64,000 nucleotides of DNA. It comes from Elusimicrobiota bacterium. Lineage in GTDB: Bacteria > Elusimicrobiota > Elusimicrobia > Elusimicrobiales > UBA9959. Below the pieces are notes generated by a model. That model did not search any database and was not told where the DNA came from. It was given only the letters and a program-made list of their open reading frames with translations. Of the stretch, positions 1 through 64,000 are shown in pieces. Location: contig JACQYT010000080.1 in NCBI GenBank assembly GCA_016208085.1, positions 56,514 through 120,513 of the forward strand, in the 5' to 3' direction. The position numbers and the translations under genes were made by a program. Each line of letters starts with the position of its first letter. Positions within the stretch are counted from its first letter, which is position 1.

Positions 1-1955
1 AGCCTGCTTTCATAAATGAAGCGGGAAGGCAGGTTCGAATAAGTAACGCCGAAAACCTTTCTCGTGTTCGCCCAGGTAAGGTATAGCCGCTCTTTCGCCC
101 GCGTCATGCCCACGTAAGCCAGCCTGCGCTCCTCTTCCAGCTCTTCGGCTGAAGTGTCGGCCGCGTTTATCGGAAAAAGGTTTTCTTCAAGGCCGGTCAG
201 GAAAGTCACCGGGAACTCCAGCCCCTTCGCCAGGTGCACCGTCATCAGCGTCACGGCGTAAGTGTCGGTGTTCAGCTCGTCCACCTGGGAGGCCAGCATC
301 ACTTCCTCAAGGTATTTATGCAGCGTCGGGGGCTCGTCCGAGCGTTTGGCGCGGTCCTCAAATTCTTTTACAGCGTTGACCAGTTCCTGCAGGTTGCCCA
401 GGCGGTTCAGCGCCGCTTGAGGGTCTTTTTCCGATTCATCCTCAATAAACTGCCAATAACCCGACTTGGTCAACATTTTTTCAAGCATCAGGTGCGGGGC
501 GGTGGAGCACAGGTCCGGCTTTATAGCGTCCTGGATGTTCAGGAAATCCTTTATTCCGCGCCGCGCCGCATTGGTCAGGTCCGGTATCCGGTCTTCTTTG
601 AGAAGGGCATCATAAAGCGACAGTTCATTTGCCAGTGCGTAAGCCGAAACCCTTTCCAGCGCGGTCTTGCCGATGCCGCGGGCCGGCGTGTTTATCACCC
701 GCAGTATGCTTACCGTGTCCCACGGGTTTACCAGTATCTTAAGATAGGACAGCGCGTCCTTTACTTCCTTCCTGTCGTAGAACCTGACCGAGCCGATCAG
801 CCGGTAGGGAATGCGCCCCGCGCGGAAAGTTTCTTCAAAAGAGCGGCTCTGGGCGTTGGTGCGGTAGAAAACGGCGATATCATTATAGGTGTGCGCCCCG
901 CGCGCGGTCAGCCGCTTTATCTTTTCAAGGATGGTCATTGCCTCTTCCGTTTCGGTGGCGCATTCCAGCAATTCAACCGGCTCGCCGTGTGGCTTTTCGG
1001 TCCAGAGGTTCTTGGGCTTGCGGCCTCTGTTATGCTTTATGACCTCGTTGGCGGCGTGCAGGATCTTCGCGGTAGACCGGTAGTTCTGCTCAAGCACTAT
1101 GGTCCGGGCGTCCTTAAAATCTTTTTCGAACTCCAGGATGTTCCTGATGTCCGCCCCGCGCCACCCGTACACGCTTTGATCAGGATCTCCGACCACGCAG
1201 AGGTTCCGATGCCTGGCCGAGAGGGTCTTTATCAGCACGTACTGCGCGTGGTTGGTGTCCTGGTACTCGTCCACCAGTAGGTATTTGAAATGTTCCTGGT
1301 AGTATTCCCTTATGTCTTCTTTTGCCGTCAGCAATTCCGCAGTCCGGATTATCAGGTCGCCGAAATCAAGCGCCCCGGCCTCGTTCAGCTTTTTCTGGTA
1401 GCGCAGGTATATCCGCGCCAGTTTCAGGCGGTTCTGCTCGCCGGAGGCCTCGGCGTTTATCAGGTAGGACTGCGCATCCAGCAGATCGTCCTTGGCCCTG
1501 GAGATAAGCGTGGTATAAAGCCCGGCCTTGTTCTTTTCGTCAAAGCCAAGCTCCTCAAGGCTGAGCTGTATGAGCTTCTTCTGGTCGTCCTCGTCGTATA
1601 TCGCGAAGTCCGGCTTGACGCCTATAAGCTTGCCGTGCCGGCGGAGCAGGCGGGCGCCGAGCGCGTGAAAAGTGTGTATCCACATCCCGCCGGAATTGTG
1701 GACCAGCCTGCCGACGCGGTGCAGCATTTCCTGCGCGGCCTTGTTCGTGAAGGTGATGGCAAGTATCCTGGACGGCGGGACTCCGGAAGCGATCAGTAGC
1801 GCAATCTTTGAGGTGAGCGTTTTTGTCTTGCCGGTGCCGGCCCCGGCCAGTATCAGCAGCGGCCCGCCGAAATACCGGACCGCCTCAAGCTGCTTGGAGT
1901 TCAGTTCCAGTTTCGGGAAGATGTCCGGGTTTATCTGTATGTCCAGAACGCTCAT
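1..1955 (-). CDS. UvrD/PcrA/Rep-family superfamily-1 DNA helicase, N-terminal ~650 aa (C-terminus lies beyond the left window edge)
   Basis: Absent from the ORF track because it has no stop inside the window. My reverse-complement translation from ATG 1955..1953 reads MSVLDIQINPDIFPKLELNSKQLEAVRYFGGPLLILAGAGTGKTKTLTSKIA (Walker A AGAGTGKT), and later FKYLLVDEYQDTNHAQ (motif II). Track ORFs 234..1280 and 1290..1799 (+) are its antisense shadows. Confidence 0.85.
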   Translation of the reverse strand, partial: MSVLDIQINPDIFPKLELNSKQLEAVRYFGGPLLILAGAGTGKTKTLTSKIALLIASGVPPSRILAITFTNKAAQEMLHRVGRLVHNSGGMWIHTFHALGARLLRRHGKLIGVKPDFAIYDEDDQKKLIQLSLEELGFDEKNKAGLYTTLISRAKDDLLDAQSYLINAEASGEQNRLKLARIYLRYQKKLNEAGALDFGDLIIRTAELLTAKEDIREYYQEHFKYLLVDEYQDTNHAQYVLIKTLSARHRNLCVVGDPDQSVYGWRGADIRNILEFEKDFKDARTIVLEQNYRSTAKILHAANEVIKHNRGRKPKNLWTEKPHGEPVELLECATETEEAMTILEKIKRLTARGAHTYNDIAVFYRTNAQSRSFEETFRAGRIPYRLIGSVRFYDRKEVKDALSYLKILVNPWDTVSILRVINTPARGIGKTALERVSAYALANELSLYDALLKEDRIPDLTNAARRGIKDFLNIQDAIKPDLCSTAPHLMLEKMLTKSGYWQFIEDESEKDPQAALNRLGNLQELVNAVKEFEDRAKRSDEPPTLHKYLEEVMLASQVDELNTDTYAVTLMTVHLAKGLEFPVTFLTGLEENLFPINAADTSAEELEEERRLAYVGMTRAKERLYLTWANTRKVFGVTYSNLPSRFIYESR

Positions 1956-2031
1956 TACAGTTAATTTTACAATTTTTGCCCCGCACTTTGGCTTTGTTGA
2001 ATAAATAACAGGAGTAAGAGAAGGCTCGTGC

Positions 2032-3105
2032 TCAATGCGGGCTGAACTTGAAGAAGCAGATATCGCCGTCCTTAATGACGTATTCCCTGCCCTCGGAGCG
2101 GATCAGGCCCTTTTCCTTCAGCGTCTTTTCGTCGCGGTATTTCTCTATGTCTTCAACAGAATAGACCTCGGTGCGGATAAAGCCTTTCTCCATGTCGGTG
2201 TGAACCCGGCCGGCGGCCTGCGGAGCCTTCAGCCCCTGCCTGAGCGTCCACGCCCGGACTTCGTCCTCCCCGACGGTGAAGAAATTTATTATTTTCAGCA
2301 GTTCCTTCCCAGCCAGTATCATCTTTTCAAGCCCGGTGTATTCCTCTCCCATATCCTTTAAAAAGGCCCGTTTTTCCTCTTCCGGCAGCTCGATAAGCTC
2401 CGACTCTATCTTTGCTGATATCTCCACAAGCTTTATGCCGCGGGCCTTGGCGAAATCGCGCAATTTGCCCAGCATGATCGGGTCGGGCTTCTCATCCGTG
2501 TTCGCCGCGTAAAAGACGGGCTTGGTGGTCAGCAGGTTGAAATCGCGCGTTTCTTCCGCCGTATAGCCGGCCTCGCCGGCGAACCTGCCTTCGGCGAGCA
2601 GGGCTTTTAGCTTTTCAAGCTTTTCCTGGCGCTCCTTTGCTTCTTTTTTCCCGCTTTTCAGGTCGCCGGAGTTCTTGTCCAGCATCTTTTCCACGGCCTC
2701 CAGATCGGCCAGCATCAGTTCGGTTTCCACTATCTCCGCATCGCGCAGCGGGTCCACGCTGTTCAGCACGTGCACCACGTTAGGGTCCCTGAAACAGCGC
2801 ACCACGTGAGCGATGACGTCCACTTCCCGTATCGTCCCGAGGAATTTGTTGCCCAACCCCTCGCCCCTGGAGGCGCCCTGGACCAGCCCGGCCACGTCCA
2901 CGAACTTTATATAGGAGGGGACCTTCTTCGGCGGCTTGAAGAGCTCAAAAAGCGCGTCCAGCCGCCGGTCCGGCACCTGCACCGTGCCGACGTTCGCGTC
3001 TTTGGTGCTGAACGGATAGCTGGACGAGGCCGCGCCGGCCCGTGTCAGCGCGTTGAACAGCGTAGATTTGCCGGAATTGGCCAGCCCTACAATGCCGATT
3101 TCCAT
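2032..3105 (-). CDS. ychF: Redox-regulated/ribosome-binding ATPase YchF (Obg-like GTPase family)
   Basis: MEIGIVGLANSGKSTLFNAL P-loop, coiled-coil insert, and C-terminal TGS-like GFIRTEVYSVEDI. The start is moved to the internal Met (MEIGIVG) because the first 20 aa of the track ORF are unrelated. Confidence 0.9.
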   Translation of the reverse strand: MEIGIVGLANSGKSTLFNALTRAGAASSSYPFSTKDANVGTVQVPDRRLDALFELFKPPKKVPSYIKFVDVAGLVQGASRGEGLGNKFLGTIREVDVIAHVVRCFRDPNVVHVLNSVDPLRDAEIVETELMLADLEAVEKMLDKNSGDLKSGKKEAKERQEKLEKLKALLAEGRFAGEAGYTAEETRDFNLLTTKPVFYAANTDEKPDPIMLGKLRDFAKARGIKLVEISAKIESELIELPEEEKRAFLKDMGEEYTGLEKMILAGKELLKIINFFTVGEDEVRAWTLRQGLKAPQAAGRVHTDMEKGFIRTEVYSVEDIEKYRDEKTLKEKGLIRSEGREYVIKDGDICFFKFSPH

Positions 3106-3337
3106 ATAAATGATTATATACAGATTCCGCCCGCGCCCGCCAGGGGATTTTTTCAGTTGTCGCAATTTTTTCAGTTAGAAATTCACTCGCAGCGCGGCCG
3201 CCGGGGCGGCGGTTTCTGTTATCTTCGTAGCACCTGTATGTTTTGTGACGCATGGCATGTTTTCAGGATTTAATATAAGATAAATAGTGTTATTGTATAG
3301 TCATTGATATAGTATAACTATAATCCATATGTAACTG

Positions 3338-3366
3338 TTTACAAACACAGGGACATTTGCTATACT
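3338..3366 (+). promoter_or_regulatory. Sigma70-like promoter for the type I R-M operon (TTTACA - 17 nt - TGCTATACT extended -10)
   Basis: TTTACA at 3338..3343, a 17-nt spacer and TATACT at 3361..3366 preceded by TGC. It sits in an AT-rich divergent intergenic region 42 nt upstream of the hsdM ATG, with an AAGGGGG RBS in between. Confidence 0.5.
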
Positions 3367-3407
3367 AGAAGTGTCTCCACAGCTTCAACGCAAGGGGGTT
3401 TACAATT

Positions 3408-4892
3408 ATGGAAAAACTTGATCTTGAAAAACTTACAGCCCATTTATGGGAATCCGCCAACATCCTGCGCGGCAGCATAGATTCCTCGGACTATAAAAAC
3501 TATATTTTCGGCCTGCTCTTTCTCAAGCGCATCTCGGATGTTTTTGAGGAAGAAGCTGAAAAAATAGTAAAGGAAACCGGCGATAAAAAAATTGCCTACG
3601 AAGACCCGGACGAGCATGAATTTTTTGTTCCGGCCAAGGCTAACTGGAAACATCTGGCATCCCTCACCCACAATCTGGGCGACGCCATAAACAAGGCTAA
3701 CGATATTCTTGAAGAGGAAAACCGTGTGCTTGAAGGCGTGCTTTCAGCCACGGACTTTAACGATAAAGAGCGCCTGCCGGATGAAACCCTTTCAAGGCTT
3801 ATCCTACATTTTTCCGGGCTCAGCCTTCGCAATGACAATCTGGCCGAGCCTGATATCCTTGGCCGGGCATATGAGTACCTTATCGCCCAGTTCGCCGATG
3901 ATGCCGGCAAGAAAGGCGGGGAATTTTACACGCCGAAGGAAGTGGTCACCCTGCTTGTGGAAATTCTGGACCCCAAAGCCGGCATGTATGTATGCGACCC
4001 AGCCTGTGGTTCCGGCGGTATGCTGGTGCAAACCGTCCATCATCTCAAGGCTATAAAGCAGAACCCCAAAAATATAGTTCTGCACGGCCAGGAACGCAAT
4101 ATCGGCACCTGGGCTATATGCAAAATGAACATGCTTTTGCACGGCATCTCCGGCGCGCGCATAGAAAAAGGCGACACAATCCGGGAGCCCAAGCTGCTTC
4201 AAAAGGGGAAGCTTATTGAATACGACATCGTTATAGCCAATCCGCCTTTTTCGCTCAAGAATTGGGGGATAGAATCGGCTGAAAACGACGGTTTTGGCCG
4301 GTTCCGCTATGGTGTACCACCGCAGAGCTATGGCGATTACGCTTTTGTCCAGCACATGATCGCCGTTCTTAAACCTTCCGGTAGGGCCGGCATCGTTCTG
4401 CCTCACGGCGTTCTATTCCGCGGCGGCGCCGAAGGCCGCATTCGCCAGGGGATACTGGAAGAGGACCTTGTGGAGGCCGTCATAGGTCTGCCGCAGAACT
4501 TGTTTTACGGCGCAAGCATCCCTGCCGCCCTGTTGATACTAAACAGGAACAAACCCGCCGACAGGAAGGGGAAAGTATTCTTTATCTACGGCGCGCGGGA
4601 CTTTGAACAACTTAAAAACAAAAACAAGCTGCGGCAGGAAGATATAGACAAGATACTTAACGCTTACCGCTCAACCTCCAATATTGAAAAGTATTCCCGC
4701 CAGGTCGGCTTGGACGAAATCAGGCGCAACGATTATAACCTGAACATTCCGCGCTACATTGACATAACTGAGGAAGAGGAAGCGATAGATGTCCAAACCG
4801 TAATAAATGACCTGGCCAGGCTGAAAAAAGAGCGCCAGGCCGCCGAGGACAAAGTTGAGGGTTATCTGAAAGCTCTCGGTTATAAAATATAA
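3408..4892 (+). CDS. hsdM: Type I restriction-modification system, DNA methyltransferase subunit HsdM (N6-adenine)
   Basis: HsdM N-terminal domain (LWESANILRG...YKNYIFGLLFLKRISD), AdoMet motif DPACGSGGML, catalytic IANPPFS. Confidence 0.95.
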   Translation: MEKLDLEKLTAHLWESANILRGSIDSSDYKNYIFGLLFLKRISDVFEEEAEKIVKETGDKKIAYEDPDEHEFFVPAKANWKHLASLTHNLGDAINKANDILEEENRVLEGVLSATDFNDKERLPDETLSRLILHFSGLSLRNDNLAEPDILGRAYEYLIAQFADDAGKKGGEFYTPKEVVTLLVEILDPKAGMYVCDPACGSGGMLVQTVHHLKAIKQNPKNIVLHGQERNIGTWAICKMNMLLHGISGARIEKGDTIREPKLLQKGKLIEYDIVIANPPFSLKNWGIESAENDGFGRFRYGVPPQSYGDYAFVQHMIAVLKPSGRAGIVLPHGVLFRGGAEGRIRQGILEEDLVEAVIGLPQNLFYGASIPAALLILNRNKPADRKGKVFFIYGARDFEQLKNKNKLRQEDIDKILNAYRSTSNIEKYSRQVGLDEIRRNDYNLNIPRYIDITEEEEAIDVQTVINDLARLKKERQAAEDKVEGYLKALGYKI

Positions 4893-4916
4893 CGCTGATT
4901 TTAAGGAGATGAATCA

Positions 4917-6431
4917 ATGGAAGAAAATAAACATCCGATAGAAAAAAATCCTCTGTTCGGGCAGTTGCCGCTTGAACTTTCAGAAAATATCCGGTCTCTC
5001 AACCCCTGGTGGAGCGATGAGGCCGCACCGACAGTGCCTTCCTTCCATCGTTGGATCTTCAAGCGTTTGAATCACATGCTCCATGAAGGGTTGACGCCTG
5101 CGACCGTACTTCGGGGTCCCCGCCGAGTCGGCAAAACGGTCATTCTCAGGCAAATCATCGAGGACTTGCTGGGATCTGCGGTCATTCCTTCACGCATACT
5201 CTATCTTCCCTTTGACGAGTTGCCCACGATGCAGGGCATCCAGGAACCCATTTTGACCGTCGCCCGGTGGTTCGAAAGGGAGGTTATGGGCTGTACTTTC
5301 AACACCTCGGCCCAACAAAATCAGCCGGCCTATCTGCTGTTGGATGAGGTGCAAAATTTGGAGTCCTGGGCTCCCCAGGTCAAGAATCTGGTGGATAACC
5401 ATTCCATGCGCATGCTCATCACTGGAAGCTCCTCGCTGCGCATAGAGGCTGGGCGCGACAGTCTTGCCGGACGAATCTCGACTGTGGATTTGGGCCCGCT
5501 GTCCACTAGGGAAATCGCCGAGATGCGCTTCGGGGCGCGAACAAAACCGATTTGGAACAACGGCCTCAATGGAATAGCGATTCCCGACTTTTGGCGGCAG
5601 GCCGTCGTCATCTGCCGCAAACAAACGGTTCTGCGCCGGAAAGCGTTCGCCGCTTTTTCCGATCGCGGCGCTTACCCGGTTGCTCATGAGAGGAAGGCTG
5701 CCCCGTGGTCCGAGATCGCGGATTATCTCAACGAAACCGTCATCCAGCGGGCTATCCGGCATGATCTACGCATGGGAGCGTGGGGCCAAAAACGGGATGA
5801 AAAGCTCTTGGAGGAAGTTTTCCGCTTGTGCTGCCGCTATGCGGGGCAGGCTCCGGGACAAAGGATCTTCGTCCCGGAAATCCATCAGGCGCTGTCCGTA
5901 AATATCGGCTGGAATAGGATACTTGACTACCTTCAATTTCTTGACAAGACGCTGCTCATCCGACTCATCAGACCGTTGGAGCTCAGATTAAAACGGCAAT
6001 CATCTCCGCCAAAGGTATGCTTGTGCGACCATTCCCTGCGCGCAAGTTGGCTTCAGGAGGTCGTTCCACTTGACCCTGACGGGCTTTCCAAGAATCCACA
6101 CCTTTCGGATTTGGCAGGACACTTGGCGGAAAGCGCGCTCGGCTACTTTCTGGCCTCGATCCCCAACCTGGATGTCGCATATTTTCCCGCGCGCGGCACG
6201 GAACCGGAGGTGGATTTTGTCATAACGGTGGGAACCAAACGGATTCCCATCGAGGTGAAATACCGCAAGTATATTGATCCCCACGACGACACTTTGGGAC
6301 TGCGCGCATTTTTGGAGAAATCCGTCTACAATGCGCCCTTTGGGCTTCTTGTGACCTTGGAGGATGATGTCACCGTGCTGGACCCGCGCATTATCCCCAT
6401 TTCATTGTCGGCTCTGTTATGGTTGAAATAG
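4917..6431 (+). CDS. AAA_14 / DUF4143-type ATPase with PD-(D/E)xK-like C-terminal region, nested in the R-M operon
   Basis: NPWW motif, Walker A GPRRVGKT, Walker B LLLDEVQ, LITGSSS...SLAGR, and C-terminal EVDFVITVG..IPIEVKYRK. There is a 24-nt gap after hsdM and the gene is on the same strand. Confidence 0.8.
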   Translation: MEENKHPIEKNPLFGQLPLELSENIRSLNPWWSDEAAPTVPSFHRWIFKRLNHMLHEGLTPATVLRGPRRVGKTVILRQIIEDLLGSAVIPSRILYLPFDELPTMQGIQEPILTVARWFEREVMGCTFNTSAQQNQPAYLLLDEVQNLESWAPQVKNLVDNHSMRMLITGSSSLRIEAGRDSLAGRISTVDLGPLSTREIAEMRFGARTKPIWNNGLNGIAIPDFWRQAVVICRKQTVLRRKAFAAFSDRGAYPVAHERKAAPWSEIADYLNETVIQRAIRHDLRMGAWGQKRDEKLLEEVFRLCCRYAGQAPGQRIFVPEIHQALSVNIGWNRILDYLQFLDKTLLIRLIRPLELRLKRQSSPPKVCLCDHSLRASWLQEVVPLDPDGLSKNPHLSDLAGHLAESALGYFLASIPNLDVAYFPARGTEPEVDFVITVGTKRIPIEVKYRKYIDPHDDTLGLRAFLEKSVYNAPFGLLVTLEDDVTVLDPRIIPISLSALLWLK

Positions 6432-6432
6432 T

Positions 6433-6457
6433 AAAAATTTTTGCGGCAAAAATTTTT
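6433..6457. repeat. Palindromic repeat AAAAATTTTTGCGGCAAAAATTTTT (copy 1 of 3)
   Basis: Perfect 10-bp arms around GCGGC, directly followed by AATG, the start of the next ORF. Near-identical copies lie at 32411..32435 and 56696..56720. Confidence 0.85.
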
Positions 6458-6458
6458 A

Positions 6459-7496
6459 ATGAAAGAATATAGAGAACAACTGCTGGACTTGATTCTTAAC
6501 TTCCTCTGGCGGCAGTGGTCCGCCCTGGGCGTATTGGGGACGTCCAGCTCGGAAGATGAATGGATCCTGGACCCGGAGCCTTTGCTTCTCTTCTCCCTTG
6601 AGACGGCGCGCTATGAGCCGCGCCTCTTTGACGAAATCCTTTCCTGGCTTTGGACCAACGGCGCCTTGCTTGATATCGCGCGCATCAAGAAGCTTTTATT
6701 GGAAAGAAATTCCGAGGAAACGGCCCGCGTCGTGGGCGGAACGCTTAATTACCTGGTTGATTTCGCGGACAATCGCAAGTGGCAGGGTATTGTGAAATTC
6801 GCGAATGAAAAGTTCCTGGTCAATTCCAAAGACAAGGCCGTCAGGGCGCTCTTCCGGCTTAGAACGGGCGAGCCTCATCCCATGGCGAAAGACGCGGATT
6901 GGCGGTTCATCCCCTTTAATCTTAACCGGCCGAAAATTTTAAGGATAAGAAGGGGCGCGGACGTCCCAGTAAACGCGCAGACGAATATCCGTTTTTTGTT
7001 AAGGCGGTTGTTCGGGGTCGGCGCGCGTTCCGAGGTGATTCTGTATCTGCTGACGCATGAATCCGGCGCTCCTGCCGAGATAGCCGATGCCACCGGCTAT
7101 TTTTGGCTTACCATACGCGACGTTCTGGAAGATTTGCGCGGCTCCAGGCAAATCCTTACAAAGCAGAAAGGCAAACGGATAGAATACTGGCTCTCGCAGA
7201 ATAAATGGTGGGATTTTATTTCCTCTTCCGCGCAGGAAACGCGGCGGCCCAAGTGGCTTAACTGGGCGGAGATTTATACGGCGTTATATATCCTCTGGAA
7301 TACCGTGGACGAAATAGCCGGGGGTTCGGAGTCCGAATATATGAAAAGCTCGCGCCTGCAGGACAGCCTTGAAAAGCTGTCGTCCGAGTTCGCGCAGGCG
7401 GGCATAGCTGTAGGCAATCCCCCGTCTCCGGGCCTTCCCGCTGAGATGCACCAGAGCGCCGCCTTGAAATTTATATCCGGAGCGCTTGGAGCATAA
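6459..7496 (+). CDS. Hypothetical protein (possible winged-helix segment), partner of the DUF4143 ATPase
   Basis: 345-aa ORF with protein-like composition. I recognise no catalytic motif. The segment RSEVILYLLTHESGAPAEIADATGYFWLTIRDVLEDLRGSRQILTKQKGKRIEYWL looks wHTH-like. The start is set at ATG 6459 because the TTG at 6441 lies inside a palindromic repeat. The 3' end overlaps the hsdS start by 11 nt. Confidence 0.6.
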   Translation: MKEYREQLLDLILNFLWRQWSALGVLGTSSSEDEWILDPEPLLLFSLETARYEPRLFDEILSWLWTNGALLDIARIKKLLLERNSEETARVVGGTLNYLVDFADNRKWQGIVKFANEKFLVNSKDKAVRALFRLRTGEPHPMAKDADWRFIPFNLNRPKILRIRRGADVPVNAQTNIRFLLRRLFGVGARSEVILYLLTHESGAPAEIADATGYFWLTIRDVLEDLRGSRQILTKQKGKRIEYWLSQNKWWDFISSSAQETRRPKWLNWAEIYTALYILWNTVDEIAGGSESEYMKSSRLQDSLEKLSSEFAQAGIAVGNPPSPGLPAEMHQSAALKFISGALGA

Positions 7497-8787
7497 AATG
7501 GGCAACCAGATAAACAGCCTGAAGATGGGCCAGAAGTTCAAAAAAACCCCCGCCGGAGAAATTCCGGTGGACTGGGGCGTTTCAACTGTCGGTGATTTGT
7601 GCCAGGTTAATCCGGAAGTTCTTGGGGAATCTACGCCGCCTGATACACGGTTAAAGTATATTGATATTTCATCAATAGAGCGCACAGGGAACATTTCGGC
7701 TGTTAAGGATATTGAATTTAAAGATGCGCCCTCGCGTGCCAAGCGAATTGTTAAAGCCGGGGATATAATAGTTTCCTCAGTCCGCCCATATCTTAGAGCT
7801 TTCGCCCGGATTATAGACCTGTCAAAGAATCTCATTGCCTCAACAGGTTTTACGGTTCTTCGTCCTCGCTCCAATGTGGATGGCGGCTATATATATCAAC
7901 ATATATTAAGCAGTTCTTTTGTGAAATACTTGGAAGGGCGGATGGTGGGGTCAAATTACCCCGCTGTCAATGCGAGCGATGTGGCAGAATACCAGATGCC
8001 AGTGCCAACAATTGTGGAACAGAAAAAAATCGGCCGAATATTGTCTGATATTGATGGATTAATTGACGCTACTCAAATTGAAATTGAAAAGACCAAAGAA
8101 CTTAAAAGAGGCCTGATGCGACAACTTCTCACCCGCGGCATCGGCCATAAAAAATTTAAAAAAACCGCTATAGGCAAAATTCCAGCGGATTGGGAGATAC
8201 GAAATCTTGACGAGCTTTCTACTGACATTTATCGATACCCGACGTATTTCAATATTAAATATGTCGAAAACGGGGTTCCAGAGGTAAGGGGCGAATTAAT
8301 CGGGGCAAATGGGCAGCTTGAAAAAGACACGAGCAGATATAGATACATTTCTTTGGAAACAGCGGCAAAATTCCCCCGTACGAAGCTAGAAGAGGGAGAT
8401 TTTGTCTTGTCGATCCGTGGAACAATGGGGAAAGTTGCCATTGTTACGAAAGAATTGAGTGGGGCCAACATGACGGCCAATCTTATACGCATTTCTCCAA
8501 ATAGAAAGTTGGTAATACCTCATTGGTTACTACATGTGCTTTTGGGTGAATCTTTTCAAAAAAAACTTGCTGCGGCATCTTCAAGCACAACAATAATGAC
8601 AATAACCACGCCAGAGTTGAAAAACATTAAATTCTTTTGCCCACCTTTAAAAGAGCAACAGAAGATGGTTGATGTTTTAGCAGGATTGGACACTCAATTC
8701 AGAACTGCTGTAAGTATTTGCGAGAAAACAGAAGAATTAAAAAAAGGTTTGATGAAAATGCTTTTAACCGGCAAAGTGCGGGTATAA
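7486..8787 (+). CDS. hsdS: Type I R-M specificity subunit HsdS (two target-recognition domains)
   Basis: Two TRDs, each followed by the conserved helical spacer (ELKRGLMRQLLTRGIGH and ELKKGLMKMLLTGKVRV). Visibly AT-richer than hsdM and hsdR. Confidence 0.9.
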   Translation: MEHKMGNQINSLKMGQKFKKTPAGEIPVDWGVSTVGDLCQVNPEVLGESTPPDTRLKYIDISSIERTGNISAVKDIEFKDAPSRAKRIVKAGDIIVSSVRPYLRAFARIIDLSKNLIASTGFTVLRPRSNVDGGYIYQHILSSSFVKYLEGRMVGSNYPAVNASDVAEYQMPVPTIVEQKKIGRILSDIDGLIDATQIEIEKTKELKRGLMRQLLTRGIGHKKFKKTAIGKIPADWEIRNLDELSTDIYRYPTYFNIKYVENGVPEVRGELIGANGQLEKDTSRYRYISLETAAKFPRTKLEEGDFVLSIRGTMGKVAIVTKELSGANMTANLIRISPNRKLVIPHWLLHVLLGESFQKKLAAASSSTTIMTITTPELKNIKFFCPPLKEQQKMVDVLAGLDTQFRTAVSICEKTEELKKGLMKMLLTGKVRV

Positions 8788-8791
8788 TTTT

Positions 8792-8940
8792 ATGGGTAAA
8801 TTCAACGAAGACACGCTTTCTGAAAAGCCGGCGATTGAGCAGTTGAGGCGGATGAAGTACGAGTTTATACCCGGCGACAAGCTGGACCCGCAGGAAACAG
8901 AAGATTGCGAGCGGACTTTGCGCCGTGAGGTTCAAGCATG
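8792..8940 (+). pseudogene. hsdR 5' stub (49 codons), a duplicated N-terminus of the HsdR gene at 10207
   Basis: MGKFNEDTLSEKPAIEQLRRMKYEFIPGDKLDPQETEDCERTLRRE compares with HsdR MTTPKFNEDTLSEKPAIEQLKRMKYEFLTGDKLDPQEAEECERTSRRD. Nucleotide similarity runs over 8798..8928 versus 10219..10349. Confidence 0.8.
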
Positions 8941-9447
8941 AAAGATTTGATTCCGGCGAAAATCGTTGAAAAGAAAATATTTTTAATACGCAGCCAAAAA
9001 GTAATGCTGGACGCCGATTTGGCGCGGATGTACGGGGTGCCGACAAAATCGCTGAATCTTGCTGTTAAACGGAACATACTGCGATTCCCCGGAGATTTTA
9101 TGTTTCAGTTGACCCCGGCAGAGGTCCAAAACTTGAGGTTTCAAATTGAAACCTCAAGTTGGGGCGGCCGGCGGTATGTGCCGTATGCCTTCACTGAGCA
9201 GGGTGTGGCAATGCTTTCAACCGTCCTGAAGAGCGAACGGGCTATTCTGGTCAATATTGCTATTATGCGGATTTTTGTGAGGTTGAGGGAAATGCTTCTC
9301 GCAAATAAGGAGCTTGCGGAAAAACTAAGACAGCTTGAGAATAAAATTGAAAAGCACGATACGGAAATCCAGGCGATATTTGAGGCAATTCACCGGTTGA
9401 TGAACCAGCCGGGGCAGCCCAAAAAGAAAATAGGTTTTATAAAGTGA
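8938..9447 (+). CDS. ORF6N (KilA-N-like) domain DNA-binding protein
   Basis: IFLIRSQKVMLDADLARMYGVPTKSLNLAVKRNILRFPGDFMFQLT...RYVPYAFTEQGVAMLSTVLKSERA is the typical ORF6N signature, followed by a C-terminal coiled coil. Confidence 0.8.
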   Translation: MKDLIPAKIVEKKIFLIRSQKVMLDADLARMYGVPTKSLNLAVKRNILRFPGDFMFQLTPAEVQNLRFQIETSSWGGRRYVPYAFTEQGVAMLSTVLKSERAILVNIAIMRIFVRLREMLLANKELAEKLRQLENKIEKHDTEIQAIFEAIHRLMNQPGQPKKKIGFIK

Positions 9448-9453
9448 GGAACC

Positions 9454-10203
9454 ATGAAAAAAATACTGGCTGAAATAGACAGGCTTCAGAAAGAGATAAA
9501 TAAACACCGGCCCATAAACAAAACCGTCCTTAAGCAGATCAGGGAGTATTACAAGGTGGGTCTTACCTACGCCTCCAATGCCATTGAGGGCAACTCGCTT
9601 ACCGAGAGCGAAACCAAAATAGTCCTGGAAGACGGCCTTACCATAAACGGCAAGCCGCTCAAGGATCATTTTGAAGCCCTTGGCCACGGCGAGGCCTACG
9701 ACCTGATGCATAACCTTTACAAGAATCAGGCTATGGCCGAGGCGGACATTAAAAAGCTGCACAAGCTGTTCTATTACAGGATAGACGCCAAAAACGCCGG
9801 CAAATACCGCAAGGTCAAGGTTTTCATAAGCGGCTCAAAGTACCCCCTGCCGCTGCCGGAAAATGTCCCCGGTCTTATGGCTGATTTTGTGCGCAAGCTT
9901 TTCGCCATGAAGAAACTACTTCACCCCGTTGAGCTCGCCGCGCGGGTGCACAAGGATTTTGTGTTTATCCACCCCTTTGTGGACGGTAACGGCAGGCTGG
10001 CCCGGCTTTTAATGAACCTGGCGCTGTTGCAGGTCGGCTATAACATAACAATAATCCCGCCGGTCCGCCGCGCGGATTACATAGACGCGCTTGAAAAGGC
10101 GCACGAAGACGACAAGCCATTTACCGCCTTTATAGCCGAGATGGCGCTGGAGACCCAGAAGGACTATATACGCCTGTTTGAGGAAAACAAAAAGATCAAA
10201 TAG
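9454..10203 (+). CDS. Fic/DOC family protein (AMPylase-type)
   Basis: Canonical Fic motif HPFVDGNGRLARLL. Confidence 0.9.
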   Translation: MKKILAEIDRLQKEINKHRPINKTVLKQIREYYKVGLTYASNAIEGNSLTESETKIVLEDGLTINGKPLKDHFEALGHGEAYDLMHNLYKNQAMAEADIKKLHKLFYYRIDAKNAGKYRKVKVFISGSKYPLPLPENVPGLMADFVRKLFAMKKLLHPVELAARVHKDFVFIHPFVDGNGRLARLLMNLALLQVGYNITIIPPVRRADYIDALEKAHEDDKPFTAFIAEMALETQKDYIRLFEENKKIK

Positions 10204-10206
10204 CAT

Positions 10207-13200
10207 ATGACCACACCTAAATTCAACGAAGACACGCTTTCTGAAAAGCCGGCTATTGAGCAGCTTAAGCGGATGAAGTATGAATTCTTGACCGGCGACA
10301 AGCTGGATCCGCAGGAAGCCGAGGAATGCGAGCGGACTTCGCGGCGTGATGTGATATTGGCGGATCGCCTGCGGGCCAAGCTTAAAGAATTGAATCCCAA
10401 TGCCGGCGAAATAGCCATTGAAAAAGCCATAAGGCAGGCAACCAATATACAGGGCACAAGCCTTATGGACGAGAACAAATTATTACATAAGGCGCTTGTT
10501 TCAAATATCTCCATAGAGCAGGAAGGTCCCGCCGGGCGCAGAAGCGTAACCATAAAATTTATAGACTTCGACGAGCCCAAAAACAACGACTTCCTTGCGG
10601 TCAACCAGTTCCGGGTCAAAGGCCCCAAGGTCGCGGACAGGCCGGACATAGTAATTTTCGTGAACGGCATCCCTCTGGCCGTTATTGAGTGCAAAAGCCC
10701 GGTTGCCCGTGAAACCGGCGTGGGCGACGCCATAGCACAGCTCCTGCGCTATCAAAAGGAAATTCCCGCGTTATTCAGGACCAACCAGATAGTTTTGGGG
10801 ACGAATCTGTTCGGCGCGAAATACGGCGTTATCGGCGCCGATTATGGCGCTTTCCATGAATGGAAAAACAAGCCGGAAGAAAAACTTCCGGATTTGACCG
10901 ACCATCCCGGCGTCAGGGAAATGCGGGACCTGGGCCTGCTGGAGGACGGGGAATTGCCTCGCGCGCCTGCGCAGCAGGACGTTACCATAGCGGCGCTTTT
11001 TAATAAGCGCAATTTTCTGGACATAATACGCAACTTTACCGTGTTCCAGGCGGACCAGGGCAAGGTCAGCAAAAAAATATGCCGCTACCAGCAGTTCGCG
11101 GCGGTGCAGCGTCTGAGCGCGCGCGTCCTGGCTGAAAAGGAAAAGAAAGGCATTATCTGGCACTGGCAGGGCTCCGGCAAGTCCCTGACCATGGTCTTCG
11201 CCGCCTTGAAACTCCGGCGGGAGGAGAGACGGCTGAAAAACCCGTATTTCCTGGTCGTAACCGACAGAAAAGACCTGGACAGGCAGATAACCAACACCTT
11301 TAACGACTGCGGTTTCCCCAATCCCATCAGGGCCGCGACCGGCCCGGAGCTTTACCGGATGCTGTCGGAGGGCGTGGGCCGCACCATTATGACCACGGTG
11401 CAGAAATTCCGCACGCCGCCGGACAAGCCGCTTTCCCCTGCCGACAATATTATTGTGCTTACCGACGAGGCCCACCGCACGCAGTACGGCAGTTTCGCCT
11501 TCAATCTGCGCAAAGCCCTGCCGAACGCCGCTTTCTTCGCTTTCACCGGCACGCCGCTGGACAAAAAAGATCGCAGCACCTATAAAGAATTCAGCCCCGC
11601 CGGCGAAAGCTACATGCACCGCTACGGCATAATGGAATCCGAGGCCGACAAAGCCACCGTGCCGATAAAATACATGGGCCGCCTGCCTTCGCTGCGCCTG
11701 GTCGGCGGGTCAATAGACGCGCTGCTGGCCTGCCTGTTCCCGGACAAGAGCAAAAGCGAACTGGCCGGGATCAAGAAGCAATACGCCGGCATGGAGGTCC
11801 TGCACGGCGCGCCTCAGAGAATAGAGCGCGTGGCCATGGATATAGTGGAGCATTACCATCAGGCCATACGCCCCAACGGCCTCAAAGCCATGATAGTGGC
11901 CAAAGACAGGGACGCCGCCGAGCTTTACAAAAACTGCCTGGACAAGCTTGTCCCGCCGGAGGCTTCGGCCGTTATCATGACGATAAACGAGCGCGGGGAT
12001 TGTGAAGAGCGCAAAAAGCGCTTCTCGCTTACCGACAAGGAAGAGGAAAACCTGAAAGAGCGCTTTAAGAATCCCGGCGACCCGCTTTCCTTCTTGATCG
12101 TCTGCGACAAACTGCTGACCGGCTTTGACGCGCCGCTTCTGCAGGCCATGTACCTGGACCAGCGGCTTATCGAGCACGGTTTGCTGCAGGCGGTCGCCCG
12201 CACCAACCGCTGCTATCCGGGCAAGAATTACGGGCTTGTGGTGGATTATGTCGGAATCGGAAGCGAATTGGCCGCTTCGCTCAAAAAATTCAATTCCGAG
12301 GATGTGGCCGGCATGTTCAGCGCCGAGGACGTGGAAAAAGAATTGAAGCAGTTGCCGCTTCTTCATAAGGCCGCGATGGTATTTTTCGCCGGCGTTTCTT
12401 TTGATGCCCAGCCCAGGACTATAATCCAGAAATGCCTTGAGGTTCTAAGGCCGCCCGCCGTAAGAGGCGGGTTTGATGAGGCCTACCGCGCCCTGGCAAA
12501 AAGCATGGATTTTCTGATGCCCGACCTGCGGATTGAGCCTTTCCTCAAGGATTTTAAGTTCCTGGGAGCCGTCCGCGAGGGCGCCAAAAACCTGTACCGC
12601 GATGAGCGTCTTAAGTCCGAGGATTTGAGCGCCAAGGTAAAGGCCCTGATACAAGCGCATATCGCCGCCGAAAAAATAGAAGAGCTTTTAAAGCCCCTGA
12701 CGATTACCGCGCCTGACTTTGCCGGGCAGCTTGCGGCCAAGGGTTCGGATAAAGCCAAGGCGGTGCACCTGGAATACGCTTTGCGCGACACGCTGCGCAG
12801 CGCGTCTGCGGAAAACCCGGCATTTTATGAAACCCTCCAAAAACGGCTGGAAGACGCGATTGCCGCGAATAAAAAAGAACGCCGCGACGACGCGGACCTG
12901 CTGTTGTCGCTTATGCGGATAAAGGAAATAGAGGCGCATAAAGACGAGACGGCGAAAAAACTAGGCCTGGCCGGCGGCAGGGAGTTCGCCTTCTTCGGCC
13001 TTATTGACCGGTCCGAAGACCTGCCGGGCTTGAAAAAGGAAGAGCGGGCCGTTCTCGCCAAAGAAATTATCGGCCTGATAGAAGAGCGGGCCGTAGCCGA
13101 GTGGGCCGAGCGGGAAGATATTCAAAAGGAAATGCGTCGTGAAATAAAACGCCTGCTCAGGCGCAAAGGCTGCGCCGAGGAAAAGCTCCCGGCCCTGACC

Positions 13201-13242
13201 AGGGAGTTGATTGAGCTGGCCCAGCAATGGGTAAAGCGTTAA
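10207..13242 (+). CDS. hsdR: Type I restriction enzyme R subunit HsdR (nuclease + SF2 translocase)
   Basis: PD-(D/E)xK region PDIVIFVNGIPLAVIECK, helicase motif I WQGSGKSLTM, and DEAH box LTDEAHRTQYG. 1011 aa. Confidence 0.95.
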   Translation: MTTPKFNEDTLSEKPAIEQLKRMKYEFLTGDKLDPQEAEECERTSRRDVILADRLRAKLKELNPNAGEIAIEKAIRQATNIQGTSLMDENKLLHKALVSNISIEQEGPAGRRSVTIKFIDFDEPKNNDFLAVNQFRVKGPKVADRPDIVIFVNGIPLAVIECKSPVARETGVGDAIAQLLRYQKEIPALFRTNQIVLGTNLFGAKYGVIGADYGAFHEWKNKPEEKLPDLTDHPGVREMRDLGLLEDGELPRAPAQQDVTIAALFNKRNFLDIIRNFTVFQADQGKVSKKICRYQQFAAVQRLSARVLAEKEKKGIIWHWQGSGKSLTMVFAALKLRREERRLKNPYFLVVTDRKDLDRQITNTFNDCGFPNPIRAATGPELYRMLSEGVGRTIMTTVQKFRTPPDKPLSPADNIIVLTDEAHRTQYGSFAFNLRKALPNAAFFAFTGTPLDKKDRSTYKEFSPAGESYMHRYGIMESEADKATVPIKYMGRLPSLRLVGGSIDALLACLFPDKSKSELAGIKKQYAGMEVLHGAPQRIERVAMDIVEHYHQAIRPNGLKAMIVAKDRDAAELYKNCLDKLVPPEASAVIMTINERGDCEERKKRFSLTDKEEENLKERFKNPGDPLSFLIVCDKLLTGFDAPLLQAMYLDQRLIEHGLLQAVARTNRCYPGKNYGLVVDYVGIGSELAASLKKFNSEDVAGMFSAEDVEKELKQLPLLHKAAMVFFAGVSFDAQPRTIIQKCLEVLRPPAVRGGFDEAYRALAKSMDFLMPDLRIEPFLKDFKFLGAVREGAKNLYRDERLKSEDLSAKVKALIQAHIAAEKIEELLKPLTITAPDFAGQLAAKGSDKAKAVHLEYALRDTLRSASAENPAFYETLQKRLEDAIAANKKERRDDADLLLSLMRIKEIEAHKDETAKKLGLAGGREFAFFGLIDRSEDLPGLKKEERAVLAKEIIGLIEERAVAEWAEREDIQKEMRREIKRLLRRKGCAEEKLPALTRELIELAQQWVKR

Positions 13243-13243
13243 T

Positions 13244-13996
13244 ATGACAGCTACGCTTACGGAGCCGATTGCCTATACCCTGCTTCCCTCTAAAGGGCGC
13301 AAAAGCGTTTTTTTGCGGGTAAACAGGGACGGTACGGTAACGGTGCGCGCCCCCAGGTTTGTGTCAAAGGCTTATATTGAACAGTTTGTGGCCAAACGCT
13401 CCGGCTGGATTACGGAGAAACAGAATTATTTTAACCAGCTTCTGACGCTCTATCCTCCAAAAGAATTTAAGAACGGCGAATCCTTCCAGTTTTTGGGCCG
13501 CAACTTAAGGCTTAGGCTGCGGCATATAGCGGGTTTGAAAATCCCGACGTGCAGGATTGAGGCGGGGCGGATTAAATTATTGCTGAACGGCCGGGCAGGT
13601 GCGGAACTTAAAGCCGCCGCTTCCGGAGCTGTACGCAATTTATATGCCAGGCATACCGCTTTGAGAACCGCCGCTTTTGTCCGCAGGCATTCCGCCGCTT
13701 TGGCTATAAAACCTGGGCGGATTTCAGTAGTGGGCCAGAAGAAACGTTGGGGAAGCTGTTCGCGTAAAGGCGACATCCGAATTAACTGGCGGCTGGCCAT
13801 GATGCCCCCGGCGGTTGTTGAGTATATCATCGTTCACGAGCTGTGCCATTTAAAAGTTCACGACCATTCGCTGAAATTCTGGAGCATCGTTAAATCCGTC
13901 CTCCCCGACTACGAAACCCGCCGCGCCTGGCTGCGCCGGCACGGCCCCGCTGTTTTTCTGATGGCTGATTGGCCGTCTGATGGCCATAGGCCTTGA
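13244..13996 (+). CDS. YgjP-like M48/DUF45 zinc metallohydrolase (commonly linked to type I R-M)
   Basis: HExxH motif in IIVHELCHLKVHDHS. The start is 1 nt after the hsdR stop. Confidence 0.8.
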   Translation: MTATLTEPIAYTLLPSKGRKSVFLRVNRDGTVTVRAPRFVSKAYIEQFVAKRSGWITEKQNYFNQLLTLYPPKEFKNGESFQFLGRNLRLRLRHIAGLKIPTCRIEAGRIKLLLNGRAGAELKAAASGAVRNLYARHTALRTAAFVRRHSAALAIKPGRISVVGQKKRWGSCSRKGDIRINWRLAMMPPAVVEYIIVHELCHLKVHDHSLKFWSIVKSVLPDYETRRAWLRRHGPAVFLMADWPSDGHRP

Positions 13997-14029
13997 TGCG
14001 GCACCCACACAGATATTGGGGGTAATATA

Positions 14030-14743
14030 ATGGATATAGACGAGGCACATATTAATCATCTACTTGCATTGGAGAATGATAAGGTCAAAGAAGCCTTAAT
14101 CAATTACTCCGCCTATCTCAAAATGGCGGACGACATGATATATTTCCTGTCTCGGGAGTTTTTGGATACGATAAAAGATGAAAATGTTATTTTCCTATCA
14201 TTTTTCGCCCAAATTTCCGTGGATCTTGAACTGGCGGTTTTGTCCACGCTAAGGCGGCATGATATACAGGCATGTTGCATGCTTAGACATGCGCTGGAAT
14301 CCACCTGTTTGGCGGCATATGCCTTGTTTTCCAAATCGGTGGCAGATGAGGATAAGGCCATGTCTGAGTACGGACACCCCGCAAAGAAGTTATATAAATG
14401 GATTGCTAAAGAATTTCCGGAACAGTCTGAAAATATCAAAAAGATAAAAGAGAAGATTAACGATAACTTTTCACATGCAAACATAAAAACATCAGCGGCG
14501 AATTTGATTGTGCGAAATGAGAAAATAAATCCCACCTTTTTTGATTCAAACAGCAATGAAACTGTCCCTAAACGGCTTTATGTAATTTCTGAAATAACAT
14601 GGCATGTCTTAGACCTGCTTGATCAAGCTATAAAAAAAGCGAATTGCGGGGTTGCCCTCAAAGAGGATTCCGTTAAAAAAATAAACGAGTTTTCCGGGCG
14701 GATGGATAAGGTGTTTGCCGAGTTTATAACAGCAAAGAATTGA
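14030..14743 (+). CDS. Hypothetical all-helical protein, AT-rich orphan at the end of the R-M island
   Basis: 237-aa ORF with clean coding composition and no recognisable catalytic motif. The segment TLRRHDIQACCMLRHALESTCLAAYAL loosely resembles the R...E/H helices of DUF5677/AbiV-like HEPN proteins, but this is a weak impression only. Confidence 0.5.
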   Translation: MDIDEAHINHLLALENDKVKEALINYSAYLKMADDMIYFLSREFLDTIKDENVIFLSFFAQISVDLELAVLSTLRRHDIQACCMLRHALESTCLAAYALFSKSVADEDKAMSEYGHPAKKLYKWIAKEFPEQSENIKKIKEKINDNFSHANIKTSAANLIVRNEKINPTFFDSNSNETVPKRLYVISEITWHVLDLLDQAIKKANCGVALKEDSVKKINEFSGRMDKVFAEFITAKN

Positions 14744-15163
14744 TGGGCGCGGGCGATAATTTTCGGGGCTGTACGGCGAAGCCGGGGGTGGAGCGAAGCG
14801 ACACAATTCAGGCTTCGAACAGGCGGCCAGCAGGCCGCGCAGAAGGAGGTGATGAGTATGAAACACCTCTTTTCTGCTGGAGCAGAGCGAGTCCGGATCC
14901 GGCCCACCAATGGGCCGGCGAGTGGGCGAGCCTGCGGCCCCTCCTGCGGCAAGGGGTGGACTATACCGCAGTCCTGCGCCACTATGGACACAATTCAGGC
15001 AATCAGGCGGTGGGCGGCCGCGCCGCGTGGCCGCGCCCACGACGGCTTCCCGCGGTTATGGGGGCTTTCAGGCTGCGGGGAAACGGACCGAAGCGGTATT
15101 TATAAAGTTTCCTCGGGATGTTCGGCAAAGCAGGTTCGAACTTTATCCTGAAAGGCCCGTAAT

Positions 15164-15195
15164 AAAAAACCCTTCTGTAAAGAAGGGTTTTTTAT
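15164..15195. terminator. Bidirectional rho-independent terminator
   Basis: AAAAAACCCTTCT-GTAA-AGAAGGGTTTTTT: a 9-bp stem flanked by an A-run and a T-run, immediately 3' of tRNA-Glu on the minus strand. Confidence 0.8.
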
Positions 15196-15196
15196 A

Positions 15197-15270
15197 CGGC
15201 CTGTACGGGATTTGAACCCGTGATCTCTGCCTTGAGAGGGCAGCGTCCTAGGCCGCTAGACGAACAGGCC
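15197..15270 (-). tRNA. tRNA-Glu (anticodon CUC)
   Basis: The reverse complement GGCCTGTTCGTCTAGCGGCCTAGGACGCTGCCCTCTCAAGGCAGAGATCACGGGTTCAAATCCCGTACAGGCCG folds as a cloverleaf. It has a 7-bp acceptor stem, anticodon loop CTCTCAA and T-loop GGTTCAAATCC. Confidence 0.9.
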
Positions 15271-15429
15271 GTAAAAAAACGATTTTTATTATTCTATCAA
15301 AATGGCGGCTTCTTCCTCAATTTAAACTGAAAAAATGTGGGCGAATTTTTTCATGCTCTTCCAGCCGGCGACACCAAAAACACACCGGCGTTTGCCGGCA
15401 CAATCGACCAGCCGGATGTTTTTCAAAAA

Positions 15430-15468
15430 CGAACGACGACCTGAAAATTGCACTGCGCAATTTTCAGG
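15430..15468. repeat. Conserved hairpin element CGAACGA-GACCYGAAAATTGC-loop-GCAATTTTCRGG (copy 1 of 3); acts as an inter-tRNA hairpin
   Basis: 12-bp stem 15440..15451 / 15457..15468. Related copies lie at 27096..27178 and 47715..47752, each with the same CGAACGA head. Confidence 0.75.
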
Positions 15469-15475
15469 TAAAAAC

Positions 15476-15547
15476 AGCCGACGGCCGGGATTGAACCGGC
15501 GACCTACCGCTTACAAGGCGGTTGCTCTACCGCTGAGCTACGTCGGC
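15476..15547 (-). tRNA. tRNA-Thr (anticodon UGU)
   Basis: The reverse complement GCCGACGTAGCTCAGCGGTAGAGCAACCGCCTTGTAAGCGGTAGGTCGCCGGTTCAATCCCGGCCGTCGGCT is a 72-nt cloverleaf with anticodon loop CTTGTAA. Confidence 0.9.
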
Positions 15548-15815
15548 GTTCTTCATTGACATTATAGGATTTTTAGCGGCAACTGTGTCGGCATTTGTGA
15601 CCAAACTGCGACCGTTTAAGCCTATTTCCCGTTCAATTTCTCTTGTGGCGGGAATACATGAATTAAAGGCTTGCCTCTCGGCCCAGAAGTATCCGGGTTC
15701 CTTTTTTTGCCGGATCCGCGGGTTAAAGGTTATAATACCAAAAAGGCGGTAAGCGGGTCAGGCCGGCTGCCGGCGCGGGGGCGTCAATTGCCGAAACATA
15801 TCTCAGGAGACAGAA

Positions 15816-16130
15816 ATGACCCTTAACGAAACGCTAAACAACCAGTACGAAGGATTTCAGGCTGAGTTCTATGACATCATGCATACGGACAGTTCTGACA
15901 TTAATTTCTATATCGAAATGGTTAAAAAAACTGACGGGAATTGTCTTGAAATCGGGAGTGGAACGGGAAGGATTTTAATCCCTGTCGCTAGAGCGGGCTA
16001 TAAAATTGGGTCTTGACGAAATGTCCGGCTTATTACGGGATAACGGATTTGAAATAAAAAACAGCTGGAGAAATTACCGCAAGGAGGCCGCGCAAAAGGA
16101 TGCCGATTTGCTTATAATTCAAGCCGGTTA
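15816..16130 (+). pseudogene. Class I SAM-dependent methyltransferase remnant (N-terminal 66 codons plus an out-of-frame C-terminal ~38 codons; the middle is deleted)
   Basis: Motif I LEIGSGTGRILIPVARAGYKI, then a stop at 16014. In the +1 frame from 16012 the sequence reads LDEMSGLLRDNGFEIKNSWRNYRKEAAQKDADLLIIQAG*, a typical methyltransferase C-terminus. About 150 aa of core are missing. Confidence 0.6.
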
Positions 16131-17017
16131 AAACCGCGCAAAAAATCGGGCGAAAGAGCATAAAAATAAAAAGTACTGCTGTCGCGTGTTTTAAATCCGG
16201 CTTTGCGGTAAATGTTCAACGCTGCGCGGTTGCGGTCATACACGCCAAGTCCGGCTTCAGAAAATGGTTTAACGCCGAATTGATTTATGGTGTGAATAAA
16301 CAAAGCCTTTCCCAGCCCTTTGCCGCGGTGAGCCGGATGTACGGCCAAAGAATTAAGCAATAGCAGTTTATTTTCTTTTTCCGCCAGATGATATCCCACC
16401 AGTTGATTTTTATGCCATAAAGTGTGTCCGCCGATAAATTTTTCATTTTTAATTAAACGCTGCAAATTTTCCAGGCAGCCTGGCGGGGTTTGTAAAGAGA
16501 TTGTTACTAATGAGCTAATGGTTTCTTTATTGCATAAAAAATTAAGTTTCGCGGCTTTGCCGGTATAACGGTTGTGCCAGGATTTAATTTTGTATGCTTC
16601 TGGAAGAAGAAACGTTCTTTTTTTAAAATTTTCAAGAGGCAAGATCATATTTAATTCTTTGAGAGGTTCAAATTTCAGTTTTCTCAATATCCGCGCCTCA
16701 CTGTGGGGTAATTTGGGATACCAAAGGATGCTTTTAGGCGACATATGTTTAAAGAGATGTCCCAGAGCCTGTCTTAGGAGAATTCCCTGGGCAATATTGG
16801 TTTCATGGGCGATTTCCCAATACCAGGCCTCCAGACTACGATTGATTCTTATCCCTCCAAGCAAAGCGATTATCCTGTTTTCTTTGATAAACCACAAAGA
16901 ATAGCGGTTTGCCTGCTTGTATAAATAATCAATTCTCCGCCGGCGGGTTGAAAGATTTTCTATAAACTTTTTCAACTCCGTCGGAGAGGGCGAACATGTT
17001 GAAATTGAAAAGTTCAT
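16112..17017 (-). CDS. GNAT-family N-acetyltransferase (two-domain)
   Basis: Acetyl-CoA motif A LAVHPAHRGKGLGKAL in the C-terminal half. The gene is AT-rich relative to its flanks. Confidence 0.75.
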   Translation of the reverse strand: MNFSISTCSPSPTELKKFIENLSTRRRRIDYLYKQANRYSLWFIKENRIIALLGGIRINRSLEAWYWEIAHETNIAQGILLRQALGHLFKHMSPKSILWYPKLPHSEARILRKLKFEPLKELNMILPLENFKKRTFLLPEAYKIKSWHNRYTGKAAKLNFLCNKETISSLVTISLQTPPGCLENLQRLIKNEKFIGGHTLWHKNQLVGYHLAEKENKLLLLNSLAVHPAHRGKGLGKALFIHTINQFGVKPFSEAGLGVYDRNRAALNIYRKAGFKTRDSSTFYFYALSPDFLRGFNRLEL

Positions 17018-17392
17018 GGTTTTTAATTATTCCAAACCCGTATTTCACGATCAGGATGCAGAACCGGCCGGTTTTTGCTCCAGGAGCCGGAAAATGAATT
17101 TAAGGTTATAATACAAAAAAGACAGTTCAAGAGTCAGATTGGCCGGGAAACATCGCCGTTGTGACTCTTGAATTCCAACTTCCGGCTTATGCTCTTTACG
17201 CTTGAATTTATGCATGTTCCACCCCTTTACTCACGCTGGTTTATCCTCTAAATCCGTTAAATTGCCGGGGATCACCACGACACTATGCTGTCGTGTTGTT
17301 CGGCTGCGCTATTTATGCGGCAATAGCCCGAAAACCCCGGGCCGGGTATGTAAAATGTTGCCGGGCAACATTTTATAGTAAAATTTAAACCG

Positions 17393-18298
17393 ATGAAAAA
17401 ACCTTTTCCGGCGTATCTTGAAAGTTTTGAAAGCGGAGAGCTGGGGAGAATAGCCGGAAAGCTCGGAAGCTTGCTTTCGGCCTGCCGCCTGTGTCCGCGC
17501 AAATGCGGCGCCGACAGGGCGCGCGGCGAGACGGGCTTTTGCGGCGCCGGAAAGAAGCTGAAAATCTCGTCCCATTTTCCGCATTTCGGCGAGGAACCCT
17601 GCCTTGTCGGGCGGAACGGCTCGGGCACGATATTTTTCGCGCACTGCAATCTTAAGTGCGCCTTCTGCCAGAATTACGAAATAAGCCATTCGGCCGAGGG
17701 ACGGGAGGCGGAGACCGAAGAACTTGTCGGCTGTATGCTGGAGCTTCAAAAGCTGGGCTGCCACAATATAAACCTCGTGACGCCCACGCATTTTGCGCCG
17801 CAGATAGTTTCTGCCTTGGAACTCGCTGCCGGCGGCGGGCTGCGGCTGCCGCTGGTTTACAACTGCGGCGGGTATGAATCCGCTGAGGTCCTGGAACTGC
17901 TGGCCGCCGTAGTGGACATTTACATGCCGGACGCGAAGTTCTCCGCTCCGGAGGTTTCGCGGAGATTCTGCGGCGCTCCGGATTATTTTGACGCGCTGAA
18001 GACCGCGCTGAAGATAATGCATTCGCAGGTCGGGGACCTGGCGATAGAGAACGGGCTTGCCAGGCGCGGGCTGCTGATAAGGCATCTCGTTATGCCGCAA
18101 GGCCTGGCTGGCACTGGGGAGATAATGAATTTCATCGCGAAGGAACTGTCGCCGGACGCTTATGTCAACATAATGGCCCAGTACAGGCCGTGCGGCGAAG
18201 CGCGCAAATTCCCGGAGATAAACAGGCCTGTCACGCCCGGTGAATACAGGGATGCGACGCGGCTGGCGGTTGCGGCAGGACTCCGCAGGGTTGACTAA
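17393..18298 (+). CDS. Radical SAM protein, PflX/pyruvate-formate-lyase-activase-like (COG1313-type)
   Basis: N-terminal CRLCPRKCGADR...GFCG cluster and the radical-SAM CX3CX2C motif in FFAHCNLKCAFCQN. Confidence 0.8.
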   Translation: MKKPFPAYLESFESGELGRIAGKLGSLLSACRLCPRKCGADRARGETGFCGAGKKLKISSHFPHFGEEPCLVGRNGSGTIFFAHCNLKCAFCQNYEISHSAEGREAETEELVGCMLELQKLGCHNINLVTPTHFAPQIVSALELAAGGGLRLPLVYNCGGYESAEVLELLAAVVDIYMPDAKFSAPEVSRRFCGAPDYFDALKTALKIMHSQVGDLAIENGLARRGLLIRHLVMPQGLAGTGEIMNFIAKELSPDAYVNIMAQYRPCGEARKFPEINRPVTPGEYRDATRLAVAAGLRRVD

Positions 18299-18594
18299 AA
18301 TTTCATTCCCGGAAGAGGCCCGGCTGCCTGCGAGCGCCGCGGCTTTAAGCCGGCGCGGGCTGTCAGGGGCAGCAGGTTTATCTTCCTTGCGCAGCAGCCG
18401 TACAGGTGATGCGCGCGGGCCCCCTGGGAGAGCAGGTCCAGCGCCAGGCCGGCGTTAAATATCTGCGCGCCGCTTACCATACCGACGCCTTCTTTAAAAA
18501 AAGCGTCGGGCAGGAAACTTGCCGTAGGCACGACAATGGCCGTCCGCGCGCCCGGCGTTATATGGCTTAAAAGCCCATCCACGGTCCCGTTCAT
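18295..18594 (-). pseudogene. Possible C-terminal fragment of a DUF364-like (Rossmann, putative metal-chelation) protein
   Basis: NGTVDGLLSHITPGARTAIVVPTASFLPDAFFKEGVGMVSGAQI resembles DUF364 C-termini. Only 99 codons remain and an in-frame stop lies immediately upstream, so the N-terminal two thirds are missing. Confidence 0.35.
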
Positions 18595-18618
18595 TATTTT
18601 TTATTCAGAGGCGGAGGC

Positions 18619-19152
18619 ATGAAAACAATCGCGATGTTCATCGCGTTCACCGGGTTCAGGGACGAAGAGTATACCGTGCCCAAAAAGCTGCTTGAAGCGG
18701 CGGGCGTCAAAGTGGTCACGGTCTCCACGGCGAAGGGCCTGGCGCGCGGAAAGTTCGGCGCTACGGCTTCGGTGGACAAGACCATTGCCGGGATAAACCC
18801 GGCGGATTATGACGCGCTGGCGCTTGTGGGGGGGCCGGGCGCGCTGGAGCAACTGGATAATCCGGAGGTCCACGGGCTTTTCAAAAAAGCCGCGGAGCTG
18901 GGCAAGGTCATAGGGGCCATCTGCATCTCGCCGGTGGCGCTGGCGCACGCGGGGCTTTTGAAAGGGAAAAAAGCCGCCTGCTGGCCGGACGGAGCAGGGG
19001 AGCTGAAAAAAGCCGGGGCGGATTATACGGGCGCGGAGGTTGAAACGGACGGGAAGCTTGTCACCGCCGGCGGTCCCGTAGCCGCAGAGAAATACGGACG
19101 GGCCCTGGTTGAACTTTTGAAGCCGGCTGGATATAGTAAAAACTACTTCTGA
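18619..19152 (+). CDS. DJ-1/PfpI family protein
   Basis: Nucleophile-elbow AICISPVALAHAGLL and LVGGPG, at a typical ~175-aa length. Confidence 0.85.
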   Translation: MKTIAMFIAFTGFRDEEYTVPKKLLEAAGVKVVTVSTAKGLARGKFGATASVDKTIAGINPADYDALALVGGPGALEQLDNPEVHGLFKKAAELGKVIGAICISPVALAHAGLLKGKKAACWPDGAGELKKAGADYTGAEVETDGKLVTAGGPVAAEKYGRALVELLKPAGYSKNYF

Positions 19153-19162
19153 ATAAATTTTA

Positions 19163-19516
19163 TTAAGGCTTGAACCTTGTCAGGATTTTTAACAGTTTGA
19201 GGACAATCAGCAGATTTTCTTTTTGTAAAGAGCTTTTTTTATGGAATAACGAGCGGAGCTGATGAAGGATTTTAGCATCAAAAAATTCCTCTTTTCTCGG
19301 CGGGTTTGTTTCCCTGAATAAATCCGATACCGGAACTTTTAAACCCCTGGCGATTTTTTCAACGGTAGCCAGACTGGGTGTTTTCTTGCCGTTCTCAATA
19401 TAATTCAGAAACCCGCCGTCAACTTCAGCCAATTCTGCAAGCTGGCTTATGGTCAAGCCCGCCTTTTTTCTTAAGGCGCGGATTCTTGCGCCCATTTTAG
19501 TGCATAAATCGTTCAT
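19163..19516 (-). CDS. XRE-family helix-turn-helix transcriptional regulator
   Basis: HTH segment LRKKAGLTISQLAELAEVDGGFLNYIENGKKTPSLATVEKIARGL. The start is trimmed to MNDLCTKMG. It is divergent from the giant surface-protein gene. Confidence 0.8.
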   Translation of the reverse strand: MNDLCTKMGARIRALRKKAGLTISQLAELAEVDGGFLNYIENGKKTPSLATVEKIARGLKVPVSDLFRETNPPRKEEFFDAKILHQLRSLFHKKSSLQKENLLIVLKLLKILTRFKP

Positions 19517-19711
19517 TTTGTCCTCCAGACATTGTACGCTTAATGTTATAAAGCACAAAATATCCATATGGACAATAAATACTATTGACATATATAGACA
19601 TTTTAAAAATAGAATATCCTTAGAACAAACCGAACAGAGACTTGCATAAAATCTATGATTTTACCATCTGTCTCTAATTTGCGAAATAACAAGCTTGCAG
19701 GAGGGGAATTT

Positions 19712-22700
19712 ATGAAACTTGGAAAAATTATTTCATATGTTTTGCTAATGTTTGTTTTAGCAGCAGTTTGTTCAGACAGGGCAGGGGCAGTTGACTGGAC
19801 ATTCAAAGTTACGGACACACTCCAGAATTACGGCTCTATTAGCACCTCAACAATACCAAACCCTGTCTATAACGACGGCTCAAAAATAATACGGGCGATT
19901 TCACCGGGCACAACCACAAGCTCCAATAACTGGTCTGCGTTCACCAACACCCTCTCAAATGTGACTTTCTACGCGCAATTGGAAGGAACAGCCCTTTCCA
20001 TTCTTGCCTCAGGCCCGACTGAAAGCGCGCTTCGCGCTCTTTGGGCAGGCTATTGGGATGATGAGCCTTACCTTGTAACGGATCCTGTTTCCGGTAACTC
20101 TCTATACCAAAGCTGGGCGGCCACCTACAGCGGGGGAAATTTTACAAGGCCATATGATAAATCGCGGACATTGTTATACCGTTTGGCAAAAGATACTTTA
20201 AGTCAGTTGAAGGGTTTGGGGGCAGTCGGCCAAAACTCGGCTCTAGCCGGCAATTACACTTACGATAGCGTCCAGCCAAAAAAGGTCTTTGTTATACATT
20301 ACAACGTAATGGCGAGCGAATATGGTTATCATGAATCGCTTTCGTCTCGACATTGGCCGTGGGGAAATGCAACCTCTCAATGCAAATACCATCCTTCTCT
20401 GTATGTCTGCGAATATTCCGACGGCGACGTAACCAAAATATTTAATTTTTCCTATCAGAATCCCGCCGCATTCAATTTGGCTGGTTATATCTCTAACGAC
20501 AATTCAGAATGGACAAAATTATACGCAGACTCAACACTATTAATTGAGCAGGTTAACTCTGGCGGTAAGTTAATCGGTATAAGCAGCGCCGCGGCCTTCC
20601 CATCGCAAATTAAGTGGCAGGGGCATAAGACTTGGTCAACCAATTGGGGAAATTTTTGGTACGCCGTCATGGCGGACTCTGTCAGCTACACAGGAACCTC
20701 GCAGGGGAACAGTGAGCCTGTCACCCCGGAATCACTGGATATTTTTGAACTTTTTAATTTTTCCGCCGGGCCGGTCAGCAGCGCGCCGATCGCCGCCATT
20801 CCCGGCAAAGGCTGGCAGATGCCCACCTACGATCTGGGCGCCACTAATTTCTACCCTTCCTCGTCCACGGCCTTTGCCGGCGGGCTTGGCCTTAAGTGGC
20901 AGGCATCCGCGTCAAAAGCGCTGACAGGGGATGTAAACGGCGACGGTTTCCTGGAGGTGGTTACAACCAATGGCAGCTTCCTGAAGGTGTTAGATAAGAA
21001 CGGCGCTGCGCTTGCGGCCGCAGCGACCCCTGCAACGTTGTCCGTTCTTGCGGACGTGACCGGTGACAATATCCCGGAGATATTCCTGTCTTACCGGGAC
21101 GGATTTAACAATCTGAAAATTGACATCTATCAGGGCAACGGGGCGTTTATCAAAACAATCAACCGGGGCGCAAGCGGATATGACAGCAGTTGGGAGGTAA
21201 GAGCGGTAATCGGAGACAAGATACTCACCGGCGAATATACGGGTTACAGCCTAATCCCCAGGGGCGCCGGCGCCTACAGCTATTCATCAGGCAACCAGCT
21301 TTGGTATTACGAAATAGGGCCCTGCTTTGCCGGAGGCGCGGCAAAAGGTTTCGGCATCGGCGACATCAACAGCGACGGGAAGCTGGAGGCGGGGCTTGGC
21401 GCTTACACCTGCCATAACGGAAAGTCGGCGAATGGGACGACTGACGGAGACATCTACAGCATAGTGATAAATGAAGACGGGCAGAATGTCTGGACAAAGA
21501 AAATCGCCGCTGATTGGGTAGCCGGCTGCGCTACGAACGGCTGGATTGAGCATACCTTTGCCGATATAAACGGCGACGGAAATTTAGAAGTCATCGCATT
21601 TGAGCAGCATGACCCGACATATTACCCGGGAACGAATCATATCCATTTAGTAAGCAATACCGGAGCAAACCTGGCGACTTTTGTCGGACCCGACAACGGC
21701 GAGAATTGGCTCTGGGCGATCGCCGATATGAACAATGACGGAAAAAAAGACATTGTTGTCTCCGCTAATAATGAGCAGCGAATTTATATTCTTGACAACC
21801 AGTTGGTCGTTCTGTCGTCAAGCGCTGCCGGCACGGGACAGGTGCTGGCGGTGAACGATATAAACGGCGACGGGAACAACGAAATAATCAGCTACCAGAC
21901 AAGCACATCTAAAATCAGGGTGCTTGGAAGCGATTTCACGGAACTGTATTCTTACGGTGTCAATAATGTGACTCCGTTCGGCAAGATAGTCTCGGATTTG
22001 GACAATGATGGCCAAAACGAGCTTATCGTTTTTACAACCGTAAATCAGATGTATGTTTTGGGGGCAATTGCGTCCGTTGCCACAATCTCCGGCAAGGTGA
22101 CAAAAGCCGACGGAACGACAGCCCTCCCCGGCGCAAAAGTTGAGGTTTTACAAAGTTCGGTTGTAAAGGCTTCGGCAACAGTGGACACAAGCGGCAATTA
22201 CTCTTTGACGATTGCCACCGGGACTTACGACATCAGGGCCTCGTCAAATGGGTATATCACCTCCACCCAAACCGGCAAAACCGTGGCATCAGGTCAAAAC
22301 CCTCCGGTTAATTTTACGCTGAACAGCGCTGTTATTATTGAAAAGATGGTCTTCAGCAAGAATGTCTCCGGCGACGACTATGATATTTACATAATGAATC
22401 CTGACGGCAACGGGCTTCAACAATTGACATCAGGAACTAACAGTGACCGGCGGCCGAGAATATCGCCTGACGGAGAGCTAATTGCTTTTGTAAGAGACGC
22501 GGGCGCAATATATGTAATGAACCCTGATGGCAGCGATGTCCATTCTATAGGTAATACATATTCATTATCATATGATCTGGCATGGTCAACCGACAGCAAA
22601 AAAATATATTACACAACAGGGGAAGGCAGCACCCAAATCCGCTCAATCGCAGTCTCGGGCGGAGCAGACACGCTTGTCTTAAGCAAGACTTCATACCGGT

Positions 22701-25700
22701 TTTTGTCGGTGGATGTGTCTTCCGACGGCAACCGGTTGGTATATATCCTGGACCCTTCAAACTGGACCCCGTACGCAGAACTTCACACGTTCAATCTTTC
22801 CACCCTGCAAGATGCCACTCTGCTGGGCAACGATGGTATTCGGGATTTTTACGCGCGATTTTCCCATGATGGCCAGAAAATAATATGGACAAAAGATACA
22901 AACTCCGAACCTTACGATTTCGGAATGCATATCTGGAAAATGAATACGGACGGTTCAGGCCAAACCGATCTGCACTCCGGGGCTAATTTTGAGGCTGACT
23001 ATCCTGTGGCTTCGCCTGATGACAGCCAAATCGTTTTTGCGCGCAGGGATTCGGCGTCGGGACCATGGAATCTCTGGAAGATGGGCTTTGACGGGACGAA
23101 TCAGGCTCAAATAACAACTATCGGAGGATGTATTGATACGGACTGGGGCCTGGCCGCCGCGCTATCTTCACCAACCGGCTTCATCTCAGGCAAGGTTACA
23201 AAGGCGGACGGGACAACGGCCATCCTGGGCGCAAAAATTGAAGCTTTGCAAAGCTCGGTTGTCAAAGCCTCGTCAACAGCGGACGCAAGCGGCAATTACT
23301 CTTTGACATTGGCCGCCGGAACTTATAACGTCCGTGCTTCTTCAACAGGTTATGTTGCCGCCGTCCAGACAGGTAAAACGGCAACAGCCGGCCAAACCGC
23401 CACGGTCAATTTCAACCTGGACACGGAGATCGTCGGCCAGCCTGACCTGGTTGTGTCAACTATTACCGTGGACTGTTCCACTCCGACAATCAACCAAACC
23501 GTTAATGTGATTATAAAGGTCAAAAACCAGGGCACGGCCGGCGCCAACGGGACTTTCTGGGTGGATTTCTACAAAAATCTCTCCCAGTCGCCGGCTGTGT
23601 CCCAACTGGGCAACGCTTACTGGTCTCAGAGCCCTCTGGAGGCCGGCGCGACAGCCCAATTGACTACGAGCTTCCATTATGACGGGGGCCAGTACAATCT
23701 TTACGCCCAGATTGACTCGGAAAACAACATAGCGGAAAGCAATGAAAGCAATAATATTTATGGACCGGTTTTAGTCAAAGAACAGATGGCAGGCGGGTGG
23801 ATCAGCGGCAAGGTTATTTCCAGGGCCGACGGCAAGGCCGTCCAGGGGGCGGCCATTGCCGCAAAACAGGGCGGGACAGCAATTAACAGTGCGGCGACAA
23901 ATATCGCCGGCAATTATGTTCTCGCTATTGCCTCAGGCGCTTATACGCTGGAAGCGACGGCTCCCGGTTATCTTTCCTCGTCAACGGCTGTTTCTATCCA
24001 GCTGGAGGAGACGAAATACAAAGACTTCGCCCTCTCGCCTATAACGGGTCAGGGCGTGATTACGGGATTTGTCACAAAAGCCGACGGGGTGACTCCCATT
24101 CCGAATGCCGCCATAAAATTGTCAATCGGAGCAATAGTCGTTGACACGAGGCTCGCAAACGCCATCGGCGCATACAGATTCATAACCTCCACCGGCACAT
24201 ACAATCTGGAGGCTAACGCCGCCGGTTATACAACAAAAGTTAACTCAAATATAACTATTTTGGACAACCAGGCGACAGCGGTTAATTTCGCCCTTGCTCT
24301 GGCCAATACGCCGCCGGAGCCTGTTTCTGAGCTTGCCGCTTTGCCTTTGGACAACCTGAAGGTCTTTTTGTCCTGGACCCCGTCCGTGTCCGGCGACGTT
24401 TTCTACTACCGCATTTATTACGCGGCCGGCGCGCTGGATTACCAGACGTTGTATGCCTCGGTAAAGGATACAATCAGCCATCTGGAGCGCTCCTGGACAA
24501 GCCCGGCTTTGAACCGCTCCCAAAATTACTATTTTTCTGTAAGGCCGGTGAATGTTTTTGAAGTGGAAAACCTTGATACCAACAATGAAGTGGAAAACCT
24601 TGATACCAACAATATCGTCAGCGCCGCTATCTCGGAAACCGTCTCCGGCGTCAAAGCGGCGATAAAAGTTCCACAAACAGGCAAAAAGGTCTCCGGCAAC
24701 AGGCTTACCATCGTTGCCGAAGCCGTCCAGGAGCCCTTAAATGTAAGCAAGATTAAATTCATGTACAAAGCGTCCCATCTTGAGGACTGGGAAAGCGTGC
24801 CCGCGGCCGACGCCAGGCATCCCAATCCCGCCGTTGTCTGGCCTTATTTTATCCACTGGGATCTTGCGGATGTTTCTGGCAATTCTTTGCCGGACGGCAA
24901 CTATGATTTAAAAGCCGTCGCATACGATAAAAATAATAACCCGGATCCGTCGCCGATGACCGTGACCATATCAATCAATCATGTGGATAAGGATATAGAG
25001 GAAAAACTGGTTGACGGAAGCCAGCGCAAGACGGAAAAGATACACAACGAGAAAGACAACACAATTAAGGTGGGTGGGGCGGAAGCGGACGCCCTTACCG
25101 AAGTGAAAGTGGCTGCCGGCGCTTTGAACCAGTCGTCGGATTATATCAATGTGACGATTAATCCCTCTCTGGCCTCAAGACCTATCGGAAATTTGGCGCA
25201 AGTGCTGGAATCGCGCGATGTCTTTTTGGACAGCGGCCAGAAAAATCTGTCCAAAGAATCGGAAATAACCATTCCCTATAACGACGCGAATAATGACGGT
25301 GTCGTTGACGGCACAAATATCAAGGCGGATGATTTGCAGGTTTGGTATTTTAATGAAGCGACAAAGTTATGGAAAAAGGAAGATCACTTCACAATAGACA
25401 AGACCAGAAAGGTCGCGACTGTGCTTGCAAGTCATTTCTCCACTTTTGCCCTGGTTTCTTCCCTGGGTGCGGATCTTTCCAATATTAAAGTATATCCCAG
25501 TCCCATCAAGGTTCATGACGGTCATGACAGGGCGACTTTCGCGGGGCTTACCGGCAAGGATGTGAAACTAAGGATATTCAACGTGGCCGGAGAGATCGTC
25601 TTTGAGAAAGAGCATATCTCGACCCCCACCTACGACTGGCTGCTGGTAAACAACAGCGGGAGAGCTGCGGCCGGCGGGGTTTATATATATGCGCTGACCG

Positions 25701-25747
25701 ACAATACCGGCGGGAAAGCCACCGGGAAATTCGGAGTAATAAGATAA
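19712..25747 (+). CDS. Giant (~2010 aa) secreted multidomain surface protein with a T9SS-type C-terminal sorting domain
   Basis: Signal peptide MKLGKIISYVLLMFVLAAVCSDRAGA after a GGAGGGG RBS. There are 7 FG-GAP/VCBS-like blades (GDVNGDGFLEVV, ADINGDGNLEVI, ADMNNDGKKDIV, NDINGDGNNEII, SDLDNDGQNELI ...). Four carboxypeptidase-regulatory-like domains (ISGKVTKADGTT...), TolB-like PD40 repeats, CARDB (PDLVVSTITVD...VKNQG), FN3 and Ig-like modules follow. The C-terminal tail VYPSPIKV...GVYIYALTDNTGGKATGKFGVIR resembles Por_Secre_tail. Confidence 0.85.
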   Translation: MKLGKIISYVLLMFVLAAVCSDRAGAVDWTFKVTDTLQNYGSISTSTIPNPVYNDGSKIIRAISPGTTTSSNNWSAFTNTLSNVTFYAQLEGTALSILASGPTESALRALWAGYWDDEPYLVTDPVSGNSLYQSWAATYSGGNFTRPYDKSRTLLYRLAKDTLSQLKGLGAVGQNSALAGNYTYDSVQPKKVFVIHYNVMASEYGYHESLSSRHWPWGNATSQCKYHPSLYVCEYSDGDVTKIFNFSYQNPAAFNLAGYISNDNSEWTKLYADSTLLIEQVNSGGKLIGISSAAAFPSQIKWQGHKTWSTNWGNFWYAVMADSVSYTGTSQGNSEPVTPESLDIFELFNFSAGPVSSAPIAAIPGKGWQMPTYDLGATNFYPSSSTAFAGGLGLKWQASASKALTGDVNGDGFLEVVTTNGSFLKVLDKNGAALAAAATPATLSVLADVTGDNIPEIFLSYRDGFNNLKIDIYQGNGAFIKTINRGASGYDSSWEVRAVIGDKILTGEYTGYSLIPRGAGAYSYSSGNQLWYYEIGPCFAGGAAKGFGIGDINSDGKLEAGLGAYTCHNGKSANGTTDGDIYSIVINEDGQNVWTKKIAADWVAGCATNGWIEHTFADINGDGNLEVIAFEQHDPTYYPGTNHIHLVSNTGANLATFVGPDNGENWLWAIADMNNDGKKDIVVSANNEQRIYILDNQLVVLSSSAAGTGQVLAVNDINGDGNNEIISYQTSTSKIRVLGSDFTELYSYGVNNVTPFGKIVSDLDNDGQNELIVFTTVNQMYVLGAIASVATISGKVTKADGTTALPGAKVEVLQSSVVKASATVDTSGNYSLTIATGTYDIRASSNGYITSTQTGKTVASGQNPPVNFTLNSAVIIEKMVFSKNVSGDDYDIYIMNPDGNGLQQLTSGTNSDRRPRISPDGELIAFVRDAGAIYVMNPDGSDVHSIGNTYSLSYDLAWSTDSKKIYYTTGEGSTQIRSIAVSGGADTLVLSKTSYRFLSVDVSSDGNRLVYILDPSNWTPYAELHTFNLSTLQDATLLGNDGIRDFYARFSHDGQKIIWTKDTNSEPYDFGMHIWKMNTDGSGQTDLHSGANFEADYPVASPDDSQIVFARRDSASGPWNLWKMGFDGTNQAQITTIGGCIDTDWGLAAALSSPTGFISGKVTKADGTTAILGAKIEALQSSVVKASSTADASGNYSLTLAAGTYNVRASSTGYVAAVQTGKTATAGQTATVNFNLDTEIVGQPDLVVSTITVDCSTPTINQTVNVIIKVKNQGTAGANGTFWVDFYKNLSQSPAVSQLGNAYWSQSPLEAGATAQLTTSFHYDGGQYNLYAQIDSENNIAESNESNNIYGPVLVKEQMAGGWISGKVISRADGKAVQGAAIAAKQGGTAINSAATNIAGNYVLAIASGAYTLEATAPGYLSSSTAVSIQLEETKYKDFALSPITGQGVITGFVTKADGVTPIPNAAIKLSIGAIVVDTRLANAIGAYRFITSTGTYNLEANAAGYTTKVNSNITILDNQATAVNFALALANTPPEPVSELAALPLDNLKVFLSWTPSVSGDVFYYRIYYAAGALDYQTLYASVKDTISHLERSWTSPALNRSQNYYFSVRPVNVFEVENLDTNNEVENLDTNNIVSAAISETVSGVKAAIKVPQTGKKVSGNRLTIVAEAVQEPLNVSKIKFMYKASHLEDWESVPAADARHPNPAVVWPYFIHWDLADVSGNSLPDGNYDLKAVAYDKNNNPDPSPMTVTISINHVDKDIEEKLVDGSQRKTEKIHNEKDNTIKVGGAEADALTEVKVAAGALNQSSDYINVTINPSLASRPIGNLAQVLESRDVFLDSGQKNLSKESEITIPYNDANNDGVVDGTNIKADDLQVWYFNEATKLWKKEDHFTIDKTRKVATVLASHFSTFALVSSLGADLSNIKVYPSPIKVHDGHDRATFAGLTGKDVKLRIFNVAGEIVFEKEHISTPTYDWLLVNNSGRAAAGGVYIYALTDNTGGKATGKFGVIR
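24560..24613 (+). repeat. Perfect 27-bp in-frame tandem duplication (EVENLDTNN x2) inside the giant gene
   Basis: GAAGTGGAAAACCTTGATACCAACAAT occurs twice back to back. Confidence 0.95.
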
Positions 25748-25765
25748 TCTCAGGAGGAAAGCCTT

Positions 25766-27067
25766 ATGGTAAAAAAAGGATTTGTCGTACTAGCTGTCCT
25801 GTCTATGCTTGGTTCAGGGAGCGTTTATGCCGGCCGGGAGGGAAGCACGATCGCCCAATTTCTGAAAATCGGAAGCGGCGCAAGGCTGGCTGCGCTGGGA
25901 GAAAGCTTCGTCGGAATCGCGGACGACGCCGATTCGCTTTATTGGAACCCGGCCGGGCTTGCCAATATTTCGTCTTTGGAAGCCACGGCAAGCGGCGCCA
26001 TGCTCTATGAGGGCATTTTTTACGGCTTCATCGGGGCGGCCGGCAAGGCCGAGAAACTGGGCGGCGCGGTCGGCCTGAGTGTGACCCATCTGGGCATGAG
26101 CGAAATGACGGGATTTGACGCGTCGGGCAACCCGGCGCCGGATTATGGCGCGCATGACCTCGCGGTGGCCATATCCTATGGCCGAAAAGTCAAGCCCGGC
26201 GTTCTGGTCGGCGGCAATATAAAGTCCATCCGCCAGAAAATTGAAAATGAATCCGCTGCCGGGTTTGGAGCGGATATAGGCGGGCTCTATGTTCTGGATA
26301 AAACAAGCGTTGGAATCGCAATCCGCAACATGGGTACATCCATGGGATTTCATGAAAAGTCCGCTCTGCCGCTTTTAATAACGCTCGGCGCCTCCCACAG
26401 GTTACGGCCGGATTTGCTGCTTTGTTCGGACCTTAACCTGCCTTTTGATTATCATGCCAGCCTCCATCTTGGGGGAGAATACTTGTACAGAGAGGCGGTT
26501 ACTTTTCGTGCAGGGCTAAGGACCACAAATATCAGCGCGCTGGGCCTGGTTTCCGCGCTTAGCGTTGGAGTAGGGCTGAAAATAAAGAGCGTAAACTTTG
26601 ATTACGCGCTTCTGCCTTATGGAAACCTGGGAACCGCCCACCGAATCTCAATCAGCAATAAATTCGGCCAGATTCATTCCGGCAGCGCAGATGCCCGGGG
26701 ATCAGCGCGGGCATCGGGAGGGTCCGAGCCCATGGAATCCAAGCCGAAAGCCCAATTCCCCCAGCAACCTGCAGCCGCCCGGCCCGCTGCTCCTGCCCAG
26801 CCTGTTGAACCGAAGACTTCCGATCAACCTGCCGCGGCTGCCGCCGAGACAGCCAAGCCGGAGGAACAAAAGTCTGCAGAACAAATTACACTGTCAACAC
26901 CGACCGTATCGGAGACTGAGATAACAAAGCCAGCCCCGGCCATACCACAAGTCACTCTGCCGGCAGAGCCTGAAAAACCACCAAAGCCTGTTGAAATACC
27001 CGCCGCCCCGGCAGAAGCATCGCCGTCTCCAGCTCCATCCCAGGCTCCAACAACTCCTGGCCAGTAG
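25766..27067 (+). CDS. PorV/PorQ-family outer-membrane beta-barrel protein with a long Pro/Ala/Glu-rich C-terminal tail
   Basis: Signal peptide, then FLKIGSGARLAALGESFVGIADDADSLYWNPAGLANI (the PorV-family N-terminal signature). Alternating beta-strand pattern up to ~aa 300. The last ~125 aa are low-complexity PAAAPAQPVEPK... Confidence 0.7.
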   Translation: MVKKGFVVLAVLSMLGSGSVYAGREGSTIAQFLKIGSGARLAALGESFVGIADDADSLYWNPAGLANISSLEATASGAMLYEGIFYGFIGAAGKAEKLGGAVGLSVTHLGMSEMTGFDASGNPAPDYGAHDLAVAISYGRKVKPGVLVGGNIKSIRQKIENESAAGFGADIGGLYVLDKTSVGIAIRNMGTSMGFHEKSALPLLITLGASHRLRPDLLLCSDLNLPFDYHASLHLGGEYLYREAVTFRAGLRTTNISALGLVSALSVGVGLKIKSVNFDYALLPYGNLGTAHRISISNKFGQIHSGSADARGSARASGGSEPMESKPKAQFPQQPAAARPAAPAQPVEPKTSDQPAAAAAETAKPEEQKSAEQITLSTPTVSETEITKPAPAIPQVTLPAEPEKPPKPVEIPAAPAEASPSPAPSQAPTTPGQ

Positions 27068-27106
27068 GGCGTCATTGGGAAGATTTTGTCGAAAAGCGAA
27101 CGAACA

Positions 27107-27178
27107 CCCGAAAATTTCAGAGGATATTTTTATTCCTCAAGTTGTCAATACAAATCGATATTAATTGAAATTTTCGGG
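27107..27178. terminator. Long hairpin between convergent genes (13-bp arms CCCGAAAATTTCA / TGAAATTTTCGGG)
   Basis: Arms at 27107..27119 and 27166..27178 enclose an inner GAGGA..TCCTC hairpin and are preceded by the GCGAACGAACA head of the repeat family. The element abuts the aroA stop. Confidence 0.5.
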
Positions 27179-28420
27179 TTAATGGAATATTTTTTTAAAG
27201 TCTTTGAAGAATGCCGGGTAGGATTTTTTTACGCAGCCGGGGTTCTTTATTTTAACGGGTTTCGCCGCAAGTATCGCCCCCACGGCGGCCGTCATCGCTA
27301 TGCGGTGGTCGTTGAACGTGTCAACGGCCCTGCCGCCGGCTATCGTCTGCGGGCCCTTGATCACAAGGCTGTCTTTGCCTGCTCCGGCCTTCAGGCCCAG
27401 GGACATGAAAAGCGCCAGGGTGGCCCGTATCCTGTCCGATTCTTTGAGTTTCAGTTCTCCGATCCCGTTTATGACGGTCGTGCCGCTGGCGCGGGCGGCT
27501 AAAAGCGCCAGCAGCGGCAACTCATCCACCATGGCCGGCACTTCGCCCGGCCGTATCCGGATGCCTTTGAGCCGTGAACTCAAAACCGTAAGGTCACCGG
27601 CCGGTTCAGGCGCATAATGCGTCTTTCTGACGGATATTTTCGCGCCCATTGCTTTAAGTATTTTTACCAGGCCGGTCCTGCCGGGGTTCAGTCCGACATT
27701 TTTTATCGTGAGCCTGAAGCCTTCCAGCAGGCAGGCCGCGGCCATAAAAGGCGCGGCCGAAGAGAGGTCTCCCGGCACGCGTATCTCTTTCGCCTTGAGC
27801 CGCCCCGGCTTTAAATAGATAGTCAGGCCGGCCGCCGAGATACGGGCGCCGAGATGTTTAAGCAGGCGCTCCGTATGGTCGCGGGTCCGGAAGCGCCCGG
27901 TTATGGAGGTGGCGCCTTGCGCGTAAAGAGCGGCCAGCAGTATCGCCGATTTTATCTGCGCGCTGGGGACCGTGAGCCTATGAGCCGCGCCTTTTAAAGC
28001 GGAGCCTGAGATATATATCGGCGCTCTGCCGCCGGAAAGGCGGATTTTGGCGCCCATAAGTTCAAGCGGCGCCGCTACCCTGGACATGGGTCTTTTTAAA
28101 AGGGAGTCTTCGCCGGTTATAGCCGAATCAAAATCCTGGCCGGCCAGCAGGCCGCTCAGCAGGCGCAGGGTAGTGCCGGACGCGCCGGCATTAAGAGTCC
28201 CTGTCGGTTTTTTCAGGCCGCCAAGCCCCAAGCCTTTTACCAGCAGGCGGTTTTTTGAAGCGGAAATCCCGACCCCGAGTTTTTTCAGGCAGGCGGCGGT
28301 GGCCAGCGTGTCTTCGCAGAGCGAGGGGTTGTCTACGCGCGTGTTCCCGTCCGCTATGGCGGCGAGTAGCAGCGCCCTGTGGGTTATGGCCTTGTCCGGC
28401 GGCGGAATATAAGGTTTCAT
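27179..28420 (-). CDS. aroA: 3-phosphoshikimate 1-carboxyvinyltransferase (EPSP synthase)
   Basis: MKPYIPPPDKAITHRALLLAAIADGNTRV, LNAGASGTTLRLL, and the C-terminal DHRIAMTAAV. The start is trimmed by 40 codons because the track extension is a read-through of the repeat 28421..28540. Confidence 0.9.
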   Translation of the reverse strand: MKPYIPPPDKAITHRALLLAAIADGNTRVDNPSLCEDTLATAACLKKLGVGISASKNRLLVKGLGLGGLKKPTGTLNAGASGTTLRLLSGLLAGQDFDSAITGEDSLLKRPMSRVAAPLELMGAKIRLSGGRAPIYISGSALKGAAHRLTVPSAQIKSAILLAALYAQGATSITGRFRTRDHTERLLKHLGARISAAGLTIYLKPGRLKAKEIRVPGDLSSAAPFMAAACLLEGFRLTIKNVGLNPGRTGLVKILKAMGAKISVRKTHYAPEPAGDLTVLSSRLKGIRIRPGEVPAMVDELPLLALLAARASGTTVINGIGELKLKESDRIRATLALFMSLGLKAGAGKDSLVIKGPQTIAGGRAVDTFNDHRIAMTAAVGAILAAKPVKIKNPGCVKKSYPAFFKDFKKIFH

Positions 28421-28601
28421 AAGTTGACAAGTTGATAAGTAGGGGAAGTTGATAAAGCGGGGGACAGTTGACAAGGCTGGGGAAGTTGATAAGTAAGGGA
28501 GTGATTTACTCTGTTCACTTATCAACTTGTTGTTTCCCACTTGTCAACTTATCAACCGCCGGTTTCACTTGCCAACTGTTGTTCCCCACTTTGTCAACTA
28601 G
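28421..28601. repeat. ~180-bp imperfect palindrome built from 5 + 5 inverted copies of AGTTGAYAA / TTRTCAACT
   Basis: The left arm has 5 copies of AGTTGA(C/T)AA separated by G-rich spacers. The right arm has 5 copies of the complement. The centre lies near 28505. Confidence 0.85.
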
Positions 28602-31448
28602 TCAATTGGAGCGAAGCAAAAACCTTGCACTAGATTTATAAAACGACTTACATATTATTAAAATAAGTCCAAGCAAAGTTATAAGTAAGATCAAACTTGG
28701 TTCTGTCATTCGTTGAGTGTCTTCTCCTAAGTCTAACGATTGGTTGCTTAAAAGCAATTTGTCCTGTTTTTGTTTCAGAATCGCTTTTTGTGCTTCGTTT
28801 TCAACTACAATATATGAAGTTATAGGTGTCATTATTTTTGAGATAAAACTATGCTTGACTAAATTAAGCCATTCTTTGCCGGATGTTTCAGGATGGAAGG
28901 TTTGTGAAATCCATTTGCCTTGCATTATCAAACCTGTCTGCCAACTTTTTTCAATTATTTCCGAATTATTAACTTCAAATAATGTCTCCTTTAAAACAAT
29001 ACTCGGTTTATTGTGATTTGGTAAATAAGCTATTGGTTTTTGTTTGTTGGGATATGCCAATACCTTATGATTAAAATTTAACTCTAATGTGCCGGTAAGC
29101 GGTATTTTAGGATTTGACAATAAAGAATGAGATTCCAAACCCCATTTTTGGTTAATCACGTAGAACAAATTATTTTCAGGATAAGCTATTTTAAAATCGG
29201 AAAAGTCTTTTTCAATTATTGCATTTTCAATACTATCAGTTACTACCACAATAACAGGATAAGCATTGTTCCTGTCTTTATATGAATTAAATAAAACCGT
29301 CCTAATTGCTCTATCCAAAAAAAACCCGCCATCAAAAATCTGTTGGTCAAATTTCTGTCTCCAATTATTGTCTAAAGGAAGGCTGCGGGTATATGTGTTT
29401 GCAAAACTTATTTTGGCATTCTCCTTGCCAATTAGATTTTTACTTAACAGCGATTTAATTCTTTGAGCAAAATCTTCCTTAAAATTTTCTTTTCCAGATG
29501 AAATGTCAACTATAAAGTGATAATACGGCTTTCTCTGAATTTTTTTCAACGTTGTCTTTTCTTTTGCTGAAACATATACAATATTTTCATTTGAACTGGT
29601 AGTAGTTCTTATTTCTGAGTGCTCTTTGTAATTTCCTAATCTTAATGTGGTTCCATCAATAGTAATTTTAACCGGCTCTTGATGGATAAATTCTATTCCT
29701 GTTTTTCGAGTTTCACCTTTAGAAAACGGAAAAACTCTGAAAACCACTTTATTGCCTGACAGATAATGTAAAATACCAGGGTCCCTATTTTCATTTCTGA
29801 TTTGTGAGAATACCCATATTGCAGATTTTTTCTCCGCTAATATACCCATTTCCTTTTTATTTCCAACATATAAGTAATAATCGCTAATCCAACATCCGAT
29901 GGGCAGTTCAATTGTTGTGGCATATTCTGAAAGCTGGGTGGTTTCACTATGATTTGTAATTTCTAAATCCATCCAACTTGTCCAAGCATTTTGTTTTTCG
30001 TCAAAAGTGCTGCTTGAATTTATCTTTGAGATTTTGACTTGAGTATTGCCGATGTTTTCAGCCCGCAATTTAAATGAGGTTTTGCCGTAAAAAACATTTT
30101 CAATAGTGTTAATCTTTGAATCAGACAGGGTAAGGTTGTCTAAAACCAGCCAATTAAAATAAGAAGACAGATAAGGGATTTGTTTTTCAAAAAGCAAATT
30201 TAAATTTCTGTCTTTGTGATATTTGACTACATCTAGTGTTTTTGAAAGAGAGATTTTGTCAATGTTATAGGTTTTAGAATAGTCCGGTTTATACAAGTAC
30301 TCAAGCGTTTCGTTTAATGCGCGTCTGTCCATTAAATAAGTGGCTGTGATAAATAGTGGTAATACAAAAAAACCTGCTACTGAAAGGAATACCGCTAATT
30401 TTTTAGATAGATAGGTTTGTGGGAATTTATAGTCATTTAAAAGTTCGTTTAAATGGATAATAAAAAGCGCCAACGGCGTAAGCATTAAGAAGCCTGTCCC
30501 GACAGCAGCAATTGCAATGATTGAAAATGGCAAAAAGGGCAGGAAAACCAAGAAAAAATAAAAGGTAAAAGCAAACGTTAAACTCCTTCCTGCAAAAAGA
30601 AATAGTCTATACAATTTATTCTGCGAATTCGGCAGGCAAATAAGCAATCCATTTATTACTGCAAGAATGTAAAACCAGATATTGCTAAAATCACCGAAAG
30701 TGCCTGAATTTTCAACTCCAAATTTATTAAAAAAATATTCCTTGTTATTTAATGCTAAACCTAAAAGTGGAAATATAAGAGCAATGGGGATTTTCCAAGC
30801 CAACTGATATTTAACCCACATAGCGGCTTTTTTAAGACCCAGGATGTAAATCCCCCTAATTAAAAAGAATAAGAAGATAAGTGTCGCGATAATTGCCAGA
30901 ATAACCATCGCGTGCATGCTAAAATTTGAATCAACAGGTTTCCACAAGGGGAATATTAGTTGGGTAAATAAATACCAGGAAATAGGAATAATTAGCGCTA
31001 TTAAAAAATTCTTCCAAACCTTTTGTTCTTTATTCTCAGGCGTTAGAAGTGCAACAAGTGTAAAGAGAGAATATGCAAGTGTCGGCATTAAGAAGGTTCC
31101 GACATACAAGATCATATTTGTTGGAACCATCCATTGCGGGATATCAAAAGGGATTATTACATCAAAATAATTTCCATAGAGATATAAGAATGATATGTAA
31201 CTTAACAATGCTGTAATGGAATAGAATGCCGAAACTTCTTTCTTCTTAATTACAAGGTCAACAGCATAAATAAAATTGAGCGTGCCCAATATCGCTAATG
31301 TGCCGCCAAATTTTTTCCAAAGACCTATGCTCTCAGCCGATAAAAGACTTTTGATAATATTGTATTCTCCCAAAAAGATAGCGAACAGTATTCCGATTGG
31401 AATAGCATTGATTATAAACAACCATTTTGGATTAAGTGAGTTTCGCAT
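28602..31448 (-). CDS. MSEP-CTERM-type exosortase substrate: polytopic membrane N-terminus plus a VIT-like/extracytoplasmic domain plus a C-terminal sorting signal
   Basis: 948 aa. There are ~12 predicted TM helices in the first ~370 aa. The C-terminus is MTEPSLILLITLLGLILIICKSFYKSSARFLLRSN (M-T/S-E-P, a TM helix, then a basic tail). Strongly AT-rich. Confidence 0.7.
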   Translation of the reverse strand: MRNSLNPKWLFIINAIPIGILFAIFLGEYNIIKSLLSAESIGLWKKFGGTLAILGTLNFIYAVDLVIKKKEVSAFYSITALLSYISFLYLYGNYFDVIIPFDIPQWMVPTNMILYVGTFLMPTLAYSLFTLVALLTPENKEQKVWKNFLIALIIPISWYLFTQLIFPLWKPVDSNFSMHAMVILAIIATLIFLFFLIRGIYILGLKKAAMWVKYQLAWKIPIALIFPLLGLALNNKEYFFNKFGVENSGTFGDFSNIWFYILAVINGLLICLPNSQNKLYRLFLFAGRSLTFAFTFYFFLVFLPFLPFSIIAIAAVGTGFLMLTPLALFIIHLNELLNDYKFPQTYLSKKLAVFLSVAGFFVLPLFITATYLMDRRALNETLEYLYKPDYSKTYNIDKISLSKTLDVVKYHKDRNLNLLFEKQIPYLSSYFNWLVLDNLTLSDSKINTIENVFYGKTSFKLRAENIGNTQVKISKINSSSTFDEKQNAWTSWMDLEITNHSETTQLSEYATTIELPIGCWISDYYLYVGNKKEMGILAEKKSAIWVFSQIRNENRDPGILHYLSGNKVVFRVFPFSKGETRKTGIEFIHQEPVKITIDGTTLRLGNYKEHSEIRTTTSSNENIVYVSAKEKTTLKKIQRKPYYHFIVDISSGKENFKEDFAQRIKSLLSKNLIGKENAKISFANTYTRSLPLDNNWRQKFDQQIFDGGFFLDRAIRTVLFNSYKDRNNAYPVIVVVTDSIENAIIEKDFSDFKIAYPENNLFYVINQKWGLESHSLLSNPKIPLTGTLELNFNHKVLAYPNKQKPIAYLPNHNKPSIVLKETLFEVNNSEIIEKSWQTGLIMQGKWISQTFHPETSGKEWLNLVKHSFISKIMTPITSYIVVENEAQKAILKQKQDKLLLSNQSLDLGEDTQRMTEPSLILLITLLGLILIICKSFYKSSARFLLRSN

Positions 31449-31977
31449 TATGTCGTGTTAATTCAGTAAGTGTAAAATTAACCCCTAAATAAAAGATTAT
31501 CAGAAAAAAAAGGTAGATAAAAGTCCCTTCGGCTTGGTGTAACCAGGAAATGTGTCCGTCTGCCAGTTTCGCTCCTGATCTGTGTATAAAAACAGAAAAT
31601 AAAATTCTGGAAGTATTTGCAAAAATTGTAAAAATGTATGCGGCAAGCAGCGTAATTGGTAAAGCGGCTATTTTTCTGTTTCTGTCTTGTAAGAATTTAA
31701 TAACCGCGAATGCAAGCATTATAAAACACAATATCCAAAAGTTGAAACCTGAACAAGATTTGTCAATTACAACGTTCAGTTTATCGTGAAAATATCCACC
31801 GTCATTGACACAAATCGAGTTTGAGTTTGTAATTATTTCAATGATTTTGTCGGTTGGTTTAAGTAGAAAATAAAGGTCGGTATTGTCGGCAAGCGTATAA
31901 GCGAATTTTAAAAGTATAAAAACCGCTATCACTGTAAAATAGTATGGTGTATTTCTGTTCGCAGTCATTTTTGTCAA
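31432..31977 (-). CDS. Small exosortase-family transpeptidase (XrtK-like)
   Basis: The exosortase catalytic triad motifs are visible: IDKSCSGFNFW (Cys), FANTSRILF (Arg) and WLHQAEGTFIY (His). 181 aa and polytopic. It overlaps the substrate gene by 17 nt. Confidence 0.75.
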   Translation of the reverse strand: MTKMTANRNTPYYFTVIAVFILLKFAYTLADNTDLYFLLKPTDKIIEIITNSNSICVNDGGYFHDKLNVVIDKSCSGFNFWILCFIMLAFAVIKFLQDRNRKIAALPITLLAAYIFTIFANTSRILFSVFIHRSGAKLADGHISWLHQAEGTFIYLFFLIIFYLGVNFTLTELTRHNAKLT

Positions 31978-32409
31978 CTAGAACTTTCTGTTAAGGCAAA
32001 AATCAATAGCTTTGATGTATGAAATGGGTCCCAGGCCGCGTATCTGTCCGGCGCAGGCGGCTTTTGTCACCGAGAGCCGGCGGAACGGTTCCCTTTTCTT
32101 TATGTCGGAAAGATGCACCTCAACGGCCGGGAGCCCGGAGGCTTTTATGGCGTCCCTTATGGCGTAGCTGTAATGGGTGTACGCGGCGGGGTTTATTATA
32201 AGAGAGTCCGCCCAGTTTAAATTCCGCGCTATCAGGTCTATTATGCGGCCTTCGCAATTTGACTGGAATATCCTTGTTTTTACGCGTTTTGAGGCGGCAT
32301 ATTTTCTGATAAGGGCGTTCAGCTCTTTAAGCGTGAGCCTGCCGTATATTTCGGGCTCCCTTAAGCCCAGGAAATTAAGATTGGGGCCGTGGATTATAAG
32401 TATGTTCAT
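31978..32409 (-). CDS. aroQ: Type II 3-dehydroquinate dehydratase
   Basis: MNILIIHGPNLNFLGLREPEIYG is the type II DHQase N-terminus, and INPAAYTHYSYAIRDA is also present. The start is trimmed to Met7 because the track extension MRQKFL is a translated palindromic repeat. Confidence 0.9.
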   Translation of the reverse strand: MNILIIHGPNLNFLGLREPEIYGRLTLKELNALIRKYAASKRVKTRIFQSNCEGRIIDLIARNLNWADSLIINPAAYTHYSYAIRDAIKASGLPAVEVHLSDIKKREPFRRLSVTKAACAGQIRGLGPISYIKAIDFCLNRKF

Positions 32410-33557
32410 TAAAAATTTTTGTCGCAAAAATTTTTACCATACCCCGCCCGCAAGCCGCGGGGTAACCTTAATGCGGTCAGCGTTCCTTTAAGTATGCCGG
32501 GCGCGATATTGTTCACGGCCTTTATCCGCCCGGGCCGTTCTATCAGCAGGAACCGGTTTTTACCGGCTCCGGCTTTTTTATCATAGCAAATCAGCCTGTG
32601 AAAAGCGCGGAAGTCAAAGCATTTCGCGGCGAGCGGCGGGGCCTGCGTTTTCCATAATATGCCGGATACGGTTTTTTGATGCGCGGGTTTGAGGATTTTA
32701 AGTTTTATGGATAACAGGCACGCGTAGCGCATACCCCACAGCACGGCAGCCCCGTGCGCGAGGCGTCCGCCTGAGGCGGATTCAAAAGCGTGGCCGGCCG
32801 TATGGCCGAAATTTAAGCGTTCCCTTACGCCGGTCTTGTCCCGCTCGTCGCGCGCCGTCAGCGACAGCTTGAAATCCGCGCAGGCGCTCACCAGTTTCAC
32901 AAGGGCCGCCGTTTCGCCTTTCAGGGCGCGTCCGAGATTTTTAAGAACGCGGCGCCGCAAAGCCGCCGGCCCGATCAGCGCGTATTTCACCAGTTCGCCC
33001 GCGCCCGCGCTCAGCTCGTCCCGGCCCAGGGTTTGAAGAAAAGCGGCGTCGCAGACGGTCAGAGCGGGCTGGTAAAATGCGCCGGCCATATTCTTAATCC
33101 CGGCGAGGTCCACGGCCGTCTTCCCGCCGAGGCCCGCATCTATCTGGCCCAGAAAAGTGGTCGGCACGCTTATCCAGCTTATGCCGCGCATATAAAGAGA
33201 AGCCGCCAGGCCCGCCAGGTCAGTGACCGAGCCCCCGCCCGCCGCGATCAAAAGGGAGTTTCTTGAAAAGCCGCGCTTCAGCATGAACGAGAGGAGTTCT
33301 TCAAGCGCGCGGAAAGTTTTGGCGGGGCGTCCCGCCGGCAGGACGAAAATATGCGTTCCGGCCCGCCGCCGTCCCAGCATTTTTTTAAAGGTTCTTTTAA
33401 ATTTCTTCAGGCAGCCCCGGTCGGTCGCCAGGCAGATATGGCCGGCCCTGGCGAAAAGCTCCGGCGCCAGATCGGTAAGCGGCGGCAGATCCCGGCCGCA
33501 GACGGCCCGGACGGTCTTAGCGGTCTTTATATCGCGCTTTAAAAAAGTTTTTGTCAT
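32409..33557 (-). CDS. aroB: 3-dehydroquinate synthase
   Basis: AAGGGSVTDLAGLAAS glycine-rich NAD motif and the metal-binding H residues in NFGHTAGHAFE. There is a 1-nt stop/start overlap (TAATG) with aroQ. Confidence 0.85.
   Translation of the reverse strand: MTKTFLKRDIKTAKTVRAVCGRDLPPLTDLAPELFARAGHICLATDRGCLKKFKRTFKKMLGRRRAGTHIFVLPAGRPAKTFRALEELLSFMLKRGFSRNSLLIAAGGGSVTDLAGLAASLYMRGISWISVPTTFLGQIDAGLGGKTAVDLAGIKNMAGAFYQPALTVCDAAFLQTLGRDELSAGAGELVKYALIGPAALRRRVLKNLGRALKGETAALVKLVSACADFKLSLTARDERDKTGVRERLNFGHTAGHAFESASGGRLAHGAAVLWGMRYACLLSIKLKILKPAHQKTVSGILWKTQAPPLAAKCFDFRAFHRLICYDKKAGAGKNRFLLIERPGRIKAVNNIAPGILKGTLTALRLPRGLRAGYGKNFCDKNF
32411..32470. repeat. Two-hairpin repeat element (AAAAATTTTTGTCGCAAAAATTTTT + CCCCGC..GCGGGGTAACCTTA), copy 2 of 3, embedded in the aroB 3' end
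   Basis: Same architecture as 56696..56753 in the opposite orientation. It encodes the last ~20 aa and the stop of aroB, and it abuts the aroQ start codon. Confidence 0.8.
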
Positions 33558-34065
33558 GTTTTTTGACCGCGGCTTCTATTTTGGCTGCCGTCTGCGCCGG
33601 GGTTAAGAAAGAAACGTTTATTTGAATATACGCGCGTTCGTAGTAAGGCCGGCGGCTTTTAAGCAGGCGGCTTATGAGCGCCGGCCTTTTTTCAGGGTCC
33701 GTTCCCAGAAGCGGCCTTGAGCCGGGAGCTTCGGCCAGCCTTTTTAAAAGCTCTCTTTCAGAGCAGGCCAGATAGACCGTGACACCGGTGCGCGTTAAAA
33801 AGCCCCGCTTTTTTGTAAGCGTCACCCCGCCGCCCATAGCTACCACCTGGTTATCGGCGCGCGAAACATCCTTGAGAACGGAGTCCTCAAGCCGCCGGAA
33901 CGCTTTAAGCCCGCGCTTACTTATTATATCCGCGGCGCTCAGGTCCGAGGCTTTCTTCACCTCGGCGTCGGTGTCTTTGAAGGCCAATCCCGTTTTCCCG
34001 GCCAGCCGCCGTCCGGCCGAATTCTTGCCGGCGCCCATAAAGCCGAGGAGATATATGTTCTTCAT
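33517..34065 (-). CDS. aroK: Shikimate kinase
   Basis: MKNIYLLGFMGAGKNSAGRRLA Walker A. The start is trimmed to give a 4-nt overlap with aroC. Confidence 0.85.
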   Translation of the reverse strand: MKNIYLLGFMGAGKNSAGRRLAGKTGLAFKDTDAEVKKASDLSAADIISKRGLKAFRRLEDSVLKDVSRADNQVVAMGGGVTLTKKRGFLTRTGVTVYLACSERELLKRLAEAPGSRPLLGTDPEKRPALISRLLKSRRPYYERAYIQINVSFLTPAQTAAKIEAAVKKHDKNFFKARYKDR

Positions 34066-35144
34066 GCCCCGCGTAAAAGTTTTTTTATCCGCCTGCGCCA
34101 CGCGTCCACCCTCGGCTTTATTTCCGAAAGGGAATCGCCGCCGAACTTCTCAAGCAGCGTGTTGGTTATTTCAAAAGCGGTCATGGCTTCGGCTATGACC
34201 GCCGCGGCCGGCACGGCGGTGACATCATGGCGGACCGGCCTGAACGCGGTTTTTTTCCCGGTTTTTAAATTAACGGAGGGGACCGGCCAGTCGAACGCGG
34301 GCGGCGGTTTCAGCCAGCAGCATATTACGAGCTGCGAGCCGTTGGTTATGCCGCCCTCTATTCCGCCGGCGCGGTTAGTGCGAAAAACCACCCTGCCGGA
34401 GTCTATTTCAGGGAAGTCCACCGTATTTTCGGTGCTGGCCGCCGCGAGCTGGAAACCGCCGCCTATTTCCACGCCTTTGACGGAATTAATGGCGAACATC
34501 GCGGAGGCAAGGCGCGCGCTGAGGCGCCGGTCGGCCTGCGCGTGCGACCCCAGCCCCGCCGGCACGCCGTCGGCGCAAATCTCAAAAGCTCCGCCAAGCG
34601 TGCGGCCTTGCCTGCGCGCTTTGTTTATTATAGCGAGCATTCCGGCGGCGACTGCCGGATCGGGAGAACGCGCCGAAGCGAGATTCACCCCCCCGTCGAT
34701 AATGGTCACGCGGCTCGTTATCTCTATGCCCAGAAGCTCCAGCAGCCGCAGCGGGAACGCGCCGAGGGCCGTACGCACAGCGGTCTCGCGGGCGCTGGCC
34801 CTTTCCCGGATGACGGCCGGGGGCACGTCATATTTGAGCGAACCGGCCAGATCCGCGTGTCCGGGCTTTACGATCCATGGATCCGCGTGGTCCGGCAGGC
34901 CGGCGGCGTTCGGGAGAAGGAGCGCTATCGGCGCGCCGGTGGTCAGGCCTTTGCTGACTCCGCCGGTTATTTCCACGGCGTCGGACTCGATTTCCTGGCG
35001 GGCGCTCCGCCCGGGCGCTCTCCGCCTGCGCTCAAGCCCCCGCGCTACGCGAGCGGCGTCTATCCTTACGCCCGCCGGGAATCCGTCCAGGATGCCGGTC
35101 AGGGTCTTGCCGTGCGATTCTCCGGCGGTCAGATATCTAAGCAT
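34062..35144 (-). CDS. aroC: Chorismate synthase
   Basis: MLRYLTAGESHGKTL N-terminal signature and RSARETA. The 412-aa + strand ORF 34159..35397 is its shadow. Confidence 0.9.
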   Translation of the reverse strand: MLRYLTAGESHGKTLTGILDGFPAGVRIDAARVARGLERRRRAPGRSARQEIESDAVEITGGVSKGLTTGAPIALLLPNAAGLPDHADPWIVKPGHADLAGSLKYDVPPAVIRERASARETAVRTALGAFPLRLLELLGIEITSRVTIIDGGVNLASARSPDPAVAAGMLAIINKARRQGRTLGGAFEICADGVPAGLGSHAQADRRLSARLASAMFAINSVKGVEIGGGFQLAAASTENTVDFPEIDSGRVVFRTNRAGGIEGGITNGSQLVICCWLKPPPAFDWPVPSVNLKTGKKTAFRPVRHDVTAVPAAAVIAEAMTAFEITNTLLEKFGGDSLSEIKPRVDAWRRRIKKLLRGA

Positions 35145-35959
35145 GCGTCCCTCGCCTTGTTTTTCAATTTTACAATTTCACCCGCGCTTAAACGCCTGCC
35201 GCTCCAAAGCGCCGCGCTCGCCAGCGCCTGGTAAATCAGCAGGTCAAGGCCGGTTATCGTTTTCCCCGGCCGGTCCTTCAAAAAAGGCGTGCCGCCCGGG
35301 GCGTAGGCGAAATCGCAATACAGTCCTGTTTTCAGGTCAGGGACTTTCAGGGCCGGCGGAAGCGGCTTATACATGCCCAGCGGCGTGGCGTTTATGAAAA
35401 CCGCGGCTTTTGCGGGAACCGGCGAAAAAAAGTTTCCGGCTTTAAATCTTACGCGCGGGAACTGTTTTGAAAAATACGAGGCCAGCGCCCGGGCTTTGGC
35501 GTAAGAACGGTTATATATGCGTATTTCCCCTGCGCCCCTGGCCGCCAGGGTCCAGGCTGCCGCCTTTGCCGCGCCCCCCGCGCCCCAGATGACGCAAGTC
35601 ACGCCCCTGACGCCGGCTTTGACTTCTTTTAACGAGTATTCAAGCGCTTTAGCGTCGGTGTTGAAGCCTTCCAGAGCGCCGTCCCGGATCAGCACCGCGT
35701 TGACCGCGCCTATGCCCTCGGCGTCTTTATGCGCTTTTGCCAGGAAGGGGGAGACGCGTTCTTTCAGCGGCAAAGTGACATTGAACCCGCGCCAGCCGGA
35801 TTTTTTAATTTCTTCTATCGCTTTTCCGAGGCCCGGCGGCCCGACTTCTTTAAGGGTATAGCTGAATTTTTCGTCCAGCAGGCCTGAAAATATGTTGAAC
35901 AGCCGCGGTGAAAGGGATCTTTTAAGGGGTTTGCCTATCAGACCTGTTTTAATGGCCAC
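35129..35959 (-). CDS. aroE: Shikimate 5-dehydrogenase
   Basis: GLIGKPLKRSLSPRLFN, GFNVTLPLK, and VIWGAGGAAKAAA (the NADP site). Confidence 0.9.
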   Translation of the reverse strand: MAIKTGLIGKPLKRSLSPRLFNIFSGLLDEKFSYTLKEVGPPGLGKAIEEIKKSGWRGFNVTLPLKERVSPFLAKAHKDAEGIGAVNAVLIRDGALEGFNTDAKALEYSLKEVKAGVRGVTCVIWGAGGAAKAAAWTLAARGAGEIRIYNRSYAKARALASYFSKQFPRVRFKAGNFFSPVPAKAAVFINATPLGMYKPLPPALKVPDLKTGLYCDFAYAPGGTPFLKDRPGKTITGLDLLIYQALASAALWSGRRLSAGEIVKLKNKARDACLDI

Positions 35960-35976
35960 TTGGGAGCCTCCGCCTG

Positions 35977-36963
35977 CTACCTCAGTTTCCTTATTTCTTT
36001 AAGCAGTCCGGCGAACGCGGGTATTGTAAGCGTCTGTCTGCCGTCCATAATGGCGGATTCGGGATTTAAGGCGGTTTCCAGCATAAGGCCGTCGGCGCCG
36101 GCCCTTACCGCGGCCAGGGCCTGCGCCGGCACGAGGTCATTGTCGCCGGCGGCGTGGCTCGGGTCGGCTATCACGGGCAAGGCGGCGGCTGTCAGAGCCC
36201 GGCGGATCATTTTCAGGTCCAGGCCGCGCGGGTCGGGCTTGGAGAAAGAATCGCCCCGCTCGCAAAGTATGATGTTTTCATTGCCGTATTTGATCAGGTA
36301 TTCCGCCGAAAGCAGCCATTCCTTAAGCGTCGCGCCGGGCGCGCGTTTTAAAAGGACCGGTTTTCCGGAGACGGCCGCCGCTTTTAAAAGCTCGTAATTG
36401 CGCATGTTCCGGGCGCCGATCTGGACGACGTCGCAGAAACGGCTGATATCCGCAAGCTGGGTTTCGGAGGTGGCTTCGGTGACGGCGGCAAGCCCCGTGC
36501 GGGACTTTGCCTTTTTGATTATGGCGAAACCTTTCCCGCCCACGCCCTGGAACGAGTAAGGCGAGGTGCGGGGCTTGAACAGGGCCGCCCTCAGGGCGCC
36601 GACGCCGGCGGCTTTAAGCCGGACCGCGGCGGCCAGATACGAAGCTTCGTCTTCTATCGCGCAGGGCCCGGCTATAATAATAAATTTTTTGGCGGCATTT
36701 TTTTTGAAGAGCCCGGCCAGTTCGGGAGGCGGGGCCGCGAGCGTCCGCGGGCAGGTCTCTTTAAGGCTGAGCTCGGTCTTGTGAACGCCGGGCAGGTTCT
36801 CTATAAGCGCCAGCCGCTCGCCCAGCAGTTCGGGCCGGCAGGTCCGCACTGAAATAAAACCGCGGCCGAGCGCCAGCGCGGCCCCGGGCAGCAGGTCTGC
36901 GATTTTATCCTGAATTCTATTAAGTTCCGCGGCCCGGCATCCCGGCTTAAACCGTATGATCAT
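35977..36963 (-). CDS. aroF: 3-deoxy-7-phosphoheptulonate (DAHP) synthase, type I-beta with an N-terminal regulatory (ferredoxin-like) domain
   Basis: IIAGPCAIEDE, FKPRTSPYSFQG and DPSHAAG are KdsA/DAHPS I-beta signatures. An ~80-aa N-terminal extension is present. Confidence 0.85.
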   Translation of the reverse strand: MIIRFKPGCRAAELNRIQDKIADLLPGAALALGRGFISVRTCRPELLGERLALIENLPGVHKTELSLKETCPRTLAAPPPELAGLFKKNAAKKFIIIAGPCAIEDEASYLAAAVRLKAAGVGALRAALFKPRTSPYSFQGVGGKGFAIIKKAKSRTGLAAVTEATSETQLADISRFCDVVQIGARNMRNYELLKAAAVSGKPVLLKRAPGATLKEWLLSAEYLIKYGNENIILCERGDSFSKPDPRGLDLKMIRRALTAAALPVIADPSHAAGDNDLVPAQALAAVRAGADGLMLETALNPESAIMDGRQTLTIPAFAGLLKEIRKLR

Positions 36964-37208
36964 TTTTGCATGCGCCTGCCCTGTCTGAAGATTTCTTTGT
37001 AAACGGCTGCGACGGCGAACCTTAGCTCTTTGCTTCCGGCAAGGCCGCCGGCTGTTTTGAGCACTGCCGCTTCGCGTTTGGGGTCCCGGATGGTTTTTTT
37101 AAGCCCGGCCAGCGATTTTACCAAGCCGAACCTTTTAACCAACAGGCCGGCCAGGCGCGAATCTATGGCGTCTATCTTTTTCCTCTTTTTCTCAAGGGCG
37201 CTTATCAT
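36960..37208 (-). CDS. Chorismate mutase (AroQ-class, monofunctional)
   Basis: RKKIDAIDSRLAGLLVKRFGLVKSLAGLK is the CM type 2 helix-1 pattern. 82 aa, with an ATGA overlap onto the DAHP synthase gene. Confidence 0.75.
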   Translation of the reverse strand: MISALEKKRKKIDAIDSRLAGLLVKRFGLVKSLAGLKKTIRDPKREAAVLKTAGGLAGSKELRFAVAAVYKEIFRQGRRMQK

Positions 37209-37289
37209 GGCAACCCTAATTCTATTAAATTTTCCCGTATATATCTATGGAAGCATTGTCCCCCCGGCGGAAATTGCTAAAATAAAGCT

Positions 37290-38417
37290 ATGGCGGAAAC
37301 GCTTGAATTAAAAGATATAGCCAATAAAATAGATCGGCTTGATAAATTTTTAGCGGATATAGCGGAGCTTTACGGCCTTGAAAGCAAGCGCGCGGAGCTG
37401 AAAAAGAAAGAGGACGCTTCCGCGGCTTTGGACTTCTGGAACAATACCGAAAAAGCCCAGGCTCATCTTAAAATAGTGAACGATATCAAAAAAGACGTAT
37501 CGCTGATGGACGCCGTAAAGGCGGAGCTGGAAGATTTCAAAGTGCATTTCGTCCTGGCCAGGGAGTCCGGCGACGCCGCGGAGCTCGCCCTTGTCATGGA
37601 GGGGCTCAGAGAAGTAGAAAAGAAACTGTCCGGGGTTGATTTTGAGCTGAAGCTGTCCGAACCGCTGGATAAAAACGACGCCATAATCAGCATCCACTCC
37701 GGCGCCGGCGGCACCGAGGCCTGCGACTGGGCGCAGATGCTGCTAAGGATGTACACCCGCTGGGCCCAGGCCAAGGGATTTCCGTTTGCGATAACCGATA
37801 TCCTGCAGGGCGACGAAGCCGGCGTGAAAAGCGTGACCGCCCTCGTCAAGGGCAAATACGCCTACGGCTACCTTAAAAGCGAGACAGGCGTGCACCGCCT
37901 GGTGCGCATCTCGCCGTTTGATTCCAATAAAAGAAGGCACACCTCTTTCGCGTCAATGGACGTGCTGGCCGACATAGAAGACCTTGTGGAGATAAAGATA
38001 GAGGATAAAGACCTGAAAGTGGACACCTACCGGGCCGGCGGCGCCGGCGGCCAGAACGTGAACAAGGTGGAGACCGCCGTGCGCATCACCCACGCCCCGT
38101 CCGGCATAGTGGTGGCCTGCCAGGTGGAGCGGTCGCAGCATCAGAACCGGGAAACGGCGATGAAGATGCTGAAAGCCAAACTGTATGAAGTGGAGATGGA
38201 TAAAAAGCGCTCCGAGATGGAGCGCCATTACGACGCAAAGGGCGACATCGGCTGGGGGCACCAGATACGCTCTTATGTTTTCATGCCTTACCAACTGGTA
38301 AAGGACCTGCGCACCGGTTACGAGACCTCCCAGGTGGACGCCGTCATGGACGGGAATCTCGACGGCTTCATGCATTCCTACCTGACCTGGCGCGCCGCCG
38401 GGAATAAAAAGAAATAA
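37290..38417 (+). CDS. prfB: Peptide chain release factor 2 (single uninterrupted frame)
   Basis: SPF tripeptide ([16 protein letters not shown]) and the GGQ motif ([21 protein letters not shown]). Confidence 0.9.
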
Positions 38418-38545
38418 CCCGGATTTTACAAGCAAAATGGGAATCTCTTTAGCCAATTGAAGTTCGCCGGTGATATTTTTCGCGATTGCCCAAAGAAATT
38501 CTTTTTTGCTGGACTCGGCAGCCTGCCTTTTGCTAATCTGGATGT

Positions 38546-39415
38546 ATGGACAGCGTCTATCGCATTCAGGGCCGGGACTTGCGGGAACAGGATATTGCCC
38601 AAATCAAATGTTTTCTAAACGACAATCCTGATTGGAGCCGCAATCGCCTTTCCATAGAATTAGCACAGGTTTGGAACTGGCGAACCCCAACTGGGCAGCT
38701 AAAGGATATGGCTGCTCGGAGCTTATTGCTCAAGCTGGAGCGATGTAATTTGATTGTCCTGCCGCCGCGTCGTCATAAAGCTTCCAAGCGCCTTCCCCAT
38801 GCGCCCGAGCTTGTCTTCCCAGAGTACGAAGCCTCTGTCACAGCCAAGCTCAGAGATCTGACTCCACTCTCCTTTGAGATAGTAGCCCCCAATCACACTA
38901 TATTCTCTCGACACCTTAAGCAACATCATTATCTCGGTTATCATGGGCCGGTCGGAGAAAGCATGGCCTACCTTGTTGGTGACCGATATGGACGCGACTT
39001 GGCATGCGTCCTTTTCGGCGCCGCGGCTTGGAAAGTAGCCGATCGTGACAATTACATTGGCTGGACTCCCGATGTACGGACATGTGGCCTCCATTGGCTG
39101 GCCAATAACACCCGCTTCTTGATTTTACCCTGGGTCAGAGTGGACCATCTGGCCAGTCACATCTTAGGCCGCATAGCCCGGCGCATAAGCGCAGACTGGG
39201 AACTCAAGTATGGCCACGGCATCTATTTGATTGAAACCTTTGTGGAGCGCGATCGTTTTAAAGGAACCTGCTACCGCGCAGCCAACTGGACATGCGTTGG
39301 ACAAACTCAGGGACGCAGCCGGCAGGATCGTAATCGGAAGCTGCATGTTCCCGTCAAAAACATTTACCTCTATCCCCTGCGTCGGGATTATAAGGAAGTC
39401 CTCTGCCATGGATAG
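38546..39415 (+). CDS. DUF4338 domain protein (DruA-like domain; commonly transposon-associated)
   Basis: Recognised from the overall pattern QIKCFLNDNPDWSRNRLSIELAQVWNWRTPTGQLKDMAARSLLLKLE...HHYLGY...FLILPWV...ETFVERDRFKGTCYRAANW. Its GC content is lower than that of the flanks. Confidence 0.6.
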   Translation: MDSVYRIQGRDLREQDIAQIKCFLNDNPDWSRNRLSIELAQVWNWRTPTGQLKDMAARSLLLKLERCNLIVLPPRRHKASKRLPHAPELVFPEYEASVTAKLRDLTPLSFEIVAPNHTIFSRHLKQHHYLGYHGPVGESMAYLVGDRYGRDLACVLFGAAAWKVADRDNYIGWTPDVRTCGLHWLANNTRFLILPWVRVDHLASHILGRIARRISADWELKYGHGIYLIETFVERDRFKGTCYRAANWTCVGQTQGRSRQDRNRKLHVPVKNIYLYPLRRDYKEVLCHG

Positions 39416-39734
39416 AAGCGAGGCGATTCAATTCTACCGTAGCGGCCAGGACATAACAGTGGAGAAGCTTTTGGAGTTGAGCGCGAAGGTTGACGCGCTT
39501 GAAAAAGAAAATGCCGCACTCAAAAAGAAATTTACCGTTCTGAACAATTACAGAAGCAAAAAATCTAAGAAGAATAAAAGTAAACCGTGGTGGCGATGGG
39601 GCAGGAAGAAAGGACATAAGGGGTCTTTCCGTCCCTTACCCGATCACATAGACCGCACGGTAAATGTAACAACCCGCAAGTGCCCGCAGTGTGAAGGCAA
39701 GCTGAGTGGTTGCCAAGAGGAATTCCCTGAATGA
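39408..39734 (+). mobile_element. IS66-family transposase, N-terminal fragment only (leucine zipper + zf-IS66), a decayed mobile element
   Basis: LEKENAALKKK coiled coil, basic stretch, then GSFRPLPDHIDRTVNVTTRKCPQCEGKL (the IS66 zinc-finger region). The ORF stops after 108 codons and no DDE core follows. Confidence 0.55.
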
Positions 39735-39794
39735 TTTGCTCTGTCATAGTGTCTCCTGTAGGGATCAAACTTAATTCTTACCAATTACTGTTTA

Positions 39795-40145
39795 CTAAAA
39801 TACCAGCACCTTGTCAGCCCAGGCGGTCCATTCGGTAAGGATGGCCATGGTGCCGCGCCTGGCGCTCTCGGCCAGCATGTCCTCGGCTATGCCGCGGGCG
39901 TCCATGCAGGAACCGCAGACGCTTATCTCGCCGCCCTGCTTGCCCACAAGTTTCAGCATGTGCTCTATGTTGTAATAGCCCTGCGGAGTTTTCTGGTTTT
40001 TAAGGCCGCAGGGGGCGCCGTCGCCCATAAGGAATACCCGGATCTTTTCATCCTGGCTTTTGCCGAGTGACACGGCCAGCCGCAGACCGTTATAACTTCT
40101 TTCACCGCCGTAGGGCTGCTCGTTGAGTATGAACAGGTTCTTCAT
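39795..40145 (-). CDS. DsrE/DsrF-like sulfur-relay family protein
   Basis: 116 aa. MKNLFILNEQPYGGERSYNGLRLA...VCGSCMDARGI follows the DsrE-family pattern. Confidence 0.7.
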   Translation of the reverse strand: MKNLFILNEQPYGGERSYNGLRLAVSLGKSQDEKIRVFLMGDGAPCGLKNQKTPQGYYNIEHMLKLVGKQGGEISVCGSCMDARGIAEDMLAESARRGTMAILTEWTAWADKVLVF

Positions 40146-40247
40146 TTGTTTCTCCTTAACCTTATCCGATCAAAATTCGTACCGCAGAATGAAAGACGCT
40201 GCTCTGTCTCAATTATACTGGACGGGATATTTACATGACCAACGTAA

Positions 40248-41561
40248 CTAGGAAACTTCCGCGAGGTGGTCTTTATTATTATTGACCGTGATGCGGGCTG
40301 TGCCGGCAACCGCCCCGGCGAATAAAGCGAGACCGGTAAACACAACGGCCCGCGGTTTATGCGCCCCCAGCCGCGCGAGGCGCGCGAGAAACCGGGAGAT
40401 ATGGCTGGACTGGGCGTCTTCGCTGCGAGAAGCCTTCTCGATGGACTTTTCCCCGACGAAGGTGAACATGGCCGGGATGAAACTGAAGCTCAGTATCCTC
40501 AATAGGACGGTGCCGAAGGCCACCAGGCCGCCGAAAATTTTGACCGGGACGATGTGCATGAACAGCAGGACGGAGGACCCGGCCGCGGTAGCCAGCGCAA
40601 TATAGCGCACTGGGCGTCCCACCGCCTCCATGGTTTTTATGATGGCGGTCTTTTTGTCCTTCTCTTCGCGGTAACGGAAGTAGAATTCATTGAAGATGTG
40701 GATAGAATCCGTGGCGATGGCCATCAGGAACACCGGGGCCATGGAGCTCATGACATGGATAGGGTAGCCCAGGGCGATAAGCAGGCCCATGCTCCAGACG
40801 GTGGCTATCATGGCGTCCAGCATAAGCGCGGCGGAGAGGAAAAGGTCGCCGAACATAAGATAGCGGGCCGCGAACATGAGCAGCCCGGCCATGGGCGCGA
40901 AGATGGCCATCAGTTTGAACATCTCCGCGCCGAAGGTGTCCCGCGCCACGGGATCGCCGGCAACGTGGTAATTTTCCGGACCGCCTTCGGTTTTGACTAG
41001 CTCGCGTATCTTGTCGGCGATGGATTTGCCGTTGGCGCCCTTTTCCAGGGGGATATAGATAGCCGCTGTTTTACTGTCCGGGGAAATAATACGTTCGACG
41101 AACATCGGGTTCTCGAAAAGCTGTTTGCGCAGCGCTTCCAGAGCGAGCGGGTCGCCGGGCGCTTCTGGCATGAGAGGGCCCACCTGGAGCGTCCCTTTGT
41201 CCACGGTGACATTGTCTATGGTGGAGAAGCCGGCTACGTCACGGGCGGCTACTCCGGGGATCAGGAGTATGCCGTCGCTGATGCGCTTTATTTTCTCAAG
41301 CGTGGACCTGTTCAGGACGGTGTCTTTGTGTGTGATGCCGACCACAATCATGTCCTCGTAGAGGCCGAAAGTTTTTTCCACCGCGTCGTTGGAAACCCGG
41401 ACCTCGGAGTCGGCCGAGAGCATGTTCTTGGGATTGGTGTCGGTCCGGACTTTAGGAAAAGCCGACAGGGCGATAGCGGTCACCAGGAGCGTGACGGCCA
41501 CCACCCGCAGGGGATGGTCTACGGAAAAGTGAACCAGGGAGAAGTCCCGCAGCTTACGCAT
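40248..41561 (-). CDS. RND-superfamily exporter (COG1033/MMPL-like), first half only, probably truncated
   Basis: An N-terminal TM helix, a periplasmic loop and a 5-helix SSD-like bundle are present. The ORF ends just after the next TM helix and the start of a second loop (ARITVNNNKDHLAEVS*). Family members are normally about twice this length. Confidence 0.6.
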   Translation of the reverse strand: MRKLRDFSLVHFSVDHPLRVVAVTLLVTAIALSAFPKVRTDTNPKNMLSADSEVRVSNDAVEKTFGLYEDMIVVGITHKDTVLNRSTLEKIKRISDGILLIPGVAARDVAGFSTIDNVTVDKGTLQVGPLMPEAPGDPLALEALRKQLFENPMFVERIISPDSKTAAIYIPLEKGANGKSIADKIRELVKTEGGPENYHVAGDPVARDTFGAEMFKLMAIFAPMAGLLMFAARYLMFGDLFLSAALMLDAMIATVWSMGLLIALGYPIHVMSSMAPVFLMAIATDSIHIFNEFYFRYREEKDKKTAIIKTMEAVGRPVRYIALATAAGSSVLLFMHIVPVKIFGGLVAFGTVLLRILSFSFIPAMFTFVGEKSIEKASRSEDAQSSHISRFLARLARLGAHKPRAVVFTGLALFAGAVAGTARITVNNNKDHLAEVS

Positions 41562-41904
41562 GTGGTTTGCCTCCTATCCGATCCGCCACGTTCCCCTGCT
41601 CCCGCAGGCGCTCGATGAGGACCTGCCTTAACAGGTCGTAAGCTTTGAGCATTTTTGGGAAAGACAGGCGGTAGTAGATGCGCTGGCCCTCGCGGCGGGA
41701 CGCCAGGATTCCCTTGTGCCGCAGGATGGTCAGTTGCTGCGAGACGTTGGGTTTGGGGATTTCCATCTCCCTTGTGAGGTCGCCGGCGGTTTTTTCGCCC
41801 GAGCGCAGCAGGTCGATGATTTCAAGGCGTTTGGCGTTGGAGAGCACGGAACAGACCTGCGCGTGCATACCGTAAATGAGCCGCCGGGTTTCCTTCTTTG
41901 TCAT
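41554..41904 (-). CDS. ArsR/SmtB-family metalloregulatory transcriptional repressor
   Basis: VLSNAKRLEIIDLLRSGEKTAGDLTREMEIPKPNVSQQLTILRHKGIL is a wHTH. The start is trimmed to MTKKETRR behind a GGAGGGG RBS. Confidence 0.85.
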   Translation of the reverse strand: MTKKETRRLIYGMHAQVCSVLSNAKRLEIIDLLRSGEKTAGDLTREMEIPKPNVSQQLTILRHKGILASRREGQRIYYRLSFPKMLKAYDLLRQVLIERLREQGNVADRIGGKPHA

Positions 41905-41921
41905 GACGCCCCTCCGTAATA

Positions 41922-41943
41922 TAGTTGCGTAGTTTCGCAACTA
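41922..41943. promoter_or_regulatory. Candidate ArsR operator: inverted repeat TAGTTGCG-N6-CGCAACTA
   Basis: Perfect 8-bp arms 18 nt upstream of the arsR-like start codon. ArsR/SmtB repressors typically autoregulate through such 12-2-12-like palindromes. Confidence 0.5.
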
Positions 41944-42195
41944 CATTATAAGCATTACGTATTTAACCTGTCAAGGAGCACCTTAGAATATAAAGATTTG
42001 CCTTTACAAGGGGCCGCGGTTGTTGGCGCGGCCGCTTCCAGCCTGCAGGATGGGCGCGCTTGCGAGCGTCTATGGATGGGGCGGAGAGTTGTTTCCCGCC
42101 TTTTCCATATTTTATTTGCAAGTAGACAGGTTATCTTTTTAAATAAAAGCCTGTTAGGCTTTCATGGGGGGCCGGGAAATGATTTAATATTGATA

Positions 42196-43014
42196 ATGTT
42201 CATTGAAACGCACGCGCATCTGAACGACAAAGCGTTTGACGCGGACCGGGACGCCGTGCTGGATAAATGCCGCGCCGCCGGCGTGGACAAGCTGGTGGAA
42301 ATAGCCTGCGCCGCGGGGGAATGGGGGGCAGGGGAAAAACTCGCGGCCGCGCGGCAAGGGGCCGTGTTCTGCGCCTTCGGCCTGCACCCGGAAAACATTG
42401 AAGACGCCGGGCCCCGGCAGCTGGCAGAACTGCCGGCCTGGCTTGAGAAGAAATGCTGCGTGGCGCTGGGCGAGATAGGCCTTGACTACTGGTGGAAGCC
42501 GGAAAAGAAAACCGAACAGCTCCGCCTGCTGGCCGAGCTGCTGCCGCTCTCGGTAAAATTCTCAAAGCCGGTGGTTTTTCATACGCGCAACGGCCGGGAT
42601 TTGAAAACCGGCAACGCATATTTTGAGCTGGCGCAGGAACTTAAAGATTGGACGTTCAATAATAAAAAAAAGGCGCGCGGAGTTTTACACTGCTTTTCCG
42701 GCGGCTGGGAAGACGCCAAAGCAGCTCTGGACCTGGGCCTGCTGCTGGGCATAAACGGCACGTTCACCTATAAAAACAACGGGCCGCTGCGCGAGATAGT
42801 GAAAAAGGCCGGGCTTGAAAATATCGTGCTTGAGACCGATTGCCCGTACCTGAGCGTCCAGAGCATGCGGGGCAAAAGGAACGACCCGTCATATATACCG
42901 GAGATAGCCCGGGCCGCGGCAGAATATCTGAATATTAAAGTTGAGGCGCTGGCTGTTGCCACCACCGCCAACGCGGTTGAACTGTTTTTCCGGAATTGCA
43001 AAAATCTCCCCTAA
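42196..43014 (+). CDS. tatD: TatD-family metal-dependent hydrolase/DNase
   Basis: MFIETHAHLND (HxH), FHTRN and ETDCPYL motifs. The start is trimmed from the 338-aa track ORF to the conserved N-terminus. Confidence 0.85.
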   Translation: MFIETHAHLNDKAFDADRDAVLDKCRAAGVDKLVEIACAAGEWGAGEKLAAARQGAVFCAFGLHPENIEDAGPRQLAELPAWLEKKCCVALGEIGLDYWWKPEKKTEQLRLLAELLPLSVKFSKPVVFHTRNGRDLKTGNAYFELAQELKDWTFNNKKKARGVLHCFSGGWEDAKAALDLGLLLGINGTFTYKNNGPLREIVKKAGLENIVLETDCPYLSVQSMRGKRNDPSYIPEIARAAAEYLNIKVEALAVATTANAVELFFRNCKNLP

Positions 43015-43047
43015 CCCCTCTTTTCAAAAGAGGGGAATACTCGCACA

Positions 43048-43287
43048 ATGAACAAGGAGCTGAAAAAAGCGGTAAAAGAGCGCATCCTGATCTTTGACGG
43101 GGCGCTGGGCACCTATCTGGGAAAGTTCGGACTTGTCCACGGAGATTTTAAAGGCCACGAGGGATTGAACGAATATCTTTCCGTTTCAAGGCCCGAGGTC
43201 ATAAAACAAACACATTCCGATTACCTCGCCGCGGGCGCCGACGTCGTGGAAACCAACACCCAATATCTCCTCGGTGAAACTGGCTAA
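43048..43287 (+). pseudogene. metH: metH 5' fragment (first ~70 codons of the homocysteine-binding domain), separated from the rest by a frameshift and small deletion
   Basis: ILIFDGALGTYL...HSDYLAAGADVVETNT is a MetH/BHMT N-terminus. The frame then runs QYLLGETG* instead of the expected FGAN... Confidence 0.7.
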
Positions 43288-46200
43288 AGAGGCCGTCGCG
43301 CGCTGTCGGACCGCGGGCAAGCCCAGGTTCGTGGCAGGCGCGGTGGGCCCCACCAACAAGGCGCTGTTCGTGACCGGCGGAACCGATTTTGACGAATTCA
43401 CAGAAGTCTATTTTGAGCAGATAACGGCCCTGCTGGAAGGGGGGGCGGACCTGCTTTTAATAGAGACCGCGCACGATATCCTGAACATCAAGGCCGCGCT
43501 GGCCGCCGCCTCAAAAGCTTTTGCGGCTGCCTGCCGCAAATTGCCGGTGATAGTTTCGGTAACCATGGACAGGAAAAATACCATGCTGAGCGGCCAGGAC
43601 CCCCGGGCCGTCCATGTGGCCCTGGAGCATTTCCCGCTTTTCGCGCTGGGTTTCAACTGTTCCACCGGCCCCGAAGACATGGCCTTGCGGCTTGAAGAAC
43701 TGTCCGGGATGTCCGGCTTCCCCGTTTTGGCCATGCCCAACGCCGGGCTGCCTGATGAGAACGGCAGGTATAATGAAACCCCGGAGAAATTCGCCCGGAC
43801 CATTAAAAATTATGCCCTTGGCGGGTTTATCAATATCGCCGGCGGCTGCTGCGGCACCACCCCCGCTCATATAAAAGCGCTGGCCGAAGCGCTGAAGGGC
43901 GTTGCGCCCCGGCGTCATAAGAGCGGCCAGGCCTGGGCGGTTTCCGGCATAGAGCCGCTGTTCTATTCGGAGATTGACCCGCCGCTCCTGGCCGGCGAGC
44001 GCAACAATTCCATAGGGTCAAAAAAATTCCGCGACGTCGTGGCCGCCGGCGGGTGGGACCAGGCCGTGGAAATGGCGAAAGCGCAGGTGCGCGCCGGCGC
44101 GCATATCCTGGACGTCTGCCTCTCAAACCCCGACAGGAACGAGCCGGCGGACGTCAAAATATTCCTGCCGATGCTCTTCCGCGCCGTAAGGGCGCCGGTG
44201 ATGATAGATACCACGGATATCAAAGTGATGGAAGAGGTTTTGAAGCTGGCGCCGGGCAAGTGCGTATTAAATTCGGTCAATTTTGAGTTCGGTCCCCAAA
44301 AGCCCGCGAAGGCCGCAGAGCTTGTGAAACTCTACGGCGCGAAACTCGTCGTTGGGCTTATAGACGAGGCTAAAGAACAAGGCCTGCCGCTGACCGCCGG
44401 ACGCAAGCTCGCTATAGCGCGCAGGGCGTATGACTTTTTCACCAACAAGTGCGCGCTCCGTCCCGAAGACATAATATTCGACGCCCTGGTGTTCCCGGTC
44501 GGGGTCGGCGGGGAATACGCCCGGAGCGCCGGCGAAACGCTTAAAGCCGTGGAACTGATAAAAAAAGAATTCCCGCTTACAAAAACGGCGCTGGGAGTGA
44601 GCAACGTGTCTTTCGGCCTGCCGCCCGAAAGCAGGGAGATCTTGAACGCCGTTTTCCTGCATCACGCCATAAAGGCCGGGCTGGACATCGCCATCGTCAA
44701 TGTCGAGAAACATAAACGATATTCCCTGATACCCGCGCGCGAGCTGGAACTGGCCGAAAACCTGATATTCGCCCGCGCGCAGGACGGAGCAGCGGTATTT
44801 GCCGGCTATTTCAGGGAGAAAAAGAAGCGCGCGCCCGCTCAAGGCGCCGCCGCGCCGCCAGGCTTCGGCTTCATCCCTCATCCTTCATCCCTCATACCTC
44901 ACTTTGGAGCTCAGGCCGCGCCTTCTTCCCCCCAAGAAAAGCTTTACCGGCTGATAATGGACGGTTCAAAAGCGGAGGTGCAGGACACCGTGCGCGAACT
45001 GCTGGCCGCCCGGAGCCCGCTTGAGATAATAAACGGCCCGGTGCTTAAAGCCATGGCCGAAGTGGGAAAATTATTCGCCGAAGGCGAGCTGATAATAACC
45101 GAAGTCCTGCAGAGCGCCGAAGCGACTGCATCCGCCGTGTCCGTTTTAGGGCCGGCGCTGAAGGCGGGGAATGTCCCCAGGCGGGGAAAACTCCTGCTTG
45201 CCACCGTGAAGGGAGATGTGCACGATATAGGGAAGAATCTTGTCCATATTATTTTTGAATCCAACGGCTTTGAGGTGATAGACCTGGGCGTTAAAGCCGC
45301 CCCCGAGACCATAACGGCTTCGGCCCTGGCCGAAAAACCGGATTTTATAGGGCTTTCCGGCCTGCTGGTCCGCTCCACGGAGCAGATGGCGATAACGGCC
45401 AGGGAACTGGCCAAAGCCGGCGTTTCGGCGCCGTTGCTGGCCGGCGGGGCCGCGCTGACCGAAAAGTTCGTCGCCGCCGGTATGGCGCCGCTGTATAAGG
45501 GGCCGGTGTTTTATGCGCCGGACGCGATGGACGGCCTTAACACCGCGCTGAAACTTATCATGGATAAGGGTATAGGGGATAGGGTAGAGGGTATAGGGTG
45601 CGGATGGCAGGGGAAGGGACCGGAGATACAAGACGAAAAAATCAAGTTGAAAAGGGCGCGGGCCAACGCCGGTTTCCGGCCCGAGGAACTGCCCGAGCCC
45701 AAAGACCTCGCGCGGCACTTTTTCGGGGAATACCCCCTGCCGGAGTTGTTCGCCTGGCTGGACGAGGACCTTTTCAACCTGCGGTTTCTGAAGCTTAAAA
45801 AGACCGACGGGAAGAAGGCCGGCGGCGCAAAAAAGCTTCTGGCGGGTATAAAGGACGAAATAATAAAGGGTGGGATAATAAAACCACGCGGCGTGTACCG
45901 GTTCTTCCCGGCGGCCGCGGACGGAGACAGCCTGCTGTTCTACGGTCCGGACGGCAGGGCCATGGAGACGATAAATTTTCCGAGGCAGCACGACGGCGAG
46001 CGGCTCTGCATAGCCGATTTCATCGCGCTTCACGGCGGGCAAAAGGACCACGTGGCCCTGCTGGCCGTATCCTGCGGCGAAGGGATCTCAGAATTTTCCC
46101 GCGGCGAAAGGGAGAAAGGCAACTATTTAAAATCATATATCGTCGAGGCGCTGGCCTTGAGCCTGACGGAAGCCTTCGCCGAGGTCCTGCATCACAGAAT

Positions 46201-46450
46201 ACGCGCCGACTGGGGCTTTGCCGAACCAAAAACAGGCGGGCCGTTGCACCGCTCGCATTACCGCGGCAGAAGATATTCGTTCGGCTGGCCGCCCTGCCCG
46301 GACCTCTCCGGCCAGAGGAAGCTTTTCAATATGCTGAAGCCCGAAGGCGATGTGGGAATAAAACTGACGGAGCATTACATGATGGAGCCGGAGGCATCCG
46401 TTTCCGCTTTCGCGCTGCATAATCCGAAAGCGAAGTATTTTAATATATAG
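43274..46450 (+). CDS. metH: Cobalamin-dependent methionine synthase MetH (remainder: Hcy domain C-part, pterin-binding, B12 cap + B12-binding, AdoMet-activation domains)
   Basis: GGCCGTTPAHI (Zn site), a pterin-binding barrel, GDVHDIGKNL (DxHxxG), GLSGLL (SxL), and the activation domain RYSFGWPPCPDL. It is in a different frame from 43048..43287. Confidence 0.9.
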   Translation: MKLAKEAVARCRTAGKPRFVAGAVGPTNKALFVTGGTDFDEFTEVYFEQITALLEGGADLLLIETAHDILNIKAALAAASKAFAAACRKLPVIVSVTMDRKNTMLSGQDPRAVHVALEHFPLFALGFNCSTGPEDMALRLEELSGMSGFPVLAMPNAGLPDENGRYNETPEKFARTIKNYALGGFINIAGGCCGTTPAHIKALAEALKGVAPRRHKSGQAWAVSGIEPLFYSEIDPPLLAGERNNSIGSKKFRDVVAAGGWDQAVEMAKAQVRAGAHILDVCLSNPDRNEPADVKIFLPMLFRAVRAPVMIDTTDIKVMEEVLKLAPGKCVLNSVNFEFGPQKPAKAAELVKLYGAKLVVGLIDEAKEQGLPLTAGRKLAIARRAYDFFTNKCALRPEDIIFDALVFPVGVGGEYARSAGETLKAVELIKKEFPLTKTALGVSNVSFGLPPESREILNAVFLHHAIKAGLDIAIVNVEKHKRYSLIPARELELAENLIFARAQDGAAVFAGYFREKKKRAPAQGAAAPPGFGFIPHPSSLIPHFGAQAAPSSPQEKLYRLIMDGSKAEVQDTVRELLAARSPLEIINGPVLKAMAEVGKLFAEGELIITEVLQSAEATASAVSVLGPALKAGNVPRRGKLLLATVKGDVHDIGKNLVHIIFESNGFEVIDLGVKAAPETITASALAEKPDFIGLSGLLVRSTEQMAITARELAKAGVSAPLLAGGAALTEKFVAAGMAPLYKGPVFYAPDAMDGLNTALKLIMDKGIGDRVEGIGCGWQGKGPEIQDEKIKLKRARANAGFRPEELPEPKDLARHFFGEYPLPELFAWLDEDLFNLRFLKLKKTDGKKAGGAKKLLAGIKDEIIKGGIIKPRGVYRFFPAAADGDSLLFYGPDGRAMETINFPRQHDGERLCIADFIALHGGQKDHVALLAVSCGEGISEFSRGEREKGNYLKSYIVEALALSLTEAFAEVLHHRIRADWGFAEPKTGGPLHRSHYRGRRYSFGWPPCPDLSGQRKLFNMLKPEGDVGIKLTEHYMMEPEASVSAFALHNPKAKYFNI

Positions 46451-46462
46451 GTAAGGAACCAT

Positions 46463-47665
46463 ATGAAAAACGATCATTCGCCGGATAAGACAGGGAACGA
46501 AGAAAATTTCGCGCAAATGCTGGAGGCCAATTACAAAGAACCAGCGAGACTCTGTCCGGGCCAGAGCATAATGGCGGCTATCGTCAAGATAACGGCGGAC
46601 TGGGTTTTGATCGAAGTGGGTGGCAAAGGCGAGGGGTATCTGGACAAGGCGGAACTGCTGGACGCCGGCGGTAACCTGACCGCCAAAGAGGGCGACAAGC
46701 TCCGGGCCTGGTTTGTGTTCTCGGAAAACGGCGAAATGCATTTTACCTCAAAGATCGGCTCCGGTCCTTCGGCGCATGTCCAACTGGCGGAGGCCATGCG
46801 CGGCGGCGTCCTGGTGGACGGGACGGTGGCCAAAGAGCTGAAGGGCGGATTTGAGATCATCATCAGCGGCGGCGCGCGCGCCTTCTGTCCTTTTTCGCAG
46901 ATGGGCCTCCGGCGGGAAGACAATAAAGAAAACTATATCGGCAGGTCCCTGGCGTTCGAGATAATCGAGTGCGCCGAGCGCAACGTAGTCCTTTCCCGCA
47001 AGGGCATCCTGGCTGCGGAGCGGCAGGAAAAAGCGCGGGTTTTGAAAGGCGCGCTGGAAGAGGGGGCGAGGATAAAGGGAATTGTGACCTCCATCCGGAA
47101 ATTCGGCGCTTTTGTGGACATCGGCGGCGTGGAAGGCCTGCTTCCCGTCTCCGAGATCGCCTGGGACCGGACCGAGAACGTCGGCGACAGGCTTTCGGTC
47201 GGCCAGGCGGTGGAAGTGGTCGTCAAAAAGCTGGACTGGGAGAACGAACGGATATCTTTCAGCCTGAGGGAGATCCTGCCCAATCCCTGGGACAGCGCTG
47301 AGCGGACCTGGCCCCCCGGTTCCTATCATACGGGGACGGTTACCCGGCTTGCCCCGTTCGGCGCGTTCGTCGCTCTTGGCGAAGGGGTGGAGGGGCTTAT
47401 CCATATTTCACGGCTGGGAGGGGATAAAAGGATACAGCATCCGGAGCAAGCGCTTAAGGCGGGACAGGCTATAGAGGTGAAGGTGGAGGCGGTGGACCGG
47501 GAAAACAAAAAGATCTCGCTTGTTCCGGCGGCCGCGGCGCGGGAAGAAGACGAGGACGCCGCCGCCGTAAAAAAATATCAGCAGCCGGATTCGCCGGAGG
47601 CGGAAAGCCTGGGCACGCTGGGGGAGATCCTTAAAAAACAGCTGGAGAAGAAAAAGGGGCAATAA
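46463..47665 (+). CDS. rpsA: 30S ribosomal protein S1 (four S1 domains)
   Basis: Repeated S1 OB-fold motifs, e.g. GIVTSIRKFGAFVDIGGVEGLLPVSEI and GTVTRLAPFGAFVALGEGVEGLIHISRL. Confidence 0.85.
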   Translation: MKNDHSPDKTGNEENFAQMLEANYKEPARLCPGQSIMAAIVKITADWVLIEVGGKGEGYLDKAELLDAGGNLTAKEGDKLRAWFVFSENGEMHFTSKIGSGPSAHVQLAEAMRGGVLVDGTVAKELKGGFEIIISGGARAFCPFSQMGLRREDNKENYIGRSLAFEIIECAERNVVLSRKGILAAERQEKARVLKGALEEGARIKGIVTSIRKFGAFVDIGGVEGLLPVSEIAWDRTENVGDRLSVGQAVEVVVKKLDWENERISFSLREILPNPWDSAERTWPPGSYHTGTVTRLAPFGAFVALGEGVEGLIHISRLGGDKRIQHPEQALKAGQAIEVKVEAVDRENKKISLVPAAAAREEDEDAAAVKKYQQPDSPEAESLGTLGEILKKQLEKKKGQ

Positions 47666-47721
47666 CCCGTAAAATTTAGCCGGTAAAACCTATTGGCCCC
47701 AGGTTGATAGACAAGCGAACG

Positions 47722-47766
47722 AAGACCCGAAAATTGCTCCGCAATTTTCGGGATAGGTCTTTTTTG
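47722..47766 (+). terminator. rpsA terminator hairpin (copy 3 of the CGAACGA..CCCGAAAATTGC family)
   Basis: 12-bp stem CCCGAAAATTGC / GCAATTTTCGGG (47726..47752) followed by a TCTTTTTT run. Confidence 0.7.
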
Positions 47767-47770
47767 GGTC

Positions 47771-47798
47771 TTGACAACCGGGAACCGTCTGCTATACT
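47771..47798 (+). promoter_or_regulatory. Orphan near-consensus sigma70 promoter (TTGACA - 16 nt - TGCTATACT)
   Basis: TTGACA at 47771..47776 and TATACT at 47793..47798 with a TGC extended -10, the same TGCTATACT as the hsdM promoter. No + strand CDS lies downstream. Confidence 0.45.
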
Positions 47799-47895
47799 AT
47801 AAACGTCGCCGCGCCTCCGGGCCCGGCACAAGAGCCCGCGGCTCCATTAAACGGAGATTTCGCGGGTTCTGCTTTTAGTAGCCTCCTTAGGGCGG

Positions 47896-48882
47896 TTATT
47901 TTTTGAAATATTCCTTTCCACGCCGGTCTATATAGAAAACTTTCCCTTTCAGGACGACTCTGGCAATGCCGCCTTTAAACGAGGCGACCTCGTCATATTT
48001 GAAAGGTATCAGCTCTTTTCCGGTCTTGTCTATAAAGCCCCATTTGCCGCTTAAAGTCTTTAATACCGGGGCCAGGCCTTCGCTGAAAGAACCGCACATG
48101 AAGTAATTAAAGGGCAGCCGCCCGGCGCCATTCACGTCTATATAGCCGCAGCGCCCCGGGTCGCCGGCCAGCTTTTCGGCATGGGCCAGCCCCTCGCTGA
48201 CAGGCCCGATGTTAAAAAATTCCCTGGCCTTAAAAATTTTTGTTTCCCTGTTTATAAATCCGAAAGTCCGGCGGAACTGCGCGGCGGCGAAACCGCCGTC
48301 AAAGGGAAACGCCGCCTCATAAACCGGCGGCAGGGCCTCCGCGCCCTGTTTGTCTATATAGCCGTAGAACCCGCCGGACTTTACCCTGGCCAGGCCTTCG
48401 CTGAAAGGGTATATTTCGTCATACTTCGTCGGGATGAACTGTTTGGTTCCAAGCGGTATTATGCCCCAGCGTTTGTCCTTTTTCGCAGCGGCCATGCCGT
48501 CGTTGACGGTCAACGCTTCTTCATACTCAAACGGTATCGCGGATGCCCCGTCTTTATCTATGTAGCCCCAGCGCCCTTTTGATTTAGCCGGCGCCAATCC
48601 TTCGCTGAAAGCCCCGGCCGACTGGTAAGACGCCTTTATTGCAAACCGCCCCGAAACGTCAATGTAGCCGTATTTGCCGCCGGACATAACAAGGGCCAGG
48701 CCTTCGCTGAACGGCTTGGCCGCGTTATAGCGCGGGGAAATAATTATTTTCCCGTCCTGGTCCGCGTAGCCCCATTTTGAGCCGGCACGGTACGGAATAA
48801 GTTCCTTGTCCGGGCTTTGGGCCGGCGCGGCGGAAAGGCAGAATGCCGCGGAAAGAAGCGAAAGCGACAGTTTTTTTAGCAT
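47896..48882 (-). CDS. Secreted WG-repeat (KWG) protein
   Basis: Signal peptide MLKKLSLSLLSAAFCLSAAPAQ and about 9 repeats of the form KWGYID..G...IP.KYD.A..FSEGLA.V. Confidence 0.8.
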   Translation of the reverse strand: MLKKLSLSLLSAAFCLSAAPAQSPDKELIPYRAGSKWGYADQDGKIIISPRYNAAKPFSEGLALVMSGGKYGYIDVSGRFAIKASYQSAGAFSEGLAPAKSKGRWGYIDKDGASAIPFEYEEALTVNDGMAAAKKDKRWGIIPLGTKQFIPTKYDEIYPFSEGLARVKSGGFYGYIDKQGAEALPPVYEAAFPFDGGFAAAQFRRTFGFINRETKIFKAREFFNIGPVSEGLAHAEKLAGDPGRCGYIDVNGAGRLPFNYFMCGSFSEGLAPVLKTLSGKWGFIDKTGKELIPFKYDEVASFKGGIARVVLKGKVFYIDRRGKEYFKK

Positions 48883-48987
48883 ATGCCGGGTAAGGTTATT
48901 GTATGCCTTTATCGGGTTTTAAGCAATATCCCCCTTTTAAAAAGGGGGAAAGAGGGGGATTTTTTTATAGGCGGGCTGAAATTTCAG

Positions 48988-49037
48988 CTAGTGTAGCGTC
49001 CCGCAAATAACTAGACATTTGCGGGACGCTACACTAG
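48988..49037. repeat. REPIN-like perfect 21-bp inverted repeat with GTAG head (CTAGTGTAGCGTCCCGCAAAT / ATTTGCGGGACGCTACACTAG)
   Basis: Arms at 48988..49008 and 49017..49037. The 9-bp direct repeat TAGGCGGGC lies at 48968..48976 and 49035..49043. Confidence 0.8.
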
Positions 49038-49104
49038 GCGGGCGGTTGCCGGATGAACCGTTATAATGTTTTTGTATAATGGGGGTTAAGGATTAAGGAG
49101 CTTT

Positions 49105-49581
49105 ATGAAAATTAAAACAGCTATTTACCCCGGCAGTTTTGACCCGATCACGTTCGGCCACCTGGACATAATAAGGCGGGCTGGAAAGATCTTTGACCGG
49201 CTTATCGTAAGCGTTTTCACCCATAGCGCCAAGAAGCCGATGTTCACGGTGGAGGAGCGGGTGGACATGCTCAGGAGCGCGCTCAAAGGAAATAAAAAGG
49301 TGAAGATAGAGCGCTTTGAGGGCCTGCTGGTGGATTATCTCAGGAAAAAGAAGGTGAACGTGGTGATAAGGGGCCTGCGGGCCATCTCCGATTTGGAGTA
49401 CGAATTCCAGATAGCGGCCATAAACCGCACGCTTTACGGCGGCGTTGAAACGGTTTTCTTCATGCCGCGCCAGCGTTACACCTACCTGTCCTCCAGCGTG
49501 GTGCGCGACATAGCCCATTTCGGCGGCGACGTTTCCAAGCTAGTCCCGCCCTACGTGATAAAAAAAATAAAATCAAGATAA
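49105..49581 (+). CDS. coaD: Phosphopantetheine adenylyltransferase
   Basis: AIYPGSFDPITFGHLDIIRRA (T/HxGH motif), ISDLEYE, and a length of 158 aa. Confidence 0.9.
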   Translation: MKIKTAIYPGSFDPITFGHLDIIRRAGKIFDRLIVSVFTHSAKKPMFTVEERVDMLRSALKGNKKVKIERFEGLLVDYLRKKKVNVVIRGLRAISDLEYEFQIAAINRTLYGGVETVFFMPRQRYTYLSSSVVRDIAHFGGDVSKLVPPYVIKKIKSR

Positions 49582-49784
49582 CCAACCAAGTCAAAAACCC
49601 GGAAAACAGCCTTTGACAAACCTACGAATCGGCGCGTATTTCCACGCCCGGAGAACAGATACGGCCTGTCTGCGCGGCGTGGAAATCCGGTCCGAAAAGC
49701 GGGGTTTCCGCCGTGTCCATGCGCATATTATAAAGGCTGTCCGCGACAGCATAGGCTTGATTTTTGGAGAAAATAGTGGTACAC

Positions 49785-49815
49785 TATAATGCGATAAGTT
49801 ATCACTATAGATAAC
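49785..49815 (+). promoter_or_regulatory. Candidate abiE promoter -10 (TATAAT) plus operator-like inverted repeats GATAAGTTATC-ACTATA-GATAAC
   Basis: TATAAT at 49785..49790. Interlocking GATAA/TTATC palindromes at 49793..49815 end 8 nt before the AbiEi start. AbiEi antitoxins are known autorepressors that bind inverted repeats. Confidence 0.4.
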
Positions 49816-49823
49816 AAAATGCT

Positions 49824-50465
49824 ATGAAATGGGGAGAGTTTCTTGGTTTGGTAGCTGAGCAACCGATTTTTTCGGCGGAAATGCTGCGTGTCGGGAAGGC
49901 CGCCCCCGGAGCCGTAAATGTGCAGCTTAGCCGCTGGAAAAAGGCGGGCAAAATCACACAATTCAGAAGAGGTGTGTATATGGTAAACCCGCCATATGCC
50001 AAACTGCTTCCCGGCTATGACCTGTATACTGCCGCGCTGCTGCAATCTCCCTCTTATTTAAGCCTGGAAAAAGCGCTGGAACATCACGGCCTTATCCCGG
50101 AGGGCGTAGCTGTTTACACTTCAGTAACCACGCGAAGGCCGGTTGAGCTGAAAACTCCGGCGGGCAGGTATTCGTACAGGCATCTTGCGCGAAATTTGTT
50201 CTGGGGTTACGAGCGGCTTGCCGCCGGCGGCGGAGCGACCTTTATGGCCCTGCCTGAAAAAGCCGTTCTGGATATGTTTTATCTTAACGGGGTTAATATT
50301 ACGGCGGCTTATCTGGAGGAACTGCGGCTTCAGAATCTGGATAATATTGACTTGCCGCGCCTGGCCGCTTTCGCCGACAGGTTCGGCAAGCCTGGAGTGA
50401 AGCGGGCCGCCCAAAAACTTGCCGAATACGTACTGACGCGCGGCCGCGAAAGAAAATCATTATGA
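49824..50465 (+). CDS. Type IV toxin-antitoxin / abortive infection antitoxin AbiEi
   Basis: N-terminal wHTH LSRWKKAGKITQFRRGVYMV plus a C-terminal AbiEi_4-like domain. There is a 4-nt overlap with the toxin gene. Confidence 0.75.
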   Translation: MKWGEFLGLVAEQPIFSAEMLRVGKAAPGAVNVQLSRWKKAGKITQFRRGVYMVNPPYAKLLPGYDLYTAALLQSPSYLSLEKALEHHGLIPEGVAVYTSVTTRRPVELKTPAGRYSYRHLARNLFWGYERLAAGGGATFMALPEKAVLDMFYLNGVNITAAYLEELRLQNLDNIDLPRLAAFADRFGKPGVKRAAQKLAEYVLTRGRERKSL

Positions 50466-51268
50466 AAGACTATATTGTTGACTTGGTTTTAAAGCAGGCC
50501 GGCCATAACGCGCGGCTTAACCTCCTGCGAGAATATCTGCAGGCGTACATCCTGCGCGTAATGCATGACGCCGGCGTTTTCCGGTCTACCGCTTTTCTGG
50601 GGGGAACCGCCCTGCGGTTTTTATACGGCCTGCCGAGGTTCTCGGAAGACCTTGATTTCTCCGCGGTTGAAGGCGAGGGGATGCCTTTTCCCGTGCTTCT
50701 CAAAAAAATCAAGGGGGAACTTGTCCTGGCCGGGTATGATGTCGCCGTGGATTATGATGACGAAAAAACCGTGCGCAGCGCCTTTGTGAAATTTGCCGGC
50801 TTGTTGCTGGCGGCGGGGCTTTCCGGGCATAAAAACCAGCGGCTTTTAATTAAAATCGAAATTGATTCCAGGCCTCCCGCCGGCGCGAGGCTTGAGGTCC
50901 GCGTAGTGAACAAGTATTTCCCTATCGCCTTTCAATCATATGACGTGCCCTCGCTGTTTGCCGGCAAGGTTCATTGCGTTTTCTCGCGCAAGTATATTAA
51001 AGGCAGGGATTTTTTTGATATCGGCTGGTACTTATCCAAATGGCCCGGGCTCAAGCCGAACATTGTCCTGTTGAATAACGCCCTGGCGCAGACAGGCTGG
51101 AAAGGCGAATTTCCGGGGGAAAATAACTGGCGGGATATGCTTTATGAAAAAACGGCCCGGACCGATTGGGAAAAAGTCAGGCGCGATGTGGAAAATTTTC
51201 TGGAAAACCCGTCCGACCGGGAGATCTTTACCAAAGAAAATATTCTGGGCCTTATAAAACATCCGTAA
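50462..51268 (+). CDS. AbiEii/AbiGii nucleotidyltransferase toxin (DUF1814)
   Basis: FLGGTALRFLYGLPRFSEDLDFS, the NTase motif of AbiEii. Confidence 0.85.
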   Translation: MKDYIVDLVLKQAGHNARLNLLREYLQAYILRVMHDAGVFRSTAFLGGTALRFLYGLPRFSEDLDFSAVEGEGMPFPVLLKKIKGELVLAGYDVAVDYDDEKTVRSAFVKFAGLLLAAGLSGHKNQRLLIKIEIDSRPPAGARLEVRVVNKYFPIAFQSYDVPSLFAGKVHCVFSRKYIKGRDFFDIGWYLSKWPGLKPNIVLLNNALAQTGWKGEFPGENNWRDMLYEKTARTDWEKVRRDVENFLENPSDREIFTKENILGLIKHP

Positions 51269-51270
51269 TA

Positions 51271-51303
51271 AAAACAGCCCGGAGGGATTCCGGGCTGCTT
51301 TAT
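51271..51303. terminator. Bidirectional terminator between convergent abiEii and the clostripain-like gene
   Basis: AAAACAGCCCGG-AGGGATT-CCGGGCTGCTTTATT. Confidence 0.7.
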
Positions 51304-51320
51304 TGAGGCGCGGGGTAAAA

Positions 51321-52757
51321 TCAGTTCTGCCAGACCTTGTCGGTCCAGACCATAAACTCGTCCCACTGCGAGGTCTGCGACAGCTCAAGGTCGGAATACT
51401 TCGTCTCGTAGATATCGGCCAGTTGCGGCGGGGGTTTCTTTATTTTCATGGTCATGTTTATCGCGATGCCGCCGACCCTGGAATAGTCGTAGCCGTTCTC
51501 GGAGTCCGCGTTGAGGCCGACGCTCCTGAAGACCAGCCCGGACTTTATGAAGCCCATAAGCTCTTCAGCCGCCTGTCTGGCCGCCCGGGACGCGGCGTTG
51601 GCGCCCGTTATTGCGGCGAAATCATACAGGTCTACGTAGGGCGCCAGCATTTTTTTCTTGTCGTTCTTCGGGTCCAGGCTTGAGAACCTGACGGCTTTTT
51701 CAATGGCGATCTTGACCGCCCCGGTCTCATTGTTTTCCATGACCGCGCCGGCGAAAGCGTTAAGATACCCCGGCAGCTCATTCAAAGCCTGGGGCCTCAC
51801 CGTGGACATCGTAGCGGTTATTGAGCCCAGCGGGATGTGTATGGGGCCCACCGGCGCGCCTTCGGAGAAGAACTGCTTCTGCCAGTTGATGAAAAAATCG
51901 CTTATCCGTTCGTTCGTCGCGGCGGGCTCGGTGTTCATGAAGCCGAGCAGCTTCTGGTAATCAAAGCCGTAGGCCAGCATGCTCTCTTCGGAGGCGACTA
52001 TAAGCCCGGCGTTGTCTCTGACCTCGTAGGCCACTTCCGCCATCTGCATCAGGCAGGCATTCATCACGAACACATCCATGTAGCCGGAGGCCCGCAGGAT
52101 CTCGCCGAGCTGCTTCGTGCGCACGTAATTCTTGGTTTCGTCGTCAAAAAGTATGCCCTTGTTCCCGCCTGTGCCGGTGCCGGCGGAATGGTTCTGAAGG
52201 TTCGGGTCTATCCAGCCGAGCCCGTGGTTCCACAGGATGAGCATGTACTTTTTGGCCGGGAAATTGGTCTTGGCCCATTTGGCGAACTCTATAACCCGTT
52301 TATAATCGCCCATGTCGGCGTTCGGGTCCTGGCTGTAGACGGTCTCGCCGTTTGAAAGCAGGCTTTTTTTGCCTACAAGCAGCCGCTTGGCGCCTTTGCC
52401 CGCGGTACCGTAATCCACGACGACATTGACCTTATCGGTGGTGCCGACCTTCTTCATCTCGGCCAGGTCTTTCTCGGCCCATTTGCCCGCGAGGCCGAAA
52501 AGGGCGCTGTCGGCCAGATCGTTCTTGGCGTTCATAAAGACCATGACGGTCCATTCTTTAGCGGCGGCGGGTTTGGCCGGTTCGTCGGGCTTTATCCAGT
52601 CCAGGATGCCCTTCTGTCCACCTAAGGCGGACGAATTTTGAATATCTTCGGCATTAAGGGAGTTCAGGTTGAAGGGTTCTCCGGCTTTAAGGGATAAGGC
52701 GTTAAAAAATAAAAAGGACGCGGTAAACAGGGCGAGTCCGGCGGCTGTTTTCTTCAT
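51321..52757 (-). CDS. Secreted clostripain-family (peptidase C11) cysteine protease
   Basis: Signal peptide MKKTAAGLALFTASFLFFNALSL after a GGAGGGA RBS. WTVMVFMNAKNDL, the catalytic His in ILWNHGLGW, and the catalytic Cys in VFVMNACLM. The start is trimmed by 105 codons. Confidence 0.85.
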   Translation of the reverse strand: MKKTAAGLALFTASFLFFNALSLKAGEPFNLNSLNAEDIQNSSALGGQKGILDWIKPDEPAKPAAAKEWTVMVFMNAKNDLADSALFGLAGKWAEKDLAEMKKVGTTDKVNVVVDYGTAGKGAKRLLVGKKSLLSNGETVYSQDPNADMGDYKRVIEFAKWAKTNFPAKKYMLILWNHGLGWIDPNLQNHSAGTGTGGNKGILFDDETKNYVRTKQLGEILRASGYMDVFVMNACLMQMAEVAYEVRDNAGLIVASEESMLAYGFDYQKLLGFMNTEPAATNERISDFFINWQKQFFSEGAPVGPIHIPLGSITATMSTVRPQALNELPGYLNAFAGAVMENNETGAVKIAIEKAVRFSSLDPKNDKKKMLAPYVDLYDFAAITGANAASRAARQAAEELMGFIKSGLVFRSVGLNADSENGYDYSRVGGIAINMTMKIKKPPPQLADIYETKYSDLELSQTSQWDEFMVWTDKVWQN

Positions 52758-53094
52758 TAATCCCTCCGTAACAATATAAATCAATATATACATGATAGTA
52801 AGTATTTGTCCGTTCCGTAAGGGGCCTGCGGCCCAGAGGGGGGAAGAATTTAGGCCTATACGGGGATAGGCCCTTTTGTCACTCCCGGTTGCTCGGCGCC
52901 ATAAGAAGATATAATGCCAAAAAAACGCGAGGCGCAAAAAATTGCCGGTTCCGGGTTCAGGAAAAGTGGTTCCGTCTACCGCCTTGCCTCTCATGGCGCG
53001 CGCCGGTAAAAAAATAAAGTATAATGATAGCTGAATTTTATGGCTAAAGAGCGCATCCTTATAGCCGGTCAATACGAACGATCTTTATAAATTA

Positions 53095-53277
53095 GTGGAA
53101 GGCGTGGATAACACAGGCCTGTCAAAGGCGCTTGATATTCTTTTGAACCGGTTAAGGAAGGCTCTCCCCAACGAGGTATCAAAAAATATTATAAATGTTA
53201 AAAATTTCGGTTATGTGTATATTTCCGCCGGTTCCAGCGAGCCTCCCGCAGAACACCAGCCTGAAAAACTCAACTGA
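53095..53277 (+). pseudogene. Possible remnant of an OmpR-type response-regulator C-terminal (winged-helix) domain
   Basis: LDILLNRLRKALPNEVSKNIINVKNFGYVY resembles the trans_reg_C pattern VDVHI.RLRKKL....I.TVRG.GY. Only 60 codons remain, with no receiver domain. Confidence 0.3.
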
Positions 53278-53313
53278 ATTTCTGTAAATATTCGGTGAAC
53301 CCATCATTTGCTC

Positions 53314-53458
53314 CTGTAGTGGCAAAGCTTGCTTTGCCTCTTTTCCCTGTAGCGGTCGCATTTATGCGACCTGTTCACTCCAATTGTGTCGCTTTGCTCC
53401 ACCCTTTCCTGGCGGATAAATCCGCCCGCTACAGGCAGAGCAAGCTCTGCGACTACAT
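53314..53458. repeat. Nested REP/REPIN-like cluster: four ~25-bp GTAG-headed hairpin units in the order A, B, B-inverted, A-inverted
   Basis: A is 53314..53338, CTGTAGTGGCAAAGCTTGCTTTGCC. B is 53347..53371, CTGTAGCGGTCGCATTTATGCGACC. B' is 53411..53434 and A' is 53435..53458. By hand alignment A/A' match 20 of 24 and B/B' 20 of 24. The outer 8-bp inverted repeat is GTGAACCC / GGGTTCAC at 53295..53302 and 53488..53495. Confidence 0.8.
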
Positions 53459-53589
53459 ACCGGGCGGAGAACCCACGAAGGATACACGGGTTCACTGAAA
53501 GTTTACGAATTTTTCGGGTTGGTTTTCCCCAATTGCCTCTTGGAGCCGTGCCGGCCGGGCAACTCATTTGCCCGTTAAAACAGTAAACA

Positions 53590-56500
53590 ATGAACGGAGA
53601 CGGCAGGCCGGAGATGCTGGGGGGTACTACTTCCGGCAACCAGATACAGGCCTTTGACCGTTTTGCCAGGTGGGTCTGGAGATACATACTGGGCAGTCAT
53701 GCTATCTCCACACCGGCGGTTGAACGGCTGACGGCTGACGGAACTCCTGCGGTGTTTGCAGGCAGTTTTGACAGGTATTTACGTTCCATTGACGGGAAAA
53801 CCGGGGTTTTGAACTGGGCATTCCCCGCTTATAACTGGATCTGGTCCTCTCCCGCTGTGGCGGATCTGGATGGCGATGGAGGCAAAGAAGTGGTGTTTGC
53901 GTCAGATACAGGCGCGCCGAACTTATACGTATTAAACGCATCTCAGGGGGCCCTGAAATGGAGCGCGTCCATCGGAGGTTCAGCGCGGGCTTCCGCAGGC
54001 ATTGCGGATTTGAATTCCGACGGCATCAAAGAGGTATTGATCGGCTCGGCCGGCGGCGCTTTCTATTGCCTGAACGGCAAGACAGGAGCGGTTCAATGGA
54101 CCTTCCAGACAGGCGGCGAAATCGTTTCCTCGGCTGCTATCGGAGACCTGGACGGAGACGGGGATTTGGAGGTGGTATTCGGTTCTACCGACGGTTTCCT
54201 CTACGTTCTGGATGGAAAAGGCGTTTTGCTTTGGAAGACGAACCTTGGGAGCCCGGTTTACTCTTCACCGGCTCTGGCCCGGCGGGGCAGCGATACGAGA
54301 CTGGATATCTATATAACCACCCTGGCCGGGAGACTGGCTATTTTGAGGGGAACTGACGGGTTCCTGCTGGGAGGATTTCAGGTGGATGCCCAGGTGGTGT
54401 CCTCGCCTGTCGTAGCAGACATAGACGGAGACGGAAAACTGGAGATATTCTTCCATGACCGCAAAGGGGACACCAACTCTGTAATGTCGGGCGACAGGTT
54501 CTGGGCGGTCCGGGACGTAAATTCCTCGGTTTCTCCGTATGCGCGGGAATGGCCCATGTTCAGGCGGGATTCAGCACATACCGGCGTCTATCCTTTGCCT
54601 GATTCGCCTCCGGCAAAAGTCACCGGTCTTTCAGTGAACGCTCCGGCCGAGGGCGGCAGGCTTGAACTTCTCTGGACCGCGAATGCCGAGCCCGACATCG
54701 CTTCGTACAGAATCTACCGGAACGGGGAATTTAAAATTCAATTAAGCTCCTTATCATACACGGACACGGGGCTTGTCGATGGAACGACCTGCACCTATCA
54801 GGTCGGCGCCGTTGACAGGTCGGGCAATGAAGGGCCGAAGTCCGATTCGGTATCCGGCATGCCAAAGGACCGATTAGCGCCTGTTTCAAGGATCGTGTCG
54901 CCTTCAGACGGGACAAAACTTTCCGCTGCAAGCGTGACTATTTCCGGCACAGCCCGGGATAACGGCGTTGCAGGGGTAAAAAAGGTTGAAATCCGCATAT
55001 TTGATTTACAGGAGGGCGCCACGTGGTTTTTGGCATCTGAAACATCTGCCATATTTAATTTTGAAATGACTGGTTTAAAGGATAACCGCACGTATCAGAT
55101 TGATTCAAGGGCTGAGGATTGGGAAGGCAACCGGGAACAGACGCCTGTTGAGGTTCAGTTCAATGTGATTCTGCCCCCGCTCGCAATAACCGGGCTTACA
55201 GCAATCGTACATGCAACCGGCAATTCAGCAACACTTAGCTGGAACCCTGTGTCTGAAGCGGATATTGCAGGATATAGAATTTATTCCGGAGACGGGAATT
55301 TAATTGCAACAATTTCGACAACAACTTTTGAATTGACAAACCTGACCTATGGCGCCGGCTATACTTATTATGTAAGCGCCGTGGATGCAACCGGACTGGA
55401 AAGCCCGCGAGCCGGTGTTTCATTTACAACGCCTGTGAACGGTTCAGCCAGGGCCGTTATAGGGGTACCTAAAGACGGCAAAAAAATCTGGGGCAATGCA
55501 GTGACCATTAAGGCTGACGCTACGGATTCCGCTTCCAAAGTTCAGTTCCAGTGCCGGAAGGAAGGAGAAGCTGTTTACACAGACATCTCGTCCGCCGACT
55601 CAAACGCGCCGTATGCCGTTTATTGGAATGTGAGCGATGCCCGGATCAGCACCGGCACTTACTATCTGAGAGCGGTGGCTTTTGACTCAGACGGCCTGCC
55701 GGATTTGTCTCCTCCCGAGATTCGCGTACTCGTGGATGACGCAAATGCGGACATTGTGGAAGACGGAAACCCGGAAGTGGATCCAAATGCGCAGCACAGG
55801 AAGATGGAAAAACTCATCTCAGACAATAACGCGCAGAAAATCGAGACTCTGGACGGCACGAATATTGTCATTCCGCCGGGAGCAGTGCCGGAAGGCGAAC
55901 AAATCCAGATCCAGGTTGTCGGCAATGTTGAAGCCTCTCTTCAAGCCGGCGGCAAGATTTTAAAACCTGCGGGCGTATTCCGCAGGTTTACGTTCATCAG
56001 CGGCGCCACGCAATTCAAAGGGAAACTGACTCTAACCCTTCCTGTGCCCGACGGGAATGGAGACGGCATTGTGGACGGGACGGACATCAAGATAAGCTTG
56101 CTGAAGGTTTATTTCTTTTCAGAATCCAAAGGAGAATGGGTTGCCGTGGAATCTTTGAATTCAAATACTCCGGCGCCTTTGTCGGCTGTCGTAACTTCGG
56201 CATCTCCTGCGCAGAATCAGAAATCTGTTTCCGTTCAGGTGGATCACTTTACGCTTTTCGGTCTGTTCCAGGAACAGCTGGTTTCGGAGGAGTTGCGGTT
56301 AGGCGAGCTGTATGTCTACCCGAACCCGGTCCGGGGCAATGACCGGCCGACTTTGCATATAGAAGCCGGAAAGGCGGACCGGCTGGAAATCCGGATTCAT
56401 GACCTTGCAGGGGATCTGATTCACTCCATAGACATAAATTCTCTTCCTTCCATTGTAGATGGTAAGTATGTCTACAGATATCAATGGGACACAGCCGGCG

Positions 56501-56592
56501 TTCCCAGCGGAATATACATCTTCCTGGTGAAGGCTGTCAAAGCCGGCCAGGGAAGCGTGAAAGGAAAAGGCAAGATAGCCTTGATTAAATAA
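53590..56592 (+). CDS. PQQ/FG-GAP beta-propeller + FN3/Ig surface protein with a T9SS-type C-terminal domain; it lacks a signal peptide and is probably 5'-truncated
   Basis: ADLDGDGGKEVVF, ADLNSDGIKEVLI, GDLDGDGDLEVVF and ADIDGDGKLEIFF, with BamB-like G..KW strands. FN3 modules are present. The segment AVIGVPKDGKKIWGNAVTIKADA... is paralogous to 24650..24990 of the giant gene. The C-terminal tail is VYPNPVRGNDRPTLHI...GIYIFLVKAVKAG...GKIALIK. Confidence 0.75.
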   Translation: MNGDGRPEMLGGTTSGNQIQAFDRFARWVWRYILGSHAISTPAVERLTADGTPAVFAGSFDRYLRSIDGKTGVLNWAFPAYNWIWSSPAVADLDGDGGKEVVFASDTGAPNLYVLNASQGALKWSASIGGSARASAGIADLNSDGIKEVLIGSAGGAFYCLNGKTGAVQWTFQTGGEIVSSAAIGDLDGDGDLEVVFGSTDGFLYVLDGKGVLLWKTNLGSPVYSSPALARRGSDTRLDIYITTLAGRLAILRGTDGFLLGGFQVDAQVVSSPVVADIDGDGKLEIFFHDRKGDTNSVMSGDRFWAVRDVNSSVSPYAREWPMFRRDSAHTGVYPLPDSPPAKVTGLSVNAPAEGGRLELLWTANAEPDIASYRIYRNGEFKIQLSSLSYTDTGLVDGTTCTYQVGAVDRSGNEGPKSDSVSGMPKDRLAPVSRIVSPSDGTKLSAASVTISGTARDNGVAGVKKVEIRIFDLQEGATWFLASETSAIFNFEMTGLKDNRTYQIDSRAEDWEGNREQTPVEVQFNVILPPLAITGLTAIVHATGNSATLSWNPVSEADIAGYRIYSGDGNLIATISTTTFELTNLTYGAGYTYYVSAVDATGLESPRAGVSFTTPVNGSARAVIGVPKDGKKIWGNAVTIKADATDSASKVQFQCRKEGEAVYTDISSADSNAPYAVYWNVSDARISTGTYYLRAVAFDSDGLPDLSPPEIRVLVDDANADIVEDGNPEVDPNAQHRKMEKLISDNNAQKIETLDGTNIVIPPGAVPEGEQIQIQVVGNVEASLQAGGKILKPAGVFRRFTFISGATQFKGKLTLTLPVPDGNGDGIVDGTDIKISLLKVYFFSESKGEWVAVESLNSNTPAPLSAVVTSASPAQNQKSVSVQVDHFTLFGLFQEQLVSEELRLGELYVYPNPVRGNDRPTLHIEAGKADRLEIRIHDLAGDLIHSIDINSLPSIVDGKYVYRYQWDTAGVPSGIYIFLVKAVKAGQGSVKGKGKIALIK

Positions 56593-56675
56593 TTGTTCTT
56601 TGTTTTCTCCTTGACCCGCCGCTTTCATCGGTAAATCCCGCATTATTTACGAGAGCAAACCCGGAAGCCCCCCGA

Positions 56676-56895
56676 CTGTAGCGGCAGAGTTTACTAAAAA
56701 TTTTTGCGGCAAAAATTTTTATAATGCCCCGACCTTTGGTCGGGGTAACCTTAGGGCAAGAGGGAGTTTGAGGGAGAAAGAAATTTCTCCCTCATCCCCG
56801 GCAAGGTGTTGAAGAAAACCCCGTGCCGGGTACGATAAAATGTTGCTTCAACATTTTATTCTGTCCAAAAAGGCAAGGCAAGCTTTGCCGCTACA
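56676..56895. repeat. 220-bp array of six different short hairpins bracketed by inverted GTAG-headed units (CTGTAGCGG ... CCGCTACA)
   Basis: Contains the two-hairpin element 56696..56753 and GAGGGAGAAA-GAAA-TTTCTCCCTC (56771..56794). It also holds a CCCGGCA..TGCCGGG hairpin, AAAATGTTG-CTT-CAACATTTT (56837..56857), and unit A in inverted orientation (56872..56895, 22 of 25 matches to 53314..53338). Confidence 0.8.
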
Positions 56896-56934
56896 ATGTA
56901 TAATATTAAGTACGATTTCGCGGACGGAGGATTT

Positions 56935-58896
56935 ATGGACAAGGAAGCGCCTGTTTTTGACTATACTGCTGAAAATATCGGAACCCTGGCCGGCAAAGCT
57001 ATCGCCGATTTTGAAGCGGACGTTAAAAATCTGGCGGACCTGCCCGGAGAAAAACGCACTTTTGCCAACACCGTGCTGGCTTTTGAGCGCGCGGTCGGGA
57101 ATTTGAGCGAAGCGGTCAATATCCCCGTAATTTTAGCCTATGTCTCGGACAACGCCGAAGTGCGCAAGGCCGCCCAGGAGCTTGAACTCAAGATCAACCA
57201 GTACTCGGTGGACATCTACACCAGAGAAGATATATTCAACGCTTTGACCGGATACGCCGCGAAAAACGAAAAACTGGGCGAAGTGGAAAGCCGGCTGCTG
57301 GCCAAAACCCTGCTTGACTTCAAAAAAAACGGGCTGGGTCTGGAACCCCGCAAAAAAAACAAGGTAAAAAAACTGCTTAAAGCGCTTGTTGAATTGGAAC
57401 TTCAGTTTTCCAAAAATCTGCGCGAAGTGACCGACAGCGTTGAAGTGACGGAGGAAGAGCTTAAAGGCCTGCCGCAGGATTACATCGAGCGGCTCAAGAA
57501 GACCCCGGACGGGAAATATACGGTTACGATGAACTATCCCGATTATATTCCGTTCATGGACAACGCCGAATCGGACGGGGCGCGCAAGCGGCTTGAGGCC
57601 GTCTTCAACAACCGCTGCGCGGCCCAGAATTTGAAGCTGATGGAAGACGCCATAGCCCTGCGGCGCAAAACAGCGAAACTCATCGGCTATCCGAATTTTG
57701 CCGATTACATGCTGGACGACCGCATGGCCAAAAACAGCGCCACCGTCATGGATTTCCTGGGGCGAACCTGGGCCAAACTCAAAAAGAAGGGCCGCAAGGA
57801 GCTTCGCCAGAGGGCAAAGCTTAAAAACAAAAAAACCGGCGGCGCCGACATTACGCTGAACGCCTGGGAGTGGCGCTATTACAACAATCAGCTCAAAAAA
57901 GAGAAGTACGCGCTGGACCACGAGAAGATAAAGGAATATTTTCCGCTTGAGACCGTCATCGGCGGGATGTTCGGCATTTTCGGGCGCGTGCTCGCCGTAA
58001 AGTTCGAGCCGGCGGATCTGAGCGTCTGGCACAAGGACGTGCGCGCCTTTTCGGTCAGGAATGCGGACGGCTCCCTGGCGGCTTATTTCTACTTTGACCT
58101 ATTCCCGCGCGACGGCAAGTACAAGCACGCGGCCTGCTTCGCCTTGCGCCGCGGGCGCGAACTGAGCGACGGCTCCTATGCGCTGCCCGCAGCGGCCATC
58201 GTGGCCAATTTTCCCGGCCCTTCCGGGGGCGCGCCGTCGCTGATGAAATTCGACGATGTGGTTACGCTTTTCCATGAATTCGGCCACGTGACGCACCAGC
58301 TTCTTACAAAGGCCAAATACTGCAAATTCTCCGGCACCAGCGTCTCCCGGGACTTCGTGGAAGTGCCGTCCAAAATATTCGAGAACTGGGCTTATTACGG
58401 AGAGGTCCTGAAGGCTGTTTCCGGGCATTACAAAAACCCGGCCGAGAAGCTGCCGGACAAACTGATAAAGAAACTTATAGACACTAAAAATATGGATTCC
58501 GGGCTGGTTTACCTGCGGCAGCTCTTCTTCAGCCTGCTGGATATGAAATACCACATGGCCAAAGGCAAGGCGGACACCACCAGGCTTTATGGGAAGATGA
58601 TGAAGAAAATCTCCCTTATTCCGATGAGCGAGGGCACCCATCCGCAGGCAAGCTTCGGTCACCTGATGGGCGGCTATGAGGCCGGCTATTACAGCTACCT
58701 GTGGTCCGAAGTGATAGCGGCGGATCTCTTTTCTGTCTTTCAGGAAAAAGGCGTTATGGACCCGGAAACCGGCGCCCGCTACCGGGAACTGATACTGGCG
58801 CCCGGCCGGAGCTATGACGAGGCGGGGCAAGTGGAGAAATTCCTCGGCCGAGCGTCGGCTGAAGACGCGTTTTTAAAAAGCATAGGCGCGGCGTAA
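56935..58896 (+). CDS. M3-family zinc metallopeptidase (thimet oligopeptidase / Dcp-like)
   Basis: HEFGH zinc motif in TLFHEFGHVTHQLL, and downstream EVPSKIFENW. The start is set at the ATG behind a GGACGGAGGA RBS; the alternative start is 56896. Confidence 0.85.
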   Translation: MDKEAPVFDYTAENIGTLAGKAIADFEADVKNLADLPGEKRTFANTVLAFERAVGNLSEAVNIPVILAYVSDNAEVRKAAQELELKINQYSVDIYTREDIFNALTGYAAKNEKLGEVESRLLAKTLLDFKKNGLGLEPRKKNKVKKLLKALVELELQFSKNLREVTDSVEVTEEELKGLPQDYIERLKKTPDGKYTVTMNYPDYIPFMDNAESDGARKRLEAVFNNRCAAQNLKLMEDAIALRRKTAKLIGYPNFADYMLDDRMAKNSATVMDFLGRTWAKLKKKGRKELRQRAKLKNKKTGGADITLNAWEWRYYNNQLKKEKYALDHEKIKEYFPLETVIGGMFGIFGRVLAVKFEPADLSVWHKDVRAFSVRNADGSLAAYFYFDLFPRDGKYKHAACFALRRGRELSDGSYALPAAAIVANFPGPSGGAPSLMKFDDVVTLFHEFGHVTHQLLTKAKYCKFSGTSVSRDFVEVPSKIFENWAYYGEVLKAVSGHYKNPAEKLPDKLIKKLIDTKNMDSGLVYLRQLFFSLLDMKYHMAKGKADTTRLYGKMMKKISLIPMSEGTHPQASFGHLMGGYEAGYYSYLWSEVIAADLFSVFQEKGVMDPETGARYRELILAPGRSYDEAGQVEKFLGRASAEDAFLKSIGAA

Positions 58897-58908
58897 GGGC
58901 GCCGCGCC

Positions 58909-59050
58909 CGCCATAAGCCGTATGCTTTAGGCCATAGGCAGAAAGGCTGCCATAAGCTTTAAGCCGTAAGCCATAAGCTTTATTAAGAAAGGTTCTTTAC
59001 GGCTTAAGATATCGGTTTCTGCGTATGGCATATGGCATATTGCCTACGGC
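58909..59050. repeat. Imperfect palindrome built from GCCATAAGC / TTAAGCCGTAAG words
   Basis: The left arm GGCCATAGGCAGAAAGGC...TTTAAGCCGTAAGCC pairs with the right arm TTTACGGCTTAAG...GGTTTCTGCGTATGGC. It is preceded by the GC-rich hairpin GGCGCGGCG-TAAGGG-CGCCGCGCC, which spans the M3 stop codon (58885..58908). Confidence 0.7.
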
Positions 59051-59071
59051 AAAAAAGACGAAGTCTTTTTT
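59051..59071. terminator. A/T-flanked hairpin AAAAAAGAC-GAA-GTCTTTTTT
   Basis: 9-bp stem with symmetric A and T runs, 3 nt before the next start codon. Confidence 0.4.
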
Positions 59072-59074
59072 ATT

Positions 59075-60121
59075 ATGAAAACCAAATTATCCATACTTAT
59101 CGGCCTGCTGGTGAGCGCGGCGCTCCTCTATTTCGCTTTCAGGAACGTGGATTTCAGAAAACTCTGCGTTATCTACGGCGGCGTGAATAATATTTTTATC
59201 ATCCCCATAGCGGCGGTGATCATGCTGGAGCTTTTTTTGAGGGGGTTGAGATGGAAGCTGTTGCTTGATCCGGGCGCGCGGCACCCCTTCCGGGGGATTA
59301 AGCCACAGGTGGACACCGCACTAGCGGTTTCCCCTGCGGTGCGGGTCTGGGACGCGTTCCGCCTTGAGACCGCCGGCCTTGCTTTGAATAATATCCTGCC
59401 CCTGCGCCTCGGCGAGATAATGAGGGGCACTTCCGGGGCGGGATTCTTTCAGATCCCGATGATGACGGTTTTTGCGACCATCCTGGTGGAGCGCGCGCTG
59501 GATACCATCGTGCTTTTCGCCCTGTTCGCGGCGGCGGCCGGGCTGGGCGGCGTCACGGGCGGGCTCGGCGCCTATAGCGGATATTTCTGGACCCTTCTGG
59601 GAGGCCTGGCGGCCGTCATAGCCGCGCTGATCTTTATAGACGAGATAACGGCCCAGCGCTTTTTTTCCGGTTTTTTCGGGAAATTTCCGCGCGTTAAAAA
59701 AGGCCTTGCCAATCTCGCGCTGGGCATAAAGGCTTTTCATTCTTTTAAGACCGGCTGCGCCGTTATCGCCCTTGCAATCCTGCAGTGGCTTCTGGACGCC
59801 CTCAACTTTTACCTGGTGGCCCTGGCTTTCGGCATAGAGGGCGTCATAAACCTGTATAAATGCGTTGTTGTGCTGTTCACCACGGCGATGGCGGCTTCAA
59901 TACCGGGAGTGCCGGGCTATTTCGGCAATTTTGAGTTCGCGGTAGCCAGGGTGTTGAATACCTGGGGAGTGGCGGACGAAGTCGGCTTCGCCTTTGCCGC
60001 CTATATCCATATGCTTACGTATCTGATAGTAACGGTTCTCGGCCTGATATTCGTCTATCAAATGGGCCAGTCGCTCGGCAAGGTGTGGGCGCAGTTCCGC
60101 GGGAAAACAGCGGTGCGGTAA
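59075..60121 (+). CDS. Lysylphosphatidylglycerol-synthase-TM-like / UPF0104 flippase-like membrane protein
   Basis: 8 predicted TM helices and a conserved LRGLRWKLLL ... NNILPLRLGE pattern. Confidence 0.65.
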   Translation: MKTKLSILIGLLVSAALLYFAFRNVDFRKLCVIYGGVNNIFIIPIAAVIMLELFLRGLRWKLLLDPGARHPFRGIKPQVDTALAVSPAVRVWDAFRLETAGLALNNILPLRLGEIMRGTSGAGFFQIPMMTVFATILVERALDTIVLFALFAAAAGLGGVTGGLGAYSGYFWTLLGGLAAVIAALIFIDEITAQRFFSGFFGKFPRVKKGLANLALGIKAFHSFKTGCAVIALAILQWLLDALNFYLVALAFGIEGVINLYKCVVVLFTTAMAASIPGVPGYFGNFEFAVARVLNTWGVADEVGFAFAAYIHMLTYLIVTVLGLIFVYQMGQSLGKVWAQFRGKTAVR

Positions 60122-60125
60122 GGAA

Positions 60126-60202
60126 GTAAATAGGTAGATACTGTTGATAAGGTGATACAGAAAAACTCCGTATTAACGTATTCACGTATAAACGTATCAA
60201 CG
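60126..60202. repeat. Word-repeat hairpin region including 4 tandem 8-mers CGTATNAA
   Basis: CGTATTAA CGTATTCA CGTATAAA CGTATCAA lie at 60169..60200. Upstream, GTAGATACTGTTGATAAGGTGATACAG carries the complementary GTTGATA / TGATAC words. Confidence 0.7.
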
Positions 60203-60210
60203 CTTTAATA

Positions 60211-61368
60211 ATGGGCAAAATAAATTCGGTTCTGATGCTCAGCCAGACTTTTTATCCGGCCATAGGCGGCTCGGAAAAACAGGCCCTGGAGCTTTCGCGC
60301 GCGCTCGCGGCCAGGGGCATCAAGGTCGTCGTGCTGACCCGCCGCATAGAGAACGCGCCGCCGCGGGAAACGATCGACGGCGTGGCGGTCCGCAGGCTCC
60401 GGACGCTGGGTTCCGGGGCCGTGGATTCCATCGTATTCATGATAAAAAGCTTTTTCTATCTGCTGAAGAACGCCGCCGATTACGATGTCGTGCACGTCCA
60501 CCTGGCCTCCTCGCCCGCCGTGGCGGCGTCGCTGGCTTCCATGGTAACCGGCAAAAGGTCGGTCGTCAAACTGGGCGGGGGCAGGGGGGTGGACGAGATA
60601 ACGCTGTCCATGAAGACGCTGCTCGGCCGGCTTAAGCTCAAATTTTTCCAGTTTGCCGGGCCTGAATTGCTGGTAATGAACAACGAAGTCTATAACTGGC
60701 TTAAAAACGAGCCCGCTTTTTCGGGTTTAAAGCTCCGGCACTTCCGGAACGGCGTGGACACGGGCAAATACTCGCCGCTCTCCTATCAGGAGAAGATAAG
60801 CGCTAAAAGCGCCCTGGGCTTTGAAAATTTCACCATTTTCCTGTTCGTCGGACGGCTGTCTCCCGAGAAAAGGATAAAGGAATTCGTGGAGACCTGGGCG
60901 GAAGTGTTCTTGGAAGAGCGTGTAAAGCCCAGGATGAGGCTGGTCATAGTGGGCAAGGGACCGGAAAGCGAAAATATAAGAAAAGCGGTCAATGACCTGG
61001 GAGTAAGCGAAACCGTGACGTTGGCCGGCGCCAGGGACGACCTTAAGCCGTATTACGGCGCAGCCGATGTCTTTGTGTTGCCGTCCATCTCCGAAGGCCT
61101 GTCCAACTCCATGCTTGAGGCCATGGCTTGCGGCGACGCCATCATGGCGGGGCGGGTGGGCGGAGCGAGGGAGGCCGTGGTTGAAGGTGTAAACGGCTGT
61201 CTTTTTGACCCGCAAAGCCGCCAGGAAATAAAGGCCTGCATCAAAAAACTGATGTCGGATAAGACCATGCCGCTTAAGATGGGCGAAAAATCCAGAGAGA
61301 TAGCGGTAAATAAATACTCCATGGCCAAAGTCACAGAAGAACTGCTGAAGATTTACGAGGAGGCATAG
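60211..61368 (+). CDS. Glycosyltransferase family 4 (GT-B, EX7E)
   Basis: GGSEKQALELSRALAARG N-terminus, and VLPSISEGLSNSMLEAMACG with the EX7E motif. Confidence 0.85.
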   Translation: MGKINSVLMLSQTFYPAIGGSEKQALELSRALAARGIKVVVLTRRIENAPPRETIDGVAVRRLRTLGSGAVDSIVFMIKSFFYLLKNAADYDVVHVHLASSPAVAASLASMVTGKRSVVKLGGGRGVDEITLSMKTLLGRLKLKFFQFAGPELLVMNNEVYNWLKNEPAFSGLKLRHFRNGVDTGKYSPLSYQEKISAKSALGFENFTIFLFVGRLSPEKRIKEFVETWAEVFLEERVKPRMRLVIVGKGPESENIRKAVNDLGVSETVTLAGARDDLKPYYGAADVFVLPSISEGLSNSMLEAMACGDAIMAGRVGGAREAVVEGVNGCLFDPQSRQEIKACIKKLMSDKTMPLKMGEKSREIAVNKYSMAKVTEELLKIYEEA

Positions 61369-61369
61369 G

Positions 61370-61415
61370 CTGTAGAAGTCAGAAGTAAGATGTCAGAGGT
61401 CAGAAATAGGAAGTT
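61370..61415. repeat. GTAG-headed word repeat upstream of asnB (CTGTAGAAGTCAGAAGTAAGATGTCAGAGGTCAG...)
   Basis: 32 nt (61372..61403) match the reverse complement of 63409..63440 at 28 of 32 positions by hand count. Confidence 0.85.
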
Positions 61416-63323
61416 ATGTGCGGAATCTGCGGAATATATAACTACAAAACGGACGAACCGGTCGAGCGCGAAGAACTTGAAAAAATGAACAGTCTTCTCG
61501 TCCACCGCGGGCCGGACGACGCGGGCTTTTACCAGCAGGACGGGATAGGCCTGGCCATGCGGCGCCTGTCCATAATAGACCTTTCAAGCGGGCATCAGCC
61601 GATCCCGAACGAGGACGGTTCCGTCTGGATTGTCTTTAACGGCGAGATATACAATTTTCAAACCCTGCGCGAAGAATTGCTGGCCACGGGCCACCGGTTC
61701 AAAACAAAGTCCGACACTGAAACCATAGTGCATCTTTACGAGGAAAAAGGGCTTGCCTTTGTCACATATCTGCGGGGTATGTTCGCCATAGCGCTCTGGG
61801 ACTCCCGAAGAAAGCGCCTGGCGCTCGCCCGCGACCAGGTCGGCAAGAAACCGCTTTACTACGCCGTGAACGGCTCTTCAATAGCTTTCGCTTCCGAATT
61901 GCGCCCGCTTACGACCGTCAAATGGTTCATGCGCGACCTGGACCCGGCAGCCGTGGACGCCTATCTCACTTTGCAGTATATACCGAGCCCGCTCAGCATA
62001 TTTAAGAACGTCAGGAAGCTCGAGCCCGCCTCCATGCTGGTGGTTTCGGACGGCGCGGTCAAGAGCGAGAAATACTGGGACCTGCCGCTTGCGGCCGAGA
62101 AGCTGGACTATATGCCGCTCGCTGAGATAAAGGAGCGGCTTTACAGCGAGCTTTTTGAGGCCACAAAGATAAGGCTGATCTCTGAAGTGCCGCTCGGGGC
62201 GTTCCTGTCCGGCGGGATAGATTCCTCCATCGTGACGGCGCTTATGGCAAAGAGTTCGCCGGACCCGGTCAAAACCTTCTCAATAGGCTTCAAGGAGGCG
62301 GAGTTCTCGGAGCTCGGCTACGCCAGGCAGGTCGCGCGGATGTACGGCACAAAGCACACCGAGTTCATAGTGGAAGCCAATATGGCGGACGTCTTTGAGA
62401 AGCTGGTCGCGCATTACGGCGAACCTTACGCCGACGCCAGCGCTCTGCCTTCTTATTTTGTCTCAAGAGAGACGCGCAAAGCCGTCACTGTGGCTTTAAA
62501 CGGCGACGGCGGCGACGAGAATTTCGGCGGCTACCTGCGCTATATGGCCATAAAAATAGATTCCGTCTGGGGACGCACGCCGGCGGCCCTGAAAAGAGCG
62601 CTGCTGAACTTCACGTACTTGTTCCCGAAGAAGGCCCCTTACAACGTGTTCTGGCGCGCGGAAAAGTTCATGAAAGCGTCGCTGCTCGAAAGCCTGCCCC
62701 TGCGCTATCTCTCGACGGTCGCGTTTTTCGGCCCGAACGACAAGGCAGGGCTGTTCAGCAGGGAATTCATCAACGCGCGCTGCGGCAGCGCCGATTACGC
62801 GGAAAAATATATAGCCGGTCTGTTCGAAATACCGGCGGGGCAGGACCTGCTTAATAAGCTCATATACGTCGACTTCCGTTCCTATCTGCCGGAATGCCTG
62901 ATGACAAAAATGGACATAGCCTCTATGGCGAATTCGCTGGAAACCAGATCGCCTTTCCTGGACCAGAAGGTGATAGAGTTCGCTTTCAGGCTGCCTGGCA
63001 GCCTGAAACTTAGGGGCTTGAGGGGAACCAAGTGGATACTTAAGGAAACTTTTAAGGATATGCTTCCGGCGCGGATTTACAAAAGGGGCAAGATGGGCTT
63101 CGGCATACCGCTGGGCCCGTGGTTCAAGGGAGAGCTGAAAGACCGCTGGGCCGGGACCTGCCTGTCCGAGAAGGCGCTCTCGCGCGGCTATTTCAACAGG
63201 GAGCACCTGTTCAGGATCTGGGACGAACATCAGAACGGCTCGCGCGACCACGGCTATCACCTGTGGGCGCTGCTGATGCTTGAACTATGGCATAATCAAT
63301 TCGCCGACGATTTTAAGCTGTAG
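61416..63323 (+). CDS. asnB: Asparagine synthase (glutamine-hydrolysing)
   Basis: N-terminal nucleophile MCGICGI and the PP-loop FLSGGIDSS. 635 aa. Confidence 0.9.
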   Translation: MCGICGIYNYKTDEPVEREELEKMNSLLVHRGPDDAGFYQQDGIGLAMRRLSIIDLSSGHQPIPNEDGSVWIVFNGEIYNFQTLREELLATGHRFKTKSDTETIVHLYEEKGLAFVTYLRGMFAIALWDSRRKRLALARDQVGKKPLYYAVNGSSIAFASELRPLTTVKWFMRDLDPAAVDAYLTLQYIPSPLSIFKNVRKLEPASMLVVSDGAVKSEKYWDLPLAAEKLDYMPLAEIKERLYSELFEATKIRLISEVPLGAFLSGGIDSSIVTALMAKSSPDPVKTFSIGFKEAEFSELGYARQVARMYGTKHTEFIVEANMADVFEKLVAHYGEPYADASALPSYFVSRETRKAVTVALNGDGGDENFGGYLRYMAIKIDSVWGRTPAALKRALLNFTYLFPKKAPYNVFWRAEKFMKASLLESLPLRYLSTVAFFGPNDKAGLFSREFINARCGSADYAEKYIAGLFEIPAGQDLLNKLIYVDFRSYLPECLMTKMDIASMANSLETRSPFLDQKVIEFAFRLPGSLKLRGLRGTKWILKETFKDMLPARIYKRGKMGFGIPLGPWFKGELKDRWAGTCLSEKALSRGYFNREHLFRIWDEHQNGSRDHGYHLWALLMLELWHNQFADDFKL

Positions 63324-63440
63324 AAGTAAGAAATCAGAAGTAAGAAAAGCAAAACTTAAAACCGATAAAGCAAACTATTGGATTTATAAAGTGCGGTTTC
63401 CACAGAATCTTACCTCTGACATCTTACCTCTTACTTCTAT
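63318..63440. repeat. REPIN-like pair downstream of asnB: a direct unit CTGTAGAAGTAAGAAATCAGAAGTAAGAAAAG and an inverted unit CTTACCTCTGACATCTTACCTCTTACTTCTAT
   Basis: The units lie at 63318..63349 and 63409..63440, separated by ~60 nt. The first unit contains the asnB stop codon (TAG of CTGTAG). Confidence 0.8.
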
Positions 63441-63445
63441 TCCCT

Positions 63446-63895
63446 ATGAAAATCGTCCTGATAAACCCCGACATCCCCTGGAACGTAGGCAACATCGGGC
63501 GCACCTGCGTCGCTACAGATACGGCGCTGGTTTTTGTGGGGAAAATGGGCTTTGAGATAAACTCAAAAGAGATACGACGGTCCGGCCTGGATTACTGGCG
63601 GTTTTTGAAATATTCCGTCCATAAGAATTTTGACGATTTCCTGGATACGCTCGGGGAAAACCCTTCGCTTATATTTTTATCCACCCGCGGCAAAAAGCTG
63701 TATTGGAACGCGCCGTATAAAAAGGATTCCTGCCTTATTTTCGGCAGCGAGGGCACCGGCCTTCCACGGGCGATGTACGGGAAATACGCGGATAAACTTT
63801 ACCGCATACCGATGTCCTCCGACCACACCCGCTCGTTGAACCTGTCCACCGCCGCCGGCGTAGTCCTGTACGAAGCCCTCCGTCAGACAAGGTAA
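63446..63895 (+). CDS. trmL: tRNA (cytidine/uridine-2'-O)-methyltransferase TrmL (SpoU family)
   Basis: MKIVLINPDIPWNVGNIGRTC, LIFGSEGTGLP, and the SLNLSTAAGVVLYEALRQ trefoil-knot motifs. Confidence 0.85.
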   Translation: MKIVLINPDIPWNVGNIGRTCVATDTALVFVGKMGFEINSKEIRRSGLDYWRFLKYSVHKNFDDFLDTLGENPSLIFLSTRGKKLYWNAPYKKDSCLIFGSEGTGLPRAMYGKYADKLYRIPMSSDHTRSLNLSTAAGVVLYEALRQTR

Positions 63896-64000
63896 ACCGA
63901 ACTGATTCGCTGACGCTGGCTGAACAATCGGCGCAGGGCCTGCCGACCCCGTCGTCACCCGTGCAGCCAATCACCTAGTCCTTCGCTTTTATATAAATAT

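Follow-up and report, generated by a model that had tools for sequence, protein, structure and literature searches.

A probable IS66-family MITE carrying nested GTAG REP doublets in a 64-kb stretch of an Elusimicrobiota genome

REPIN populations are usually seen as the vertically inherited partners of a domesticated RAYT, and GTAG-headed REP hairpins of the A and B kind described below are presumably recognised by RAYT (HUH/Y1) transposases. In the literature on REPs, REPINs, and BIMEs (Nunvar 2010; Bertels and Rainey 2011; Di Nocera 2013, GTAG-1-like units), such a unit consists of a GTAG head, 1-2 unpaired nt, a stem of 7-8 bp, and a 2-nt loop. Di Nocera et al. 2013 also report REP dimers inside longer palindromes in a few species; in Anabaena variabilis (GTAG-15) and Halothiobacillus neapolitanus (CGTC-1), the dimers are centred in a longer conserved palindrome. 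IS66 elements have an inverted repeat of 20-30 bp that starts with GTAAGCG and generate 8-bp direct repeats (PMC11946415), and the inverted repeat of ISPsk01 is GTAAGCGTCCGGCGAACTCACCTT (PMC12888890).

The element described here lies in the window, which is the whole 64-kb stretch of DNA that was analysed, and spans 223 bp (53284..53506, plus strand) in the order TIR, A, B, centre, B', A', subterminal segment, TIR. It combines two known kinds of small mobile DNA, a MITE shell and REP hairpins, in a single element, and we consider it probably to be a non-autonomous IS66-family MITE that carries two nested GTAG REP doublets as cargo. Its left and right halves form an inverted repeat with an alignment score of 82, compared to a maximum of 35 for shuffles. 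ORFs crossing 53284-53506 had no Pfam match, and the NCBI annotation places no gene in the element, the protein numbering being contiguous across the locus (MBI4802620-MBI4802650). One copy of the 223-bp MITE is visible in the 64-kb window.

Small size and lack of coding capacity are shared with IS66-derived MITEs. Unlike a deletion MITE derived from IS66, however, the element keeps only the TIRs of its parent, and its interior is made of REP hairpins. The resemblance to REPINs lies in the heads-outward inverted doublets, the compensatory stem variants, the several hairpin types under one head, and the link that related genomes show between the same units and RAYT genes. In contrast to REPINs, the window doublets are nested one in the other and enclosed by DDE-type TIRs and a duplication, and the window has a low REP density and no RAYT. 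For the GTAG-15 and CGTC-1 palindromes, the available part of Di Nocera et al. 2013 describes empty palindromes as rare or absent, as is also the case here; neither a target duplication nor a parent insertion sequence is reported in that part, whereas both were identified for the window element. GTAG REP hairpins can thus be packaged in a MITE with DDE-transposon ends and a duplication, so that counts of REPs in genomes of this sort are not necessarily a measure of RAYT activity. The point is relevant to models of REPIN populations and to automated repeat annotation in uncultured phyla.

Ends, target site, and relatives of the shell

The left TIR, GTAAATATTCGGTGAACCC, occupies 53284..53302 on the plus strand; full-length IS66-family elements, for example those designated L146, L163, and L185, have exactly this sequence at each end. 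The right TIR (53488..53506, minus strand), which reads GTAAACTTTCAGTGAACCC on the minus strand, is an inverted repeat of the left one with 3 mismatches, and the two 19-nt TIRs are therefore complementary at 16/19 positions. As in the IS66 family, the TIR is about 20 bp long and starts with GTAA; 16 of 24 positions are shared with the ISPsk01 repeat. The element is flanked by an 8-bp target-site duplication, likewise typical of that family, with copies GAATTTCT at 53276..53283 and GAATTTTT at 53507..53514 that form a 7/8 direct repeat (P(at least 7/8) = 3.8e-4). Since the 19-nt ends are those of IS66-family insertion sequences and an 8-bp duplication is present, the shell can be assigned to a DDE-type, IS66-family MITE. 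The 3 mismatches in one TIR and the 7/8 duplication indicate that the insertion, which is most likely passive at this locus, is most likely moderately old.

The left arm of a 21-nt imperfect palindrome lies in the target at 53251..53271, with its partner at 53507-53527 (17/21 complementary). Removal of the MITE and one copy of the duplication from the sequence would restore a hairpin with a 4-nt loop. The landing site may have been the loop of this small pre-existing palindrome, and the pre-insertion allele would have read ...AAAAACTCAACTGAATTTYTCGGGTTGGTTTTCC..., with one GAATTTYT target. No empty site was found by exact look-ups of the two flanking proteins with several start codons or by look-ups of neighbouring genes; the latter yielded nothing but short Logan contigs ending within repeats.

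We scanned metagenome contigs with the TIR (GTAARTAYTCRGTGAAC) and obtained more than 120 loci. The pattern was taken from the window, so that one exact end per match is given by construction; independent evidence comes from the second end, the length of the element, and the transposase. At least 10 metagenome elements of 2.6-3.0 kb were bounded by inverted copies of the window TIR (L130, L138, L146, L152, L160, L163, L167, L175, L185, L197, and L219). The ORFs of two of these, L146 and L163, were examined in full. Their 566-aa and 573-aa proteins, respectively, matched Pfam DDE_Tnp_IS66 (5.6e-54 and 3.7e-50), and the L146 protein passed the NCBIfam IS66-family transposase equivalog (transpos_IS66) with 284 bits at a cut-off of 180. 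A second protein in each carries a DruA/DUF4338 domain. The remaining full-length elements contain tblastn homologues of the L146 transposase and accessory protein. Unlike canonical IS66, which has the arrangement tnpA-tnpB-tnpC, these parent elements carry tnpC and a DruA/DUF4338-like gene in either order. The duplications of full-length L146 and L219 are perfect over 8 bp.

The same scan returned 32 short elements of 86-401 bp with the same TIRs, whose duplications matched at 8/8 positions in 15 and at 7/8 in 6. Their interiors are diverse, and among the approximately 30 other MITEs GTAG hairpins were found only in L204, which makes the REP cargo a feature of a lineage and not a property of the IS66-type MITE family. 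No GTAG hairpins were present in the subterminal regions of the full-length insertion sequences; the REP hairpins are therefore best read as cargo and not as remnants of the parent insertion sequence. Among the genome loci that contain unit A (see below), together with the window, 35 TIR-like sites with up to 4 mismatches were present compared to 0 in shuffles. In this set, TIRs also occurred as inverted pairs separated by 123-223 bp and flanked by 8-bp duplications, which were perfect in L062 (GGTTCAAA), L104 (CCAGCCGC), and L092 (TAATGATG), all 8/8, and matched at 7/8 positions in L096 and L015, as in the window. Scans of viral contigs with the TIR and with unit A gave 0 matches.

These data bear directly on a sequence-only reading made earlier, in which the locus was a plain nested REPIN closed by an outer 8-bp inverted repeat. 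The two octamers, GTGAACCC and GGGTTCAC, are indeed present, but they are the inner part of the 19-nt TIR and not an isolated repeat, and the closing structure turned out to be a pair of IS66-family TIRs with an 8-bp target duplication. A cluster driven purely by RAYT, with the outer repeat as an incidental symmetry, would explain the GTAG heads, the perfect hairpins in inverted doublets, and the occurrence of the same units as TIR-less free doublets in many genomes and also inside RAYT genes; REP dimers within longer palindromes are also reported for some species by Di Nocera et al. 2013. We nevertheless regard this explanation as very unlikely, and the metagenome TIR scan largely refutes it: the outer repeat is 19 nt long, starts with GTAAATATTC, and recurs unchanged at the ends of IS66-family insertion sequences, an 8-bp duplication flanks the element, and the same ends enclose many unrelated interiors. 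To our knowledge, HUH/Y1 elements of the IS200/IS605 type make no such target duplications.

Hairpin units and nesting of the doublets

The interior of the putative MITE contains four GTAG-headed perfect hairpins in the order A-B-B'-A' at 53314-53458, all of which had been located correctly from the sequence alone. Unit A is CTGTAGTGGCAAAGCTTGCTTTGCC (53314-53338, plus strand), B is CTGTAGCGGTCGCATTTATGCGACC (53347-53371, plus strand), B' is GGCGGATAAATCCGCCCGCTACAG (53411-53434, inverted relative to B), and A' is GCAGAGCAAGCTCTGCGACTACA (53435-53457, minus strand, on which it reads TGTAGTCGCAGAGCTTGCTCTGC). The 24-nt form of unit A, TGTAGTGGCAAAGCTTGCTTTGCC, lies at 53315..53338 on the plus strand and defines an exact 24-mer family in other genomes. 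Each unit has a (C)TGTAG head, 1-2 nt, a perfect stem of 7-8 bp, and a 2-nt loop. Complementarity is 22/25 for A and A' and 20/23 for B and B', slightly better than the 20/24 first given for each of the two inverted copies. Both pairs are inverted doublets with their heads outward, and one stem pair that is A-T in A is replaced by a compensatory G-C in A'.

CTGTAGYGG occurs 4 times in the window compared to 0.4 expected. GTAG adjoins a perfect stem of 7 bp or more at 6 places versus 0.65 expected, an enrichment beside palindromes that the sequence-only reading had marked for checking. The region of the element has a predicted fold of -48 kcal/mol (z = -5.5), and these three results together exclude chance.

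Elsewhere in the window, a solo imperfect copy of A is present at 56871..56895 on the minus strand with 23/25 identity, extending to 26/29; this copy had been noted before as 56872..56895 with 22 of 25 positions matching. A truncated A'-like head, CTGTAGCGGCAGAG, at 56676..56689 on the plus strand abuts an unrelated 65-bp repeat, and a GTAG-headed palindrome occupies 48988-49037. The 4 GTAG-tagged hairpins among the 54 perfect hairpins of the window are all inside the MITE. REP density in the window is low, and the suggestion that the genome hosts several REP subfamilies draws little from these counts. The centre motif between B and B' (53382..53404, minus strand, on which it reads GGGTGGAGCAAAGCGACACAATT) recurs in the window at 14786-14808 with 22/23 matches, where GGGTGGAGCRAAGCGACACAA covers 14786-14806, and is also found in the unit-A locus L079.

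The closest relative of the element is L104:338-473, from another Elusimicrobiota genome (JAHJSU01). The shell is collinear with it, with ends and duplication typical of the IS66-type MITE family, and L104 has the order TIR, A, A', right subterminal segment, TIR, without B-centre-B'. The extra segment in the window, 88 nt at 53347..53434 on the plus strand with its GTAG heads outward, starts with CTGTAG and ends with CTACAG; it is bounded exactly by the GTAG heads, and no duplication accompanies it. It lies directly 3' of TTTTCC, where L104 has TTTTAC. Another locus, L032, has the same A-then-B order, with a copy of B adjoining A. Comparison of the two sequences identifies B-centre-B' as a precise insertion relative to the sister element in L104. 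From the exact GTAG-head boundaries and the lack of a duplication, we infer that the B doublet arrived by a REPIN-type, HUH/Y1-style event. The segment behaves like an inserted REP doublet compared to L104, which supports this side of the sequence-only reading.

We propose a history in which an IS66-family transposase acting in trans would have inserted the MITE into the palindrome loop between two divergent genes. The outer A/A' doublet is common to the sister element in L104, and the 88-nt B-centre-B' doublet would have entered the A/A' spacer by the REPIN-type, HUH-style event. The element thus has two sets of mobility signals, and as a unit it is probably dispersed via the DDE route.

REP units in other genomes and in RAYT genes

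We scanned the species-representative genomes of a 596-Gb collection with a unit-A pattern and recovered more than 112 loci in at least 31 MAG assemblies from many phyla. Counting TGTAGTGGCAAAGCTTGCTTTGCC together with the compensatory G-C variant, the fetched genome loci contained 119 occurrences of unit A, compared to a calculated chance expectation of approximately 0.14 for the whole collection. Unit A occurs mostly in inverted doublets, and its partner usually has a different hairpin. Free doublets and solo units without TIRs were found in many genomes, and the copy at window 56871-56895 is of this kind. Position 11 of unit A covaries with position 20 (96 A-T and 20 G-C pairs), and in 3 copies the bases at positions 11/20 or 12/19 do not form a Watson-Crick pair; because the units were selected by pairing, a formal covariation test on these hairpins is circular. 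Among 382 non-A hairpins in the unit-A loci (7-bp stem, 2-nt loop), GTAG is located exactly 1 nt upstream in 84, which represent 46 distinct units. The units belong to the GTAG-tagged REP superfamily set out by Di Nocera et al. 2013. The description of A and B as GTAG-tagged REP-type hairpins therefore holds, and in the genome loci they form a widespread, multi-copy superfamily. The distribution of unit A over many phyla sets it apart from REPIN-RAYT systems, for which mostly vertical inheritance is described.

No RAYT gene was found in the 64-kb window, either by tblastn with E. coli RayT and two closer RAYTs or by a profile HMM against all stop-to-stop ORFs; the sequence-only reading had stated the same. 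A reading of the element as a decayed RAYT gene was rejected. The tblastn match of E. coli RayT at 53244-53543 had an E value of only 4.3, the two closer RAYTs and the profile HMM were null, and the A'-A interval is unlike an HUH-coding segment. Derivation of the TIR from the RAYT 3' coding motif REYIxNNP, to which it has a partial nucleotide resemblance, was also dropped because the TIR corresponds to the ends of IS66-family elements.

RAYT genes are present in two unit-A loci, L058 (Ratteibacteria) and L065 (JAHJSU01), which scored 86 and 77 bits, respectively, against NCBIfam REP_Tyr_transpos (cut-off 80). In both genes, the in-frame translation of an A'-type unit is VVAELAL and that of an inverted A unit is AKQALPLQ, and this A'/A pair brackets the HUH motif. 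A third RAYT gene, in L118, is AT-rich and has kept both REP segments. The three genes are approximately 60% identical, and their REP segments are conserved at synonymous sites: at residues conserved in all three, codons are identical at 10/13 in the REP segments versus 13/52 elsewhere (Fisher p = 9e-4). An alignment of 30 RAYT homologues shows KAKQALPLQ as an insertion when compared to several relatives; the homologue P0011 has three or four tandem copies of it, and in another subclade ANQGWQLQ occupies this position. A limited search of the REP literature found no description of an in-frame REP pair inside RAYT genes. The in-frame placement of A' and A within coding sequence of related loci recalls the Rickettsia RPEs and the intragenic REPs of Di Nocera 2013; unlike in those cases, the gene that harbours the units encodes the RAYT, its HUH motif lies between them, and synonymous sites are conserved.

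Identical units in RAYT genes of related genomes support the RAYT association that had been proposed for the REP units, and the cargo in the window may, by analogy with these relatives, be of RAYT origin. We offer more tentatively, as an unlikely scenario, that the REP doublets of the A family have master copies inside the RAYT ORF and spread from phylum to phylum inside IS66-type MITEs. If this were true, REPIN populations would gain a horizontal, DDE-driven route and could be regenerated from the transposase gene itself. The more unusual observations are those from the related loci and not from the window, namely that RAYT genes contain a REP pair and that a single REP is found across phyla. 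They raise the questions of how a single 24-nt REP comes to be found in many phyla and why a RAYT clade keeps its own REP pair in coding sequence.

The genome JAHJSU01, which holds 45 of the 112 unit-A loci, bears on a second explanation, in which the GTAG hairpins are filler of the MITE lineage that spread only as DDE cargo, RAYT has no role, and the B doublet was acquired by recombination. Most A units in this Elusimicrobia MAG lie inside MITE-like composites with ends starting GTAAC. Of the 25 inverted TIR pairs obtained in a scan for these ends, 17 have perfect 8-bp duplications, and most pairs belong to a second MITE, 113 bp long with ends starting GTAACTACTCAGGT, that encloses an A-containing doublet. 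The RAYT gene of JAHJSU01 is interrupted by a stop codon a short distance past the catalytic tyrosine. These features fit the explanation, as do the confinement of the window's perfect GTAG hairpins to the MITE and the lack of a RAYT in the window. It is distinctly unlikely, however, given the TIR-less doublets and solo units in many genomes and at 56871-56895, the boundaries of the B doublet exactly at its GTAG heads with no duplication, and the conservation of the units at the nucleotide level inside RAYT genes. In addition, the 46 distinct hairpins have the same GTAG-N spacing, which points to recognition of head and hairpin together by a protein. We retain the reading of an IS66-family MITE with REP doublets as cargo.

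Locus context

The element sits between two divergent genes, a Peptidase_C11 gene on one side (51321-53072, minus strand) and a gene for a 1000-aa FG-GAP/fn3 surface protein on the other (53590-56592), the start of which is 84 nt downstream of the element. This position in a divergent intergenic region, the strength of the predicted fold given above, and the terminator-like score of unit A with its T-run could be taken as signs of a locus-specific structured regulatory element, RNA or DNA cruciform, selected upstream of the surface-protein gene. We consider this highly improbable. The stability follows trivially from the inverted-repeat make-up, and elements of the same types lie beside unrelated genes in many genomes, with target duplications. 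In a search of the whole window against Rfam, only two tRNAs reached the gathering score and no family matched the element, and no promoter-like site was found in the element on the strand of the 53590-56592 gene. The element is probably a single, inert insertion in this intergenic region. At 14760-15100, the part of the window in which the centre motif recurs, ARAGORN and Rfam detected no tmRNA or other RNA.

The only IS66-type copy in the window is a decayed, truncated remnant at 38546..39734 on the plus strand, in which a DruA/DUF4338-like gene is followed by a 108-aa ORF. The DruA-like gene (38546-39415) matches Pfam DruA at 5.4e-36, and its product and the accessory protein encoded by the TIR-bounded insertion sequence in L130 are 35% identical (E = 5e-60). 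The 108-aa ORF (39408-39734), which overlaps it by 8 nt, weakly resembles the N-terminus of TnpC (E = 0.04) and may be a truncated tnpC. TIR matches around the remnant were at chance level only.

Logan contigs from SRR12113400-SRR12113406 end inside the element at 53350 and 53368, as is expected for repeated DNA. One of them starts inside the GTAG-headed palindrome at 48988-49037, and the Logan contigs L001 and L244 both start at 56831, approximately 40 nt upstream of the solo copy of A.

Distribution of unit A and its occurrence within RAYT genes

A scan of genome contigs (loci L002-L113) located the 24-nt unit A in 31 or more species-level MAG assemblies. These assemblies were labelled as Elusimicrobiota, Omnitrophota, Ratteibacteria, Planctomycetota, Nitrospinae, Bacillota, Ignavibacteria, and others, labels that are subject to possible mis-binning. 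With that possibility in mind, the range of unit A is unusually broad for a single REP sequence.

One clade of RAYT genes was determined to carry its own REP pair in frame (L058:2231-2689, minus strand, from Ratteibacteria; L065:3355-3783 and L118:9788-10315, both plus strand). In these genes, the A'-type unit encodes VVAELAL and the inverted A unit encodes AKQALPLQ, and the HUH motif of the transposase is flanked on either side by the 2 units. Of the 13 conserved residues within the REP segments, 10 have the same codon in all 3 genes, compared to 13 of 52 conserved residues in the rest of the gene (p = 9e-4). A RAYT homologue from the 30-protein alignment, P0011, has 3 to 4 in-frame tandem copies. 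The RAYT gene of JAHJSU01, an Elusimicrobia MAG, has a TAA stop shortly past the catalytic tyrosine.

MITEs and IS66-type genes

Loci of JAHJSU01 (L011, L021, L025, L036, and others) contain a 113-bp MITE whose ends, GTAACTACTCAGGT, surround a doublet of A plus GGCAGAGTAAACTCTGCC. The scan yielded 25 TIR pairs, the majority of which belong to this MITE, and 17 of the 25 had perfect 8-bp duplications; the MITE therefore looks recently active.

IS66-family elements with the ends of the window MITE (L146:10046-12719, L130:2486-5532, and other loci from the TIR scan) possess tnpC and a DruA/DUF4338-like gene in either order. In contrast to the canonical IS66 arrangement, which has tnpA and tnpB, these elements have the DruA/DUF4338-like gene beside tnpC. 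A DruA/DUF4338-like homologue of this accessory gene is present in the window, and a 108-aa ORF, perhaps a truncated tnpC, comes after it with an overlap of 8 nt. Together (38546-39734) they look like a decayed insertion sequence; no recognisable TIRs were found at this element.

Other repeats in the window

The motif of the MITE center, GGGTGGAGCRAAGCGACACAA, was found again at L079:5624-5644, a genome contig locus, and at 14786-14850 of the window, in a 450-bp intergenic region adjoining two tRNA genes. In this region, GAACAGG and then a hairpin of another kind come after the motif, and the site resembles one half of the B doublet in decayed form. GACACAATTCAGGC is repeated once more at 14986-15002.

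A separate repeat of approximately 65 bp (6428-6463; 32404-32470, minus strand; 56689-56753) consists, in order, of an AT-rich palindrome of 27 nt (TAAAAATTTTTGCGGCAAAAATTTTTA), a CCCCG...CGGGG hairpin with compensatory changes in the stem between copies, and TAACCTTA. Between divergent genes is a 50-bp palindrome (48988-49037) with perfect 21-bp arms, each containing GTAGCG; Logan contig L115, a same-sample assembly, starts inside it. Two internal direct repeats were also observed. The first is 135 bp (87% identity), with one copy between listed ORFs (8797-8931) and the other (10218-10352) at the beginning of a 1011-aa ORF (10207-13242). The second is 241 bp (75% identity), and both copies (22085-22325 and 23183-23423) are inside a 2030-aa ORF (19655-25747).
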